From NCBI RefSeq assembly GCF_002087085.1, contig NZ_MWQY01000014.1, positions 1 through 64,000 of the forward strand: a DNA stretch of 64,000 nt. The letters are read 5' to 3'. Below are positions 1-64,000 of this stretch, in pieces. The notes beneath the pieces were generated by a model. It searched no databases, was not told the DNA's origin, and saw only the letters and a list, made by a program, of their open reading frames with translations. Every line of letters starts with the position of its first letter. The first letter of the stretch is position 1. The position numbers and the translations under genes are program-made.

Positions 1-86
1 GCCGGAGACCGGACTTGAACCGGTACGGGCTTATTAAGCCCGGGGGATTTTAAGTCCCCGGTGTCTACCAATTTCACCACTCCGGC
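1..86 (-). tRNA. tRNA-Leu(UAA); 3' discriminator/CCA lies beyond the window edge
   Basis: Reverse complement GCCGGAGTGGTGAAATTGGTAGACACC GGGGA-CTTAAAA-TCCCC, long variable arm GGGCTT-AAT-AAGCCC, T-arm CCGG-TTCAAGT-CCGG, acceptor stem GCCGGAG/CTCCGGC. Confidence 0.96.
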
Positions 87-105
87 GTTCTATTTTGCAG
101 AAACG

Positions 106-134
106 ATACTACCCGTCTTGCATCGATCCGTCAA
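106..134 (-). promoter_or_regulatory. sigma70-type promoter of tRNA-Leu
   Basis: TTGACG-N17-TAGTAT on the minus strand, about 20 nt before the tRNA 5' end. Confidence 0.65.
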
Positions 135-164
135 GCGCTGATACCATGCGCTGGTCAATCGCCT

Positions 165-974
165 ATGAAGAAGAAAACCGAAGCACCCGATATCAGCGGA
201 TATGTAGATACCCATTTTCATGTACTTCACTCAATCAAAAAAGGTTTGAGCCGGCAGGAGGTTCTTGATTCCTCTTTTGATTCCGGTATGATCTTCGGCA
301 TAGATATTGCCACCGGTCCTGAAGATTTCAACGAACGCCTTGCCTTGTCCCGCGAGTATCCGGGTCTTTTTCTCAGCATTGGGTACTACCCCAGCTGGGC
401 TGAATCCGCTCCGGATTCTTTAGAGGAAACTCTTGCCTCCCAGGCCGGCAGAAGCGACAAGATCGTCGCAATCGGAGAGGCCGGCCTGGACTATTACTGG
501 AAATACGGCACCCCGCAAAAGCAGAAGGAGCTTTTCTCCCGGCAAATTTACACTGCAAACCAGCTTAAACTGCCCATCATTGTTCACTGCAGGGACGCAC
601 AGGAGGATCTTCTCGAGCTTCTTCAGGAAACAAGGGTCGAACACGGCGGAGTGATTCACTGTTTTTCCGGAGACTACTCCTTCGCTTCGGCCTGTATGGA
701 CCTGGGATTTTATATATCCTTTGCCGGGAATCTGACTTACAGAAATGCTCCGGAACTGCGGGATGTTCTAACAAAATTGCCCCTTCACTCCCTTTTGCTT
801 GAAACCGATGCTCCCTATCTTTCACCGGAACCCAGAAGGGGCAGAATAAACAGGCCTTCCAATGTTCGATTCACCTATCAGGCTGCGGCGGACATTCTGG
901 GGCTCGAAACAGAAGAGCTTGTATATACTGTGCGCAGGAATATGGAAAAGCTCTTTAATCTTCCAGGATCATAA
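165..974 (+). CDS. tatD: TatD-family hydrolase/DNase
   Basis: DTHFH, IGEAGLDY, HCR, HCFSG and ETDAPYL motifs. Confidence 0.93.
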   Translation: MKKKTEAPDISGYVDTHFHVLHSIKKGLSRQEVLDSSFDSGMIFGIDIATGPEDFNERLALSREYPGLFLSIGYYPSWAESAPDSLEETLASQAGRSDKIVAIGEAGLDYYWKYGTPQKQKELFSRQIYTANQLKLPIIVHCRDAQEDLLELLQETRVEHGGVIHCFSGDYSFASACMDLGFYISFAGNLTYRNAPELRDVLTKLPLHSLLLETDAPYLSPEPRRGRINRPSNVRFTYQAAADILGLETEELVYTVRRNMEKLFNLPGS

Positions 975-2142
975 TCTCGACCCGGCGATTCATGGCACGT
1001 CCCTCTTCCGTATCGTTCGATCCGAGCGGTTCGTCGCCCCCCACACCCCGGTAGAGAAAACGTTCCGGAGCGATCCCTTCCTCTGCAAGAAGGCCGACAA
1101 CTGCTTGTGCCCGTTGAATGGATAAATCGTACTGACTATCCCTGCTTCCGACATCCGCTGTGTGACCCGTTACCATGAAGGTTCTATCGGGTATCCGCCG
1201 TAATGCATTTGCCAGGGATTTCAGTTTTCCCATCTCGCCCGGGAGGAGTTGCGGCGAATCCGGATAGAACTGAAGATTCTTCAGGGTAATTGAGACGCCC
1301 TCGTCCCGCTCTTCAATACTTACGTCGTCAAGCTGTTCATCCTGTACAAGGCGGCCCAGATCATCCTTAAGAGCCTTCCGGTCCATACGTGGAAAATCCT
1401 CGAGCCAGGTAAGAATAAAACCTTCCCGTTGAACATTGCTGCCGTCCGCATAGCGGTAGTGTTCCTCCACTACATCACGCATAAAAAGGGCGGAGCCGTG
1501 ATCCACGGGAATATAGATATCAACGATATGACGTCCCTGAAGACTGAGGAGCTCCCGGTCGCCGTAAGGATCCTCTCCCCTTTTATATCGAAGGGCGTAT
1601 TGAGCACGAACAATGTGGGCATCATTACCATTGTACTCACCCGATCCCAGATACTCATATTCGCACAGGAAGGGTATCCGCGTTGCCTCCCGTCGCAGTG
1701 GATTCACCACACGAAGCCCGTAGGATTGCCATTTTTCTCCCTTCGCCACAGGCTCTGCAGGAAAACGGGGAAAATCCCGAAGGAGCGGATAATCAGTATC
1801 CGAGGCGACACGCATTTCTCCGGCGGTGGAAAATGAGAGTGTGACGGCCACCACATCATCGATTTGACGGGCCACATGACGCTGATCCCGGGTCATGGAC
1901 TGAAGAACGTAGAAATTTCCGCTGTATTCCGACGTTTTTCCGCTTTCAAGAAACAGGGTTCCCCGAACCTCATTATGTACAAAACCCCTGTATTTTCCGT
2001 CAACCCGCTGACGCATATTCTCCTTCTCGACGATGCTGTAGCGCGGTTTGACTGCGGGATCAAAGGCATCGGTAAGGCTGATCTGGGAATGGAGAAGCAG
2101 GGGGAAAAGAAAGGGGAGAATTAATAAAAAAATCCCCCGCAT
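955..2142 (-). CDS. Secreted protein with C-terminal OmpA-like peptidoglycan-binding domain
   Basis: Signal peptide MRGIFLLILPFLFPLLLHS (start moved to ATG 2142); GHTAD...LSIQRAQAV...NRRVEI. Confidence 0.85.
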   Translation of the reverse strand: MRGIFLLILPFLFPLLLHSQISLTDAFDPAVKPRYSIVEKENMRQRVDGKYRGFVHNEVRGTLFLESGKTSEYSGNFYVLQSMTRDQRHVARQIDDVVAVTLSFSTAGEMRVASDTDYPLLRDFPRFPAEPVAKGEKWQSYGLRVVNPLRREATRIPFLCEYEYLGSGEYNGNDAHIVRAQYALRYKRGEDPYGDRELLSLQGRHIVDIYIPVDHGSALFMRDVVEEHYRYADGSNVQREGFILTWLEDFPRMDRKALKDDLGRLVQDEQLDDVSIEERDEGVSITLKNLQFYPDSPQLLPGEMGKLKSLANALRRIPDRTFMVTGHTADVGSRDSQYDLSIQRAQAVVGLLAEEGIAPERFLYRGVGGDEPLGSNDTEEGRAMNRRVEIMILED

Positions 2143-2203
2143 ATAACGGGGGACAATTCGGCAATTTATCATGACGTCTATACAGAATGCCGGGTGATAT
2201 GCA

Positions 2204-2802
2204 TCACCAGCTGTCCTGCATATCATCTACATCGCGGCTCTCTTCGGAATAGAGGTCCGTAACAGCCCGCATGTCATCAAAATAGATGTAGTAGTCGCCG
2301 TAGGTATCCACGGGATCACAGAGGATCTTGAATCCGTCTACCCGGATACCCATTCTGTTTGCATGGTGATAGTCCCGCTGAATAATATGGGGAGGAATAG
2401 CGACTGTCATCTTCTTCCAGCCGGTGAAGTTCAGACTGCCCATGGTTATTTCCGCACGGTTGCCAAAATAATCACTGATCAGAAGCTTCAGGGTATGGCG
2501 GTTGTTACGCCCCACAACCCATACTGAAATGGTCTTTGTGATTCCTTCAATTGCCATGGGCCGGGCCGGAGTTACCAGGAACTCATGAAACCCTCGTTTG
2601 AAGTATTCAACCTTCACACCGAGAACGTACTTGTCCACTTCGCTCTGGGAAATACCGATCTCTTCTTCCTCAGGAATGGGCTCCTTGTCCAGGGGACCTC
2701 CGGGAAGCCGCCGGATGCTTACACAGCAAACTCCTGAGCTGCCAGGGAAGTCACGGCAAGCAGACATACAATCAGCAGTAAACTCTTCTTAACAAGCTTC
2801 AT
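2204..2802 (-). pseudogene. flaA: Flagellar sheath protein FlaA2, frameshifted/internally deleted near 2719-2727
   Basis: ATG 2802 gives a signal peptide MKLVKKSLLLIVCLLAVTSLAAQEFAV* (stop 2719-2721); the FlaA body (VLGVKVEYFKRG, ISVWVVGRN, MGSLNFTGWK, YFDDMRAVTD) is in another frame. Confidence 0.8.
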
Positions 2803-2807
2803 AACTT

Positions 2808-3542
2808 CTATTCCTCTTCCTCGGGCCAGATCTGAGAGCGCGTTTCCGGGCGTACAAACTCGTCGCCATCAAAGCGGCTCTCAAATACGTCTGTAAGTAC
2901 CTTTACATGATCCATGTAAAAGTCAAAACCCGCCACGTTTTCATCCGGTTCGGTGCGGAGCACAAACTTGATCAGTTTGAGGTTCCGGTAGTTGGGAATG
3001 TATACCTGGCTCTGGGGAATGTACGTGGGAATACTGATCCGCAGGTTCTGCCAGCCGGTATAGTTCAGGCTGCCCATGGGCAGAACGTAAACATATCCCC
3101 TGTAATCCTCAACATGAACCTCAAAGGTAAACTTGTACTGGGATCCCCAGGCCCATAAATCCAGCTCTTTCACCCTTCCCGGAAGGGAGATTTTCGCCGG
3201 TACCAGACCGTCGGGGCCCTCTTCCACGGGGAAAATCTCCAGGTAGTTGAATCCCTTGCGGTCAAAGGCCGCCTGCATTCCAAGCACCTGGTGCCCCTGA
3301 CCGTCCCCGGCTCTGCCGTACAGGGCAAAGGGAAAGCCGTCAACAAGCTTGTACTTGGGATAATCCTCAGCGATAAATTTGCTCCCCTGAACATACCATT
3401 CGTAGGCAGAATCCTCACCATCGAAGGTTTCCACAACATCGGATACAATATTCTCAGTGGCTTTATCGGCAAATAGAGAGACCGGTATGGTCAGGATGAA
3501 CAATAAAAGGCAAACAAAGAATAAACGGAAACCGCGTTTCAT
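2808..3542 (-). CDS. flaA: Flagellar filament outer-layer (sheath) protein FlaA1
   Basis: Signal peptide; FDRKGFN, LDLWAWGS, MGSLNYTGWQNL motifs; paralogous to the downstream ORF. Confidence 0.9.
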   Translation of the reverse strand: MKRGFRLFFVCLLLFILTIPVSLFADKATENIVSDVVETFDGEDSAYEWYVQGSKFIAEDYPKYKLVDGFPFALYGRAGDGQGHQVLGMQAAFDRKGFNYLEIFPVEEGPDGLVPAKISLPGRVKELDLWAWGSQYKFTFEVHVEDYRGYVYVLPMGSLNYTGWQNLRISIPTYIPQSQVYIPNYRNLKLIKFVLRTEPDENVAGFDFYMDHVKVLTDVFESRFDGDEFVRPETRSQIWPEEEE

Positions 3543-3593
3543 TCTTAACTCCTTTATGTAATAGAAAAACTCACAGGTCCGTCAGCAAGTTGA

Positions 3594-3622
3594 ATTATAT
3601 TTCTATCAAAATACTTTGTCAA
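3594..3622 (-). promoter_or_regulatory. Perfect-consensus sigma70 promoter of the flaA operon
   Basis: TTGACA (3617-3622)-N17-TATAAT (3594-3599) on the minus strand. Confidence 0.85.
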
Positions 3623-3642
3623 ACCTTTTTCCCTTTTTAGGG

Positions 3643-3678
3643 AAAAAGGGTAATTACTGATAAAATCTGTAATTACCC
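3643..3678 (-). terminator. Intrinsic terminator after the lipoprotein gene
   Basis: Stem GGGTAATTAC/GTAATTACCC (3648-3657, 3669-3678) followed by TTTTT on the minus strand. Confidence 0.65.
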
Positions 3679-3691
3679 CCGTCGGACAAGC

Positions 3692-4492
3692 TTATTGACT
3701 TACACGGTCTGAAACCAGAAACCAGGGAGCTGCCTCCTGGCTTCCCTCGAGCAGAGACCTGTACACCCTTCCCCAGTCTACAGCAAGGGTCCAGGACCTG
3801 ATATTTCCCCCGGAATCGACGGGACGGTCACTGATAATCATCTTTGGAAGCTTTCCCCTCGAATCAGGAGCCGGGTCCTGTGCGATTCCCGGGCTGTATT
3901 CACCCAAAAAAAGAAGAAGTACATCCGTCGCTGCCGCTGTACCAGTCCCGAAATCACGTTGTTTGACCCTTTCCACCGGTACCTGCAGCTCAGAAAAGCG
4001 AAAACGCCCATTCTCCAGGGTAAGCTTCCGGGTCATACTGTTCCAGAGGGTCTCGTCGGTGAATCTGATCAGGGTAATATGTACCGCATCGTCTGCAGGA
4101 AACTGAGACTCCAGAAGGGTGATAATTGCGTCGGCAGCCCCCCGGGTACTCAACTCCACCGCTCTGATCCCGGCCGGTGTCCGGTGGCCCGGAGGTACAA
4201 CTGCGTAGACCGATACACCGGGATCCTCCCGGTGCACGCTTTCTGCAAGATCATAATACAGGGGACTGAAAACAAGAGCTTCAGCATTCTTATCCCCGGC
4301 GGCTTCCAGAATCTCCAGGGGAGAGGGTTTTTTGGAAAATACCTCGAATACTATCGGCCGGGAGGAAAACTCCTCAATCCCGGCCCCTTCCATCTCTCCG
4401 AAACTCGAATCACTGATAAACAGATAGGGTTTCGAACAGGAGAACATAAACAACGTAAAAAGCAGGGATAAAAACATGCCCCGAATCCGCAT
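3692..4492 (-). CDS. Hypothetical lipoprotein
   Basis: Spirochete-type lipobox (LFMFSC) after a hydrophobic N-terminus; 266-aa ORF with its own promoter. Confidence 0.7.
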   Translation of the reverse strand: MRIRGMFLSLLFTLFMFSCSKPYLFISDSSFGEMEGAGIEEFSSRPIVFEVFSKKPSPLEILEAAGDKNAEALVFSPLYYDLAESVHREDPGVSVYAVVPPGHRTPAGIRAVELSTRGAADAIITLLESQFPADDAVHITLIRFTDETLWNSMTRKLTLENGRFRFSELQVPVERVKQRDFGTGTAAATDVLLLFLGEYSPGIAQDPAPDSRGKLPKMIISDRPVDSGGNIRSWTLAVDWGRVYRSLLEGSQEAAPWFLVSDRVSQ

Positions 4493-4498
4493 GCGGAC

Positions 4499-4564
4499 AC
4501 TCTACGGCTCCGCCTCGTACTGGTCAAGCCCGCCCTTGACATCGACTTTGCCCCTCCCTACAAT
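4499..4564. promoter_or_regulatory. Back-to-back sigma70 promoters (fba on +, lipoprotein on -)
   Basis: +: TTGACA 4536-4541 N17 TACAAT 4559-4564; -: TTGACC 4522-4527 N17 TAGAGT 4499-4504. Confidence 0.7.
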
Positions 4565-4599
4565 CATCTGAAAGATTCATTCCATTTAAGGAGCAGAAA

Positions 4600-5592
4600 A
4601 TGACTTCATATAAAGATCTGGGGCTCGTAAACTCCAGAGAGATCTTCAAGAAAGCGGTGGCCGGCGGCTACGCCATTCCCGCCTATAACTTTAACAACAT
4701 GGAGCAGCTGCAGGCGATTATTCAGGCATGTGTGGAAACCAAATCTCCTGTTATTCTTCAGGTATCCTCAGGGGCACGCAAGTACGCCAACTCCACAATG
4801 CTCCGCTACATGGCCCAGGGAGCGGTGGAATACGCAAAAGAACTTGGTTACGCCATCCCGATCGTTCTTCACCTGGACCACGGCGACACCTTTGAACTCT
4901 GCAAGGACTGTATCGACTCCGGATTCTCTTCGGTAATGATCGACGGCAGCCATCACTCCTTTGAAGAGAACATTGCCCTGACCAAAAAGGTTGTGGAGTA
5001 TGCCCACGCCCACGATGTAACCGTGGAAGGCGAACTGGGAGTTCTTGCAGGGATCGAAGACGATGTTGTGGCCGAAAAATCCACCTACACCAAACCGGAA
5101 GAGGTAATCGAGTTCGTAGAACGTACCGGCGTGGACTCCCTGGCAATCTCCATCGGGACCAGCCACGGCGCGAACAAGTTCACCCCTGAGCAGTGTACCC
5201 GTAACGCCGAGGGTGTTCTGGTTCCCCCTCCCCTGCGCTTCGATATTCTGGAAGAGATCGAAAAGCAGCTTCCCGGCTTCCCCATTGTGCTCCACGGCTC
5301 ATCTTCCGTACCTGTCGACAAGGTAGAGACGATCAACAAATTCGGCGGGGCCATCAAGGATGCTGTGGGAATACCCGAGGAACAGCTGAGAAAAGCCGCC
5401 AAGTCAGCGGTCTGCAAAATCAATATCGACTCCGACGGCCGGCTTGCCATGACTGCCGCTGTACGGGAAGTTCTTGCCACTAAACCCGGGGAGTTTGACC
5501 CCCGCAAGTATCTCGGACCAGCCAGGGACTCCCTCAAGGATCTTTACATGCACAAAAACAAGGCTGTTTTGGGATCTGCAGGCCACGCCTGA
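4600..5592 (+). CDS. fba: Class II fructose-1,6-bisphosphate aldolase
   Basis: HLDHG, SSVMIDGS, VEGELG, GTSHGA, VLHGSS, KINIDSD, FDPRKYL; SD AAGGAG. Confidence 0.97.
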   Translation: MTSYKDLGLVNSREIFKKAVAGGYAIPAYNFNNMEQLQAIIQACVETKSPVILQVSSGARKYANSTMLRYMAQGAVEYAKELGYAIPIVLHLDHGDTFELCKDCIDSGFSSVMIDGSHHSFEENIALTKKVVEYAHAHDVTVEGELGVLAGIEDDVVAEKSTYTKPEEVIEFVERTGVDSLAISIGTSHGANKFTPEQCTRNAEGVLVPPPLRFDILEEIEKQLPGFPIVLHGSSSVPVDKVETINKFGGAIKDAVGIPEEQLRKAAKSAVCKINIDSDGRLAMTAAVREVLATKPGEFDPRKYLGPARDSLKDLYMHKNKAVLGSAGHA

Positions 5593-5621
5593 AAACAAAA
5601 TCACTGAAGAGACACTGTTTC

Positions 5622-5660
5622 AAAAGCTGCCAGGGAATACCCCCGTGCAGCTTTTTTATT
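5622..5660 (+). terminator. Intrinsic terminator of fba
   Basis: AAAAGCTGC...GCAGCTTTT stem followed by TTATT. Confidence 0.75.
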
Positions 5661-5664
5661 CTGT

Positions 5665-5813
5665 GGGCACCTCTAAAAACTACTCTTTTCTCCATATCCT
5701 GCGTCGTCAAGATTTCCCGCGGTCCTCAACTCTTGTTGCCACAAGAGTTTGCGGGCGCTACAAAATCTTTCCTCCTTGACTATGGAAAAAATACCACGTT
5801 TTTAGAGGTGCCC
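5665..5813. mobile_element. MITE (149 bp) with 16-bp perfect TIRs and a 4-bp target-site duplication
   Basis: GGGCACCTCTAAAAAC (5665-5680) / GTTTTTAGAGGTGCCC (5798-5813); CTGT on both flanks (5661-5664, 5814-5817); nested internal inverted repeats. Confidence 0.88.
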
Positions 5814-5818
5814 CTGTC

Positions 5819-6445
5819 TTATATCAGATGCTGCCGGCGGGAAAGAAGAATACTCCCGGTTCCAATCAACAGGAACACAGCCAGGCTCAGTCCCCAGCGA
5901 AAGCTGTAGAAGAAGGCGGGAACAAGGGCCATGAGCAGAGATACCGGTATAATCAGTATCACGTAAAAGAGACGCAGGGCTCCCCTGGCCTGCAGATACT
6001 GCATCAGAATGAGCACAATGAGCACCAGAAAGAAGAATTCCGTAAGAGGCAAGCCAAAAAGAACGAAGGGATCCTGCACATGAATATACCGGACGCTGTT
6101 TATAGCGCCGGTGGGAATAAGGATTCCCATTGAAAAGGGCATCAGGGTCTCCTCGGAGAGGAAGGCGCTGAAAAAGCCGGAACGGAAGAGCAGCATTCCC
6201 ACCACCGCTGCCAGTCCGAGAGCCAGGTAGGTTCTCAACCCCCATATAAACAGATCGGCGGTGAAGGAAGGTACCATACTTCCGGGAAAGGACAGAATCC
6301 ACGAGAAGAATAGAAAGAGTAAAAAGGACCATACCCCTGCCGCCAGAGATTTCCACCAGTCCAGCTGATCAGGTAATCCGTTTTCTTTCAGGAGTAGCAC
6401 AAAAAACGGCAACAGTAATGGAGAGAACAGCATAAACGCGATCAT
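5819..6445 (-). CDS. Hypothetical multi-pass membrane protein
   Basis: 208 aa with about 7 hydrophobic segments; TTGCAC-N17-TACTAT promoter immediately upstream. Confidence 0.75.
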   Translation of the reverse strand: MIAFMLFSPLLLPFFVLLLKENGLPDQLDWWKSLAAGVWSFLLFLFFSWILSFPGSMVPSFTADLFIWGLRTYLALGLAAVVGMLLFRSGFFSAFLSEETLMPFSMGILIPTGAINSVRYIHVQDPFVLFGLPLTEFFFLVLIVLILMQYLQARGALRLFYVILIIPVSLLMALVPAFFYSFRWGLSLAVFLLIGTGSILLSRRQHLI

Positions 6446-6508
6446 ATGGCAAGATAGTAGCAGGAAAAGGTGCTTCGTGCAATCAACTTTGAGAATGTAT
6501 GAGCGGGG

Positions 6509-6919
6509 TCAGGTCAGGGATTCCAGCTCAAGGCGGCTTTGAACGAGGCCGGCATGCTTTCGTTCATCCAGCGAGTATTGAGTAAAGAATACCCGGCCCT
6601 CCGTCTCCGTTATATTTCCCGCCAAATTTTCAAAGAGGTCAGCCATGGCCTCCTCTCTTCTCATAATATCCTTTAGTCCGGCAATATCGTCCTTCAGGTC
6701 CAGAGGTTTCGAAAGGCTCCGTATCCCCTCTTCCATGCTTTCCCGGGTAATCCCCTCGAAGAAATATTCTTCCAGTTCTTCTATTTCCGATTTATGCTCT
6801 CGTTCCTGATCAATGATTGTGTCCATAAGGCGCTGCAGGGAAGGTTTTTCGAGGGAGTTCCTGTAACGCAGATATTCGTTCATCGAGACATCTATCAGTC
6901 TTAGAATGGTCTCTTTCAT
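6509..6919 (-). CDS. Ferritin-like/rubrerythrin-family four-helix protein
   Basis: Two ExxH motifs (EREH, ERKH) in repeated helical pairs. Confidence 0.65.
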   Translation of the reverse strand: MKETILRLIDVSMNEYLRYRNSLEKPSLQRLMDTIIDQEREHKSEIEELEEYFFEGITRESMEEGIRSLSKPLDLKDDIAGLKDIMRREEAMADLFENLAGNITETEGRVFFTQYSLDERKHAGLVQSRLELESLT

Positions 6920-7098
6920 ACCGGCAGCCCCTTCGCGTTTACTCTAGGACAGATAAAATATATCAAATTTCCCCCAGGATGCAAATATATTCCTTTCAGC
7001 TATTTACATTCCATCCAAGAGCTTGCTATGTTAGGTGCTGATGCCCCGTTGGCTCTCATTCGTGGCGTACTTTCCAGTAAGCTGCCGTGGGTGAGTTA

Positions 7099-7127
7099 TT
7101 GATTCTTTCCACGAGGGATGGTATAGT
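7099..7127 (+). promoter_or_regulatory. sigma70-type promoter of infC-rpmI-rplT
   Basis: TTGATT-N17-TATAGT. Confidence 0.55.
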
Positions 7128-7159
7128 TCCATCTCATACCAGATATTTTTGGAGGACTA

Positions 7160-7750
7160 TTGGCTGTTAAAGACCTGCGGATCAATGAACAGATCCGAGT
7201 TCGCGAAGTACGATTGATTGATGGCGACGGAGAACAACGCGGAGTGCTGCCGGTTAATGAGGCAATTCAGCTTGCCCAGGATGCCGGACTCGATTTAGTA
7301 GAAATCGCCCCGAACGCGAATCCGCCGGTCTGTAAGATCCTGGACTACGGAAAATATAAATTCGATCAGGAAAAGCGAAACCGGGAATCAAAAAAGAAGC
7401 AGAAGCTTCTGAAGATGAAAGAAATCCGGATGCAACCCAAGATCGAAAAGCACGACATGGAGTTCAAGGCAAAGCACATTCGGGACTTTCTTGAAGATGG
7501 AAATAAGGTAAAGGTCACGATTCGCTTTCGCGGGCGTGAACTGGCCCATACCGAACTTGGACGTGTGGTACTGGAAAAAATTATGGAGCTTTTAGGCGAT
7601 TCCTTTGTTATCGACCGTCCGCCGGCAATGGAAGGGCGGTTCATGTCGATGATTCTGAACCCGAAGGCATCCAATAAAGCAAAGCAGAAGAAGAGCAAAG
7701 AGAGCGATACGAAGGAGGAGACGGCAGATGCCAAAGATGAAGACGCGTAG
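7160..7750 (+). CDS. infC: Translation initiation factor IF-3 (TTG start)
   Basis: [39 protein letters not shown]. Confidence 0.97.
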
Positions 7751-7925
7751 GGCCGCCGCAAAACGGTACTCCTACACCGGAAGCGGCAAAATCAAGTATA
7801 AGAAACAGGGCCTCAGGCATATTCTGACCAAGAAGAGTACGAAACGGAAGCGCAAACTTCGCAAGACTGGAATACTCAGTGAAGCGGAAACGAAGCGGGC
7901 CCGTGTGCTCATGCCCTATACCTAA
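7728..7925 (+). CDS. rpmI: 50S ribosomal protein L35
   Basis: MPKMKT...KR...HILTKKS; operon position. Confidence 0.97.
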
Positions 7926-7944
7926 GCAAAGGAGAACCTAAGAA

Positions 7945-8304
7945 ATGCCACGCGCAGTAGACGGAACCAGACGTCACGACAGACGAAAAAAGATACTCAA
8001 ATCCGCCAAGGGATTTTGGGGTCGACGCAAAAGTAACTTTCGGGCAGCCAAGGATGCCATAGCCAAAGCCGGCGTATATGCCTACAGGGACCGCCGGGCA
8101 AAGAAACGGGAATTCCGCAGACTGTGGATTGCCCGTATTTCTGCGGCCTGCAGAGACAGGGGAATAACCTATTCTCGTTTTATCAACGGTCTTTCAAAAG
8201 CAGAGGTTGAGATTAACCGTAAAGCCCTTTCGAATATGGCTATTGAAGATCCGAAGGCTTTTGATGCGGTTGTGGAAACGGCAAAATCAGCTCTGGGAGT
8301 TTAA
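7945..8304 (+). CDS. rplT: 50S ribosomal protein L20
   Basis: [32 protein letters not shown]. Confidence 0.97.
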
Positions 8305-8310
8305 ACGCGT

Positions 8311-8706
8311 ATGATTACGCTCGAACAGGTCCGCCTGCTTGATCAGAAGGTCAATCAGGCGGTGGAGCTTATTTCGTCCCTGAAATCCGAAAACCGTATG
8401 CTCAAGGATAAACTTGAGAGCTATCAGAAAAAAATATCCGAGCTTGAAGTCCTGCTGTCCGGCCTGAAAGAAGACCAGTCGGAAGTCGAGGTAGGCTTTC
8501 GAAAGGCCCTGGATACCCTTTCTGCTCTGGAAAAAGCCGGAGAGAACGCAGAAATCGCCCCGGAAGAGGAAAAGAATTTCGAAGCCGATGCAGATTCTGC
8601 CGATGAAGACCCTGAACTCGCCGACGAGGCTGAGCTGGACGAGGAAGAATCCCTTGAAGCTGAAACCGGGTCAGAATCTGAAGACGCGGAACTCGATATA
8701 TTCTAA
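8311..8706 (+). CDS. zapB: ZapB-like coiled-coil cell-division protein with acidic tail
   Basis: LEQVRLLDQKVNQAVELISSLKSEN coiled coil directly upstream of zapA. Confidence 0.7.
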   Translation: MITLEQVRLLDQKVNQAVELISSLKSENRMLKDKLESYQKKISELEVLLSGLKEDQSEVEVGFRKALDTLSALEKAGENAEIAPEEEKNFEADADSADEDPELADEAELDEEESLEAETGSESEDAELDIF

Positions 8707-8727
8707 AAGCCGCAACAGGCACTGATA

Positions 8728-9018
8728 ATGGGAAAGGAACCGCTGATGATCGATATTCTCGGCACGACTCTCAAGGTCAATACCGACGAGGATCCACGGT
8801 ACCTTTCCCAGCTTATTAATTATCTCCATGAAAAAACCCATGAAGTCCGAAGCTCTACCCAGTTAAACGACCCTTTGAAAATTTCCATTCTTACATCCCT
8901 CTTTCTTATTGACGAGCTCTACAAGGAGCGCTCGGGCATTGAAAAAGCCGGAGAGAATGGGGATCTTTCAGTTCTTGCCGAAGGGATGATCAAAAAGCTG
9001 GAAGAGAGCCTCGATTAA
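8728..9018 (+). CDS. zapA: Cell division protein ZapA
   Basis: IDILG...YLHEK...KISILTSLFLIDELYK pattern; size. Confidence 0.8.
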   Translation: MGKEPLMIDILGTTLKVNTDEDPRYLSQLINYLHEKTHEVRSSTQLNDPLKISILTSLFLIDELYKERSGIEKAGENGDLSVLAEGMIKKLEESLD

Positions 9019-9122
9019 CGGGGCTAAATACCGCTTCTCCAATCTTTATTGTACTCTCCTTGCTTTTCTGCAGGCGCTGTGATTGACAACAGGGACAGGC
9101 AAAAGTTACTATCCCTAGCTGT

Positions 9123-9944
9123 ATGGCCTTAATTACAAGTCAGCAGCTTTCGCGCTTCTTTGAAAGATACAACGATGTTAACCTGACCTTCACCAAGGAC
9201 GTTGTTCGTGCAACAAGACTGCTGCAACGTAATACCCATATAAAGTGCCTTGGCGATCATTGGCCGTGCGTGCTGTATTCCTGTTCAATGAAAGGGGCCA
9301 AGGTTATCGCAAGCTTGAGTAAAAGCTTTTATGAAAAGCTGAAAAGCGCCAACAATCTCGTTACCCTGCATCTGGCTTTTGCTCAGGAAGACAAGAGTAC
9401 TCCTTTGAGTTTTTTCGTTACCAGCAAGATCAATGGTTTTACTCCCTACGATAAATCCAAGCCGAACCTCAATTTTCTCAGCCTTGAATATACCCAGAGG
9501 CCTCCGGACGATCTCATCGTCATCCTCGGAACCCTGGCGGAGGCCAATATAAACTCCTCCCAGCGAAGAGAGGAACGCATCGAGATAACCGCCGATACAA
9601 TCCGAAAACTCGGCCTGAAATCCAAGACGGGCCTGATTTACATTGATGGAATTCCGAGGAAATGCATCATCCGGGACCTCTCCTTCTCCGGCTCAAAACT
9701 GATTCTCCCCGGTATAGGGAAATTTCTTCTCAACAAAAACGCCCTGCTTCGTTTTGAGCTGTCCGAACGCAACAAGCAGATAAGTCTTGACGGTTCAGTG
9801 GTTCGAACGGAAAATGTGGCCGGACGCAAGGACCTGATTGCGGCTGCCGTCAAGTTTGAAGAACCGAAGGTTCCCTACGAATATAAACTTCTGATCAATG
9901 ATTATCTCAACACCCTGCGCAGCAAGAAAGGAAACTTCAGCTGA
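9123..9944 (+). CDS. plzA: PilZ-domain c-di-GMP receptor (spirochete PlzA type)
   Basis: RREER (RxxxR) and DLSFSG motifs; RPPDDLI N-terminal domain. Confidence 0.85.
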   Translation: MALITSQQLSRFFERYNDVNLTFTKDVVRATRLLQRNTHIKCLGDHWPCVLYSCSMKGAKVIASLSKSFYEKLKSANNLVTLHLAFAQEDKSTPLSFFVTSKINGFTPYDKSKPNLNFLSLEYTQRPPDDLIVILGTLAEANINSSQRREERIEITADTIRKLGLKSKTGLIYIDGIPRKCIIRDLSFSGSKLILPGIGKFLLNKNALLRFELSERNKQISLDGSVVRTENVAGRKDLIAAAVKFEEPKVPYEYKLLINDYLNTLRSKKGNFS

Positions 9945-9946
9945 TT

Positions 9947-11038
9947 ATGCCTGGAAAGCCCCTTGATTCAGTCTATTTCATTTCCATTCCGGAACAGTTC
10001 AGCCTTTCTGTGGGAGATTTTTCCGTCGATCCCGCCATCCTGCTCCCTGTGGAACTGCAGTCGCCTGCGGAGAAGCTGGATGTATCATCCATCAGCTGGG
10101 AAATGATCGTCTCCGGTATGTTGAGGGTGATTACATTTTCACCGGAACATGAAAACGCCGATTATTACCGCCGATTTGTTCTGGCGGTAAAACCTGATAT
10201 TGAATCGGAGCTTGTCAGGGCAGGAATCGAAAAAGCCAGACATCACGATTACGACCTCGCCGAAGAGCTTTTTGCCACCGCTGCTGCGGTCAATCCCGAA
10301 TCACTGGCCTCCTGGTTCAACCGTGCCCAGGTTTACGAGAGCCGGGCACGGTCGTATCAGCAGCTGGGAAATGACAGCCTTTGCCAGACCTTTCTTGAAA
10401 AAACGCGTCTGGCCTATGAGGCGGCTCTGAATATAGAACCCCGTTCCGTACAGGCCCTCAGGTCGGCGGGAGAGTTCTATCTTCGAATCGGAAACCATGA
10501 AAAGGCCCTGATCACCTTCAAGGAGCTGGCGGAACAGGAAGACAGCACCGGGGTGAGGGATATCATTGAAGAACTGACTACGCGGAAACGGCTGGATGCA
10601 AAGTTTCAGGAGGCCTACGCTGCCATTCTTGATGGCAGAGAGGAAGATGCCATCAGGTTTATCGACAACTTTCTTGCCGAATCCAATGCCACCTGGACCG
10701 CATGGTTCCTCCGGGGATGGGCGCTCAGGCGTATGGGTAACTATTCCGAAGCTGAAAAGAACTTTCGAACCGCCCTGGACTTGAGTGAACCCCAGACAGA
10801 CATACTGAACGAACTGGCCATCTGCACAATGGAAAACGGTAAATTTGATGAAAGTCGCGGCTTTCTTGAAAAGGCACTGGAACTGGAACCCGAAAACGTA
10901 AAAATCCTCTCGAATATGGGAATAATCGCCCTGAAGCAGGGTAATCCTTCGGAAAGCGAAAATCATTTCAGACGAGTCCTCGAGATTGACCCGAAGGATC
11001 CCATCGCCCTGAATTTCCTGAATTACCTGGATTCATAA
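9947..11038 (+). CDS. Tetratricopeptide-repeat protein
   Basis: Multiple TPR-like repeats (AWFLRGWALRRMGNYSEA, KALELEPENVKILSNMG). Confidence 0.88.
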   Translation: MPGKPLDSVYFISIPEQFSLSVGDFSVDPAILLPVELQSPAEKLDVSSISWEMIVSGMLRVITFSPEHENADYYRRFVLAVKPDIESELVRAGIEKARHHDYDLAEELFATAAAVNPESLASWFNRAQVYESRARSYQQLGNDSLCQTFLEKTRLAYEAALNIEPRSVQALRSAGEFYLRIGNHEKALITFKELAEQEDSTGVRDIIEELTTRKRLDAKFQEAYAAILDGREEDAIRFIDNFLAESNATWTAWFLRGWALRRMGNYSEAEKNFRTALDLSEPQTDILNELAICTMENGKFDESRGFLEKALELEPENVKILSNMGIIALKQGNPSESENHFRRVLEIDPKDPIALNFLNYLDS

Positions 11039-11082
11039 TTCCCCCCCCCCAAAAAAAGCATAATTTTTTTTTGTTTTCTCTC

Positions 11083-11110
11083 TAAAGTTTAAGACCCGGG
11101 GTACCGAAGG
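11083..11110 (+). promoter_or_regulatory. Putative sigma28 (FliA) promoter of flaB1
   Basis: TAAA-N16-ACCGAAGG, a partial match to TAAA-N15/16-GCCGATAA. Confidence 0.5.
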
Positions 11111-11220
11111 TGTGAGTAAGGTAAAGTAGGCTTTACTGTGGTGCGTCGGGGTACTACTCCCCCTTATTCTGTTTATCGGAATTGCGTATTCAGGGTTTAG
11201 CAAAACTTTCCTTAAAAAAG

Positions 11221-11265
11221 GAAAAAAGGCACGGAGGCCTTTTTCTACCATTCTTTTCATGGAGG
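11221..11265 (+). promoter_or_regulatory. CsrA-binding hairpin plus SD-overlapping GGA in the flaB1 leader
   Basis: AAAAAGGC-ACGGAG-GCCTTTTT stem-loop, then ATGGAGG at the SD. Confidence 0.7.
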
Positions 11266-11270
11266 AAGAG

Positions 11271-12131
11271 ATGATCATTAATCACAACATGAGTGCGATC
11301 TACGCGAACAATCGCCTCAACCAGACGAACCGAACTGTTCAGAACAACATGGAAAAGCTGTCTTCCGGACTGCGGATCAACCGCGCCGGCGACGATGCAT
11401 CCGGACTGGCGGTATCGGAAAAGATGCGTTCCCAGATCCGCGGTCTGAATCAGGCTGCAGACAACGCTGAGAACGGCATCTCCTTTATCCAGACCACGGA
11501 AGGTTACCTGCAGGAATCCCAGGATATACTGCACCGGATGAGGGAACTGGCTGTTCAGTCCGCCAACGGCATCTACTCCGACGAAGACCGCATGCAGATC
11601 CAGGTTGAGATTTCCCAGCTCGTCGACGAAATCGACCGAATCGCAAGTCATGCCCAGTTCAACGGTATGAACATGCTGACCGGACGCTTCGCAGCAGACA
11701 TGGGAGAAAACGTTGTTACAGCCTCCATGTGGTTCCACATCGGCGCCAACATGGATCAGCGGGAACGGGTTTTTATCGGTACCATGACCTCCAACGCCCT
11801 GGGTGTTCGGGACATCGGTTCAAACGAAATCATCAGCATGTCCTCTCCGGACAATGCAAACCGGGCCATCGGAACCCTTGATGCGGCACTCAAGAAGATC
11901 AACAAACAGCGGGCCGATCTGGGTGCCTACCAGAACCGCCTTGAGCACGCAGTTGTTGGTATTACCGTAGGGGCTGAAAACCTCCAGGCTGCGGAATCCC
12001 GCATCCGGGACGTAGACATGGCATCTGAGATGGTTGACTACTCCAAGAACCAGATTCTGGTACAGGCTGGAACCGCAATGCTGGCCCAGGCCAACATGAA
12101 GACACAGTCTGTGTTGCAACTTCTGGGATAG
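11271..12131 (+). CDS. flaB: Flagellin core protein FlaB (copy 1)
   Basis: [39 protein letters not shown]; start at ATG 11271. Confidence 0.97.
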
Positions 12132-12288
12132 AGGGTTATATTAATAAGGTAAAACCGTCAGTTCTTTGAAAAAAACCCTCCGGGTTTAGTATGTTCGGTA
12201 TGGGGAGTTCTTCCCTCTCCGGGTAAAATCGGGGATGAGGAAGACCTCCCTGTTACGTCGGATGGCATAACGGAGCGAAAGGCGCGCG

Positions 12289-12317
12289 GAAAGAGAAGCC
12301 TTTCGGCTGTCCGATAG
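12289..12317 (+). promoter_or_regulatory. Putative sigma28 promoter of flaB2
   Basis: -10 TCCGATAG (12310-12317) with a weak GAAAG -35. Confidence 0.5.
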
Positions 12318-12334
12318 TGACATACTTGCTTATA

Positions 12335-12372
12335 AGAGAGGCAAAGGATGCCTCTCTCAATCGATCCAGGAG
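12335..12372 (+). promoter_or_regulatory. CsrA-binding hairpin plus SD GGA in the flaB2 leader
   Basis: AGAGAGGCA-AAGGA-TGCCTCTCT perfect 9-bp stem; CAGGAGG at the SD. Confidence 0.75.
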
Positions 12373-12378
12373 GGTTAT

Positions 12379-13227
12379 ATGATAATAAATCACAACATGT
12401 CAGCCATGTACGCCAACCGGAATCTCGCTGTAAAAGGCAAAGAGTTAAACAGCAACATAGAGAAACTCAGCTCCGGTATGCGTATCAATCGGGCCGGCGA
12501 CGATGCTTCCGGGCTTGCGGTATCCGAAAAGCTGCGGAGCCAGATTCGTGGACTCAACCAGGCAGAACGCAACATTGAAAACGGCGTGTCCTTTATCCAG
12601 ACTACTGAGGGTTACCTTCAGGAGACCCAGGATATTCTGCACCGTCTGCGGGAACTGTCTGTACAATCTGCCAACGGTATCTACTCTGATGAGGACCGTA
12701 TGCAGATCCAGGTTGAAGTCTCTCAGCTGGTTGATGAAATCAACCGGATTGCGAGCCACGCGCAGTTCAACGGCATGAATATGCTGACCGGCGCTTTTGC
12801 CCAGGAATCCGACCGGGTCATGCAGTTCCAGGTAGGAGCTAACATGGACCAGAACGAGCGGGTATACATCGGAACAATGACCGCTCAGGCACTCGGTCTG
12901 CAAGGCGCTCAGGGAGCGGCAGGAGAGATGATCTCTATTTCCACCCCTGATTCGGCGAACATGGCTATCGGTATGGTAGATAGCGCTCTGAGGACCGTCT
13001 CTAAACAGCGGGCCGACCTGGGTGCCTATCAGAACAGGTTTGAAGAAGCCTCTAAAGGCGTCGCTATCGCTGCTGAGAACCTTCAGGCTGCGGAGTCACG
13101 GATTCGTGACGTCGACATGGCCACAGAAATGGTTGATTACGCGAAAAACCAGATCCTGACACAGGCTGGTTCGGCGATGCTGGCACAGGCTAACATGAAG
13201 ACCCAATCTGTTCTTCAGCTTCTTTAG
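12379..13227 (+). CDS. flaB: Flagellin core protein FlaB (copy 2)
   Basis: Same flagellin N- and C-terminal signatures; paralog of 11271-12131. Confidence 0.97.
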
Positions 13228-13295
13228 TATTTATCATGCTCCGTTTACTGCAGTTCAAGAGATTTCTGGACGTCATCTCTTGAGGCAAGGGGGTC

Positions 13296-13326
13296 GGGAA
13301 GAAACCGCGCTTCTTCCCTTCTCTCT
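13296..13326 (+). terminator. Probable intrinsic terminator after flaB2
   Basis: GGGAAGAA-ACCGCGC-TTCTTCCC followed by a pyrimidine run. Confidence 0.5.
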
Positions 13327-13416
13327 ATTATCATAGTTGTTCCTACTTCATTGTTCTTCATCGACGTGAACTGACATAGAGCCTGGTATTAATGGAGTAA
13401 TCCAGGGAGAAAAACA

Positions 13417-13779
13417 ATGGACCTTGACATTAACGCAATCAGTCATGGGGGAGCTGTTCAGGGACGCCTGAACGACGCAAAAGCATGGAAGCAAAAGCGT
13501 CCGGCAGACACCAGGACTGAACAACCACGAACGATTCCCATGGAAAAGGGCCCGAGTCCTGATGAGGTACAGCGGATGCTCAGGGAAATCGTTAATTTCA
13601 GCAACACTTTTAACCGTCGGCTCAAGTTCTCTGTCAACAGGGATCTGAACCAGGTAGTGGTAAAGGTGATTGATCGGGACACCGATAAAGTAATTAAGGA
13701 AATCCCTCACGAAGGGCTGCAGCGACTGCATATGCGGCTCAAGGAGGCCATCGGGTTGCTCTTCGACGAGGAGATTTAA
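13417..13779 (+). CDS. flaG: FlaG-family flagellar protein
   Basis: RLKFSV...VVVKVIDRDTDKVIKEIP...GLLFDEEI; between flaB and fliD. Confidence 0.92.
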   Translation: MDLDINAISHGGAVQGRLNDAKAWKQKRPADTRTEQPRTIPMEKGPSPDEVQRMLREIVNFSNTFNRRLKFSVNRDLNQVVVKVIDRDTDKVIKEIPHEGLQRLHMRLKEAIGLLFDEEI

Positions 13780-13809
13780 AACCAGTCTTTGTAGAGGACG
13801 CAACGCCTA

Positions 13810-15822
13810 ATGTCCGACTTCTCGATCCCGGGTGTCTCAAGCAAATATAATACCGACAAAATGATAGAAGATCTCATGAAGCTTGAACGCGTTCCCCTTA
13901 CCCGGGCCGAGGAGCGCATCGAGACTTTCGAGCTTCAAAAGCGCAACTGGCAGGAGATAAACAGAGGCCTTGCCCGGGTCCAGGACAGTGCAAAAAAGCT
14001 CTTTGGCTTTGAAAACCCTTTTATGGAACGCCTGGCCGTTTCCGGCGACGAAAGCATACTCGGAGCAAGCGCTTCCAGAGAGGCTGTTGAAGAGACCAGA
14101 TCCGTCCTGGTAAAGAAAGTCGCCAGGGCCGACCGGTTTTTATCCGACAGTCTGGACAATGATTTTCGGGTAGCCAAAGGCATCTACGGTTTCAGTATCG
14201 GTGACCGGGAATTTTCCTTTTCCTATAACGGCGGAACCCTTGCGGATTTTGCCGCTACCCTGCAGCGGCGTTCCAACGGACTTTTACGCAGTTCCGTTGT
14301 AAAGAATACCCCCTCCACACAGGTTCTGATGATAGAAGGAACCCGTACCGGCAGTTCGAATACAATCAGTTTTCTCGAAGATTCCCGGCGTCTTGCCCTG
14401 GACGCAGGTATCCTGAAGCAGGCAGCCGCCGGTTCCCGCACCGTCGAACCGACCCCCGAGACGGTAAAGACTCCGGCGGGAGCCGTTTCGGGGTCTGCCG
14501 CCATCAGCGAGGGAAAGCTCGTTCTCGAACCTCAGACCCGCAGGGAGCTGCAGTTCAGCCCTCCCATACGGCCCGAAGCAGGCTTTATGCTCGAGTTTAC
14601 CGTGGAGATTGAAAAGCTCCCCGAAGATGAATATGTCCCTCCCGAGCCGCCCTCCGGACCGGCTTCACCCGATCCGGGCGGGGTAACCCTCGATGATGTG
14701 ACGGTACGCAACTTTGGAACGAATCCGGCATTGCCTTCATGGTCGCCTCCTCCCCCGCCGGTAAAAACCCTGGACATGAACATTCTGAGTCTCCGGCAGA
14801 GCGGAAGCTCGGTCAGGCTCCCTCCCCTTCGGGACCAGGAAGGTACCCAGACTGTCCAGGTTCCCCTGGAACCCGGCAGCGGAAGCATACAGGCCTTGAT
14901 TGTTGATAATATCAATACCCATCGCAGGGTCAGTGTTTCAGCGGTCCGTTTTTACGATCCCGATTCCCGGGGAGATCTCGAACCGAAGAACCCTGTGGCC
15001 ACAGCCTCAGATGCAGTTATCGAGGTTGATGGAATCGAGGTAATCCGGGAATCCAACGAGATCGACGATGTGATTCAGGGGGTAACCCTTGATCTTCGAC
15101 GTCCCGGGGATCAGGCGATCGACCTGGAAATAACCCCGGACAGAAAGACCGCAAAGGATTCCATTATCGAGTTTGTCGGGTACTATAATCAGCTGATAAG
15201 CCAGATAAACATCTACACCAGTCGTGACGAGACGGTTGTCAATGAACTTGATTATCTCAGCGACGATGAACGCGAGCAGGCCCTTGAGAAACTCGGGCTT
15301 TTTCAGGGAGAAACAAGCCTGACCCAGATGAAAAACCGTCTTCAGCGCATTATGATGGACCCCTACACCACCCGTTCAGGCAGTGAACTTGCCCTGCTGG
15401 CACAAATCGGGATTTCAACCAACAGCAGAACAGGAGGAGCATTGCGGGCCTCAAGGCTCCGGGGATATCTGGAAATAGATGAAGCCGCCCTGGACAAGGC
15501 ACTTGAATCCCGGCTGGAAAGCGTAAAAGACCTCTTCGGCTACGATTCCGACGGAGACCTGATTGTCGACCAGGGTGCAGCGGTCTCCATCGATAACTAT
15601 ATCCGGCCCTATGTCCAGACCGGAGGCATAATTGCCTATAAAACCTCGGCCATCGATGGTCAGATCGACAGAACCAACCGCGAAATCGTCAATCTTGAAC
15701 GCAGCCTGGAACGGAAAGAGCAGCAGTTACGCCGTGAGTATGGTATGATGGAAGGAGCATTACAGCAGCTTGAAGACAATTCCAGATCTCTGGAGAGCTT
15801 TAACAACCGTAATCAGGATTAA
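13810..15822 (+). CDS. fliD: Flagellar filament cap FliD
   Basis: IPGVSSKYNTDKMIEDLMKLER N-terminus; NEIDDVIQGVTLDL; C-terminal coiled coil. Confidence 0.93.
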   Translation: MSDFSIPGVSSKYNTDKMIEDLMKLERVPLTRAEERIETFELQKRNWQEINRGLARVQDSAKKLFGFENPFMERLAVSGDESILGASASREAVEETRSVLVKKVARADRFLSDSLDNDFRVAKGIYGFSIGDREFSFSYNGGTLADFAATLQRRSNGLLRSSVVKNTPSTQVLMIEGTRTGSSNTISFLEDSRRLALDAGILKQAAAGSRTVEPTPETVKTPAGAVSGSAAISEGKLVLEPQTRRELQFSPPIRPEAGFMLEFTVEIEKLPEDEYVPPEPPSGPASPDPGGVTLDDVTVRNFGTNPALPSWSPPPPPVKTLDMNILSLRQSGSSVRLPPLRDQEGTQTVQVPLEPGSGSIQALIVDNINTHRRVSVSAVRFYDPDSRGDLEPKNPVATASDAVIEVDGIEVIRESNEIDDVIQGVTLDLRRPGDQAIDLEITPDRKTAKDSIIEFVGYYNQLISQINIYTSRDETVVNELDYLSDDEREQALEKLGLFQGETSLTQMKNRLQRIMMDPYTTRSGSELALLAQIGISTNSRTGGALRASRLRGYLEIDEAALDKALESRLESVKDLFGYDSDGDLIVDQGAAVSIDNYIRPYVQTGGIIAYKTSAIDGQIDRTNREIVNLERSLERKEQQLRREYGMMEGALQQLEDNSRSLESFNNRNQD

Positions 15823-15845
15823 AATCCGTATCAGAATCAGTAAGG

Positions 15846-16766
15846 ATGACCATGGAAGTTATAATAAACAGCAATCCCGTAGATGTACATCTTGAAGAAG
15901 AAAAGAACGCCTGGGAGGTTGTCCGGCAGCTGGATACCTGGCTTGTGGCGGAAGGCTTTTTTATTACCGGACTGCTTGTTAACGGAAAGGCCGCTTCAAT
16001 CTCCGACGATGATGCCCTGAAAGGGATTAGCATTAATTCCATCGGGAACCTGGAAATCCTTGCCCAGCCCCTCAATGAACTCAGCATAGAACGCTATTCC
16101 ACGCTGCTGCAGTATTTTTCCTATATGTATCGGGCTCTTCAGGAGGGTGATGTAAAGCTCCTCAAGGATTTATCCTCCGAAGCAGGTCCCGTCATCAACA
16201 ATATGGATTCAATACTCAGGCTGAAGGTCGGAGATAAACCTGTGTCGGAGGTTTTCTCCCGACTCATCTCGGAGATGAACTTTGATGGAGACTCCCCGAC
16301 TGTTCCCGCCGATCTCAAGAACTTTACAGCCAATCTCTGTATTTTTATAGAGAGCCGTGCCAGGGAAATCGCGAATCCTCTGCTGGAACTCCGTTCTACC
16401 GCATCCTTGCTTGAATCCTACATTCCAAAACTCGAAGAAATCCCTATTCTGCTTCAGACCGGCAAGGAAAAAGAGGCCATGGAGATGGTCATAGCCTTCT
16501 CCGAGATAAGTGAAAAGCTTACCCGGCTGTATCCTCTCCTCAAGGAACGGGACAGTGAAAACCTGATGACCCAGGAGATAGACGGGGTATCCTTCGAAGA
16601 GTTTTACATCGATCTGAACGCCAAATTTCAGGAACTCACCGAGGCATTGGAAGCCGAGGATTCGATCCTGATAGGCGATCTTCTGGAATATGAGATTGCT
16701 CCGAAAATTCGGGAACTGACCGGTTCCATAGAAAATTTACCGGCCTTCGCGGACAGCAGCCTATGA
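15846..16766 (+). CDS. Conserved hypothetical protein downstream of fliD
   Basis: 306-aa ORF with a D.ILIGDLLEYEI.P C-terminal motif typical of flagella-associated hypotheticals. Confidence 0.7.
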   Translation: MTMEVIINSNPVDVHLEEEKNAWEVVRQLDTWLVAEGFFITGLLVNGKAASISDDDALKGISINSIGNLEILAQPLNELSIERYSTLLQYFSYMYRALQEGDVKLLKDLSSEAGPVINNMDSILRLKVGDKPVSEVFSRLISEMNFDGDSPTVPADLKNFTANLCIFIESRAREIANPLLELRSTASLLESYIPKLEEIPILLQTGKEKEAMEMVIAFSEISEKLTRLYPLLKERDSENLMTQEIDGVSFEEFYIDLNAKFQELTEALEAEDSILIGDLLEYEIAPKIRELTGSIENLPAFADSSL

Positions 16767-17857
16767 GGATACTCATACAGACGACCTTTCAATGGAAGGA
16801 GACCGACCCTGTCTCCATGGTGATCGCAGGGCTTATCTTTGCCGGTTTTATTGTTTTTCTTTTTATCGCCAATGCTGCTTCCCGGAATTCCACAGGCAGA
16901 CCCTCTTCCGGCGGAAACAGGCGCTTCAGCAGACGGTCTTTCTACGTCCGGGCCAAGAGCCTGGGTCTGAATCATGTCCAGATCAAGACCCTGCAGAACC
17001 TGATCAAACGCTTCCAGCCTGTCAATCCCAACAATATTCTGTACAACTCATCCCAGCTTGACTCCCTCCTCAGGCGGGGAATTCAGAGTATTGACGGCCT
17101 GAGCGCTTCGGATCAGCAGAAGGAAAACCAGAAGCTCCAATTGTATCGTATAAAACAGAGTATTGAACGTAATTCAAGCCGCAAGACCCTCTATTCGAAC
17201 ACGAAACAGCTGACCGCGGGGATACAGCTTGTCCTTACCCCGGAACATGGGGGACGCTTTCAGAGCAAGCTCCTGACCAATCTCAAGGGCTCTCTGGCGG
17301 CCTCTGTTCCCCTGGATGCCGAGGGACACCAGATACGATGGAAACGCTGGACGAAACTCAATGTTTTTTTCTGGCGCTCCAACGGACAGGGATACTTCTT
17401 TACTACAAAAATCAGCGGCTATGGAAAGGTCCGGTCCGCGGATGCCCTTTTATTGAACCACACATCCTCTATAACCCAGGCCCAGCAGCGTAAATACCGG
17501 CGACGCAGCATAGAACGTCCCGCCTACTTTTTTCCCGTCCGAATCATGACCGAGGGCATTGGAAAGGATGCCAAAAAGCGGGCCTACGTGGAAGGCAACC
17601 GGGGAACCCTGGCAACCATGCTGGACATTTCCAGCGGCGGCTGCAGCATTCGTACATCCAGACCGCTGTCAAAGGGTGACCTTATCAAAGTTGATTTCGA
17701 GACCGACCAGCGATCGAAAATTTCCTTTTACGGCAAGGTAATGCACACCAGAAAAGCGCGTCCCTTCGGCGGGGTAATGCATATAATGTTCACCCGTATC
17801 AGCAAACGTAACCTTAATAACATCAACGCCTACATTTACAACTACAGTACCTCCTGA
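16763..17857 (+). CDS. Membrane-anchored PilZ-domain (YcgR/flagellar brake-like) protein
   Basis: N-terminal TM; RKYRR (RxxxR) and DISSGG motifs. Confidence 0.8.
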   Translation: MRILIQTTFQWKETDPVSMVIAGLIFAGFIVFLFIANAASRNSTGRPSSGGNRRFSRRSFYVRAKSLGLNHVQIKTLQNLIKRFQPVNPNNILYNSSQLDSLLRRGIQSIDGLSASDQQKENQKLQLYRIKQSIERNSSRKTLYSNTKQLTAGIQLVLTPEHGGRFQSKLLTNLKGSLAASVPLDAEGHQIRWKRWTKLNVFFWRSNGQGYFFTTKISGYGKVRSADALLLNHTSSITQAQQRKYRRRSIERPAYFFPVRIMTEGIGKDAKKRAYVEGNRGTLATMLDISSGGCSIRTSRPLSKGDLIKVDFETDQRSKISFYGKVMHTRKARPFGGVMHIMFTRISKRNLNNINAYIYNYSTS

Positions 17858-17910
17858 TTCCCTGCTTCCTGATATTGACCTCTCACATTTTTTTGCCTAC
17901 AGTTATGTTC

Positions 17911-18171
17911 ATGAAAATTCATGAGATTCGCAATCTCACCAAGAAAGAGACCCCCCTTCATTACAGGAATGAATACACCGGTTCGCTGGTGTATTCCGCC
18001 GGAAAGATTGAAGAAGAGGCTGTCGTTGAATTTACCCTGGAGCGTACAGCTACCGGAAATGTCGATATATCCGTCTCTTTTCCCTCTTCCATCCATTACC
18101 CCCTTGTTCCCGCGGTAAAAAAGGTGAAAGCCTACATAACTGGTCTGGAAAAAACCGGGAGACTGCTCTGA
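17911..18171 (+). CDS. Hypothetical protein (86 aa)
   Basis: ATG 7 nt after TTGACC-N17-TACAGT; coupled to tsaE. Confidence 0.65.
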   Translation: MKIHEIRNLTKKETPLHYRNEYTGSLVYSAGKIEEEAVVEFTLERTATGNVDISVSFPSSIHYPLVPAVKKVKAYITGLEKTGRLL

Positions 18172-18602
18172 ATTCCCACAGATGCAGCTCTCCTGAAGAG
18201 ACCATCTCCTTTGGCCGCAGTGTAGGCGCTTCCCTGACGGCGGGAGATATTGTTTCTCTGGAGGGCAGCCTGGGCGCCGGCAAAACAACCATGGCCAAGG
18301 GTATTATCGAAGCCCTGGGCGTGGCAGAAACCGTAACAAGCCCGACCTTTACCATAATTTCTGAGTACTCCGGCAGGCTTCCGGTGTATCATATGGATCT
18401 GTACCGTATAGAGGACGAGGAAGAGCTCATTCATCTGGGCATCGATGAAATCATTTACGCCGGGGGAATATCCATAATCGAATGGATCGATCGCCTTCCA
18501 GAGTTGCCCTCCCGGTACCTGCGGGTCCTGCTGGAGGTTGTTCAGCCCTCGGGAGACAGGCTTGTCACGGTAGAAACTATCGAAGGACCGAGCCCCTCAT
18601 GA
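18168..18602 (+). CDS. tsaE: tRNA threonylcarbamoyladenosine ATPase TsaE (probable CTG start)
   Basis: Walker A GSLGAGKTT lies upstream of the first ATG; VTSPTF, YHMDLYR, IEW motifs. Confidence 0.9.
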   Translation: MNSHRCSSPEETISFGRSVGASLTAGDIVSLEGSLGAGKTTMAKGIIEALGVAETVTSPTFTIISEYSGRLPVYHMDLYRIEDEEELIHLGIDEIIYAGGISIIEWIDRLPELPSRYLRVLLEVVQPSGDRLVTVETIEGPSPS

Positions 18603-19270
18603 AAATCCTGGCCTTTGACACCTCCGGTCCTGTGCTGTCCGTCGCCCTTGAGACCCCGCGGGGAAGATATGCCCTGATCCGTGATATCGGTCTGCGCCAC
18701 GGGGAAATTCTGGCCTCCCTTATTCAGCAGCTCTGCACTGATGGGGAAACATCAATACGGGACCTGGATCTTATTGTCTGTGCCCGCGGTCCGGGCTCCT
18801 TCACCGGTCTTCGTATAGGCATGTCCCTGGCCAAGGGGCTTTCCGCCGGAAGCGGAGTTCCCCTGGTTTCCCTTCCGGTACCGGATATTCTTGTTCACCC
18901 CTACTCCTTTTACGCGTCCCCGGTAATTCCGGTAATCGATGCCAAAAAAGGACGCTTTTACGGGGCATGCTACATCGGCGGAACCAGGAAAAGCGAATAT
19001 TTTGATCTGGATGCAGAAACGATTGTACGACGTTATAATTCAGCCGAAGGGATTCTTATAGCTGGCCCCGATGCGGAACTTTTCAAATCCGGACTCTCCG
19101 AGACCGGGAATGTTTCCTTTGCCCCTTACTCTCCGACAGCGGTTTTTGATATGCTTTCCATGGGACCGGTTCAGCTTGAAACGACCGGTCCGGATGCTCC
19201 CGGGCAGGGTCCCCTGTATATACGGAAAAGTGAAGCAGAACTGGGAATGGAGAAGGATAATGGAGGATGA
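18599..19270 (+). CDS. tsaB: tRNA t6A biosynthesis protein TsaB
   Basis: MKILAFDTS, GPGSFTGLRIG, IDAKKG, PLYIR; ATGA overlap with tsaE. Confidence 0.93.
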   Translation: MKILAFDTSGPVLSVALETPRGRYALIRDIGLRHGEILASLIQQLCTDGETSIRDLDLIVCARGPGSFTGLRIGMSLAKGLSAGSGVPLVSLPVPDILVHPYSFYASPVIPVIDAKKGRFYGACYIGGTRKSEYFDLDAETIVRRYNSAEGILIAGPDAELFKSGLSETGNVSFAPYSPTAVFDMLSMGPVQLETTGPDAPGQGPLYIRKSEAELGMEKDNGG

Positions 19271-20282
19271 CAGGACGGGCATCATCCGTTTTAAGGAGAA
19301 TCATCATAAGCGGAGTGCAGTTCCCCAGGCAGTTCTGGGATCCGATCTTCACACGACCTGGGTAAATAAGGCCTTCAAGGATCTTTTTCACCACCAGGAT
19401 ACCTGTACCGGCGAACATATAGCGACTTTTGCACACCTGACCGGACTCGATGGGAGATCCCTCTTCCATCAACTGAAAGATCCTTCGACGGGCTACTCCT
19501 TTACCGGTAATGGAGAAAGCAGATTCCAGCATTACCCGCGGCTCATTACCAATGTTCATATTGTTCCCATATTCCAGGAACCCTATGCCGATGAAATCAT
19601 CGAAGGATACTGTGCCTATTTTCACGATGCCACACAAAGTCACAAACAAAGCTTAAGGGCGATCTTTTTGAGTCTTCTGGAAGCATCCCGGATGAAGGAC
19701 AATGATACCGGCCGTCATATTGAGCGGGTTAATCGTTACTCCGCTCTTATGGCTGAATACATGTACAAGGATGGTACGGATTTACAGGTAGACCGTGATT
19801 TTGTGGATAACATATCCTTCCTGGCTGCCATGCATGATGTAGGAAAGATAGGTGTTCCCGATGACATCCTCAATAAAGCGGGCCCTCTGGCGGACTGGGA
19901 ATGGGAAATCATGACCACCCACACCTTGAACGGGGCCTATATTCTCGGGGCCTATCCTGATTCCATGGCGGTCGAAATTGCCAGGAGTCATCATGAACGC
20001 TGGGACGGTTCCGGGTATCCCTATGGCCTTATGGAAGATATGATTCCCTTGAGCGCCCGTATCGTTACCATTGCGGATGTCTACGATGCCCTGCGCAGCA
20101 GGCGTGCGTACAAGGATGAGATGAGTCACGAGCAAGCTTCAGAATTGATTATACTCGGGAGCAGAACTCAGTTCGACCCTGACCTGGTGGAAATATTCCG
20201 GGTCCTCAAGGATAATTTCGCCGATATCTACAATGAACTCGACGACGCTAGTCATCCTCACTCTTCCGGGACGAAGAGGTAA
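19260..20282 (+). CDS. HD-GYP c-di-GMP phosphodiesterase with a PAS-like N-terminus
   Basis: [23 protein letters not shown]; start at ATG 19260. Confidence 0.88.
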
Positions 20283-20496
20283 AAAAATCCGCCAGGCTTC
20301 CAAGGTCCGAGGGACTTTTTGAGGCTGCCCTGTTCTCACTCTGGATTGCCTCATAGACTTCGTGGCGATAGACCTTTACAGTTTTTGGTGCAAGGATTCC
20401 CAGCTTTACATGGTCTCCCTTGATTTCAACGACGGAGACCTCGATGGTATCATTTATTATGATCTTCTCATTCAGTTTTCGCGAGAGTATCAGCAT
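20248..20496 (-). CDS. csrA: Carbon storage regulator CsrA
   Basis: MLILSRK...VKLGI.AP..V.VYRHEVY. Confidence 0.96.
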
Positions 20497-20948
20497 GCGG
20501 TATCCTCCCCCGCATGTTTCATCTCTTCGATGATGCTGTGCCGCACGTGCCAGCGTTCGTCCCCCGAGATAATCTGCCGGCCCTGCCGGGTCTGACGATT
20601 AATCAGGAGCGGCCCCTGCAGGTTGGCGGTCATTCTTTTCTGATCCTCAGGAATGGTAACTATGGAAAAAACGAGAAGGTTCGCATCCCCCTCTTTGAGG
20701 ATCCCCAGGGCTTCAAGGTCTTCAGTGGAAACAGCGGGAGAATAATCAGGCCGGAATACCCGGGGGTCTATCAGAACAAAGGCTATGTCCCGTTCATCCA
20801 GCGATTGGAACCAGTAGAAAGGGGGATGTTCAGAGTCCATCAAGGCGAATTCAGTAAAACCCTCGAATCCGAAGAGCCCTTTTTGCAGGGTAATTCTCTG
20901 TCTTTCGTCAATGTCCAGTTCCCCGTAAGCTTTGGTATCAATCATCAT
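20490..20948 (-). CDS. fliW: Flagellar assembly factor FliW
   Basis: [24 protein letters not shown]; adjacent to csrA. Confidence 0.95.
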
Positions 20949-20975
20949 GCCGGTACACTCCTTTCAGACTGGGCC

Positions 20976-22220
20976 TTAACGCAGGAAATCCATCAAAGTG
21001 GGCTGCAGAATGCGTCCGGCGGTCTGAAGGGCCGCCTTGTGGGTGTATTCAAGCATCTTGAGCTCCAGAATGGCCTCCGCCATGTCGATATCAGAAGCCA
21101 GTGAGTTCTGTTCCTGAGTCTGGGGGATTTCACGGTTCAGACGGTTCCAGACAATCTCCATCCGTTCATCAACGGATCCCAGTTTGGCGATCTCCTGGAC
21201 CAGGTTATTCTGGGCTGTGGTGATTCCCTGGATACCACGTCCGCCGATATCGAGGGTATCCCCCGAGTAGAGACTGTCACGCAGGGATATTACCATGTCA
21301 AATACCGAACCGCCGGATTCCCGGGCATCCGAAGCGATATTGAAAGGAGGTCGTCCGTTTCCGGAAACAACACCCAGATCCTGCAGTACTGTACCCCCCT
21401 GTTCGTCTTCCAGAAGAATCTGGTGGGGCACAGTACTGCGAATATTCAGAGAATTTGAGACGGGATCCAGGTAGGCATCCACCGCCGCATCGGAATCCTT
21501 TATTTTGGCGATAATGCCGTGAATATTGTCTCCCGCAGCAAGAGGAACACGTACCCCGTCTATCAGGATCGCGGTATCCTCCGCAACCGTATAAGTTTCG
21601 GCGTTCACACCGGAGAAGATCTGATGCTGCTCCGCCCAGAAAATATTGTTGCCCCGGAACCCTGCGGGAATCAGATTTTCATCGGATATCTCCACAAAGT
21701 TGTCTTTGTTGCCCCCCACATAGTCGACCTTGGAAATAACCCTTCCATTGATTTCCGGATGCCTGGATTCCAGAGCACGGAAGGGCTCGGTGATATTCCG
21801 GTCTCCTCCGAATAGTTTGCTTCCGTCTGCACCGGAGGAGTTGGCTACTTCCACCAGCTCCTTCAGAAGCTCATTGACCTCCTGGCCCATAATCTTTTTG
21901 TCATCCTTTGTAAAGGTGCCGGTGGCTCCCTGGACGGCGATTTCCCGTATCCGGTGGAGAATCTGATTGGCCTCGTTCATGTAACCCTCGGCCACCCGGC
22001 GGAAGCTCTGGACATTCTCCACGTTCTCCTGGAAACGTTCCAGCCGGGAAATCCGGGAGAGAAAGCGGGCTGAATGGGCTGCGGCTACCGGTGCATCCCG
22101 CAGTTCCTTGATCCTCGTCTGTTCCGCCATCTTGTTCTGAAGGTCATTCATCAGCTTCTGCCGGCGGTAGGTGTGGTAGATCATGTCGTTGTTTGCCTGG
22201 TTCGTGCTAACTCTGTTCAT
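20976..22220 (-). CDS. flgL: Flagellar hook-associated protein 3 FlgL
   Basis: Flagellin-like termini (RIREIAVQGA, LQPTLMDFLR); follows flgK. Confidence 0.93.
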   Translation of the reverse strand: MNRVSTNQANNDMIYHTYRRQKLMNDLQNKMAEQTRIKELRDAPVAAAHSARFLSRISRLERFQENVENVQSFRRVAEGYMNEANQILHRIREIAVQGATGTFTKDDKKIMGQEVNELLKELVEVANSSGADGSKLFGGDRNITEPFRALESRHPEINGRVISKVDYVGGNKDNFVEISDENLIPAGFRGNNIFWAEQHQIFSGVNAETYTVAEDTAILIDGVRVPLAAGDNIHGIIAKIKDSDAAVDAYLDPVSNSLNIRSTVPHQILLEDEQGGTVLQDLGVVSGNGRPPFNIASDARESGGSVFDMVISLRDSLYSGDTLDIGGRGIQGITTAQNNLVQEIAKLGSVDERMEIVWNRLNREIPQTQEQNSLASDIDMAEAILELKMLEYTHKAALQTAGRILQPTLMDFLR

Positions 22221-22222
22221 TA

Positions 22223-24100
22223 TCAAACTCCAAGGCGGTTAATGATTGTGTCGAGCATGGAATTAAAGGTGCTGATAAATCTGGCTGCAGCGTTGTATCC
22301 GTGCTGAAATTTAATAAGCTGAGAGAACTCTTCGTCTATATTTACCCCGGAGAGGGCCTGTTTCATTCCTTCAAGCTCCTTCATTACCAGGTTCTCCGTT
22401 TCGAAGGTCCGCTGAGCCTGTTCACCCCTCAAGCCGGCATCGGCTATGGTTTCTGCAAAAAAGTCGTCGAAGCTCATCAGGTTTCCCAGCATTACAGGGC
22501 GCGTTCTCAGCTGGGCTACAGAGAGGGCAGCGCTCCCGTCTCCGGGATTCGCAGGCCTGCCGTTTTCACCGAACCCGGCGGCAAGGCGATTGATATCGTT
22601 TTTCAAGGCCCCTGAGATTTCTATCCAGCCCGATGGGTGGGCCACCGGAGCTACGGCATAATTATCTCCACCGCCGCGGAAAGCCAGAACCGCGTCGGCC
22701 TGTTCCCAGTCATAGGCTCCCTCGGCTCCCGAGCCCTGAAGAATGCCGGCATAGCCCACGAGAAACTGTCCGGAATCCTCGATGTGGCGGATAACAAAAT
22801 CGGGATTTTCAAGCTCCGTCGCCGGCAGAGCCTTCATGGCCATTCTTCCGGACTGGTCAAGCCGTGCCACGACTTCGGCCCCTGAGCGGTTGATTCTGCT
22901 GATTACATCCCCTACGGTATCCGTGGGATTATAGGGGATTTCTATATTTCCCTGCGGACCGGACAGCGTAATAGTGCCCTGCAGGCCCAGATGATCCTGA
23001 GGATTGAGATTGTTTGTTCCGCTGACCCGGAAAATGTAGGAGGAATCGAACTCCCCGTCTCCGTTACGGTCGTAGTTTCCCGCCACATCTGTAACAAAGG
23101 GAACTTCTTCAAAAAAGGCCCGGCCATTCTGTCCGTCCAGACCATAGGCGGAACGATGGATCTCGTTAACAAGATCGATATAATTCATGGCCAGGACATC
23201 GAGCTTCTGAATCTCCCCGCGGATGTCTCCGTCCCGCAAATCCAGCAGGGCCTGGAGTTTTCCTCCGGTAAAATAGGCCTCTTCGCCGCTCTCCGCCCAG
23301 CGGACGGTGGAGTAGCCTTCGTTCAGGGGATTCGGGTCGGTTCGCAGGGGGGTAAGGACCCTCCCCTGCATCAGATGCCGCCCCTGGGTATGAATGGAAA
23401 ACTCGTCGGGGTCGCGGTTATCCACGGTAATATTGATGAGGCCCGAAAGCTCCTTGACAAGAAGATCACGGCGGTCAAGCAGATCGTTGGGGTTGTCCCC
23501 CAGGGCTTCCACCTTAAGAATCTCCTCGTTCAGGGATCGTACATCGTTGAGTATTGCGTTAACCCTGCCCACGGTGGCGGTCAGATCATCCTCCACCATG
23601 TTGCGGATCTCCTTCATCCGGGAGTACTGGCGATGGATACCGTCCATCAGAGCCTCGCCTCTCTGTACCACCGCCTGCCGGGCAGCTCCCTCCTGGGGGT
23701 GTATGGACAACTCCTGCCAGGAGTCCCAGAAACGGTCCATCAGGGTTCGGACCGAAGATTCTGTGGGCTCGTTATACACCTGTTCGAGCTGCAGCATATA
23801 GGAGTCCCTGGCCTCCCAGTACCCCCTTCCGTTTGCCCGGGAGACAATCTTGCCCTCCAGGAGTTCGTCATGGACCCGCTCTATCCGGGTAATATCCACC
23901 CCCTGGCCTATCTGCCCAGGGGTATTCTCCCGGTTCAACTGTGGCATATAGAGGGCATCGGTGGGTTTGAAATGGACCCGCTGACGGGAGTAACCTTCGA
24001 CAGAAGCGTTGCTCAGGTTGTGTCCCACCGTTGTCATGCCCTGGGTATGGGCTATCAGGCTTCGTTTGCCGATTTCAATGCCGGAAAAGGTTGATTGCAT
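22223..24100 (-). CDS. flgK: Flagellar hook-associated protein 1 FlgK
   Basis: GHNLSNASVEGYSRQRV, SGVNIDEE...YNAAAR. Confidence 0.96.
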   Translation of the reverse strand: MQSTFSGIEIGKRSLIAHTQGMTTVGHNLSNASVEGYSRQRVHFKPTDALYMPQLNRENTPGQIGQGVDITRIERVHDELLEGKIVSRANGRGYWEARDSYMLQLEQVYNEPTESSVRTLMDRFWDSWQELSIHPQEGAARQAVVQRGEALMDGIHRQYSRMKEIRNMVEDDLTATVGRVNAILNDVRSLNEEILKVEALGDNPNDLLDRRDLLVKELSGLINITVDNRDPDEFSIHTQGRHLMQGRVLTPLRTDPNPLNEGYSTVRWAESGEEAYFTGGKLQALLDLRDGDIRGEIQKLDVLAMNYIDLVNEIHRSAYGLDGQNGRAFFEEVPFVTDVAGNYDRNGDGEFDSSYIFRVSGTNNLNPQDHLGLQGTITLSGPQGNIEIPYNPTDTVGDVISRINRSGAEVVARLDQSGRMAMKALPATELENPDFVIRHIEDSGQFLVGYAGILQGSGAEGAYDWEQADAVLAFRGGGDNYAVAPVAHPSGWIEISGALKNDINRLAAGFGENGRPANPGDGSAALSVAQLRTRPVMLGNLMSFDDFFAETIADAGLRGEQAQRTFETENLVMKELEGMKQALSGVNIDEEFSQLIKFQHGYNAAARFISTFNSMLDTIINRLGV

Positions 24101-24112
24101 TACAGGGACTCC

Positions 24113-24619
24113 TTACAGGTGCTGGTTTACCACCAGCGGTTCAGTGTCAGCAGTCCTGGTCTTTCCATGGCGGGAATAAATCCGCCCCTTGCGGTAGGGA
24201 AAGAGTTCGTTCAGGACAGCCTGCATTGTATCGCTGACACTTCGTATATGGCTGTCCAGGCTCCAGGTAACTCCCTTGATTTTAACGGTAGTGAATTTCA
24301 GGCTGCGGTACAGTTCCGCACATTCGCAGCGCATATCCTCGGGCAGACTCATTATTGCCTGGTAAAAGGGAATTGAATCGTCTGCATCAAAATCCGCGCA
24401 CAGGGCGGAATAGGCATCCCGGCGTTTTTTTTCTGTTGTATCAATCCAGTCGGCGATCTGCCCCATACGTTCCATATGATCCGACAGGGAAGTCCAGTCG
24501 CTCTGCTTGAGGGCATCTCGAAGCTTTTCTTCGTTGCACCGGAACTCCTCCATAAGGGAGATTTCCTGTTTCATGATTTGAACTAGTTCTTTAGCAGTTT
24601 TTAAACCCTTGGTGGACAT
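24113..24619 (-). CDS. flgN: FlgN-family flagellar export chaperone
   Basis: Helical protein directly upstream of flgK; start MSTKG with SD AGGAG. Confidence 0.75.
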   Translation of the reverse strand: MSTKGLKTAKELVQIMKQEISLMEEFRCNEEKLRDALKQSDWTSLSDHMERMGQIADWIDTTEKKRRDAYSALCADFDADDSIPFYQAIMSLPEDMRCECAELYRSLKFTTVKIKGVTWSLDSHIRSVSDTMQAVLNELFPYRKGRIYSRHGKTRTADTEPLVVNQHL

Positions 24620-24638
24620 AGATACTCCTCTTCTTCTA

Positions 24639-24666
24639 TATTCGGCTGTTTGCCTGCGCCGGTTAA
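24639..24666 (-). promoter_or_regulatory. sigma28 promoter of flgN-flgK-flgL-fliW-csrA
   Basis: TTAA-N16-GCCGAATA on the minus strand. Confidence 0.65.
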
Positions 24667-24895
24667 GAAGAAAATGGAGTCCCCTTACCATGGAAAAAAC
24701 GGGGAAACCCTTTCTGCAACTTTCGCTGCACTAATCTATTGGTGTCCCGAATCGTGGGGATAAAAAGTTCCCGGAACGCGAATATACCGGAAAACAGGAT
24801 AAAATCCATGAAATGCATGAGCGTTACCAGTAAATCCCGGGGGGTGGAGGTGTTACTGCAAACTCATCCCCACGGTTCTGAACACTAAACACGTA

Positions 24896-26320
24896 TCAGG
24901 GGTTCTGAGCCTGCCTGAGAATCTGCTGGTCCCTCAGCAGCAGGGGATTACCCGATAACTCGTCAAGACCTTCCTGGATAAGATTCCCCGCCTCCCTGTA
25001 TCGTTTTTCCCGGAAAAGTGCCACAAAGCGGTTATGGTAAAAGGCCGCAGCATTATGGGTGAATATCTCGAAAGCCTGACGTATCCGCTGGTCCGTCGAT
25101 TTCTGAAGCTCATGATCCCGGAAGTACTCCAGAGCTGCCAGATCCCCCTGGTCCAGGGCTATCTCTTTTGCCCGCCGTATATGAAGAACAGCAAGATACT
25201 CACTGTAGGTAGCATCCGAAATCAACCCATCATCGTGCAGGCGTTCCAGCTCCGTCAGGGAATCAAGGGGACCCCTTGTGGTACTGTAGCGGTAGATCAG
25301 TCCGTCCCCCAGAATATGGCGGTATTTCAGGAAGCTCTCTTCCGAAAGATCCCCCATTCCGTGCCGGAAGGAGAGCCGCGCCAGGGCCTCCTCTTCCCGC
25401 CCATCCCGACCGGCGATTACCGAAGAATTGTACAGAAGGGTATCCAGAATATTCGAATATTCATCATTCTCCCCCCAGCGAAGCCTCACCGCGTCGAGAA
25501 ATTCCAAAGCCTCATCGAATCGCCGTTCTCCATTCAGAACAGATGTGTAATTGATAAACTCTTTTCTCATCTCCGCTTCGGTCCGTTCGGTCCGTGTCAT
25601 GGCGTAGCGGTCCACCGCAAGCGGTACGGCCAGGTCGATTCTGTTTTCCCGCTGCAGCCTGGATATCCTGTTCTGCAGGATGAGACCGACAAGCTCCCTT
25701 TCATCGATGCCGGTCCGCAGGTGGTAATTTCCCGGGGGGACGTAGGTGAATCCCGTCTGGCCGAAGGCGTTGATAAACTCCCGTTTCTGTCCGGGATTAT
25801 ACCCGTAGGGATTGGTCGTCTCCACATCGGTTCCGGTACCGTTTTCGATTACCCTGCAGAAAGCGTGGTCAGGAGTAACGACCCCCTCAACCTGCAGACC
25901 CGCGAAGCGCGCCGCAATGGCATATAGAACGGCGGAAGAAACGCAGTTGTACCGACCCGTATTCAGGCTTACATGAATCAGTGTCTGGGGTTCAGCATAG
26001 CGGGTAAAAAGTTTCTCGTGAAGGTAATGAAGCACCGCTTCTCCCGCCGGAAGGGCACCGCTTTTTTCCCGCACATACCCGGGCAAACCGGAAAGCAGGC
26101 TGTGTATCCGGTTCCGGTACTCAGGAAAATCCTGCTCCCCGAGCCCGGAGGCGAACAGAGACGCTTCAATGAGCTGTGAAACCGCCGGGGGTCCGTCCAG
26201 ACTTCCGATTCCGGAGGTCCAGGGAGACGGTTCAATACGGGGATAATCCTCAGCTCCCAGGCCTGCATTAACCAGTATATAGAGCAGAGTTAATAAAGCC
26301 GCTTTTTTTCCTCTTTTCAT
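24896..26320 (-). CDS. Secreted transglutaminase-like/helical-repeat protein
   Basis: Signal peptide; YNCVS, PDHAF, DVETT (putative Cys-His-acid triad). Confidence 0.65.
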   Translation of the reverse strand: MKRGKKAALLTLLYILVNAGLGAEDYPRIEPSPWTSGIGSLDGPPAVSQLIEASLFASGLGEQDFPEYRNRIHSLLSGLPGYVREKSGALPAGEAVLHYLHEKLFTRYAEPQTLIHVSLNTGRYNCVSSAVLYAIAARFAGLQVEGVVTPDHAFCRVIENGTGTDVETTNPYGYNPGQKREFINAFGQTGFTYVPPGNYHLRTGIDERELVGLILQNRISRLQRENRIDLAVPLAVDRYAMTRTERTEAEMRKEFINYTSVLNGERRFDEALEFLDAVRLRWGENDEYSNILDTLLYNSSVIAGRDGREEEALARLSFRHGMGDLSEESFLKYRHILGDGLIYRYSTTRGPLDSLTELERLHDDGLISDATYSEYLAVLHIRRAKEIALDQGDLAALEYFRDHELQKSTDQRIRQAFEIFTHNAAAFYHNRFVALFREKRYREAGNLIQEGLDELSGNPLLLRDQQILRQAQNP

Positions 26321-26426
26321 AGCCTTCCCATAGTCAGAATATTACGAGTATACTACATGCGAATCAAGGAATACTTGATCTTCCTTATATGGAATATGTA
26401 ATAGAACGGAAGAAGGAGCTTGAACT

Positions 26427-27353
26427 ATGCAGCCCCAGCGAGACCTCATAATAGTTGGCGCAGGAGCAGCGGGATTGAGCGCAGCTGTATATGCCCTGGA
26501 AGAACGTCTGGACACTCTGGTAATAGAGGAAATGGCCGCCGGGGGACAATCACTGGTAGTAAACGAACTTATCAATTATCCCGGATTCCCGAACCCGGTA
26601 AGCGGGGTCGACTTTTCCATGCGAATGGAGATGCAGGCCCGTAACCTTGGGGTGGAGATCCTCAATACCAGCGTCATTTCCCTTGAGCGTAATGGTTCCG
26701 GCTTTGTTATGGAGACCGCAAAAGGAACAATGGAGGCAAGGGCCATAATTCTCGCCACCGGTTCGAAACCAAAGCAGCTTGAGGTGCCCGGGGAAAAGGA
26801 GTTCTCCGGCAGGGGAGTCTCCTACTGTGCCACCTGTGACGGTCCTTTCTTTAAAAACAGACGTATAACAGTAGTGGGAAGCGGTGATTCTGCCTGCGAC
26901 GAAGCCCTGTACCTCTCGGGTCTTTCTGAGAGAATCAGTATCGTTCACCGGGGAGAAACCATGAGCGCCCGTTTGGGTCTTGTTGAAAAGGTAGAAAAGA
27001 ACCCCCATATACGGCGCTTTCCGTACAGTGAGATAATCAGAATACAGGGACAGCAGAAGCTGCATTCCGTCACTCTCAAGGATGAGAAAACAGGCGAAAT
27101 CTGTGAGCATGAAACGGACGCCCTCTTTGTTTTTATAGGTTCTGTTCCCCGCACCGAACTTGCCATGGGTGCCAGAAAAGATCGTCATGGCAAGCTGCTT
27201 ACCAACGAAAAGATGGAAACAAGTATTCCAGGACTCTTTGCTGCCGGAGAAGTACGCAACACGCCGTTCCGTCAGATAGTTGTTGCCGCCGGAGAAGGTG
27301 CTGTGGCAGCCAGGAGCGCCGCCGAGTATATTGATTCCAGGGCTCTGCACTGA
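26427..27353 (+). CDS. trxB: Thioredoxin-disulfide reductase-like flavoprotein
   Basis: GAGAAG, ATG, GVSYCATCDG, GSGDSA. Confidence 0.88.
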   Translation: MQPQRDLIIVGAGAAGLSAAVYALEERLDTLVIEEMAAGGQSLVVNELINYPGFPNPVSGVDFSMRMEMQARNLGVEILNTSVISLERNGSGFVMETAKGTMEARAIILATGSKPKQLEVPGEKEFSGRGVSYCATCDGPFFKNRRITVVGSGDSACDEALYLSGLSERISIVHRGETMSARLGLVEKVEKNPHIRRFPYSEIIRIQGQQKLHSVTLKDEKTGEICEHETDALFVFIGSVPRTELAMGARKDRHGKLLTNEKMETSIPGLFAAGEVRNTPFRQIVVAAGEGAVAARSAAEYIDSRALH

Positions 27354-29047
27354 TGATATTCTCGAAGAGACTGGCATTTCTGCTTGTTCTCGCGTTGCTT
27401 ACCCCTGGTATTCACGGGGCACAGGCGGAAACCGTCTCCTGGCAGGACAGGGATTTAGGGAAATCCCAGGCTTTTTCCATGGCCTCATCCATGAGCGACG
27501 AAGAACTCCTGGGTCAGGTTTTCATGATAGGCTTCAAGGGACCCGGGGCGGATTCCACAATTCTTAGGTGGATCCGGGAGAAACATATCGGCGGGGTCAA
27601 GATCTTCGGATGGAACGGCGAGGACCTCAAGGTCCTTGCAGGGGCTGCGGGAACCATGCAGCAAACAGCGGCGGAGAGCGGCCAGGGAATTCCCCTCTTT
27701 ATTGCCACTGACCAGGAAGGGGGGTGGGTACGCCACGTCAAGGGAGAAACCTCCATTACCCCGGGCAATATGGGAATTGCTGCCGGGGGACTCCCCTACG
27801 ATGCATACCGGACGGGAAAACTCATCGGGGCGGAGCTCAGGGCCCTGGGAATCAACATGAATTTCGCTCCCACCGTGGATGTCTATGTCAATCCGGAGGC
27901 CCACGTTATAGGTCCCAGATCTTTTTCCTCGAACCCCTCAACCGTAGCTGTTATGGCCCAGGCCTACTATCACGGTATGCGTTCGGAGGGAATCATATCC
28001 ACGGCCAAACATTTCCCCGGACACGGAAACGCCGATGAGGACTCCCACGGATTCCTTCCAATAATTAACGACGATATCGAGACCCTCATGGAGCGGGACC
28101 TTCTGCCTTACAGGATGCTCATTCCCGAAGGGCTGCCCGCGATAATGACCGGACACCTTGCTTTTCCGGCGCTTACCGGTGACGCTACACCTGCTTCACT
28201 ATCGAAAAAGCTCATCCATGACCTGCTTCGTCTGCGTCTCGGCTTCAACGGACTTGTTATTACCGACGACCTGAGGATGAGCGGGGCTCAGCAGGGGGGT
28301 GAAAGCATTCCCCAGGCGGCGGAGGCTGCCCTGCGTGCCGGAAACGACATGATCATGATCTCCCTGGATTCCCGCCTGCATCAAAGGGTATGGGACCATC
28401 TTCACCGGGTACTTGAGACGGATCCCGATTTCCGCGAGATCCTCAGGAACGCGGTTACCAGGATTCTCACGATCAAGGAAGAATACCTGAACCGCCCCTG
28501 GTCGGTACCTCTGGAACCTGACCCCACGATCCTGGACAAGGCAATTCCCGCGGATACGGAGTATCTTTTTCAGCAGGCCTGCAGGGCAATCACGGCGGTG
28601 GCAGATAAGAGTCTGCCCCTGGATCCTTCCGCGAAGATCCTTCTTGCAGGTCAGCTCGGGGGATTTTTCCGGGAGGGGAAACGGCGCTTTCCCGCTTCCG
28701 ACAGCTTCGACTTCGCCTATACCCCCTTCTATTCCGCTCCCCCTGGAGCGGTGGAAGGAATAATCAGCCGGGCAGGCCGTTACGAGTACCTGGTGTTTCT
28801 TCTTGCAACGCCGGGGAGCGCGGAGGTTCTCAGCGAAGTTGTTCGAAAGGCCCCTGAACTGAAACCCCGCATTGTGATCATCTCCGTACTTACCCCGGTT
28901 TATCTTTTTTCCATGGACTGGGTTGATACCGCCCTCGCCGCCTATGGCACCGGGGATGAATCCTTCGCTGCCGCCTTTGCCGCCCTTGCCGGGGAGTTTA
29001 TTCCCAGGGGCAAACTCCCTGTAAGTAAAGCTTCCTTTGGAGAATAA
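27353..29047 (+). CDS. nagZ: Secreted GH3 beta-N-acetylglucosaminidase (NagZ-like)
   Basis: DQEGG, KHFPGHG...DSH, ITDDLRM; signal peptide. Confidence 0.85.
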   Translation: MIFSKRLAFLLVLALLTPGIHGAQAETVSWQDRDLGKSQAFSMASSMSDEELLGQVFMIGFKGPGADSTILRWIREKHIGGVKIFGWNGEDLKVLAGAAGTMQQTAAESGQGIPLFIATDQEGGWVRHVKGETSITPGNMGIAAGGLPYDAYRTGKLIGAELRALGINMNFAPTVDVYVNPEAHVIGPRSFSSNPSTVAVMAQAYYHGMRSEGIISTAKHFPGHGNADEDSHGFLPIINDDIETLMERDLLPYRMLIPEGLPAIMTGHLAFPALTGDATPASLSKKLIHDLLRLRLGFNGLVITDDLRMSGAQQGGESIPQAAEAALRAGNDMIMISLDSRLHQRVWDHLHRVLETDPDFREILRNAVTRILTIKEEYLNRPWSVPLEPDPTILDKAIPADTEYLFQQACRAITAVADKSLPLDPSAKILLAGQLGGFFREGKRRFPASDSFDFAYTPFYSAPPGAVEGIISRAGRYEYLVFLLATPGSAEVLSEVVRKAPELKPRIVIISVLTPVYLFSMDWVDTALAAYGTGDESFAAAFAALAGEFIPRGKLPVSKASFGE

Positions 29048-29052
29048 GGTTC

Positions 29053-29901
29053 ATGCTCCGCCCTTGTCATCCAGGTTATGTATCTGTTGTCTCCGACTTT
29101 CTGCTGGCCCACGAGGAGCTTTGGACGGCCCTGACGGACAGGCTTTTTTTCAAGGGACGACTCCGGACGTCCAGGAAACTCGAGGATCTGTACCTGCTGG
29201 AGGGAACTCAGGGACTCCGGGGCCTGATTTACCATGAATCGGCCGGATTCACCTTCCCTGCAGTCATTCCTCCCCTTGATACTGTCGATATGAATACCCT
29301 GGGAGAAGCACTGCGTTCCTTCGGGAAGATTACAACCCTCATGGGAAATTCACGGGTTATAGACGTCTGCACGGCGGCTGTCGGCAGAGCCCCGGCCTAC
29401 CGGGTGGATTATCTGCACATGGTCCGTCCCTGCAGAGCCGGCTGTTTTTCAGCTGAGAACCCTGTTCCCCGGGAGATTTACGAACACCTCAAACCGGGAC
29501 AGGTCCGGGAGGTATATCCTCTGCAGCGGGCCTACGAAATAGAAGAAGTCCTGCTGGAACCGGAAAAGTTTAATCCCCTTATCTGCATGAACCACCTGCG
29601 GGAGGCCCTTAAAAAGCAGCAGATATACGGAACCCGAATAAACGGCAGTCTGGCCGCGAAGGCGGGAACAAACGCCCTGGGTGTGAACTGGGTACAACTG
29701 GGAGGAATCTTTACTCTCCCGGGCTTCCGTGGACGGGGTGTTGCCCGCCGGCTTATGGCCCGGCTTCTGGAAAATCTTGACGAACAGGGACTGGGCTCGA
29801 CACTCTTTGTAAAACCGGAAAACATCCCCGCCGTAAGTCTTTACAGAAGAGTCGGTTTTACCGACACCGGGCCTTTTTCCATCGCCTATTATCTGCGCTG
29901 A
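29053..29901 (+). CDS. GNAT-family acetyltransferase
   Basis: IFTLPGFRGRGVA (motif A), NIPAVSLYRRVGF (motif B). Confidence 0.85.
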   Translation: MLRPCHPGYVSVVSDFLLAHEELWTALTDRLFFKGRLRTSRKLEDLYLLEGTQGLRGLIYHESAGFTFPAVIPPLDTVDMNTLGEALRSFGKITTLMGNSRVIDVCTAAVGRAPAYRVDYLHMVRPCRAGCFSAENPVPREIYEHLKPGQVREVYPLQRAYEIEEVLLEPEKFNPLICMNHLREALKKQQIYGTRINGSLAAKAGTNALGVNWVQLGGIFTLPGFRGRGVARRLMARLLENLDEQGLGSTLFVKPENIPAVSLYRRVGFTDTGPFSIAYYLR

Positions 29902-29969
29902 ACCGTCCATCCCTCCCGGGACACTACTGCCCCTTTTCCATGGCCTGGAAGCAGGATATACTCCTATCG

Positions 29970-31484
29970 ATGCCCTCACGAAATGTACTTAAAATACTGA
30001 TGGTCTCCAGCGAAGCGGTACCCTTCGCAAAATCCGGAGGCCTTGCCGACATGGTCGGTTCCCTTGCCAAGCATTTAGCCGGTCTTGGTCATGATGTTAA
30101 AATGCTGATTCCCGCGTACAGAGGCGTAGACTATACCAGAGAGGAAAGCATCAATGTATCGGTGAATGTCGGATTCAGAACCGAGAACACCGTATGCGGG
30201 AGAACCACCCTTGCAGGTTCAAATGTATCGGTGTATCTCCTGGAACATCCCTACTTTACCGAACGAAAGGGTATCTACGGGAACGAAGAGGAGGAGTTCT
30301 TCGCGGATAATGCGAAACGCTTCGCCCTTCTCTCCCGGGCCGCCTTTTCCCTGCTCAGGGCCATAGACTGGAAACCTGATGTAATTCACAGCCATGACTG
30401 GCCCACGGCCCTGGTTCCGGTATACCTCAGAACCCTGGAACGAAATCAAGGTTTCGAGGGAACAATTTCTCTTTTTACCATTCACAATATCGGCTATCAG
30501 GGAATCTTTTCTCTTCATGATCTGCACTACACCAGGCTTCGTCTGAAGGATGTCTGCCTGGAGAAAGGCGAACACCTGGAACAGCTTAACTTCCTGCGGG
30601 GAGGGATACGCTGCGCCGACTATGTGAGTACCGTCTCGCCTCAGTACGCCCGGGAAATCCGTACAACCCGTTTTGGGCATGGTCTTGAAGCTGAACTGGA
30701 GAAGAGACGGGAAGATCTTTTCGGCATTCTAAACGGCATAGATGCGGAGATCTGGAATCCTGAGACCGACTCATACCTGCCTCTGAACTACTCGAAAACA
30801 AGCCTGGAGAAAAAACTGCAGGTCAAGACAATCCTGCAGGAGGAGTCCGGCCTGTCTGTCGATCCGGGGATTCCTCTTATCGGCATCGTCTCCCGGCTGG
30901 TTGAACAGAAGGGATTCCGGGAGCTCTGCGGCCCGGGAGAAACGGCTCTTAAGGACATCCTTGACCGCGGAGACTGCCAGATAGTAATCCTGGGGACAGG
31001 GGAAAAGTGGTGCGAAGAGGTCCTGAGATCTCTGGCCGCAGAATATGAGAACCTCCGGGTAAGAATAGGATTCGATGAGAAGCTGGCACACATGATCGAA
31101 GGCGGCAGCGACTTTTTTCTCATGCCCTCCAGATATGAACCCTGCGGGCTGAATCAGATGTATTCCCTGCGCTACGGGACTGTCCCCATTGTCAGGAGGA
31201 CCGGAGGCCTCGCGGACACGGTTATCAGTCGCGAAGAGGATCCGGCACGGGAGAACGGCTTTCTTTTTGAAGAAATAACCGGCGAAGCCATCCGCTCCGC
31301 CGTGGCTGAGGCCGTCAGGATATACCGGGAAGAACCTGACAGAATCCTCAGGATGCGCATGAATGGAATGTCCGAGGATTTCTCCTGGAACCACTCGGCT
31401 GAACGCTACGTTGAACTGTACCGCTACGGATTGCGGCGTGGCAGGCACCCCGATACCGAAGAGTCCTTCGATATTCAGGCCTGA
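29970..31484 (+). CDS. glgA: Glycogen synthase
   Basis: KSGGLAD, HSHDW, TIHNIGYQG, PSRYEPCGLNQ. Confidence 0.96.
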   Translation: MPSRNVLKILMVSSEAVPFAKSGGLADMVGSLAKHLAGLGHDVKMLIPAYRGVDYTREESINVSVNVGFRTENTVCGRTTLAGSNVSVYLLEHPYFTERKGIYGNEEEEFFADNAKRFALLSRAAFSLLRAIDWKPDVIHSHDWPTALVPVYLRTLERNQGFEGTISLFTIHNIGYQGIFSLHDLHYTRLRLKDVCLEKGEHLEQLNFLRGGIRCADYVSTVSPQYAREIRTTRFGHGLEAELEKRREDLFGILNGIDAEIWNPETDSYLPLNYSKTSLEKKLQVKTILQEESGLSVDPGIPLIGIVSRLVEQKGFRELCGPGETALKDILDRGDCQIVILGTGEKWCEEVLRSLAAEYENLRVRIGFDEKLAHMIEGGSDFFLMPSRYEPCGLNQMYSLRYGTVPIVRRTGGLADTVISREEDPARENGFLFEEITGEAIRSAVAEAVRIYREEPDRILRMRMNGMSEDFSWNHSAERYVELYRYGLRRGRHPDTEESFDIQA

Positions 31485-32620
31485 CCCTGGATCTTCCTTT
31501 CCAGACGACGGATCCGCCGGCGGAACTCCCTGATCCTTGTCTCCGAAGCGGTACCCCGGACTGCGGCGCCCATTCCCAGGCTAGCCCAGCGGAGGGCCGC
31601 TTCGTAGTCTCCCGTCCGATGCTCGTAGTATTTTGCGAGCTCTTCATATACTCCGGGATCTGCCCCGGAAGCCATACTGAGCCAGAGATCAAGAGCCGAG
31701 TCCGTTCTGCCCCTGCGCTTGTACTGTAAGGCAAGCAGACGACCCGCCCGGAAATCTCCCTTGTGCCAGGCCAGGCGAAGAAGCTCCTCGCCCCTTTCGT
31801 CCCCCCGGGAAATAAGGTGAAGCCCCAGGGCCCGGGGATCGGCGTCTCCGCGGCTTTCATGGCTGAAGGGATCCAGAAACAGCTCCTCCAGGCGTTTCCA
31901 CAGCATTGCAAGGCTCAGGATGTCCTGCCGGTGATGCCTGAAGATATCCTCCAGCAGCCGCGGGTCAGCACTCCTCAGAAAGCTGAACCAGCGCTCCGGG
32001 ACCTCCCTTCCCGGAAGATCTCCGTCCCTTTCCAGGCGCAGAATACTCCGTTCGATGTTTCCCAAAGAGCAGGACCCGAGAGCATCGCGCCAAAGCCTGC
32101 GGCTTATATAGAGAAGATCCAGATGACGGGAAAAATTGAACTTGATCCCATGCAGAATGCCCCGGGTTTTCAGCAGGGAGGCATCGAAAGACCGGCCGTT
32201 GTAGCTTACGAAATATGGGGCCTGTACCAGTCGTTCACGGATTTTTTCCAGGAACTCCGCCTCCCCGGGATAATCGGAAAGAAAGAACTGTTCCAGAAGA
32301 AACGTTCCCCCACGGAAGCAGCCGAAACCTGCCAGAAAGGCCAGGGTTCCTGCCCCGGATGAGAGGCCGCTGGTCTCCAGGTCAAAAAACAGAAGCTCCT
32401 CCGGGTCCTGAGCGGCAGAGAGCAGCAGTCCCGACAGAGATACCGGGGGACCTGCAGTTTCAATAAGCTCCCGGCGGTAATGGGTGTAGTCCCCGATCCT
32501 GCTGAACCTGGGAATGCACAGATTCCGGGAGGTCTCGGCCTCATCCCTGGAATGCAGGTCCGGGGGCTCCCGCAGGGCACGGAGCTGTTTCAGCCGCGAA
32601 GTAAGTCCGCTGCGCGGCAT
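31475..32620 (-). CDS. mrfB: YprB/MrfB-like RNase H-fold exonuclease with helical C-terminus
   Basis: FFDLETSGL, SYNGRSFD, HLDLL, H..QDILSL; coupled to a DUF1998 helicase. Confidence 0.8.
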   Translation of the reverse strand: MPRSGLTSRLKQLRALREPPDLHSRDEAETSRNLCIPRFSRIGDYTHYRRELIETAGPPVSLSGLLLSAAQDPEELLFFDLETSGLSSGAGTLAFLAGFGCFRGGTFLLEQFFLSDYPGEAEFLEKIRERLVQAPYFVSYNGRSFDASLLKTRGILHGIKFNFSRHLDLLYISRRLWRDALGSCSLGNIERSILRLERDGDLPGREVPERWFSFLRSADPRLLEDIFRHHRQDILSLAMLWKRLEELFLDPFSHESRGDADPRALGLHLISRGDERGEELLRLAWHKGDFRAGRLLALQYKRRGRTDSALDLWLSMASGADPGVYEELAKYYEHRTGDYEAALRWASLGMGAAVRGTASETRIREFRRRIRRLERKIQGQA

Positions 32621-34920
32621 CAGCCGGAACTCCTCCAGGCGGTGAGGAAATCCCGGATTATGGTCTTGCGGTTCATATGTTCCGGAAGTTCGGCCTCATC
32701 ACTCTCCACGGGTCCGATACAGGACGGGCATCCCTCCTGGCATCCGCAGCGTCGGACCACCTCTTCGGCTGCATCGAGAATACCGGGCAGGTGCTGCCCC
32801 AGGGCCTCGGCAAGACCGGTACCGCCGGGGTAGCGGTCGAAGAGAAACAGGGATGGCATCATGAGGTGCGGGTCCTTCAGACGTTCAGCCACGCCGAGAT
32901 CGTTTCTGTCGCAGAGCAGAAAAACCGGAGCCACGTTCTTCATCAGGGTACCTATCCGGGCAATCACCTGTTCCCGGGCCTCCCGGGGGATTCCGGAAAA
33001 CGCCAGCCCCGCCGGAGTGTCCGGGGAAAAAGCGATAATTGCTCCCCGGGTGTGCATCTGCTCCTCGGGAAGATGGATTTCTCCATAGCCTACATTCTCA
33101 TGGCTGTGAAAGCGCAGTTTCTTGAATTTCGCCACCTGGCTCCGGACAAGAATATCTCCCAGAATCAGAACGGCGCCTTCTCTTTCCTGACGGCTGTCCT
33201 CCTGCAGAATCTTTATGTCCGTCTTTACCACAGCATCGGTATAGTAGTTTACCCTGCTCGCCTCCACGTAACAGCGGCGGTTCTCTATATCCAGATTCTT
33301 GACCACGTACTGGTTTCCCCGGTGCATGTATATGGCGTTATCGAAAATCAGTTCCTTTGCGGACGGCCGGTCCATCTCCCCGATCACCCGATGGGCACCT
33401 TTTGTGGTATCCACAATGACGATGTTGTCCGCAGTGGCGGAGCGAAGACTTATCTCCTCGGAGGGGTAGGAACGGTCAGCCCAGTACCATTTTCCGCCGG
33501 TGTGCCGCACTACTCCCTCGCTCTGAAGTTCCGCCAGCAAATCCTCAACGGGGCCTCCGAAATCATCCCCGTCGCTGAAGGGAAGCTCGAAAACAGCGCA
33601 CTTCATGTGATCCATCAGAATGTAGAGGTTGTCCGGATCCAGATGGGCGGATTCCGGCGGCCGGGAGAGAAAATACTCCGGATGCGCCATAATGTACTGA
33701 TCGATTGGTCCTGATGAGGCGATCATCAGCGCCACCGAGAGAGCCGCGCTGCGCCCCGCCCTTCCCGCCTGCTGCCAGGAAGAGGCAATGGAACCGGGAA
33801 AACCCGCCATGATGGAGGCGTCAAGGCCGCCGATATCGATCCCGAGCTCGAGGGCGTTGGTGGAGACGACTCCCATGATACTGCCGTCTCTCAATCCCTT
33901 TTCTATCTCCCGTCGTTCCGAAGGCAGGTAGCCCCCCCGGTAGGCCTCCACCCGTGGGATTTCCCCCTGGAGGTAGTGGTTGGCCAGGGCCTTGTTTATG
34001 TAATCGGCGATCAGTTCGACCCTCAGCCGGGAGCGGGCGAATACAATTGTCTTAACCCCTCCGCGAATAAACTTCAGGGCCAGCCGCTGGGATTCATTTA
34101 CCGTTCCCCTGCGAATACCCTGGACCTTGTCCACGTAGGGCGGATTGTAGAGGATCAGCTGCTTCTCCCCGGCGGGCGCCCCGTTTTCATCTATCAGCAC
34201 CGTCTCTTCCTCGAGAATACGCTCTGCAAGCTCTCCGGGATTACCGATGGTGGCGGAACAGCAGATGAATACGGGATCCGAACCGTAGAAGCGGGCTATC
34301 CGTTTAAGCCGGCGTATAACATTGGTCATGTGGGAGCCAAAAACCCCCCGGTAGGTGTGTACCTCGTCGATGACCACATAGCTGAGGGAACTGAAAAAAC
34401 GAATCCACTTGGGATGATTCGGAAGCACACCGGAGTGAAGCATGTCCGGGTTCGAGATTATGATTCTCCCTTCGTCCCGGGCGGAAACCCGGACCGATGA
34501 GGGGGTATCGCCGTCATAGGTGGAGATCTTTATACCCACCTCCCCGGCCAGAACAATCTCGTTCAGAGCGGACTGCTGATCCTGACTCAGGGCCTTGGTC
34601 GGAAAAAGATAGAGTCCCCGGGATTCCGGATTCTCCAACAGGCCCTGCAGTACCGGCAGATTGTAGCTGAGGGTCTTGCCCGAGGCCGTAGGGGTGACAA
34701 CGACGACATTGCATCCCCGCCGCACCTGATCGTAGGTCCGGCCCTGATGGCTGTAGAGACGGGTTATTCCTCTGCGGGAGAGTACCTCCCGCAGACGGGG
34801 ATCTATATCCGGAGGAAAATCAACGTAACGGCCTTCCCGTGCGGGTATAGTCTCCCAACGGACAACCTGCTCCATAAAGTCCGTGTCCGCTTTGAGGGTT
34901 CTCAGTATCGCTTCTTCCAT
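32620..34920 (-). CDS. mrfA: DEAH-box helicase with DUF1998 Zn domain (YprA/MrfA/Hrq1 family)
   Basis: TASGKT, DEVH, SAT, ALELGIDIG, QQAGRAGR, CGCQEGCPSC; true start MEEAILR at 34920. Confidence 0.9.
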   Translation of the reverse strand: MEEAILRTLKADTDFMEQVVRWETIPAREGRYVDFPPDIDPRLREVLSRRGITRLYSHQGRTYDQVRRGCNVVVVTPTASGKTLSYNLPVLQGLLENPESRGLYLFPTKALSQDQQSALNEIVLAGEVGIKISTYDGDTPSSVRVSARDEGRIIISNPDMLHSGVLPNHPKWIRFFSSLSYVVIDEVHTYRGVFGSHMTNVIRRLKRIARFYGSDPVFICCSATIGNPGELAERILEEETVLIDENGAPAGEKQLILYNPPYVDKVQGIRRGTVNESQRLALKFIRGGVKTIVFARSRLRVELIADYINKALANHYLQGEIPRVEAYRGGYLPSERREIEKGLRDGSIMGVVSTNALELGIDIGGLDASIMAGFPGSIASSWQQAGRAGRSAALSVALMIASSGPIDQYIMAHPEYFLSRPPESAHLDPDNLYILMDHMKCAVFELPFSDGDDFGGPVEDLLAELQSEGVVRHTGGKWYWADRSYPSEEISLRSATADNIVIVDTTKGAHRVIGEMDRPSAKELIFDNAIYMHRGNQYVVKNLDIENRRCYVEASRVNYYTDAVVKTDIKILQEDSRQEREGAVLILGDILVRSQVAKFKKLRFHSHENVGYGEIHLPEEQMHTRGAIIAFSPDTPAGLAFSGIPREAREQVIARIGTLMKNVAPVFLLCDRNDLGVAERLKDPHLMMPSLFLFDRYPGGTGLAEALGQHLPGILDAAEEVVRRCGCQEGCPSCIGPVESDEAELPEHMNRKTIIRDFLTAWRSSG

Positions 34921-34965
34921 CGGCAAAATAGTAGCACAAGAGATCACTATTTTAATAGATCTTCC

Positions 34966-34994
34966 TTGACCACGAAGAGGGGGTGAAATACTAT
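34966..34994 (+). promoter_or_regulatory. sigma70 promoter of glgC
   Basis: TTGACC-N17-TACTAT. Confidence 0.65.
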
Positions 34995-35013
34995 TGAGAA
35001 GGAAGGAGTTTTT

Positions 35014-36294
35014 ATGCCGGAGATTCTGGCCATTGTTCTTGGCGGGGGTAAAGGAACCCGTCTGTATCCGTTGACGCAGCAGCGAGCAAAACCGGCTGTT
35101 CCTTTCGGCGGCAAATACCGGCTCGTCGATATACCCATATCGAATTGTATCAATTCGGATATGAAGCAGATCTATATTCTGACTCAGTTCAATTCTGTTT
35201 CCCTGCATAATCACCTTGCACGGACCTATATCTTTGACGTTTTCAGCCGCGGTTTCGTGGAAATTCTTGCGGCGGAACAGACCTTCGAAAATACCAGCTG
35301 GTACGAGGGAACCGCAGATGCGGTGAGGAAGAATTTTCCCCATTTCAACGTCCAGAAACCCACCCATTACATAATCCTGTCGGGAGACCAGCTCTACCGG
35401 ATGGACTTCAGGGAGATGTTCCGAACCCATATTGACAGCAAAGCCGAAATCACCATCGCATCTACCCCGGTCGACCGGCTGGCCGCCACATCCCTGGGGA
35501 TACTGCAGGCGGACAGGAAGGGACGGATCAGCAGTTTCCTGGAAAAGCCTCCCCTGGATGTGGACATCGAACACCTGAGAATCCCGGAGAACCTGCATCC
35601 CGACCAGGCAATGAAGGATGCGGGGAAGAATTATCTGGCCAGCATGGGAATGTACATCTTCGATGCCCATGTCCTCGAACAGATGCTGAATAATGATAAA
35701 GCCGACTTCGGCAAAGAGATCATTCCGTTGGCCATCGAGTCCAGAAAGGTACAGTCCTATATTTTTACCGGCTTCTGGGAGGACATCGGAACCATCAAGA
35801 ACTTCTACGAAACAAATATAAATCTGGCAAGCTTGAATCCCGCCTTCAATTTTTATGATGAAAATATGCCCATTTATACCCATCGCCGTCATTTACCGGC
35901 TACGAAAATCAACTACTGCAATTTTTCTCTCTCCCTGGCTGCGGAAGGAAGCATCATAACCGATGCCAAGATCGGTAATTCCATAATCGGTATACGCACG
36001 ATAATTGAACCCGGCTCCGATCTGAACGGTGTAATCGTCATGGGGGCCAGCGAGTACGAGACACCGGAAGAACGAAAACAGAACCGGGAGCTCGGCCGTC
36101 CGGATATCGGCATAGGCAGAGGGACTCATATACACAGGGCAATCATAGACCAGAACTGTCGTATCGGCGACGGCTGCCGTATCGGGGTTGATGAGATGGA
36201 AAGAAAGGACGGCGACTACGGACGTTACCATATCCGCGACGGGATCATAGTGATCCCGAAAAATACGGTGATACCATCGGGGACGATTATCTAG
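35014..36294 (+). CDS. glgC: Glucose-1-phosphate adenylyltransferase
   Basis: GGGKGTRLYPLT..RAKPAVPFGGKYRLVD, GTADAVR, SGDQLYRMD, WEDIGT. Confidence 0.97.
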   Translation: MPEILAIVLGGGKGTRLYPLTQQRAKPAVPFGGKYRLVDIPISNCINSDMKQIYILTQFNSVSLHNHLARTYIFDVFSRGFVEILAAEQTFENTSWYEGTADAVRKNFPHFNVQKPTHYIILSGDQLYRMDFREMFRTHIDSKAEITIASTPVDRLAATSLGILQADRKGRISSFLEKPPLDVDIEHLRIPENLHPDQAMKDAGKNYLASMGMYIFDAHVLEQMLNNDKADFGKEIIPLAIESRKVQSYIFTGFWEDIGTIKNFYETNINLASLNPAFNFYDENMPIYTHRRHLPATKINYCNFSLSLAAEGSIITDAKIGNSIIGIRTIIEPGSDLNGVIVMGASEYETPEERKQNRELGRPDIGIGRGTHIHRAIIDQNCRIGDGCRIGVDEMERKDGDYGRYHIRDGIIVIPKNTVIPSGTII

Positions 36295-36305
36295 GGGTAA
36301 AGTAA

Positions 36306-36686
36306 TCAGGAAGCGAGAAGAAAGGTCAGGATCTGGCGGTCCGAGTCCGCCATGGGCAGGGATTGCAGGGCTGTGAGATCGATCCACTGCACCTTCTGAT
36401 GTTCCTTCAGCCGGAATTCTTCGGACTCGAGCTCCACGTTGTAGGCGTGCAGAAGGTAGTCCTGCCCGCGGTTTGAGAACCTGCCTTCAAAAATCAGCGT
36501 TCCCACCTCCACGCCGATTCCCAGCTCTTCCCGGAACTCCCGCTGCAGGGCTTCAACCGGCCTCTCCCCTCGTTTCACCTTGCCTCCAGGGAACTCCCAG
36601 CTTTCACCTATGCTCGTACCGGGTTTTCTCAGGGCAACCAGGACTTTTTCGCCCCGCAGTACAACCCCGGCGGTGGAAATCCTCAT
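36306..36686 (-). CDS. NUDIX hydrolase (MutT/NudG-like)
   Basis: WEFPGGKVKRGE...ALQREFREELG Nudix box. Confidence 0.9.
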   Translation of the reverse strand: MRISTAGVVLRGEKVLVALRKPGTSIGESWEFPGGKVKRGERPVEALQREFREELGIGVEVGTLIFEGRFSNRGQDYLLHAYNVELESEEFRLKEHQKVQWIDLTALQSLPMADSDRQILTFLLAS

Positions 36687-36693
36687 GCAGAAA

Positions 36694-37107
36694 CTACAGA
36701 AGAATCATGCGGGGAAGAATAAAATGGACCAGACCCGAAAGGGCTGTGAGAATACCGATAATATCGCGGTATCTGTAGACATACTTGTCCATGAAGGAAG
36801 TTGTCCCTGAATCGATGTCGGAAACCTTTTTATAGTAACCGTAAAAAAGGCTGATTCCGCATATAATGGCCAGCAGCGCGGGTACAAGATCCTGGGCCAC
36901 CGAAGCGGCAGGGGAAGCCGGAATAATGAGCTTCAGCACGCCGATTATGATCAGCGCCAGAGACAGCATGGTCACATAGGCCTTGTTGTCTGTCAGAAAC
37001 TTCTCCAGCTCCTCAAGGGAGGGAAACTTTTCCTTAAAGAATCCAGAGGCCAGTAGAATACCGCCGAAAATATTAATGATTACTGTGAGAAGATAAACCT
37101 GATACAT
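36694..37107 (-). CDS. Hypothetical membrane protein (about 4 TM)
   Basis: Hydrophobic segments; operon context. Confidence 0.75.
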   Translation of the reverse strand: MYQVYLLTVIINIFGGILLASGFFKEKFPSLEELEKFLTDNKAYVTMLSLALIIIGVLKLIIPASPAASVAQDLVPALLAIICGISLFYGYYKKVSDIDSGTTSFMDKYVYRYRDIIGILTALSGLVHFILPRMILL

Positions 37108-37172
37108 ATGCTTCCCCCTTGTGTTTTCCTGTTGAAAAGAATACCCAAGGAGGATGCAAAAATCAATAGGAC

Positions 37173-37682
37173 TTATTCCGGAGGGATTGTTTCTTCCATG
37201 ATAAGGGTTTCATTGTTGAAGGATATTTCCGCTCTGACCAGTTCGTCCCCTTCCCGAAGCGGCATACGCCCGCGGATCAGGTTCTCCCGGTCCGGCTGCA
37301 GATAATCATATACGCGCATCTGTCGCCCTTCCGGCAACACCCGAAAGGTAACGGTCACATCCGATGCCGAGGCGGCCACGTCGTCTTCAGGGTTCGCCTC
37401 TGCCTTCAGGCTTGTGAGAATCATTCCGTCGAAGTTGACAACCTTCATGGAGAAACTGTAGCCGCCAAGCACATGCTTGCCCTGCCGGATGTAGGGCAGC
37501 AGAAACATGAATACCAGGGAAATTACCAGAATATCGATAAAGATAATCATAAGATGGCGATTTCTTCCCCAGAACCCCTTCTTCCGCTCCTCCCGCATGT
37601 AGTCGGGGAGGCGGGCTTCCCGCTCTTCACGGTTATAGTGATAGGCAAAGTCTCCGGGACTGCGGCTTTCAGGACCTTTCAT
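37173..37682 (-). CDS. Hypothetical single-pass membrane protein
   Basis: YHYNREER N-terminal motif and one TM; overlaps the nnr stop. Confidence 0.7.
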   Translation of the reverse strand: MKGPESRSPGDFAYHYNREEREARLPDYMREERKKGFWGRNRHLMIIFIDILVISLVFMFLLPYIRQGKHVLGGYSFSMKVVNFDGMILTSLKAEANPEDDVAASASDVTVTFRVLPEGRQMRVYDYLQPDRENLIRGRMPLREGDELVRAEISFNNETLIMEETIPPE

Positions 37683-39165
37683 ATCGATATTCCCCGATAA
37701 GTCGGGAGAGGCTTTTCAGCAGATCTTCGGCAAGAAAAACCCCGTCCTCAAGAGCTGCGGCTCTTCCCGCCTGCTGGTGAAGGAAGCATCCCGCGGCAGC
37801 GGCATCGAAGGGATCAAGACCGGTATCGGCCAGAAGTCCGCCGATAAAACCGCATAGGATATCCCCGCTGCCGCCGGTACCCATTAGTGGGTTCATGCCG
37901 TCAATCAGGGCGGTACGCCCGTCCGGGGTCCGCAGACAGCTTACGTGGCTCTTGAGGAGAACAACGGCATTATACCTGCGGGAAACCTCCGCCGCGGCGC
38001 CGAAGGGATCCTCGAGGATCTCCCGGGAAGAGCAGTCCAGAAGCCGGGCGCACTCACCCGGATGGGGCGTCAGGATCCACTCCCCTTCCAGGGCTCTCTT
38101 TGTTCCGGAGAGCAGGCTCAGTCCGTCGGCATCGATGACACCCCGCCGAGAGCTTTCCAGAAGCTTTTTGAACACACCTGCCCGTCCGTCAATGCCCCAG
38201 CCGGGTCCTATTACGCAGGACTGATACTTTTCCGGGTTTTCGGGCTCATCCCCATTCCAGGGACGTACCATTACCGAACGCATCCGGGATGCAGCGGCGG
38301 TGTATACTGCGGTATCACAGAACAGAGTCACAAGGCCTGCTCCGCCGCGCCCCGCAGCTTCCGCGGCAAGCAGCCCCGCACCCAGGGTTCCCGGAGAACC
38401 TGCGTATACTGCGGTATGACCCCGGCGGTTTTTATAGGAATCCGGTGCAAAGGGAGGGAGTCTCTTTATTAGCTCCTCCCTGTCCATCAGCACCCAGCCC
38501 GGAACAGCCTCGACAGCCTGGGGAGGAAAACCGATTAAGACAGGAAGAATCTTTCCGCAGTGAAGCCTGGCGGCAGGATTGAAAAGGGCTGATTTTGCCG
38601 GGAAAACACTCAGGGTCAAACCGGCGGAAAGAACCGGGTAACCTGTCCGAAAATCATCTCCGATTCCGGAAGGCGCATCCACAGCGACTATTTTTTCAGA
38701 GATTCCAAGGCGGTTAACCGCCTCAACACACTCCGCAGCTTTACCCCGTAAGGGACCGGAAAGGCCGGTACCGGTAATGCCGTCGATTATCAGAGCCGCA
38801 CCGGAGATTCGTTCCATGGAGCTTTCGAACTCATCTTCAAAGGAGAGAATCTCAAGACCCAGCCGATGCACAACATCGAGCCATTTTGCGGCCAGCCCCC
38901 TGGCTTCCTTTTTAACCAGTACGATGCTGAGCTTCCGGAACCCCCGAACAAAGGCCTGCCTGGCCATGACCAGGGCGTCCCCCGCGTTGTTGCCTCCCCC
39001 TGCAAGAAATACCAGGGGCGTATTCGGTCCGGGATGAAACTCCCCGACCAGGGCGTCGAAAATCCGGATACCGGCGTTCTCCATCAGGATATCGCCGGGA
39101 ATCCCGTATTTTTCCTGGGCGATCCTGTCTATCTCGCGGGCTCCCTCGTTATCTACGAGTTTCAT
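37669..39165 (-). CDS. nnr: Bifunctional NAD(P)H-hydrate epimerase/dehydratase
   Basis: LMENAG, GNNAGDA, VDAPSG, IDADGL, TPHPGE, GTGGSGDIL; start could be 39177. Confidence 0.93.
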   Translation of the reverse strand: MKLVDNEGAREIDRIAQEKYGIPGDILMENAGIRIFDALVGEFHPGPNTPLVFLAGGGNNAGDALVMARQAFVRGFRKLSIVLVKKEARGLAAKWLDVVHRLGLEILSFEDEFESSMERISGAALIIDGITGTGLSGPLRGKAAECVEAVNRLGISEKIVAVDAPSGIGDDFRTGYPVLSAGLTLSVFPAKSALFNPAARLHCGKILPVLIGFPPQAVEAVPGWVLMDREELIKRLPPFAPDSYKNRRGHTAVYAGSPGTLGAGLLAAEAAGRGGAGLVTLFCDTAVYTAAASRMRSVMVRPWNGDEPENPEKYQSCVIGPGWGIDGRAGVFKKLLESSRRGVIDADGLSLLSGTKRALEGEWILTPHPGECARLLDCSSREILEDPFGAAAEVSRRYNAVVLLKSHVSCLRTPDGRTALIDGMNPLMGTGGSGDILCGFIGGLLADTGLDPFDAAAAGCFLHQQAGRAAALEDGVFLAEDLLKSLSRLIGEYRYERS

Positions 39166-40390
39166 TCCCTGTTTCATCCTCCAAAAGTCTGTCCGTCCGC
39201 CACCAGACGACATCTGCGCGGAAATCCCTGACCAGTATGGCGGTTAACAGGCCATTACGGCTCAAATGAAAATCCCGGAAGAATATCTCCCTGTCCTGAA
39301 GATTGATCCTGGGACGGGCTATTACCACCCCCTGCCTGTCCACCACGAGGAGCTGATACTGGTCCGGACCGAAGGGTCCCATAAGAAAGAAAAAACCTCC
39401 ATGGGCTACGCCGAGGAATTCATGCAGGACTTCTTCATCCTGGCTGTTCTGCAGTCCCGGGATATCCTGCTTTCGAACGACATGGGGCACCTCCAGGGAA
39501 CCTTCATATTCGCCGCTTGCCGGATTAAGCCAGTAGAAGTAGGAGGCAAAGTATTCTATGCTCGATCCCGTACCGCTCAGGGATTCACGGGACTCTTTGT
39601 AGGTGTCGATCTTTATGTAGAGGGTATCTTCCTCGGGATCGGGGACTATCCGCTCCAGGGTTGTAAGAATACCCGGCTCATCCGGAGAAGGCAGATCCGT
39701 AAGAGGAATGGTTACCTTGTACTTCAGATTGCCCGCAGGACTGAACCAGAAAACGAGCCAGGCCCGCTCTGCGCGGCATACAACGATTGTATCGTTCGAC
39801 GAATTGACGTAAAGGGCGTTTATGTAGGGAAAGGGTGTTCCCCCCACTCCCTCCTGTCCAAGGTAATCGAGGTAGATTCCTGAACGGTCGAAGCGGCGGA
39901 CAACCCGGTCAAGATACGCCTTCTGCTCTTCGTCGTATTCGGCCCTGTTTTCCGGAATGGCGTCCTCCACAAAGAGGATTCCCGAATCGGAAACCGCTAT
40001 TTCTCCCACATCCAGAAAGGGAAATGAAAGAGCCGCTCTGCTTGAGACCCGGTTTCCATCATTGGCGCTCTGCAGCAGCACGGGAATCGGGTTCTGCGAC
40101 TGGTTGTAATAGAGGCTCAACAGATCGCCGTAGGAGGAAAACTCCATCACCTTCCTTCCCCGGCTGTTGGCGATAAAAATAATGCCCTCCTGCATTACGA
40201 TCCGGACCTTGTCGTCGAAGGCCGAAACTCCGTCATAATAGATATCCAGCTGGTCTTCCATGCGGCCAATGGGAAGGGAAAACAACTGCTGCTGTTCGAG
40301 GCTTGCTGAAGAACCGGAGGTACAGGAGCTAAACAGTATCCCGAAACTCAGAATGAGAAGGAATACTCCGATGGTGCTGCGGCGAATCAT
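39149..40390 (-). CDS. Conserved spirochete lipoprotein (beta-rich)
   Basis: Lipobox LFSSC; YLGQEGVGGTPFPYI motif; divergent from secA. Confidence 0.7.
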   Translation of the reverse strand: MIRRSTIGVFLLILSFGILFSSCTSGSSASLEQQQLFSLPIGRMEDQLDIYYDGVSAFDDKVRIVMQEGIIFIANSRGRKVMEFSSYGDLLSLYYNQSQNPIPVLLQSANDGNRVSSRAALSFPFLDVGEIAVSDSGILFVEDAIPENRAEYDEEQKAYLDRVVRRFDRSGIYLDYLGQEGVGGTPFPYINALYVNSSNDTIVVCRAERAWLVFWFSPAGNLKYKVTIPLTDLPSPDEPGILTTLERIVPDPEEDTLYIKIDTYKESRESLSGTGSSIEYFASYFYWLNPASGEYEGSLEVPHVVRKQDIPGLQNSQDEEVLHEFLGVAHGGFFFLMGPFGPDQYQLLVVDRQGVVIARPRINLQDREIFFRDFHLSRNGLLTAILVRDFRADVVWWRTDRLLEDETGNETRR

Positions 40391-40514
40391 TGTCTGGGAT
40401 TCTACAACCGGTACCATAAAAGGTCAACAAAGCCCTTTCAAGCCTCACCGGGACCGGCTGACGTAAGCTTCAGATTTATGTATAGTAGAAAAATAAAGGG
40501 AGGCACCGTACGTA

Positions 40515-43232
40515 ATGATACAGAAAATACTGAATGCCTTTTTCGGCTCACAGCATGAACGGGATCTGAAACAGCTGCTGCCTGTTTTACATAGAATCAA
40601 CGCCCTCGAATCCTGGGCCATGGGACTGGAAAACAGTCAGTTTGCCGGTCAGACGGAGACGTTCAAAAACAGACTGAAACAGGGAGAAAGTCTGGAAGAC
40701 ATTCTTCCCGAGGCCTTCGCCCTGGCCAGAGAAGCCGCCCGACGCGTCCTGGGGGAACGCCACTACGACGTCCAGCTCCTGGGGGGAATAGTCCTTCATC
40801 ACGGTAAAATCATGGAAATGAAGACCGGAGAGGGAAAAACTCTGTCCTCCGTAACCGCCGCCTATCTGAACTCCCTCACCGGAAAGGGTGTGCATATAAT
40901 CACCGTCAACGATTATCTGGCTGAGCGGGATGCCGCCTGGATGCGTCCTGTCTACCAACTTCTCGGTGTCTCCGTCGGCTCGATCCTCTCAAACATGGAT
41001 ACCGAGGCCCGCAAGGAAGCCTATGGCAAGGATATAACCTATGGGACCAACAACGAGTTCGGTTTCGACTACCTGCGGGACAACATGGCCTGGGACATTG
41101 CGTCAAAGGTCCAGCGGAACCATCACTTCTGCATAATCGACGAAATAGACTCCATACTCATAGACGAGGCCAGAACCCCGCTGATCATCTCAGGTCAGGC
41201 GGAGGACGATACCCGCATGTTCACCGAGGTAAACCGCCTGGTCGGCCGCCTTCAGGAGTGTGATAAGGATCCTGAGACCGGAGATTATCCGGAAGAACCC
41301 GAAGGAGATTACAAGATCGATGAGAAATCCAAGCGGGTAACCTTTACCGACCAGGGAATGAACAACATCGAGAAGCTTCTGCTTCAGGGCAAGCTTATAT
41401 CCGGCAGCCTTTTTACCGAGGACAACTTCGAGTATATCCACTACTTTACCCAGGCCCTGAAAGCTCACCGCCTCTTCAAGCTGGACCGTGACTATGTCGT
41501 ACAGGAAGGTCAGGTCCAGATCGTCGATGAGTTTACCGGACGCATTCTCCACGGGCGCAGATATTCCGACGGACTTCACCAGGCCATCGAAGCCAAGGAA
41601 GGCATCCGCATAGCCCGGCGCAACAAGACCCTGGCTACCATAACCTTTCAGAACTTTTTCCGCATGTACGACAAGATTTCCGGTATGACCGGTACGGCGG
41701 ATACCGAGGCTAAGGAGTTCGGCAAGATCTACAGTCTCGATGTTGTGGTGATTCCCACCAACCGTCCGGTTGTCAGAAAAGATGAAAACGACGCCATCTA
41801 CTTTAACGAAGATTTCAAGTTCAATGCCATCTGCGACGAGATCCAGCGTGTAAACGAGATAGGTCAGCCGATTCTCGTGGGAACAGTATCCATCGAAAAG
41901 TCTGAACGCCTCTCGTCAATGCTGACAAAGCGGGGCATACGCCACGAGGTACTCAACGCGAAGAACCACCACCGGGAGGCAATGATCGTTGCGGAGGCCG
42001 GCGCCAAAGGGTCGGTAACGATAGCAACGAACATGGCCGGCCGGGGTACGGACATAAAACTCGGGGGAAACCCGGAGTTCCGGACCCGCAAGGAGGTGGG
42101 GACGGAGGCGAGCGGCGAAGAATACGAGAAGGCGTATAAAAGGATTTATGCCAAAACCCGCCTGGATTATGAAGAGGTAAAATCCCTTGGCGGACTCTAT
42201 ATACTCGGTACCGAACGCCACGAATCCCGCCGGATCGACAACCAGCTGCGGGGGCGTTCCGGGCGCCAGGGCGACCCCGGGGTCAGCCGGTTTTTCCTCT
42301 CCCTGGACGACGATCTCATGCGCCTCTTTGCAAACGACAACATGAAGAACATCATGGGAAAGCTCGGCATGTCTTCCGGAGAGCCACTGTTCCATCCGTG
42401 GCTCAATAAAACAATAGAACGGGCCCAGACCCGGGTGGAGGACCGGAACTTTGAAATCCGGAAGCACCTCCTTGAATATGACGACGTTCTCAATGAGCAG
42501 CGTACCTTCATCTACAATCAGCGGGACGAAATCCTGAAGGATGATTCCCTCTACAAGAGAATCCTGGGGGCTGCGGAAGAGATTATCGATGATCTGCTGG
42601 CAAATTATGCCTCGGATCGCAGCGAGACGGGCATAACGGAACTCCTGGAAGGTCTGCAGGAACGTTTTTTCTACTCCCCCGATCTGGAACGGGACCGGCT
42701 TCTGGAGATGCCCGTCCAGGACCTCAGGGATTTCTTCCTCTCCAGCTTCGAGGCGGATATCCGGGAAAAGGAAGACAAAGTAGGAAAAGTGAATTTCAAC
42801 TCCTTTATCCGCTTTGAATATCTCCGGCTTATCGATTCAAAATGGCAGGACCATCTGGAGAACCTCGAATCCCTCAGGGAAGCTGTTTATCTGAGGGCCT
42901 ATGGTCAGAAGAATCCTCTTCTGGAATACAAACTTGAAGGCTTTCAGATTTTCGATACCCTGATCCAGGAGATTCGTGAGGGGCTGGCGAAAAAGGTGAT
43001 TTCCGTGCGTATTGAACGGGCTGACTCACCCCGACGGGTTCCGTCGGCATCGGCGGTTACAGAGAGCCACCGGCAGCTTGGGCAGTTTGCAGCGGGTTCC
43101 CGTCCGGCACAGCCGAAGGGCGACATGGGTACGGGAACTGTAACGGTGAAACGCTCAGTACCCAAGGTGGGGAGAAATGATCCCTGTCCCTGCGGCAGCG
43201 GGAAAAAGTATAAACACTGCCACGGGAGCTGA
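40515..43232 (+). CDS. secA: Preprotein translocase ATPase SecA
   Basis: [56 protein letters not shown]. Confidence 0.98.
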
Positions 43233-43237
43233 GAAAA

Positions 43238-43366
43238 TCAGACTTCAGATTTCTGATACATGCTGCCGGAGGAGGCGGCCTTCTGGGCCGCCATCTCGTC
43301 GGTATAGGCGCGGATAAAGGTAAACAGGGCAACCAGGGCCATCAATATCAAAACAAGCTTGCGCAT
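43238..43366 (-). CDS. Small membrane/secreted protein (42 aa), absent from the ORF track
   Basis: MRKLVLILMALVALFTFIRAYTDEMAAQKAASSGSMYQKSEV*; SD GAGGAG 6 nt upstream. Confidence 0.6.
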   Translation of the reverse strand: MRKLVLILMALVALFTFIRAYTDEMAAQKAASSGSMYQKSEV

Positions 43367-43393
43367 TCTCTGCTCCTCGCTTCAGATGATCTG

Positions 43394-44464
43394 TCAATGC
43401 AGAACGGACAGTGGATCCACAGGTCGGTTATTCTTGTACAGTGCAAAATGCAGATGGGAACCGGTACTTCTTCCGGTATTTCCCATGGTACCAAGGCTCT
43501 GGCCCTGGCGAACCCTCTGACCTTCCCGTACTGCAACGGTGTTCATGTGCCCGTAGAGTGTCTGGTATCCCCTCTCGTGCTTAATAACCACGTACCTTCC
43601 GTAACCTGCCGGACGGTTCTCCACACTCAGCACCACTCCGTCCATGGCGGAGATAATTACTGTTCCCGTTGCATTCGCTATATCAATACCATAATGGAAA
43701 CGCCGCAGTCCGGTAAAGGGGTCCGAACGATACCCATAGGGCGAGGTGAGTCGTCCTTTTGTCGGGTAGATAATCAGGGTTCCCGTGGCTTTCTTGTACT
43801 CATAATCACTGATAGCCGCACCGGGAAGGAAAAGCACGTCCCCGGGCTTGATAAGGGCGCTTTCCAGATTGTTTGCGTCGAGAATCTGATTTACGCTGAT
43901 ACTTTTCGTGGCGGCGATATTTGAGAGATTGTCCCCGGGGCGCACTACATAGCGGACGCCGTCGTAGGAAGGTATTTTCAGACGGGTTCCCGGAACAATC
44001 CGGCGAACGTCTTCTATTCCATTATAGCTTATGAGGGTACCGATCTTTACGTCATACCTGAGAGCGATCTCTGAAAGAGTATCACCCCGTGTCACGGTAT
44101 GAACATTTTCCTTGATTCCTCCAAGATAGCTTGCCAGGGGGGGAAGGTCGGAAACCAGTTCCTCTTCCGAGGCCTGGCTCCCCTCGAGGTACGAAACCAT
44201 ACTGGCATACAACTGATCATCCGCAGGAAGATGAAGGAGCTCTACGTCTTTCGTATTCAGGGAAGGGACAAGGGAATAGAGCATAGCCGTTACAGCCAGA
44301 CTCACACCGAGAAACAGTGAAAGCCAGGCGATCTTTTCAGGGGTTTCCCGGATCTTCTCTATTCCCAGAGAAAGCCGGTTCCTCAGTTCAAGGCCTTCAA
44401 GGAATCCTGAGTGAGACGGTTTTCTGCGTTTACGTATAGTCTGCTGTTGTATCAGTTCAATCAT
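43394..44464 (-). CDS. M23 peptidase with two LysM domains
   Basis: TM, two LysM repeats, HYGID, YGHM, STGSHLHF; alternative GTG start at 44473. Confidence 0.92.
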   Translation of the reverse strand: MIELIQQQTIRKRRKPSHSGFLEGLELRNRLSLGIEKIRETPEKIAWLSLFLGVSLAVTAMLYSLVPSLNTKDVELLHLPADDQLYASMVSYLEGSQASEEELVSDLPPLASYLGGIKENVHTVTRGDTLSEIALRYDVKIGTLISYNGIEDVRRIVPGTRLKIPSYDGVRYVVRPGDNLSNIAATKSISVNQILDANNLESALIKPGDVLFLPGAAISDYEYKKATGTLIIYPTKGRLTSPYGYRSDPFTGLRRFHYGIDIANATGTVIISAMDGVVLSVENRPAGYGRYVVIKHERGYQTLYGHMNTVAVREGQRVRQGQSLGTMGNTGRSTGSHLHFALYKNNRPVDPLSVLH

Positions 44465-44546
44465 AACCTTCACTATTCATATCGACAATAAGGCACCAAC
44501 ATATTACTATAATGATCGTTCCCGGGGCCCGGAACTCGTTGAAATT

Positions 44547-46400
44547 ATGATAGAAAAGCAGCGTCTGACCAGATTCATCATCTTCGCAATCCTTACGGCA
44601 ATGGTTATCGTTTTCGTTGTCTGGCGATACACCGCAATAATGCTCTTTTCCTCCTCCGATGGGGCTGCACAGCACCGGACCCAGGGAATAGTAGAGCGAG
44701 GCCCGATTCTCGACAGGGACGGACGCATACTTGCCATTCAGACTCAGCTGGATACGGTGACCGCCTGGATGCCCAGCGTCAGCGATCCGGAAAAAACCTA
44801 CAATTCCCTTGTCCGGGTTCTCGACCTGGACAAAGAGGAATTGCAGAGCAAGTTTGAAACACGCAGCGGTTTTTTCTATGTTAAAAGAAAGATTTCCCGC
44901 AGCGAAAGCCGATCCATGCAGGAACTTTTATCCACCGAGGATCTCAAGGGAATATCCCTTATACCTGAATACGGAAGGGCGTACCCGGAAAAGAAACTGG
45001 CATCCCACGTAGTCGGATATGCCGGAACGGACAATGTCGGTCTGCTGGGGATCGAATATACCTACGACAAGATCCTGTATCCCCCCCCCGAGCCTGGAAG
45101 AACACGCTACGGAAACCAGCTGTTTTTAACCATCGATGTCAATCTTCAGCATATTCTGGAAGAACTTGCCACCGAGTCCTTTGAAGAGAACAAACCGGAA
45201 TCAATCACCCTCATAGCCGCGGAAGCAAAGACCGGAGAGATACTGGCGTATGTATCGATTCCCGGCTTTGATCCCAATACCTTTTCCGACTTCTCGCCCC
45301 AGGAACGGGTAAATGTTCCCGCCACAACGGCCTATGAACCCGGTTCGGTTTTTAAAGTCTTTTCCATAGCATCATTTCTCGAACTGGGAGGAATAGCTCC
45401 TGAAACCACCTTTTTCTGCGGTGGAAGCTACGATAACGTCGAACCCCACATCAACTGTCTGGGTTACCACGGGCTGGTGAATGCCGAGGAGATACTGAAA
45501 AAATCCTGCAATGCCGGAGCGGGATACGCCTCCGAAACAGTAACGGAAGAGGATTTTTACAGCCTGCTTACGGCTTTCGGTTTTGGTACGGAAACAGGAA
45601 TCCCCTTTCCTGGAGAAACAAACGGAATCTTCCGGAATCCCCAGAACTGGTCGGAGAGAACCAAACCCACCATAGCAATGGGCCAGGAGATTTCCGTCTC
45701 CGCTCTGCAGATTATCCAGGCCGCCAGCACCTTTGCCAATGACGGGGTAATGCTGCGTCCCATGCTGGTAAAAAAGATCGTCAGTCCGGAGGGAAAGACC
45801 CTGCAGGAGTTCCAGAGAGAACCGGTTCGACAGGTAGTATCGTCCCACGTGGCCAGGGAGATACTCATGATGATGGAGTCTGTAACCCAGTCCGACGGAA
45901 CCGCCCATCGTGCGGCCGTAGAGGGTATGAGGATTTCTGCGAAAACCGGGACGGCCCAGCTCATCGATCCCAGTACGGGAAAATATTCCGAGGAAGACTA
46001 TGTAGCCAGCTGTCTTGCCCTTTTTCCCAGCGACGACCCCAGGATCATTCTCTACGCGGCGATACATAAACCCAAAGGTCCGTCGACTTTTGGCGGTCGC
46101 ATAGCCGCTCCCCTGGTGGGAAAAGCCGCTGAAGAGGTTATCCGGCACCTGGGGATCCCCCGGGAAGGAGACAGACAGATAGACCATCCCGGCAGGGTCC
46201 AGATAAATGTTCCCTCTCCCCTACGCATAACAGACACCCTGCCGGATTTAACGGGCAGGCCCAAACGGGACCTGCTTCCCCTGTATAAGATCCCGGGGGC
46301 TGTAATTGAGATTCGCGGAGAGGGATGGGTCAGCGGACAGTCCCCGGCCCCCGGTACACCCATACGCGAAGGTATGCATATTGTGGTGGAGCTTGAATAA
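44547..46400 (+). CDS. ftsI: Class B penicillin-binding protein (FtsI-like) with C-terminal PASTA
   Basis: RGPILDRDG, EPGSVFK (SxxK), SCN, KTGTAQ, QSPAPG. Confidence 0.88.
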   Translation: MIEKQRLTRFIIFAILTAMVIVFVVWRYTAIMLFSSSDGAAQHRTQGIVERGPILDRDGRILAIQTQLDTVTAWMPSVSDPEKTYNSLVRVLDLDKEELQSKFETRSGFFYVKRKISRSESRSMQELLSTEDLKGISLIPEYGRAYPEKKLASHVVGYAGTDNVGLLGIEYTYDKILYPPPEPGRTRYGNQLFLTIDVNLQHILEELATESFEENKPESITLIAAEAKTGEILAYVSIPGFDPNTFSDFSPQERVNVPATTAYEPGSVFKVFSIASFLELGGIAPETTFFCGGSYDNVEPHINCLGYHGLVNAEEILKKSCNAGAGYASETVTEEDFYSLLTAFGFGTETGIPFPGETNGIFRNPQNWSERTKPTIAMGQEISVSALQIIQAASTFANDGVMLRPMLVKKIVSPEGKTLQEFQREPVRQVVSSHVAREILMMMESVTQSDGTAHRAAVEGMRISAKTGTAQLIDPSTGKYSEEDYVASCLALFPSDDPRIILYAAIHKPKGPSTFGGRIAAPLVGKAAEEVIRHLGIPREGDRQIDHPGRVQINVPSPLRITDTLPDLTGRPKRDLLPLYKIPGAVIEIRGEGWVSGQSPAPGTPIREGMHIVVELE

Positions 46401-48173
46401 ATGTTTGAATCCAACATCCGCAGCCTCTGCAGTATGTGGCCGGGTTTTCGAAGAGAGATTGCAGACAAATACGCTCCACACCCCGCTGTACGGATCATTC
46501 CCACCGAAACGGGGGAATCAGCCTTAAGCCTCGAAGGCCGCTTCCTCAGCACCCGGAGAGACCCGGTCCGGGAAGCGGAAAGGATAATAGAGGCCCGTTT
46601 TCCCGCCGCCCCCGATATTGCGGTATTTCTCCACTTTGGTCTCGGCTACGAACTGGAGGCTTTCTTTCGACGATATCCCGATACCCCCGTTATTCTGCTG
46701 GAACCCGATATTCCCCTCTTCATGACAGCCCTTGACGCCAGGGATTTCAGTAGGCTTTTCAGAAAGAAAGGTCTCGTACTGCTTCTTGATACCCCCCCCT
46801 CTTCTCTGGCGACTGTTCTGAACGACCGCTGCAACGATACAGTGGAGCTGTTTCCCATAAAGAGCATAGCCAGGCTCCACCCCGACTATCTGGAGGCTTT
46901 GAACGAATGGTTTCACCGCTTTCAGTCCCGAAGGGAGATAAACAGAAACACCCTGAAACGCTTCGGCCGCGTCTGGGTCCGCAACCTCCTCTCGAATCTG
47001 CAGGTTCTGGCGGAAGCCGTCCCCCTGGGGGAGCTTGAGGGAATATTGGACGGACGGCCCTGTCTCGTTCTTGCAGCGGGCCCCAGCCTGGATACCTTGT
47101 CCGATCATATCCACGAACTCAGAAAGAGAATGGTCCTTGTGGCGGTGGACACCTCAGCTGCATGGTGCAGACAGCGGAATATTCAGCCGGATTTTCTTGT
47201 GGTTGTGGACCCCCAGTACTGGAACACACGGCATCTTGATCCCGTGGACCGGGAACAGATACTGGTATCAGAATCATCCACCCATCCCGCCGTATTCAGA
47301 AGAATCGACGGACCCCGTTTTTTCTGTTCCTCTCTTTTCCCTCTGGGAAGCTTTCTGGAAAAGGACCTCGACATCCACGGGAACCTCGGGGCCGGGGGAT
47401 CCGTTTCAACCACGGCCTGGGATCTTGCGCGCTTTCTCGGCGCTGGAAAAATCTTCTGCGCCGGTCTGGATCTCGGTTATCCCGACAACCGAACCCATTA
47501 TTCCGGGAGTCTCTTCGAAGAGCTCTCCCATATCTGGTCCTGCCGTACGAACCCCTCCATGACACAGCATTTTCGTTACATCCGGGATGGAAGCCCCTTA
47601 ACAACCGAGTCCAATTCCGGGGAACCGGTTTTAAGCGACAGACGGCTCTCCCTGTATCGATGGTGGTTCGAGAACCGGATGAGTGAACCCGAATCCCCCG
47701 AGACCTTCACCCTGTCCCGGAAGGGGGTTCTGATCCGGGGAATGGAACATGCCGGCCCCCTGGAACTTCTGAAACTTCCGGAGATTCGGAATGAACTCGA
47801 CATGCTTCTTCCCGGAAAGGATTACCGAAGCCTGCGGGGAAATCCTGATACATCTGCAGTAATTATCAAGGGCCTGACCGAGCTGGATACGTCCCTCATG
47901 GAGATGGAAATCCTCTGCCGCCGGGCGCTGGACGCCCTGGATAATCCCGCCGGCAGCCGCTCGGAACTGCTGGCTGCCCTCGGAACGCTGGACGCGGAAA
48001 TCATGGCAAATCCGGCCAAGGATATAGCCGGTTTCCTCCTTGATGCCGAGCCTGAGGCATCGGAAGATCCCCTCGTGGCTTCCAGAAAAGTCTACACATC
48101 TATTCTTGATTCGGTGCTGTATCACCGGGAACATCTTCAGCGGGCCCGGGGAATGATCAGTACCGGACCCTAA
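46401..48173 (+). CDS. Motility-associated factor (Maf/DUF115) glycosyltransferase-like protein
   Basis: AAGPSL, PDFLVVVDP, GGSVST, GLDLGY motifs. Confidence 0.78.
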   Translation: MFESNIRSLCSMWPGFRREIADKYAPHPAVRIIPTETGESALSLEGRFLSTRRDPVREAERIIEARFPAAPDIAVFLHFGLGYELEAFFRRYPDTPVILLEPDIPLFMTALDARDFSRLFRKKGLVLLLDTPPSSLATVLNDRCNDTVELFPIKSIARLHPDYLEALNEWFHRFQSRREINRNTLKRFGRVWVRNLLSNLQVLAEAVPLGELEGILDGRPCLVLAAGPSLDTLSDHIHELRKRMVLVAVDTSAAWCRQRNIQPDFLVVVDPQYWNTRHLDPVDREQILVSESSTHPAVFRRIDGPRFFCSSLFPLGSFLEKDLDIHGNLGAGGSVSTTAWDLARFLGAGKIFCAGLDLGYPDNRTHYSGSLFEELSHIWSCRTNPSMTQHFRYIRDGSPLTTESNSGEPVLSDRRLSLYRWWFENRMSEPESPETFTLSRKGVLIRGMEHAGPLELLKLPEIRNELDMLLPGKDYRSLRGNPDTSAVIIKGLTELDTSLMEMEILCRRALDALDNPAGSRSELLAALGTLDAEIMANPAKDIAGFLLDAEPEASEDPLVASRKVYTSILDSVLYHREHLQRARGMISTGP

Positions 48174-48232
48174 AGTTTCTGCCCCCTGCAGCCGAACAGT
48201 AAAGTAAGAAGGAAACAAGAACTTCTTGTTAA

Positions 48233-50347
48233 TTAAACGGTATGCTTATCTGACGTCCAGGCATACCGTTTTTTTATTGCCTCCAGGATCTGGTACTCCC
48301 GGAAGGGTTTGACGATAACCGCATTGCCTCCTGCATTCATAAACTCCTGTGCCTCGTCGCTTCCGGAATGAGCTGTCAGGGCGATAACAGGCACCCGGGA
48401 AAAATCTTCCCGGGCTTTAAGAATGCGGGTGGCTTCCTTACCATCCATGACTGGAAGCCCGATATCCATAAAAATAAGGTCGGGTTTATCCTCTATGGCC
48501 CTGTCTACCGCTTCCTGTCCGTTTGAGGCCTCCAGTACCGTATACCCGGCACTTTCCAGAACTCTTCGAAGGTACAGCATGTTTATACTCTCATCTTCAA
48601 CAATCAGGATCCTCTCTACAGAATCATTTCCGTCGGCGTTCACGGATACTTCGCTCTCTCCGCTTGTTTCCGGTCCATCCGGTTTATCACTTTTCCCCGG
48701 AGGGATGCTTAGCGTAAAGGTTGATCCTTTTCCTTCGACGGATTCAACATTCAGACGCCCTTTCATGAGTCCCACAAGGGATTTGACAATAGCCAATCCC
48801 AGACCTGCACCCTGGTGCGTTTTTGTATAGGGATTCTCGAGCTGTCGAAAGGAGTCGAAAATGCTGGACAGTTTCTCCTCCGGAATGCCCAGGCCCTCAT
48901 CTGCGACTGAAATTACAAGCTCCGAATCCACATGAGCCCTTACAGTAACGGTTCCTCCCTCGGAGTATTTAACAGCATTGGATACAAGGTTAATTATCAC
49001 CTGTCCAATTCGCGTCCGGTCTCCGGGAAAAAGGATTGCAGGATCCGGAAGTTCGGAGATTATTTTTATACCCTTTTCTCCTGCCGGTTTCTCCACCATC
49101 CTGATACAGTTTTCAATCACCTCCCTGGGACTGAAATTCTCTATCAGCAGGCGCAGACGGGAATTCTCCAGACGAGCTGTATCCAGAAGATCATCAATAA
49201 GCTTCAGCAGATATTCAGCTGAATAATCAGCCATATCGACGTACTCGGACTGTACTTCCGAGAGTTCGGTATTTCTCAGGAGAGCTGTCATACCCAGAAA
49301 ACCATTCACCGGTGTACGCAGTTCATGGCTTATATTTGCAAGAAAAAGGGTCTTTGCCCTGACAGCCTTTTCGAGGTTCTCCTGGATCTCTCTGCTCCGG
49401 ACCAGTTCCCGGTTCAGGGCAGCGGTTTTCTGTGAAACCTGTCGACGGAGTGTAAGAGTCCAGGATAATCCGATGAGAAAGAGGGCTCCCACACTTATGA
49501 GTACAAGGCGGGCTATTCTCGATCCCAGCAGTCGTCTCTCCTCGATCAGCCCGAACCACTTTTCATAAATCCTGTCATATTCACCATTGATTTTTATCAG
49601 GTTAAGTCCCTCGTTCAATATGGCGAGCAGCTTTGTATCGCCCTTTCGAACGGCAATGCAGTATGATCCGGTCAAAACCGATTCAGGAATAACCTTAAGG
49701 GATGTAATATCGTAGCGGTCAAGGATGATTCCCCCTTGAGTAAGGGATGCCAGGGCACAGTCGCCCTCTCCCTCAGCAAGACCGCGGATTACTTCTGTGA
49801 CGGAATCCTTTACAACAAGGGATTTTTCATAGCCCTTCTCCAGCAGATAATCATGAGCCAGGTCTCCCCGCTGTACCAGTATTCTGGAGTCCCTTGCATC
49901 CTCCATAACCCTGATATCTGAATTCCGGGGAACAAAGAGATTATAGGAAGCTATGAAATGGGGTATGGTGAAATCTGCTTTCCTGGCCCTTTCGGGGGTC
50001 CTGAACATTCCCATAAGAACATGAATCTCTCCTTCCTCAAGTTCCTCCCGGACCTCATGCCATGGGCCAAGATCGATAATCATCTCCAGCCCCAGGACTT
50101 CCTGTATGGCCTTCATGATATCCACATTGAAGCCTGATGGTTCGCCGTCTCCGTCAAGGAATTCAAAAGGCGGATATTGCCAGTCTCCTTTTACAACGAG
50201 GGTGGTGGTACCCGCCTCCTGAATAGAGACGGTTTGAACTCTGGAAGGTGTTTCATAAATAGCGTATTCTTCAGCACATCCGGATAATATGATTAAAAAA
50301 GTAGTAAAAATCAGCAATATCCGGAGCTTACTCCCTGAAGTGTTCAT
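48233..50347 (-). CDS. Hybrid sensor histidine kinase: SBP family 3 sensor, TM, HisKA, HATPase, REC
   Basis: YPPFEF/GFNVDI; FLANISHELRTP; NLVSNAVKYS; GAGLGL; IVEDE...FMDIGLP...KP. Confidence 0.92.
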   Translation of the reverse strand: MNTSGSKLRILLIFTTFLIILSGCAEEYAIYETPSRVQTVSIQEAGTTTLVVKGDWQYPPFEFLDGDGEPSGFNVDIMKAIQEVLGLEMIIDLGPWHEVREELEEGEIHVLMGMFRTPERARKADFTIPHFIASYNLFVPRNSDIRVMEDARDSRILVQRGDLAHDYLLEKGYEKSLVVKDSVTEVIRGLAEGEGDCALASLTQGGIILDRYDITSLKVIPESVLTGSYCIAVRKGDTKLLAILNEGLNLIKINGEYDRIYEKWFGLIEERRLLGSRIARLVLISVGALFLIGLSWTLTLRRQVSQKTAALNRELVRSREIQENLEKAVRAKTLFLANISHELRTPVNGFLGMTALLRNTELSEVQSEYVDMADYSAEYLLKLIDDLLDTARLENSRLRLLIENFSPREVIENCIRMVEKPAGEKGIKIISELPDPAILFPGDRTRIGQVIINLVSNAVKYSEGGTVTVRAHVDSELVISVADEGLGIPEEKLSSIFDSFRQLENPYTKTHQGAGLGLAIVKSLVGLMKGRLNVESVEGKGSTFTLSIPPGKSDKPDGPETSGESEVSVNADGNDSVERILIVEDESINMLYLRRVLESAGYTVLEASNGQEAVDRAIEDKPDLIFMDIGLPVMDGKEATRILKAREDFSRVPVIALTAHSGSDEAQEFMNAGGNAVIVKPFREYQILEAIKKRYAWTSDKHTV

Positions 50348-52209
50348 TCGTTCTGCATAACCGGGTTCTTAAGATTCAACAGGTCATCACTGGAAAGAAA
50401 ACTGATACCTGTTTTCAGACCACCAATCGAAAGCTGCGACAGGGGTTCTCCCCCCTCAGCTTCCGAGAGTACGAACAGATCGGCTGGAAATGACTCAATG
50501 AAAAGCAGCTTATCAACCAGAAGATAGTAATCCTCCCGGCTGTTTCTGATCTTTATCAGGGTATCCTCGGAAACAAAATTGTCGCTCCAGAAAAGATACC
50601 CCTCACAGGTATAGACCGGACAGCCCCGATACCGGACCCGTCCATCCCCGTCGTCCCGGAACCCTGTTTTCTCCGGTTTCTCATGCTCGAGAAAGACTGT
50701 ACCGTCCACAGCAATTGTGTGCCGCTTGTACCGGGCAAAATAGATCTTTCTCACGGATGCTTCCACCGGAATGCTGATACAGAACCGGGCTCCCTGATTC
50801 TCCCTGTTCTCAAGGCTGACGGTGGCGCCGGGTATACGTCCAATCTCCTCGGCAACGATATCGAGGCCTATACCTCTTCCCGCTTCCAGGGAAATAATCT
50901 CACTGGTGGAAAACCCCGGGGAGGTAATTATTCTGAACAGTGAAGCAGAGGAATCCAGACCGTGCTCCAGAGCCTTGTTCCGGATGGCTTTTTCATCCAT
51001 TCCTCTGCCGTCATCCTGAATATCGATACGGATCTCCTTGTCGCTCCGCTGGTACCGGACGGTGACCTCTCCCCGGGGGGATTTTCCCTCTTTCAGACGT
51101 GCGGCAGGCACTTCGATACCGTGACTTACGGCATTTCGCAGAAGCTGAACCAGGGGTCCCCTCAACCTGGGGACAAAGCAGCTCTCAAGCAGCTGTTCCC
51201 CGCCCTGCAGCAGACAACGGGCGTCTTTTCCCTGCTCCGCCGCGCTGTGATGAACTATTTCAGGCAAATCGTGAAAGATCGTTTCGAAAGGAACAAAACG
51301 GGTTGCCTGAAGGGCCTGACCGATACCGTCAAAGACCTCCGTAAGGCCGGAAGAGCCGCCTTTTATCGATTGGTCAGTCAGCTGTGTATGTATTTTCCCT
51401 TTGAGGTAATTAAACCAGATAGAGATAAGTTCATGGCGATTAATAATCAGCTGAGAATCGTCTTTGCCGGCTTTATCCCTGCTTTTCCGCGCCGGGGTAT
51501 CCGGCAGATACTGGTCCCAGTTCAGCCTGGTAAGGAAAACCCTTTTTACCTGGTCTACCTTGACCGCGTTAAAAAGATCCTTCTCGGGCCGGTGGGTGGT
51601 AAAAAAATATTCAGGGCTTATGTTTTCTTCCTCAAAGCCCTGGGACAGGTCCGGAAAGCTCCGTATAACATTGACAATCTGTTCCAGGTTATTCAGTATC
51701 AATACGGCTTTTGGATACAGCATCTCCGTCGGATCCTCAAATTCACAGATCATCCGGTAGAGGTACTCGCCCCTGTCCCGGGCCTCCCTGAGAAGCACGA
51801 GCTGGAACTCATTCAGGACTTCGAATCCCGCAAGCTTTTCTTCAGCCCTTCCCGCCGGGCTTGAGCCGGATTCATGAAGCGACGAAGGGGTATCACCGGA
51901 AGCGATACCTTCCCGGGAAACTGTATCTTCGATCCGCGAAACGGATTCGAAGAGTCGATTGAGATGTCCCTCGTACTGCGGTTCCTCTTTCAATTCCTGG
52001 AGTACCGATTCTGCTACATGCGTAAGATCCGCGATACTCTTTTTGCCCAAATGGGCCGCTTCCGATTTTATGCTGTGCATGAGACGGAAGGCATTGTCTA
52101 TGTCATCCCCCGTTGCGGTCCTGGACTCCAGCCTGGACAGAAGGGGATTCAGCCTCGCTAGATAATCCCGGGTGTCCCGTATAAACATCTTCTGATAATA
52201 GGCTGTCAC
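50344..52209 (-). CDS. CheA-like kinase (Hpt, P2-like, HATPase, degenerate CheW-like tail)
   Basis: FRLMHSIKS Hpt; LLRNAVSHGIE; DDGRGMD; PGFST; GRGIGLDIV; GTG start. Confidence 0.8.
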   Translation of the reverse strand: MTAYYQKMFIRDTRDYLARLNPLLSRLESRTATGDDIDNAFRLMHSIKSEAAHLGKKSIADLTHVAESVLQELKEEPQYEGHLNRLFESVSRIEDTVSREGIASGDTPSSLHESGSSPAGRAEEKLAGFEVLNEFQLVLLREARDRGEYLYRMICEFEDPTEMLYPKAVLILNNLEQIVNVIRSFPDLSQGFEEENISPEYFFTTHRPEKDLFNAVKVDQVKRVFLTRLNWDQYLPDTPARKSRDKAGKDDSQLIINRHELISIWFNYLKGKIHTQLTDQSIKGGSSGLTEVFDGIGQALQATRFVPFETIFHDLPEIVHHSAAEQGKDARCLLQGGEQLLESCFVPRLRGPLVQLLRNAVSHGIEVPAARLKEGKSPRGEVTVRYQRSDKEIRIDIQDDGRGMDEKAIRNKALEHGLDSSASLFRIITSPGFSTSEIISLEAGRGIGLDIVAEEIGRIPGATVSLENRENQGARFCISIPVEASVRKIYFARYKRHTIAVDGTVFLEHEKPEKTGFRDDGDGRVRYRGCPVYTCEGYLFWSDNFVSEDTLIKIRNSREDYYLLVDKLLFIESFPADLFVLSEAEGGEPLSQLSIGGLKTGISFLSSDDLLNLKNPVMQNE

Positions 52210-52880
52210 CTGGCACTCCTCTTCTGCTGCATGGAATTAAAAAGGCGTAATGATTTTCTGCGGATAACAGAACTGGTATCCTGCATACCTTTGATGATGA
52301 TCTCCCTGAAAGCGGAATAGTTATCTATCGCCATAAGGGTTTCCAGAATAGAGCTCTTTACTGCAATATCACCACGACGAAAAAGCGAAAAGAGATCCTG
52401 AGTTGCATAATCAATCTTGAGCTTCCCTATGGCGCGAACAGAAGATATCACGACCTGGGGATCCTTATCCTGGAGCGCCTTCCGCAGATAGACGTAACTG
52501 CTTTTCTGTCCACTGTTTCCAAGACGCAGGGCTGCAAAGGATCGCTGGTAGGGAGTTTTTCCATTCAGCAGGGTATTCCCCAGGCTGTGAAGACTCTCAT
52601 TTTTACCCCAGTTTCTTTCCGGTTGTGTCTTTTTTACCCCCTGACTTTTACGAAAGCCTGAGGCTTCCGGACGTGGAGGAAAATCGAGAATTCTCCTGGC
52701 AGACTTGAAACTGGAGATTGATCGATAGGCCTCCACTACCCTGGAAAAAGCAAGGTTGTCCGGCCGCTGGCCGGTATCCGGATGCAGCTCCATAACCATT
52801 CGCCGGTAGGCCCTTTTAATCTCCGAGTCAGGTGCCGATTCAGGGACACCCAGGATTCTAAAACACTCCCTAGCCAGCAC
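52206..52880 (-). CDS. J-domain protein with C-terminal HEAT repeats
   Basis: ILGV...EIKRAYRR...HPD; HEAT-like LRKALQDKDPQV, KGMQDTSSVIR; GTG start with SD GGAGG. Confidence 0.85.
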   Translation of the reverse strand: MLARECFRILGVPESAPDSEIKRAYRRMVMELHPDTGQRPDNLAFSRVVEAYRSISSFKSARRILDFPPRPEASGFRKSQGVKKTQPERNWGKNESLHSLGNTLLNGKTPYQRSFAALRLGNSGQKSSYVYLRKALQDKDPQVVISSVRAIGKLKIDYATQDLFSLFRRGDIAVKSSILETLMAIDNYSAFREIIIKGMQDTSSVIRRKSLRLFNSMQQKRSAR

Positions 52881-54330
52881 AATCAGCCTCCCTGCCCGCA
52901 TCCAGGGACTTGATCTCCTTCAGAATACTCCATAAAGCAATCGAACATTCCCGCCTGAGCCCTGGATCAGCTGATTTTTTTTGCCTGCGGGCAAGCTCCA
53001 GTATAGCATTGATATCCTCGGAAAACTCAGGATCGATAAAGAATCTTCGTCCCCGGTATTCCCGTTCAACCCGGGAAATAAGAATATCCATATCCTTGAT
53101 GCCGGAACCACACTTATCCCCGACCGCTTCCTTTATCATGATCTTCATGGTTTCAGAGATCCTTCCTGAAGGACTCTGCACGGTAACAGTCAGCATGCCG
53201 CTGGAGTGAAGAACGAACTGTATTTCGATTTTCGGTCGGCCCTGGAGAGCGGGAGGAATTTGGGGAAGCATAATCCGGCTGAGAGAAACAGTCCGGGACG
53301 GGTCTTCTGTGCTTCTCTGAATAACATGGATTTCTGCCCGTCGCTGATTATCCGCAAGGGTGGTAAAAATCCTTTTCTCCAGGGCCGGGAGAGGTCTGTC
53401 CTTTTGCATCATCCAGAACGGTCTGCCCCAGTCGATCTCCAGTCCGAAATCCGACGGAGATATCCCGACAGTTCCCTGCACCGGAGCCGTTCTCCTCTGA
53501 AACAGAAGCAGGGCACCCCTGGCTGCCGTATCCGCAGGACAAATTCTTACAGGTACCGATTCACGGAAGATCCTGCTGACACAGCTTTGAATGCACGGAA
53601 TATGAGATCCGCCTCCCGCAAGAAGGACGGTATCGATCTCTGATGTCCGGTGTCCCGATGACCGTAACAGCTGCCGCACAAGATCTTCTATGCGGCCGAT
53701 CCTGCTTCCAAGTATTTTCTCATAGTCCCGGCGATCAAGGCTCACCTGTACACCCTGCACGGAGGAGGTATATTCCGATGAAGAGCTCAGTGCGATCTTG
53801 AAGGCGTCGGAAACATTCTGTAATTTTCCGATTATGTTTCCCGTCTTCTTTTTAAGAAGTCCGCACATGTCCCGGGTAAAGCTGCCTCCCCCTGTGGAGC
53901 TATCGCTTAAACATCGATTCAGGCTGATATCATTGCCTTTAATCTCTACAAGGGATGCTTTGAAACTGCTCTCTCCGAAATCGAGAACCAGTACCGTACC
54001 GGTTGTACCATGCAACATGGCGGCCGCCGTTGCTTCTGCCTGGGGGATCAAACGTATCCGATGGAAACCGGCTTTTTTTGCGGCATCAGTAATCTCCCGG
54101 GATTGAATATCTCCGATACCTGCCGGAACAGCCACAACAGCGGTATCCGCATAGCCTGCAGTCTGCGCTTCGACGAGGGACTTAATCTGTTTGAAGCGCA
54201 TTTCCGTACTGCAGCCGGGCGCTGCCGGATGACTGGAGGATCCGTACCTGTCAAGAAACGTTTTTATTTTTTTGCCGTCAATTATCGTAACCGATGTATT
54301 CGCTGTACCAAAATCTATGCCTACTACCAT
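52870..54330 (-). CDS. Divergent Hsp70/DnaK-family protein
   Basis: VGIDFGT, VAVPA, VLDFG, LAGGGSHIP, FTTLADNQ, GRPKIEIQF. Confidence 0.85.
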   Translation of the reverse strand: MVVGIDFGTANTSVTIIDGKKIKTFLDRYGSSSHPAAPGCSTEMRFKQIKSLVEAQTAGYADTAVVAVPAGIGDIQSREITDAAKKAGFHRIRLIPQAEATAAAMLHGTTGTVLVLDFGESSFKASLVEIKGNDISLNRCLSDSSTGGGSFTRDMCGLLKKKTGNIIGKLQNVSDAFKIALSSSSEYTSSVQGVQVSLDRRDYEKILGSRIGRIEDLVRQLLRSSGHRTSEIDTVLLAGGGSHIPCIQSCVSRIFRESVPVRICPADTAARGALLLFQRRTAPVQGTVGISPSDFGLEIDWGRPFWMMQKDRPLPALEKRIFTTLADNQRRAEIHVIQRSTEDPSRTVSLSRIMLPQIPPALQGRPKIEIQFVLHSSGMLTVTVQSPSGRISETMKIMIKEAVGDKCGSGIKDMDILISRVEREYRGRRFFIDPEFSEDINAILELARRQKKSADPGLRRECSIALWSILKEIKSLDAGREADCAG

Positions 54331-54335
54331 ACCTT

Positions 54336-54902
54336 TTATCTATCGGTTTTTTCCGACAGCGAGATTATCAGTTCTACCTCCCCAAGAGGCCGTCCAACCT
54401 TGCCTGCTATTATTTTGGCGTCTATTCCCTTTCTTTTCAGCTCGAGTATTTCTTCTTTTATACCGGCCCCGCCGGTATTTTCACGGGAAGTATCGGTTTT
54501 TGTTTGCACAGCGTCTTTCCCCTCATTCCCGGTGGAAGATGAAGGTTCCGCGGATTTCTTGACCGGTTCCTCGATGACCTCGATGCTGAGGGGTTTATGC
54601 CGTGCCAGATGCAGATAATCTGTCCGGGAGCTGTCATCCCGTTTCTGGATCTCCCCCTGAAGAATTCGGATTCTCTTGTCGGCCTTTGACACTTCGTCCT
54701 TCAGACGGCGGATACTCTCTTCGATAAGCCGGATATTCCGGTCTGTTGTACCGTTCATTTCGACCAGAAGCGAGTCCAGTTCTGATTCAATTTCCATCAA
54801 CAGCTTTTTAGGCCTCACCGTCCTCTTATGTACTATCCGGAAAACCAGGATAAAAAGGATCCATGCAAGACCGTTTACGAGCAGGATTATTCCAAGAGTC
54901 AT
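54336..54902 (-). CDS. Conserved flagellar-operon hypothetical protein (TM, coiled coil, C-terminal HTH-like)
   Basis: N-terminal TM; TDRNIRLIE; LGEVELIISL tail. Confidence 0.75.
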   Translation of the reverse strand: MTLGIILLVNGLAWILFILVFRIVHKRTVRPKKLLMEIESELDSLLVEMNGTTDRNIRLIEESIRRLKDEVSKADKRIRILQGEIQKRDDSSRTDYLHLARHKPLSIEVIEEPVKKSAEPSSSTGNEGKDAVQTKTDTSRENTGGAGIKEEILELKRKGIDAKIIAGKVGRPLGEVELIISLSEKTDR

Positions 54903-54904
54903 AT

Positions 54905-55231
54905 TTATCCGCTTATGTCTATTTTCTTGCCCAGGTCAGGGTCGCTGTAGTAGTTGCGGGATTCGTCCTTCGTTTCATTTTTTTCCTCTTTGCCTTTTTT
55001 ACGCTTTCTCCCTCCCCGGGATTCCTCGTCATCATCGTGAATCTTCTCGGGACCGTCGGAAAGAGGATTGGTCTGGTTGACACTTGAATCCTTCTGCTCG
55101 GTTTCACGGACCAGTTCACTGCCCGCTATAACCTGCTGCAGGTGCAGGCCCTGCTTCTGCTGGGCCTGATCCCTTCCTACCTGATTCATATGCATAAATA
55201 GTGTCTGCAGATCGATTGGTTTAATGGACAT
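54905..55231 (-). CDS. Conserved hypothetical protein downstream of fapA
   Basis: MSIKPIDLQ...DPDLGKKIDISG termini. Confidence 0.75.
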   Translation of the reverse strand: MSIKPIDLQTLFMHMNQVGRDQAQQKQGLHLQQVIAGSELVRETEQKDSSVNQTNPLSDGPEKIHDDDEESRGGRKRKKGKEEKNETKDESRNYYSDPDLGKKIDISG

Positions 55232-57174
55232 CAGTGGTTTTTGGAAAAGTCCTCCTCAAGGGCTTCGTACTTCGTAACCTTTACCTCATTCAACTCGTTG
55301 ATAAAGGTGACGTTTTTAAACTCATTCCGAATCTTAAGGCTCGCATCTTTGATAACCACTTTAACGCCGGGATATACCTTCCCTGAAGCGGAAACCTTTC
55401 CGTTTACCTTGAGAGATGCGAGATACTCCTGGATTTTTTTTATCTCTTCCTTTTTTTCATCCCGTTTTACTTCAATCTTTCGCTGCTGTCCCTGAAGTTC
55501 CTCAAGATACTGCTCCTTTTCTTCAGGCAGCGCCTTTTTCATTTTCTTGATATTCTCCAGGGTGTGGATATTCAGCTCGATCTCTTCCAGCTGATCATCA
55601 AAGGTCTTTATCTCTTTTTCCAGTCGCTGAATACTCTCGATACTCTTCGGATCGTAACCAACCTCGACGACAGTCTCCGCACCGGCCACTGAACCGATGT
55701 TCTTCGCATGGACCTCTTCACTGGCCCGCAGATGACCGCCTACGATGGTCGCCCGTTTTCCCTGGCAGATAATACGCTGATTAGCATCCACGGAACTGTT
55801 AATGATTCCGTCGCTGACAACGACGTTTTCACCGGATTCAACGTTGGAGTTTTCTATGAACTTTGCCCACACCGTGCGGCCGGCCCGGACAGTGCCGCCG
55901 CCCCGGCCGTTGACACCCTGATGGATGATGATATCCCCTTCAGCGTCCAGTTCGCATTTTCCGACGTTTCCGACAACCTCAATATTACCCGCGGCTTTAA
56001 CTTTAAAACCGTCTTCCACACCGCCTTTTACATAGACGGTCCCCAGGAATACCACGTTACCGCCGGTTTTCAGATTGACGCTTCCGTTGACAACGTGAAT
56101 CGGTTCCACATTCAGCTTGTCGTTCACGATGACAACCTGGCCGTTTATGGCCGCCACGGCGGTCATACCGTCTTCAGAAAGATTGACGTTCTTGCCTATT
56201 CCAAGGTTGACATCTTTTCCGTTTTTGGCCGGCAGCAGTTTTCCGGTTACGCTTCGTCCGTTTTTGCCTTCGCCGGCGGGTACCTTCCGGGCAAGAACCT
56301 GACCTTCGACTACATTCTGAACAATATTCTGTTCCTTGAAATCGACTTTACCGTTCTTCTCTTTCAGCTGGATCTTGTTGGAATCCCGTTCAAAATTATA
56401 CAGGATTCGAGCGTCTTCTCCATCCTGAGGTTTCGTACCCTCCGCCACCAGTATCGACTCGTTGTATACGGGACGATCGATAAATGCATTAATAGTCTCA
56501 TCCCTGAGACCATGGATGATGCCGTTGTTTTTGAGAAAATTTTCTATTACTTCATAGCTGAGATCTGAACCGCCCTCTCCCGGAGGCCGTACAACTATAT
56601 AGGCCTTCATCTCGAAATCGGTGATATCCACTGTCATGATAGGATCATTAGCCGGATTGTATGCGTATTCGCCAACCGGGATGTAATCTCCCGAGGCCTG
56701 CTTTACCACCTGGGCTATCATGTTTTTATCGAAATGGCTGACCCCTCGGCGATCAAGAGCATCAAGGGCCTGTCGTTCAGTCGCCTTTTTCCCCCCGCCC
56801 ACTGGAGGGCTGACCTTTAATAATATACCCTCAGGAGATAAACGGACAAAAACATCCCCGTTTCGAGTCTCCTCTTTTCCGTCGTCATCTCCGGCAAAAC
56901 CGAGATCGATGTCAAGGGCCTCTTCCTCTGGCAGCTGTTCTTCTGCTTTTTTATAGGCGATAAGGATGCAATCCTTCCTGCCGATACCGAAGGTCCCCCG
57001 GCTGCCGGGTTCGAGGAGTTCATATTCTATGTCTTTAAGCGGAATGCCCAGTTCAATGGAAGCCTGAGTCAGTGCATCTTCGATACTGGGACCGCTCACA
57101 TTGACGGATCTGCGGGTCTTATCCTCTTCCGCCTGGCTTCGCATGTACTCCCGGATACGGGACAATCCGACCAT
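55231..57174 (-). CDS. fapA: FapA (DUF342) family protein with Jag_N-like N-terminus
   Basis: Jag_N-like GTFGIG; G.P.DGEDA; beta-helical GNVVFLGTVYVKG repeats; follows fliA. Confidence 0.85.
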   Translation of the reverse strand: MVGLSRIREYMRSQAEEDKTRRSVNVSGPSIEDALTQASIELGIPLKDIEYELLEPGSRGTFGIGRKDCILIAYKKAEEQLPEEEALDIDLGFAGDDDGKEETRNGDVFVRLSPEGILLKVSPPVGGGKKATERQALDALDRRGVSHFDKNMIAQVVKQASGDYIPVGEYAYNPANDPIMTVDITDFEMKAYIVVRPPGEGGSDLSYEVIENFLKNNGIIHGLRDETINAFIDRPVYNESILVAEGTKPQDGEDARILYNFERDSNKIQLKEKNGKVDFKEQNIVQNVVEGQVLARKVPAGEGKNGRSVTGKLLPAKNGKDVNLGIGKNVNLSEDGMTAVAAINGQVVIVNDKLNVEPIHVVNGSVNLKTGGNVVFLGTVYVKGGVEDGFKVKAAGNIEVVGNVGKCELDAEGDIIIHQGVNGRGGGTVRAGRTVWAKFIENSNVESGENVVVSDGIINSSVDANQRIICQGKRATIVGGHLRASEEVHAKNIGSVAGAETVVEVGYDPKSIESIQRLEKEIKTFDDQLEEIELNIHTLENIKKMKKALPEEKEQYLEELQGQQRKIEVKRDEKKEEIKKIQEYLASLKVNGKVSASGKVYPGVKVVIKDASLKIRNEFKNVTFINELNEVKVTKYEALEEDFSKNH

Positions 57175-57176
57175 TA

Positions 57177-57965
57177 CTACATAATCCCCTTCTTGATATT
57201 CGTAAGCTTGGCCCTCAGGCGCATGATCGCCTTGGTATGCAACTGGGAAATTCGCGATTCAGTCACCTCCAGGACCTTTCCTATCTCCTTCAGAGTGAGA
57301 TCTTCATAATAGTAGAGTACAAGAACCTTTTTTTCTTTTTCCGGCAATTCATTTATCGCTTCGATAATTACCTTTTTAATCTCTTCTTTTTCTACAATAA
57401 TGTCCGGATTCAGACTCTGGGGTGACTCAATACTGTCGACAATCGATATTTTGTCGTTTTCCTCCCCGGAATACCAGACATCATTCAGGGACATTATGGA
57501 AGTACCGCTGATCTTGACCATCGCCCGGTGATACTCGTCAATATCCATACCCATTTCCGCGGCTATCTCCTGATCGGAAGCACTTCGTCCCAGGGAGGCT
57601 TCGAGACGCTGAACGGTATCCTCTATCTCCCGTGCTTTCTGACGCACCGACCGCGGAACCCAGTCGATGGACCTGAGCTCATCGAAGATTGCCCCCCTGA
57701 TGCGGGTTACCGCATAGGTTTTGAATTTCACGTGCTTTTCAGGGTCAAACTTGTTTATCGCATCAATCAGTCCAAAAACTCCGAAACCCACCAGGTCATC
57801 GAACTCAACGTTATGCGGCATTCCCATGGCGACCTTTCCGGCAACGTATTTAACCAGAGGCGCATACTGCTTTACAAAAGCATCGCGTATTTTTGGATCC
57901 CGGTTTTTCTTGTAAAGGGCCCAGAGTTCTTCTTCAGTTTTTCCCTGCAATGCGGTCTCTGCCAT
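57177..57965 (-). CDS. fliA: RNA polymerase sigma-28 factor (FliA/WhiG)
   Basis: [39 protein letters not shown]. Confidence 0.96.
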
Positions 57966-57968
57966 ATC

Positions 57969-58601
57969 TTATCCTTCCTGGTCCCGTTTCATCATCGTTT
58001 TCACAGCCCTGGCTACATCTCCCGGATTCTGGGTCTCCCCAAGTATATCCACCTCAGACTCCCTTCCTCCGGACGAAGGTTCCTCGTCGGATTCGGAACC
58101 CCAGCCGGAATCGAAGGAATCGCTGAAGGCGTCCAGACTGGGAAGACCATCTAGCTCTTCAACCGAATCTACCGCTTCCTCGCCTTCGTCATCGGAAACA
58201 GAACCATCAGGTTCCGATGAAGTGGAAGCCTGAATTTCCTCAACAAAACCGTCACCTTCGGAAAAGAGATCACCAGCTCCGGAGGCAGTATCGAATTTTC
58301 TCCCGGTCTCATCATCCTCGAGGGTAATATCAACGCTTCCACCCGGGCTTTTCTCAGGCTCATCCTCAGTGCCTGCATCCTGGTCCACCGATTTTTTATT
58401 CTCAGGGATAAGCTCCGGAAACAATGTTCTTCCCAGGAGAGCTACCCCCATTCCCAGGCCGGCAAAAACAAGCCCGGACAGGAAGGCCCTGACAATAATA
58501 CTCAGAAAGCCAACCCCGCTTATAAGTCCGATTAAAAACGATGCAATAAACGCGAAACCGGCAGGGCCGGCCGCAAACAGCCAGGACACCACTTTATGCA
58601 C
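57969..58601 (-). CDS. Conserved spirochete membrane protein (2 TM plus acidic tail)
   Basis: Lies between flhG and fliA; LFPEL motif. Confidence 0.75.
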   Translation of the reverse strand: MHKVVSWLFAAGPAGFAFIASFLIGLISGVGFLSIIVRAFLSGLVFAGLGMGVALLGRTLFPELIPENKKSVDQDAGTEDEPEKSPGGSVDITLEDDETGRKFDTASGAGDLFSEGDGFVEEIQASTSSEPDGSVSDDEGEEAVDSVEELDGLPSLDAFSDSFDSGWGSESDEEPSSGGRESEVDILGETQNPGDVARAVKTMMKRDQEG

Positions 58602-58616
58602 ACCTACCCTTATTAC

Positions 58617-58645
58617 AGATTATGGGAAATGACTCCGGCAGTCAA
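58617..58645 (-). promoter_or_regulatory. Possible internal sigma70 promoter for the fliA sub-operon
   Basis: TTGACT-N17-TAATCT in the 60-bp gap after flhG. Confidence 0.45.
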
Positions 58646-58661
58646 GGTTTCCTTTTTTCGC

Positions 58662-59522
58662 CTAGTCTTTGCCCAGAAGCTTCCGGATAAAATTTCCAAT
58701 ACCGCTCCCCTCACGGTACTCAACCTTCTCAAGACGTCCGACAATATGCTTGACGCAGATAGCGGCTTTGCTGTTTGGGTCCACCACCATAAAAGGTTTC
58801 TGCTTCAATACGGAAGAACTGACCACCGGGTCGTCATATACATACCCGAGATAATCAACCTTCAGATTCAGAAACTGACCTGCTATGCTGATTACCCGCT
58901 CAGAAACCTTTTTGCCCTCAGTAACCGACTTGACCCGGTTGACAATCAACTTGAGTCCCAGGTTCATGTTGTCTATTTCCGTAGCGATTATCTTGATAAT
59001 ACCATAGGCATCGGTGATGGCGGTGGGCTCGGGAGTTGTTACGATAAGGGCCTCATCCGCGGCGGCAATAAAATCCAGTACATTGTGAGACACTCCGGCG
59101 CTCGTATCTATGACGATTACATCCGCCTCCGAGAGCCCCGAAAGTTCTTCAATAAAGTGCTCCCGTTCCTCATCAGAAAGATTGGCGATCTTGGAAAATC
59201 CGGAAGCCCCCGCGATTATCTGAATACCATAGTTGGTATCCAGAAGGATTTCCTGCAGGTTCTTCTGCTTTCGAATCAAATGGTAGAGATTATATTTCGG
59301 GATAATTCCCAGTACCACATTGACATTCGCCAGTCCGAGGTCGGCATCCATTACGATGACCTTTTTCCCCAGCCGGGCATAGGCAAGGGCAATATTTATG
59401 GACAGATTCGTTTTGCCGACCCCACCCTTTCCGCTCGCCACGGCGATTATCCGGGTTTTCTGATTCCCGGCACCGTTTTTCGAACGCATGATTTCCCGCA
59501 GCTGTTCCGCTTGATCCGTCAT
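58662..59522 (-). CDS. flhG: FlhG/FleN MinD-like ATPase
   Basis: DQAEQLR, SGKGGVGKT, DADLGLAN, PEPTAITDAY. Confidence 0.95.
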   Translation of the reverse strand: MTDQAEQLREIMRSKNGAGNQKTRIIAVASGKGGVGKTNLSINIALAYARLGKKVIVMDADLGLANVNVVLGIIPKYNLYHLIRKQKNLQEILLDTNYGIQIIAGASGFSKIANLSDEEREHFIEELSGLSEADVIVIDTSAGVSHNVLDFIAAADEALIVTTPEPTAITDAYGIIKIIATEIDNMNLGLKLIVNRVKSVTEGKKVSERVISIAGQFLNLKVDYLGYVYDDPVVSSSVLKQKPFMVVDPNSKAAICVKHIVGRLEKVEYREGSGIGNFIRKLLGKD

Positions 59523-60730
59523 TCCCATACTCCGTTCTTGACATATTCAGCCCCCGACGGGGTACCACTTGCCCGTCCTTCCCTGGGACGTAAACTCATT
59601 TTAGCAGATTTAAAACCATCGAGATTCATCAACAGCCGGGGTACGGATGCTTCATGTATGTCCTGAGGTACAGATTGTCCGTCGGTAAGAAAAGCAACCG
59701 GTTTGTTGTGCTCGGTGATGACACTGATAACATTTCCAATGCGCTGGGTCTCATCAAGCTTTGTCAGAATTATAGCCTGGTACCCGAAGGGTTCAAAGGT
59801 TTTGAAAAGATCCTTTATGTCAGAAATCTTGGTGGTGGAACTCAAGGTAAGAAAGACTTCGGCATCGTGACCACAGGCATCCAGCATCTCCCGCATCTCG
59901 GCGAGTTTCATATAGTCCCTGGGACTCTTTCCTATGGTATCGATAAGTATCAGGTCCGCTCCCTCGTACAGGGCCAGGGTCTTCTTCAGGTCCTGAAAAC
60001 TCTCGACACCGCTTACCGGAATATTCATGATGCTCCCGTAGGTGTCGATCTGCTGTTTGGCACCTATACGGTAATTGTCGATGGTTATCATGCGGACATC
60101 CACAGGCTTCCCGCCCTTGTGTCCCAGTCCATAGATGGCGGCGAGTTTCGCGATTGTCGTCGTTTTTCCCACCCCGGTGGGACCAACCAGAATCATAATT
60201 TTCGGAGTTACCCTGGGCTCGTATATTTTGATCTTCTCACCGATCCACTGAAACACCGAGGACTCCACAATATCCTGACGGTCCAGATCTTCCAGGGACA
60301 TCTCACGACGCAATCGGTTACTCATTTCACGGATAAACCCGGCGCTGAACTCATTTTCCTCGAGGAGCTGTTCCATCGCCACAATCGAGGGATGAAGCTC
60401 CTCCTGTTTCTGGGGTTCATGGGTATCCAGACGTTCCTGTATGGCGTTAACTGCTTTGAGAACCTGCTGCAGGGTTCCGTCGCTGCTTCCCTTGACGCTT
60501 TCCAGAATCTTTTTTCGTTCCTCTTCCGGATCAAGCATCTTCCTCGGCGGCTTGGGTGCTTCCTTTGCAATATATCCCGTTACCTCTATGCCCTCCCGGG
60601 CGAACATTCCCAGGAAACCGCCCACACGTACACTTCGCTGGGTAAGCACACGGGCTCTTTCGCCATAACGGTCCCGTATTTTTTGCAGTACTTCACGGTG
60701 CGAAGCCGCCCGCTCAGTAAAATACTCCAT
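59519..60730 (-). CDS. flhF: Flagellar SRP-type GTPase FlhF
   Basis: GPTGVGKTTTIAKLAA, DTIG, TKLDE, GQSVPQD. Confidence 0.95.
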   Translation of the reverse strand: MEYFTERAASHREVLQKIRDRYGERARVLTQRSVRVGGFLGMFAREGIEVTGYIAKEAPKPPRKMLDPEEERKKILESVKGSSDGTLQQVLKAVNAIQERLDTHEPQKQEELHPSIVAMEQLLEENEFSAGFIREMSNRLRREMSLEDLDRQDIVESSVFQWIGEKIKIYEPRVTPKIMILVGPTGVGKTTTIAKLAAIYGLGHKGGKPVDVRMITIDNYRIGAKQQIDTYGSIMNIPVSGVESFQDLKKTLALYEGADLILIDTIGKSPRDYMKLAEMREMLDACGHDAEVFLTLSSTTKISDIKDLFKTFEPFGYQAIILTKLDETQRIGNVISVITEHNKPVAFLTDGQSVPQDIHEASVPRLLMNLDGFKSAKMSLRPREGRASGTPSGAEYVKNGVWE

Positions 60731-60804
60731 GCCTGCTCCTTATATTCGGTCGCCTGTCCGGTCGCCATCGGACCTGTCTCTTCCGGCGCCGGCGTATCTC
60801 AAAA

Positions 60805-62904
60805 TCAGGCGCTTTCGCGCTCATCCAGGCTTATTTCTCCCAGAGGTTCAATGTTTATGTCCGTCGGTATCTCCGGAACCGACAGGACCGCTACTTCCGG
60901 CAGATCCCGCAGAAGACTTGCCCGGACCAGGGGCCGGGCAGCTTCGGAACAGAGGATCAGGGGAACATAGCCCTGACGCTGTACGCTGTGAACGGCATTC
61001 GCGACAGCGTTAATCCAGCGACGATAGAGCCCCGGTTCCAGCGCTGCCGTGACTCCTGATGCCGTTTCCGTTCTCGAATCGATAATCTCCCCTTCCATCT
61101 CAGGATTTATCGTCAGCACGTGCAGAATCTTGTTGCCATCACTGAACTGCAGGCAGATCTGCCGTCCCAGAATCTGCCGCGCCTTTTCTGTCAGGAAGGT
61201 CGTATCCTTCGATACCGGGGCATAATCCGCCAGGGCCTCGAGAATGGGTACCATATTCCGTATGGAAACGTGTTCAGCCAGCAGGGATTGCAGGACCTTT
61301 TGAATCTCTCCCAGGGAGAGGACCTTGGTAACCTCATCCACAACGGCCGAGTAATCGCGCTTGAGCTCATCCAGGATCTTCCGCATCTCCTGACGTCCCA
61401 GCATCTCCCAGGCATGGGATTTGATGATTTCCGTCAGATGCGTTGCGATTATCGAAGGACTGTCCACGACAGTATAGCCGGCACGCTCCGCCTTGTCCCG
61501 CAAGTCCTCGGTTATCCAGAGGGCGGGAAGTCCGAAAGCCGGATCCCTGGTGGATTCTCCCTGCAGCTCCGTCTCAACGCCTCCGGGATTGATGGCAAGG
61601 AACTGCCCCGTCCGTATCGTTCCCCGGCCGACCTCGACACCCTTTATCTTTATGCAGTATTCAGAGGGTTCGAGGCGCATGTTGTCGATAATCCGTATCC
61701 GCGGAACCGCCAGACCCAGTTCCAGGGCGGTCTCGCGGCGGATGCGGGTGATTCTATCCAGCAGCTCCGCCCCCTGGTCCCTGTCGACCAGGGGTATAAG
61801 TCCGTATCCGAGTTCCAGCGAAAGGGGATCCACCGGAACGACGGGAGCGAACTCCGTCGGTCCTTCGGGTGCCCGCTCCTTCTCCGCCGCCTCTTCCGCC
61901 TGTTCCCGGAAGCGGACCTCCTTACGGGTAAGCCGGAAAGCCACGATCCCGGTAAGTATCCCCAGGGGTATCATGATGTACCAGGGGAAGCCCGGCAGGA
62001 GTCCCAGAAGGATTAAAGCAACAGCGGCGATCCAGTATACCCTGGACTGCTGAGAGAACTGCTTTGATACATCCGAGCCGAAAGTACCGTCTGATATTGC
62101 TCGGGTAACGATAAGACCGGTGGCGACGGAGACCAGCAGGGCCGGGAACTGGGTTACCAGTCCGTCGCCGACAGTCAGGGAAACATAGTTGTTCAGGGCT
62201 GCCGCAAAGGGTTCCCCGTGGATCGACATGCCCACGATCAGTCCGCCGATCATGTTTATCAGTGTAATGAGAATTCCGACTTTGACGTTACCCGAGACAA
62301 ACTTCGTCGAACCGTCCATGGCCCCGTAAAAGTCAACTTCCCGCTGCAGGTCGTTCTTCTTTTTCTGGGCCTCCTCCTCCGTCAGGGAACCGGAATTGTA
62401 CTCCGCTTCAATTGCCATCTGTTTTCCCGGCAGGGAATCAAGGGTAAAACGGGCGGCGACTTCCGCGACCCTGGTTGCACCCTTGGTAATTACAATGAAC
62501 TGGACCGCGATTATTATGATGAATATGATAAGCCCGATAACAAGACCCTCGGAACCGGAAGTTCCGACGACAAAGGTCGCAAAGGCCCTGACTATTCGTC
62601 CGTCAAAATTGATTCCCTGGGAAAGAATCAAGCGGGTGGAAGAAATATTCAAGCCGAGACCGAACACGGTGGTTATAAGCAGTAAAGTCGGGAACACCGA
62701 AAAATCCAGTGCCCTGTGGGTATACAGAACAATGAGGATAACCACAAGGCTGAGCATCAGGTTCAATGCCATGAGAAGGTCAAGAATGAATGTGGGCAGG
62801 GGAATGATCAGCATCATTACAAAGAACAGAACACCCACGGCTACAAAAACATCACTGCGATTATTCAGAAAAGAGGTGGAGAGTATTTTCTGTACATCCG
62901 ACAT
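60805..62904 (-). CDS. flhA: Flagellar export protein FlhA
   Basis: RVAEVAARFTLDSLPGKQMAI, FYGAMDG, LELGYGLIPLVD. Confidence 0.98.
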   Translation of the reverse strand: MSDVQKILSTSFLNNRSDVFVAVGVLFFVMMLIIPLPTFILDLLMALNLMLSLVVILIVLYTHRALDFSVFPTLLLITTVFGLGLNISSTRLILSQGINFDGRIVRAFATFVVGTSGSEGLVIGLIIFIIIIAVQFIVITKGATRVAEVAARFTLDSLPGKQMAIEAEYNSGSLTEEEAQKKKNDLQREVDFYGAMDGSTKFVSGNVKVGILITLINMIGGLIVGMSIHGEPFAAALNNYVSLTVGDGLVTQFPALLVSVATGLIVTRAISDGTFGSDVSKQFSQQSRVYWIAAVALILLGLLPGFPWYIMIPLGILTGIVAFRLTRKEVRFREQAEEAAEKERAPEGPTEFAPVVPVDPLSLELGYGLIPLVDRDQGAELLDRITRIRRETALELGLAVPRIRIIDNMRLEPSEYCIKIKGVEVGRGTIRTGQFLAINPGGVETELQGESTRDPAFGLPALWITEDLRDKAERAGYTVVDSPSIIATHLTEIIKSHAWEMLGRQEMRKILDELKRDYSAVVDEVTKVLSLGEIQKVLQSLLAEHVSIRNMVPILEALADYAPVSKDTTFLTEKARQILGRQICLQFSDGNKILHVLTINPEMEGEIIDSRTETASGVTAALEPGLYRRWINAVANAVHSVQRQGYVPLILCSEAARPLVRASLLRDLPEVAVLSVPEIPTDINIEPLGEISLDERESA

Positions 62905-64000
62905 CAGCCTACCTCCCTTTCACGCCCGGCCATGCCGTAAACCTGGGCAAGGATAATGGCGGTTACTTCGTAATATGTTTCGGGAATCTCATCCCCTATT
63001 TCCACCTCGGCGTACAGGGCCCGGGCGAGAGGTTTATTTTCGATTACCGGAACACTGTTCTCCCGGGCAATCTCCCTTATTCTCAGGGCCATGTTGTCCT
63101 GCCCCTTGGCGCTGACCGTGGGGGCGGACATGGTTTCCCGCTTCCACTGCAGTGCTATGGCAAAGTGCGTCGGGTTAGTAATGACCACATCCGCCTCGGG
63201 TACCGCACGCATCATATTCTGGGAGAGAATCTGCTGCATCCGTTCCCTCAGCCTGCTCTTTATTAGGGGATCTCCCTCGGTCATCTTCCGTTCTTCCTTC
63301 AACTCCTGCTTGCTCATTTTCAGGGATTCCCGGTGCTGATGACGCTGGAACATGTAATCGGGAAACGAGAGTGCAAGCATCAGCAGTGCAGCCTCTATAA
63401 GAATCTTGAGAGCTGCAAGGGCTATTGCCTGCAGGGACATGAAGAAGGGGACATCCACGAAGCGTACAATCCTGTCCATCTCCATTCGTATATTGATATA
63501 GGCGACAAGACCGATGGCAATGACTTTGAAGAAAGTCTTCCCCAGGTTGAAAAGAGCTTCCGTGGAAAAGAAGGATCTCTGCAGGAATTTCCCCAGGTTC
63601 GGAACAATCTTGTTCATATCAGGGGTAATGGTCTTTGTGGTAAACAGAAAGCCCACCTGCAGAAGGTTCGCCATTATGGCGGAAACGAAGGCGATTCCAA
63701 AAACCGGCAGGGTAAGACGGGCGGAATACCGGACAAAAACGGGGAAGATTCCATTATCGCCCACTATATTCGTTTCCACCGACACCGTAAAAAAGTATTG
63801 AATCATCTCGAGCATTGTTTTCAGCGTATAGGATCCCAGAAGTGCGATGGCGAGAATGGGAAAAAGCAGGACTATGGCTGCGGAGAATTCGGAGGATTTG
63901 GCGACCTTGCCCTCTTCCCGGGCTTTTCGAATCTTATGCTCCGTCGGGTCCTCGGTTCTTCCTTCATCCTCCGCGGCAAACCAGTTTAAAGGAATCTCCC
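62904..64000 (-). CDS. flhB: Flagellar export protein FlhB (5' end beyond the window)
   Basis: Frame open to the window edge (TEDPTEHKIRKAREEGKVAKS); NPTH autocleavage motif. Confidence 0.96.
   Translation of the reverse strand, partial: EIPLNWFAAEDEGRTEDPTEHKIRKAREEGKVAKSSEFSAAIVLLFPILAIALLGSYTLKTMLEMIQYFFTVSVETNIVGDNGIFPVFVRYSARLTLPVFGIAFVSAIMANLLQVGFLFTTKTITPDMNKIVPNLGKFLQRSFFSTEALFNLGKTFFKVIAIGLVAYINIRMEMDRIVRFVDVPFFMSLQAIALAALKILIEAALLMLALSFPDYMFQRHQHRESLKMSKQELKEERKMTEGDPLIKSRLRERMQQILSQNMMRAVPEADVVITNPTHFAIALQWKRETMSAPTVSAKGQDNMALRIREIARENSVPVIENKPLARALYAEVEIGDEIPETYYEVTAIILAQVYGMAGREREVG

Follow-up and report, generated by a model that had tools for sequence, protein, structure and literature searches.

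Four genes at the tail of a flagellar superoperon

We analysed a 64,000-nucleotide window comprising positions 1 to 64,000 of contig NZ_MWQY01000014.1; the host is a marine spirochaete. The list of open reading frames (ORFs) and Pfam searches place a cassette of four genes, all on the minus strand at 48233-54330, at the 3' tail of a flagellar superoperon (Table 1), which runs in the order flhB-flhA-flhF-flhG-flgV-fliA-fapA-yjfB-TM/HTH and continues with genes for an Hsp70-like protein, a J-domain and HEAT-repeat protein (J-HEAT), a CheA kinase and a hybrid sensor histidine kinase. The cassette is packed with one 5-bp gap and three overlaps. The gap (54331-54335) separates the Hsp70-like gene from the upstream ORF (54336-54902), and the Hsp70-like stop codon (52870-52872) falls within the start region of J-HEAT, so that the two genes overlap by 11 bp with the GTG start or 32 bp with the ATG start. 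J-HEAT and CheA share a GTGA (52206-52209), and CheA and the hybrid kinase an ATGA (50344-50347). Consensus promoters and terminators were not in excess over shuffled sequence (16 vs 12.9 +/- 3.3 and 22 vs 16.8 +/- 4.4, respectively). ORFs and Pfam thus bear out the preliminary description of four genes with these domains, an HPD motif and tight junctions.

Table 1. Genes of the cassette and of the flagellar run directly upstream, with the basis for each call.
Feature	Coordinates	Strand	Evidence
Hsp70-like protein, 486 aa	52870..54330	-	Pfam HSP70, alignments, motif table, AlphaFold model
J-domain + HEAT-repeat co-chaperone, 231 aa (ATG 52901) or 224 aa (GTG 52880)	52206..52901	-	Pfam DnaJ + HEAT_2
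Divergent, predicted five-domain CheA kinase, 621 aa, GTG start	50344..52209	-	Pfam, invariant residues, PDB profile, AlphaFold, Foldseek
Hybrid sensor histidine kinase, 704 aa	48233..50347	-	Pfam; NCBIfam partial matches only
TM + HTH-type flagellar-operon protein, 188 aa, directly upstream of cassette	54336..54902	-	Conserved position; weak DUF6115 + SpiroCoCo_C matches
YjfB-like small protein, 108 aa	54905..55231	-	Conserved position; no Pfam match
fapA	55231..57174	-	Pfam FapA 241.8 bits, FapA_N 164.8 bits
fliA (sigma-28)	57177..57965	-	NCBIfam FliA_WhiG 302.3 bits, above cut-off
flgV-like gene, 210 aa, between flhG and fliA	57969..58601	-	Position; no Pfam match

The names TM/HTH and YjfB-like follow the submodule description in section 8 of PMC11607428, and the position of the flgV-like gene fits bb0268/flgV as described there. 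No gene for CheW, an MCP, a stand-alone receiver or GrpE was found within the 64-kb window, in agreement with the absence of cheW, cheY, MCP and grpE genes first reported for it. Neither cheB nor cheR lies beside the cassette CheA, and no cheW, cheY or MCP gene stands directly downstream of the cassette in related loci either.

An Hsp70-like protein with a degenerate ATPase

The Hsp70-like protein matches Pfam HSP70 with 159.8 bits (cut-off 20.6) over profile positions 118-501 only; against its 160 bits, four other orthologues score 350-544. It falls below the NCBIfam DnaK equivalogs (134.7 bits vs 648 for NF001413, 128.8 vs 822.55 for TIGR02350), as do intact Hsp70-like orthologues for NF001413 (610.6, 450.2 and 527.6 vs 648). 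The protein consists of a reduced actin-like nucleotide-binding domain, a substrate-binding beta domain (~295-396) and a conserved three-helix C-terminal bundle (409-484), and its AlphaFold model has a pLDDT of 81.3. The substrate-binding beta-sandwich is present, with the Pfam match extending to profile position 501 and modelled strands at 295-396 (pLDDT about 75-88). According to the alignments and motif table, the nucleotide-binding domain has no subdomain IB and no catalytic motifs: in the window protein the K70 segment is deleted, NEPTAA (E171) is replaced by PQAEAT, and GGGTFD (from DxGGGTFD) by GESSFK. These three elements are lost in 3 of 19 orthologues (those of the window, G002 and G004) and all kept in the other 16. 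Judged by its motifs, the ATPase is degenerate here and in G002 and G004, the closest relatives, and the activation of this Hsp70 by the adjacent J-domain, which the intact HPD motif had suggested, is doubtful here with the catalytic ATPase motifs lost.

The whole-gene dN/dS of the Hsp70-like gene, 0.28, is the highest of the run (neighbours, 0.006-0.18), and that of the nucleotide-binding domain is 0.33 against G004 and 0.21 against G002, values that are rough because dS is ~0.8-1.1 against G004 and saturated against G002; in every region the ratio is well under 1. Identity to G004 is 47-61% over segments of the nucleotide-binding domain and 90% in the C-terminal bundle, the latter being 69% identical to that of G002. 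Three genomes, each assembled separately, all have the ORF intact, with the G004 protein shorter by ~75 further residues.

A J-protein with HEAT repeats

J-HEAT matches Pfam DnaJ with 45.7 bits (cut-off 27.8) and HEAT_2 with 33.1 bits, and its HPD tripeptide is invariant in all 20 orthologues. The GTG start, the one used in the preliminary description, agrees with the starts of the orthologues and with that of the ESM Atlas record. Pfam finds neither DnaJ_C nor DnaJ_CXXCXGXG in J-HEAT, with HEAT_2 instead, which places the protein outside DnaJ classes A and B; the canonical DnaJ of the same genome has both domains. The HEAT repeats are likely the client- or adaptor-binding part of the J-protein. 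By its dN/dS, roughly 0.07 against G004 and 0.04 against G002, the J-domain is under strong purifying selection, and it could still bind the decayed nucleotide-binding domain of the Hsp70-like protein.

A diverged CheA with five predicted domains

P1 of the CheA kinase matches Hpt with 40.2 bits (cut-off 24.6), and its phospho-acceptor His45 is invariant in 17/17 orthologues; P2 scores 22.7 bits in the window protein, just under the cut-off of 23, and exceeds it in five of the six orthologues tested. Pfam H-kinase_dim has no match to P3 in the window protein. In the modelled fragment (residues 262-621, pLDDT 85.2), P3 appears as a pair of long helices (fragment residues 2-41), which Foldseek aligns with P3 of 1b3q, 4xiv and 6s1k. 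P4 matches HATPase_c with 53.1 bits, and its N, G1 and G2 boxes are invariant in all 17 orthologues (N359, H363, G364, E366, D399, D400, G401, G403, G444, G446, G448, L449 and D450); isolated P4 structures match the model at a TM score of about 0.8.

P5 of the window protein hits no Pfam family at E<=10. Among the 17 orthologues, Pfam CheW is detected in P5 of four (best E 7.2e-6) and undetected in 13, the window protein included. The four best matches of a profile against the PDB are all CheA P5 domains, at weak E values of 0.18-0.28, and in the AlphaFold model the region forms a beta-rich domain that Foldseek aligns with P5 of 6s1k, 1b3q and 2ch4. The top Foldseek matches of the whole fragment are CheA P3-P4-P5 structures, among them 6s1k_A from E. 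coli (374 columns, E 2.3e-28) and 1b3q_A (371 columns). The NCBIfam CheA equivalogs remain far under their cut-offs (170.5 vs 950). Since the model aligns over P3-P4-P5 of solved CheA structures, the kinase is, on its predicted fold, a complete, fast-evolving five-domain CheA with a sequence-diverged P5, and the coupling domain is predicted to be present. The earlier idea that the chaperone pair replaces a CheW/receptor array loses its premise with a predicted P5, or CheW-like, domain at the CheA C-terminus.

A hybrid kinase confined to three genomes

The hybrid kinase combines a lipobox-like N-terminus, a periplasmic SBP_bac_3 domain, a transmembrane segment, HisKA (68.4 bits), HATPase_c (99.5 bits) and a receiver (Response_reg, 96.3 bits), with no Hpt domain; the H-box His and the receiver Asp can both be read in the translation. 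NCBIfam gives partial matches, with all equivalogs far below their cut-offs. Besides the window, a full-length orthologue occurs at the locus in G002 and G004 only. The hybrid kinase is therefore a recent, lineage-specific addition, appended in the window's sub-lineage alone, and does not belong to the conserved unit in which it had been included.

Conservation and separability of the cassette

The neighbourhood search proposed initially gave a divided answer: the trio of Hsp70-like, J-HEAT and CheA-like genes is linked at the same position in Marispirochaeta and uncultured Spirochaetales, 18 genomes in all, whereas linkage of the hybrid kinase is limited to the three genomes above. The trio follows fapA-yjfB-TM/HTH in eight of ten loci from relatives, the remaining two contigs stopping at the Hsp70 gene, and likewise in 14/14 loci retrieved by a J-HEAT pattern, six of which are genomes already counted and one of which is on a contig that stops ~100 codons into CheA. 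One further genome (G245) carries the trio behind the same three genes. Several families of the class share this position behind fapA-yjfB-TM/HTH, which upholds the placement of the cassette at the tail of the fliA-fapA run and makes co-expression with the flagellar genes plausible; since all the related loci examined repeat this gene order, the arrangement is not due to chance. An even sample of the phylum, 401 genomes with G000 included, gave J-HEAT at E<=1e-12 in four, a count that may miss weak relatives since at most seven candidates were scored per genome. The cassette genes diverge fast, with 28-37% identity to those of G020 compared to 82% for FliA. The conserved core consists of Hsp70-like, J-HEAT and CheA genes and is an accessory cassette of a restricted set of free-living Spirochaetales.

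This core comprises two separable units, the chaperone pair and CheA. CheA lies directly 3' of J-HEAT in 18 of 20 J-HEAT loci, so a functional tie between pair and kinase is possible. In the other two (G148 and G323), Hsp70 and J-HEAT are followed by convergent genes and the kinase is absent, and in a 1.2-Mb Borreliaceae-like genome (G031) Hsp70 stands alone after fapA. The pair therefore does not solely serve this kinase, to which it had been thought dedicated.

Genomic context, transcripts and literature

A canonical grpE-dnaK-dnaJ operon lies on another contig of the same genome, the rest of which also holds 28 MCP-signal matches, four other CheA paralogues and nine CheW matches, six of them in short frames with a CheW domain (166-472 aa). 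Four metatranscriptome runs from two studies yielded near-identical contigs that between them cover parts of each of the four genes, although contigs from RNA libraries may contain DNA; one contig spans the Hsp70/J-HEAT junction, but two genes on one contig do not amount to a single transcript. In B. burgdorferi, bb0268 is co-transcribed with bb0272-bb0264, as described in PMC11607428. A full-text literature search found no description of a system with the composition of this cassette, as the preliminary description had surmised.

A proposed private chaperone pair and orphan CheA

We propose, at a probability of roughly 0.55, that the locus encodes a private Hsp70/J-protein pair and an orphan CheA at the tail of the flagellar superoperon, and not an obligate chaperone-gated phosphorelay. 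The cassette is an unstudied conserved add-on to the motility genes and probably not a single machine. With its ATPase degenerate, the Hsp70-like protein would here most likely serve as an ATP-independent holder or scaffold, acting via its substrate-binding domain and well-kept C-terminal helical bundle. The J-domain, being still strongly constrained, probably acts on an Hsp70 that is intact, in the simplest case the housekeeping DnaK, a switch of partner read from selection patterns alone. The predicted active CheA, made with the flagellar genes, would signal to CheY-type receivers encoded elsewhere, possibly still via CheW and receptors, while the hybrid kinase would bring in a signal from periplasmic solutes, and phosphoryl groups may pass between its receiver and P1/P2 of CheA, in either direction. 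As client of the pair, a flagellar or polar component that all carriers share would be likelier than CheA.

As first proposed, the genes would instead form a single dedicated chaperone-plus-phosphorelay machine, in which the pair folds, scaffolds or gates CheA in place of a CheW/receptor array and the hybrid kinase is the input. This accords with junctions that all overlap or nearly do so, with CheA directly behind J-HEAT in 18/20 loci, with a locus devoid of cheW, cheY and MCP genes, and with a P5 too diverged for Pfam CheW in 13/17 orthologues, which is compatible with an altered coupling partner; in M. xanthus, moreover, genetics places the Hsp70-like StkA upstream of the Dif chemosensory proteins (PMC4319316, abstract). 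However, G148 and G323 have the pair but no kinase and G031 has Hsp70 alone, the modelled P3-P4-P5 fold appears complete, and the hybrid kinase holds its position in three genomes only. The Hsp70 ATPase motifs are missing in exactly these three, so an ATP-driven gating cycle by this Hsp70 is unlikely here, and we regard the single machine as unlikely too.

Alternatively, the Hsp70-like protein might be a decaying, functionless relic, leaving only J-HEAT (with the housekeeping DnaK), CheA and the hybrid kinase to matter. Although subdomain IB and the catalytic motifs are gone, ~75 further residues are lost in G004, and the dN/dS of 0.28 tops a run with neighbours at 0.006-0.18, this is improbable given a frame kept intact in three separately assembled genomes, dN/dS well under 1 in all regions, 90% (G004) and 69% (G002) identity in the C-terminal bundle, a confident model (pLDDT 81.3), and overlapping or near-abutting junctions retained with both neighbours. 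A combined rewiring seems quite doubtful: in this sub-lineage the Hsp70-like protein would be a natural pseudo-ATPase, holding or scaffolding clients by way of the substrate-binding domain and conserved C-terminal bundle, its former J-partner, still strongly constrained, would recruit the housekeeping DnaK, and in one evolutionary step with this the hybrid kinase, a sensor of periplasmic solutes, would have been tied to the orphan CheA, with P1 as its missing Hpt. If true, the flagellar switch would receive a sensory input that is scaffolded by chaperones and independent of receptors. Finally, the genes could be hitch-hiking at the operon end for expression convenience, with roles outside flagella in general proteostasis or an unrelated two-component pathway, as fits the lack of a known flagellar component among the three families and a cassette evolving much faster than the flagellar genes (28-37% vs 82% identity for FliA, G020), but the position after fapA-yjfB-TM/HTH kept across several families, with Hsp70 also in the Borreliaceae-like genome, the canonical grpE-dnaK-dnaJ system already in the genome and the membership of CheA in a motility-pathway kinase family make this very unlikely.

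Comparison with known systems

The kinase shares with canonical CheA (T. maritima 1b3q; E. coli core signalling unit 6s1k) the predicted P1-P2-P3-P4-P5 order, the phospho-acceptor His, the N/G1/G2 boxes and the modelled P3-P4-P5 fold. It differs in a P5 unrecognised by Pfam CheW, a P2 just below the cut-off and an NCBIfam score of 170.5 vs 950, and its gene, which closes the conserved part of a flagellar superoperon, has no neighbouring cheW, cheY, cheB, cheR or MCP gene. The B. subtilis fla/che operon likewise embeds cheA in a flagellar superoperon, near flhF, flhG and the sigma-28 gene; there cheA lies upstream of sigD in the company of cheB, cheW, cheC and cheD, whereas in the spirochaete a solitary cheA follows fliA and a chaperone pair.

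E. coli HscC with DjlC/DjlB is a specialised Hsp70 with a co-encoded J-protein. As there, a DnaK-derived, shortened Hsp70 adjoins its own J-protein with a non-DnaJ C-terminal domain, at a locus without a nucleotide-exchange factor and with the housekeeping dnaK-dnaJ-grpE elsewhere; the likeness rests on these features, no HscC model having scored among the NCBIfam matches. In contrast to HscC, the C-terminal part of the J-protein is a HEAT-repeat domain, the pair lies within a flagellar superoperon, and the Hsp70 catalytic motifs are lost in this genome. The hybrid kinase resembles BvgS/EvgS-type kinases in fusing a periplasmic SBP_bac_3 (VFT) domain to HisKA, HATPase_c and a receiver, and the NCBIfam EvgS model matches its kinase and receiver part; it has one SBP domain rather than two, no PAS and no C-terminal Hpt.

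The Borrelia-type tail, as seen in G031, has no fliA, J-HEAT or CheA, and in that Borreliaceae-like genome an Hsp70-like gene takes the last position; bb0264 of B. burgdorferi is probably this gene, going by the gene order in G031. The window shares with the tail of the B. burgdorferi flgB superoperon (bb0294 to bb0264) the submodule flhF-flhG-flgV-fapA-small protein-TM/HTH set out in PMC11607428, the text of which leaves the Hsp70-like gene undiscussed, with 0 occurrences of hsp70, dnak and dnaj. Like the Hsp70-like protein described here, StkA of M. xanthus is an Hsp70 homologue outside the housekeeping set; genetics links StkA to motility and to a CheA-type pathway. It comes from another phylum and another motility system, that of type IV pili and exopolysaccharide, and is not adjacent to the kinase, and the abstract of PMC4319316 mentions no J-HEAT partner.

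Organization and conservation of the cassette

On the minus strand of the window, a compact cassette encodes an Hsp70-like protein, a J-domain and HEAT-repeat protein (J-HEAT), a CheA and a hybrid kinase; the first three genes are referred to here as the trio. ORF calls and Pfam bore out the four frames, their families and the packed junctions reported in the preliminary description. Pfam matched HSP70 in the first product (159.8 bits, profile positions 118-501 only), DnaJ and HEAT_2 in J-HEAT, which has the HPD tripeptide of J-domains, Hpt, a weak P2 and HATPase_c in the CheA gene product, and SBP_bac_3, HisKA, HATPase_c and Response_reg in the 704-aa protein. The GTG start of J-HEAT at 52880 is backed by the starts of its orthologs and by an ESM Atlas record.

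Upstream of the cassette, on the same strand, lie ORFs of 188 and 108 aa, fapA, fliA, a 210-aa ORF, flhG, flhF, flhA and flhB. According to the gene order in PMC11607428, the 210-aa ORF takes the position of flgV, and the 108-aa and 188-aa ORFs take those of the YjfB-like gene and the TM plus HTH gene. Screening 45 further ORFs with Pfam revealed none for CheW, an MCP, a stand-alone receiver or GrpE anywhere in the window, in agreement with the absence of cheW, MCP genes and grpE noted at the outset.

Features of the cassette and of other loci in the window
Feature	Coordinates	Strand	Remarks
Hsp70-like gene	52870-54330	-	486 aa ORF
J-HEAT gene	52206-52901	-	231 aa ORF; 224 aa with GTG start at 52880
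CheA gene	50344-52209	-	621 aa ORF
Hybrid kinase gene	48233-50347	-	704 aa ORF
Upstream junction of Hsp70-like gene	54331-54335	-	5-bp gap
Hsp70-like/J-HEAT junction	at 52870	-	overlap of 11 or 32 bp, depending on J-HEAT start
J-HEAT/CheA junction	52206-52209	-	GTGA
CheA/hybrid kinase junction	50344-50347	-	ATGA
MptE-like-domain gene	46401-48173	+	convergent on operon end; adjoins cassette in 5/5 same-genus genomes
PilZ-domain proteins	9123-9944 and 16763-17857	+	one with PilZN3; flank late flagellar cluster
Two flagellin genes	11259-13227		late flagellar cluster
fliD	13810-15822		late flagellar cluster
flgN, flgK, flagellin-like flgL	20976-24691		late flagellar cluster
Two FlaA sheath genes	2204-3542		late flagellar cluster
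DEAD-box helicase with MrfA Zn-binding domain, then RNase_H_2-superfamily protein	31475-35892	-	helicase 1090 aa

A scan for consensus promoters and terminators gave no excess over shuffled sequences, and the 59-bp spacer 3' of the hybrid kinase showed no terminator fold (z-score 0.64). A candidate internal sigma-28 promoter was rejected, the single pattern match in the whole window lying within fliA, with 0.93 expected. Parts of all four cassette genes are covered by contigs (mostly 95-100% alike) from four metatranscriptome runs in two studies; stretches without cover do not mean silence. One of these contigs (52814-52980) spans the Hsp70/J-HEAT junction. This hint of expression is weak, because such libraries may contain DNA and contigs cannot be equated with transcripts.

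To assess conservation, 13 window proteins were compared by tblastn with 20-kb stretches centered on the Hsp70-like gene in ten relatives. The order flhF-flhG-flgV-fliA-fapA-108-188-Hsp70L-JHEAT-CheA was found in eight; in the other two, the contig stops at the Hsp70-like gene. Scanning a single genome of each species for a J-HEAT pattern returned 14 loci, all spirochaetal and all in the same gene order, six being from genomes already counted and one lying on a contig that stops ~100 codons into CheA. Across an even sample of the phylum, J-HEAT was detected at E<=1e-12 in only 3 of 400 other genomes. The trio is present in G245, whereas in two further genomes of the phylum, G148 and G323, the Hsp70-like gene and J-HEAT are followed by convergent genes, and a Borreliaceae-like genome (G031) has flhF-flhG-fapA-TM/HTH and then the Hsp70-like gene alone.

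Given that Hsp70-only, pair-only, trio and four-gene loci all occur, the distribution is nested, from the Hsp70-like gene alone through the addition of J-HEAT to that of CheA and finally the hybrid kinase, whose full-length orthologs were found only in the two closest relatives, G002 and G004. The proposed linkage in related genomes thus holds for the trio, which keeps its position in 18 genomes, but not for the hybrid kinase, confined to three, or for G148 and G323, where the pair occurs without the kinase. Most loci have a convergent gene after CheA, and therefore CheA marks the operon end.

A decayed Hsp70 ATPase beside a constrained J-domain

Outside the sub-lineage of the window, Hsp70-like orthologs are 533-576 aa long, and the four scanned reach 350-544 bits with Pfam HSP70; all scored Hsp70-like proteins fall below the DnaK equivalog cut-offs. 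In the window genome, G002 and G004, subdomain IB is short by ~70 residues, including the K70 segment, and the hydrophobic interdomain linker is absent; the window protein has PQAEAT for NEPTAA and GESSFK for GGGTFD. The catalytic motifs are kept in the other 16 of 19 orthologs. The reading frame is intact in all three genomes, with a whole-gene dN/dS of 0.28 vs G004. In the AlphaFold model (pLDDT 81.3), a reduced actin-like domain is followed by a beta-sandwich (295-396) and then by a three-helix bundle (409-484), the bundle being the best-kept part (90% identity to G004 vs 47-61% in nucleotide-binding-domain segments). In G004 (locus L014, 9957-11237), the protein is short by ~75 further residues in the subdomain IIB region, leaving an open frame of 426 aa; judging from this loss, decay of the nucleotide-binding domain is apparently still in progress. 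Beyond DnaK and the cassette gene, the window genome has two more short Hsp70-profile matches (C20:30499-30831 and C45:151059-151343), lying in ORFs of 403 and 382 aa, respectively.

HPD is invariant in all 20 J-HEAT orthologs. Precisely in the sub-lineage with the decayed Hsp70 ATPase, no part of the cassette is more constrained than the J-domain: its dN/dS is 0.07 vs G004 and 0.04 vs G002, against corresponding values of 0.33 and 0.21 in the Hsp70-like nucleotide-binding domain, all of them rough because dS is near saturation. An exhaustive profile search with J-HEAT returned 226 proteins at E<=1e-30; among the best 150 representatives, 97 are at most 340 aa long (93 of these with HPD close to the N-terminus) and the remainder are giant HEAT-repeat proteins. 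ESM Atlas clusters combining J and HEAT_2 have 74, 144 and 138 members. On these counts, the J plus HEAT architecture is a modest, unnamed family. A word-indexed protein search with J-HEAT gave 9 close relatives only, with uninformative names.

An 'IDFP' motif after the J-domain, present in 17 of 20 loci and absent from the two CheA-less ones, was considered as kinase-linked, a reading dropped when a like motif turned up in just 14 of the 97 short proteins among those best 150 representatives. Two J-HEAT orthologs (L018 10375-11394 and L031 9708-10478) carry long basic low-complexity insertions, of ~110 and ~40 residues, respectively, in the linker that joins the J-domain to the HEAT repeats.

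The cassette CheA and its partners

Across 17 CheA orthologs, the P1 residue His45 never varies, nor do the N, G1 and G2 boxes; P2 is just below the cut-off in the window protein and exceeds it in 5 of 6 orthologs. The C-terminal 136 residues of the window protein have no Pfam match, but CheW was matched at this region in 4 of the 17 orthologs (best E 7.2e-6), and the four best PDB matches of a profile of the region were all T. maritima CheA P5, in the right register, at E ~0.2 only. Residues 262-621 were modeled with AlphaFold (pLDDT 85.2, pTM 0.78), and the model aligns over 370-375 columns with P3-P4-P5 of solved CheA structures (6s1k_A, E 2.3e-28; 8c5v_A; 3ja6_C; 1b3q_A). Because of this alignment, the protein appears to be a CheA with all five domains, P5 having diverged, rather than a kinase devoid of a coupling domain.

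Elsewhere, the window genome (4.2 Mb, 79 contigs) encodes 4 other CheA paralogs, 6 short CheW-domain frames and 28 MCP-signal matches. A search of G148 and G323 for an unlinked ortholog of the cassette CheA gave only P4-centered, paralog-level matches, and with this query the linked G245 ortholog scores no better. Complex prediction for CheA (17-row alignment) with J-HEAT (20-row) gave scores of 0.00 and 0.06, the mark being 0.32, which decides neither way. The preliminary description had joined all four genes into one chaperone-gated phosphorelay; with three of its premises gone, this arrangement is improbable.

We infer that two separable units make up the cassette, both added on to the flagellar superoperon. 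The Hsp70-like protein of the window would act without an ATPase cycle, and the J-domain probably works on the housekeeping DnaK. CheA would be active and signal to receivers encoded elsewhere, and the hybrid kinase would be a recently gained input, perhaps with phosphate exchange between it and CheA.

Other features of the window

We take the MptE-like domain of the convergent gene to be that of Maf-type flagellin-modification proteins. Beside this gene are a PBP transpeptidase with PASTA and an M23/LysM peptidase (44547-46400, +, and 43394-44473, -). A 195-aa minus-strand ORF (47631-48218) was rejected as a shadow frame within the MptE-like gene on the opposite strand; it has no family match, and its tblastn matches in relatives are best explained by its shadowing this conserved gene. 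The PilZ proteins at the late flagellar cluster make c-di-GMP input to motility likely. The helicase and RNase_H_2-superfamily genes look, we presume, like an MrfA/MrfB-type repair pair.

Significance and comparison with known systems

Flagellar assembly and regulation in spirochaetes are incompletely understood. A private Hsp70/J-protein pair and an extra CheA, kept at the superoperon end across several families, are predicted candidates for motor or polar assembly factors and for a signaling branch linked to the flagellum. The lineage of the window offers a natural Hsp70 with a decayed ATPase and a constrained J-partner, a test case for ATP-independent Hsp70 function and partner switching. 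As the Hsp70-like gene comes last in the Borreliaceae-like genome, work on the cassette could also bear on pathogens.

The literature searched (Hsp70, J-domain, CheA, flgB/flagellar operon, bb0264, StkA; text of PMC11607428) yielded no description of the cassette. The window contributes three new points: a decayed ATPase beside a constrained J-partner, evidence for P5 at the level of fold, and a hybrid kinase specific to the lineage. Canonical CheA is a close comparison for the kinase, and the tail of the Borrelia flgB superoperon for the position of the cassette. Other close comparisons are presumably the specialized Hsp70 pair of the HscC/DjlC type and the B. subtilis fla/che operon. A further one is M. 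xanthus StkA, placed upstream of the Dif pathway in PMC4319316. In PMC11607428, the flgB superoperon of B. burgdorferi is bounded so that bb0264 closes it. By gene count from flhF, the Hsp70-like gene of the Borreliaceae-like genome would be its counterpart. We take bb0264 to be annotated as an Hsp70.
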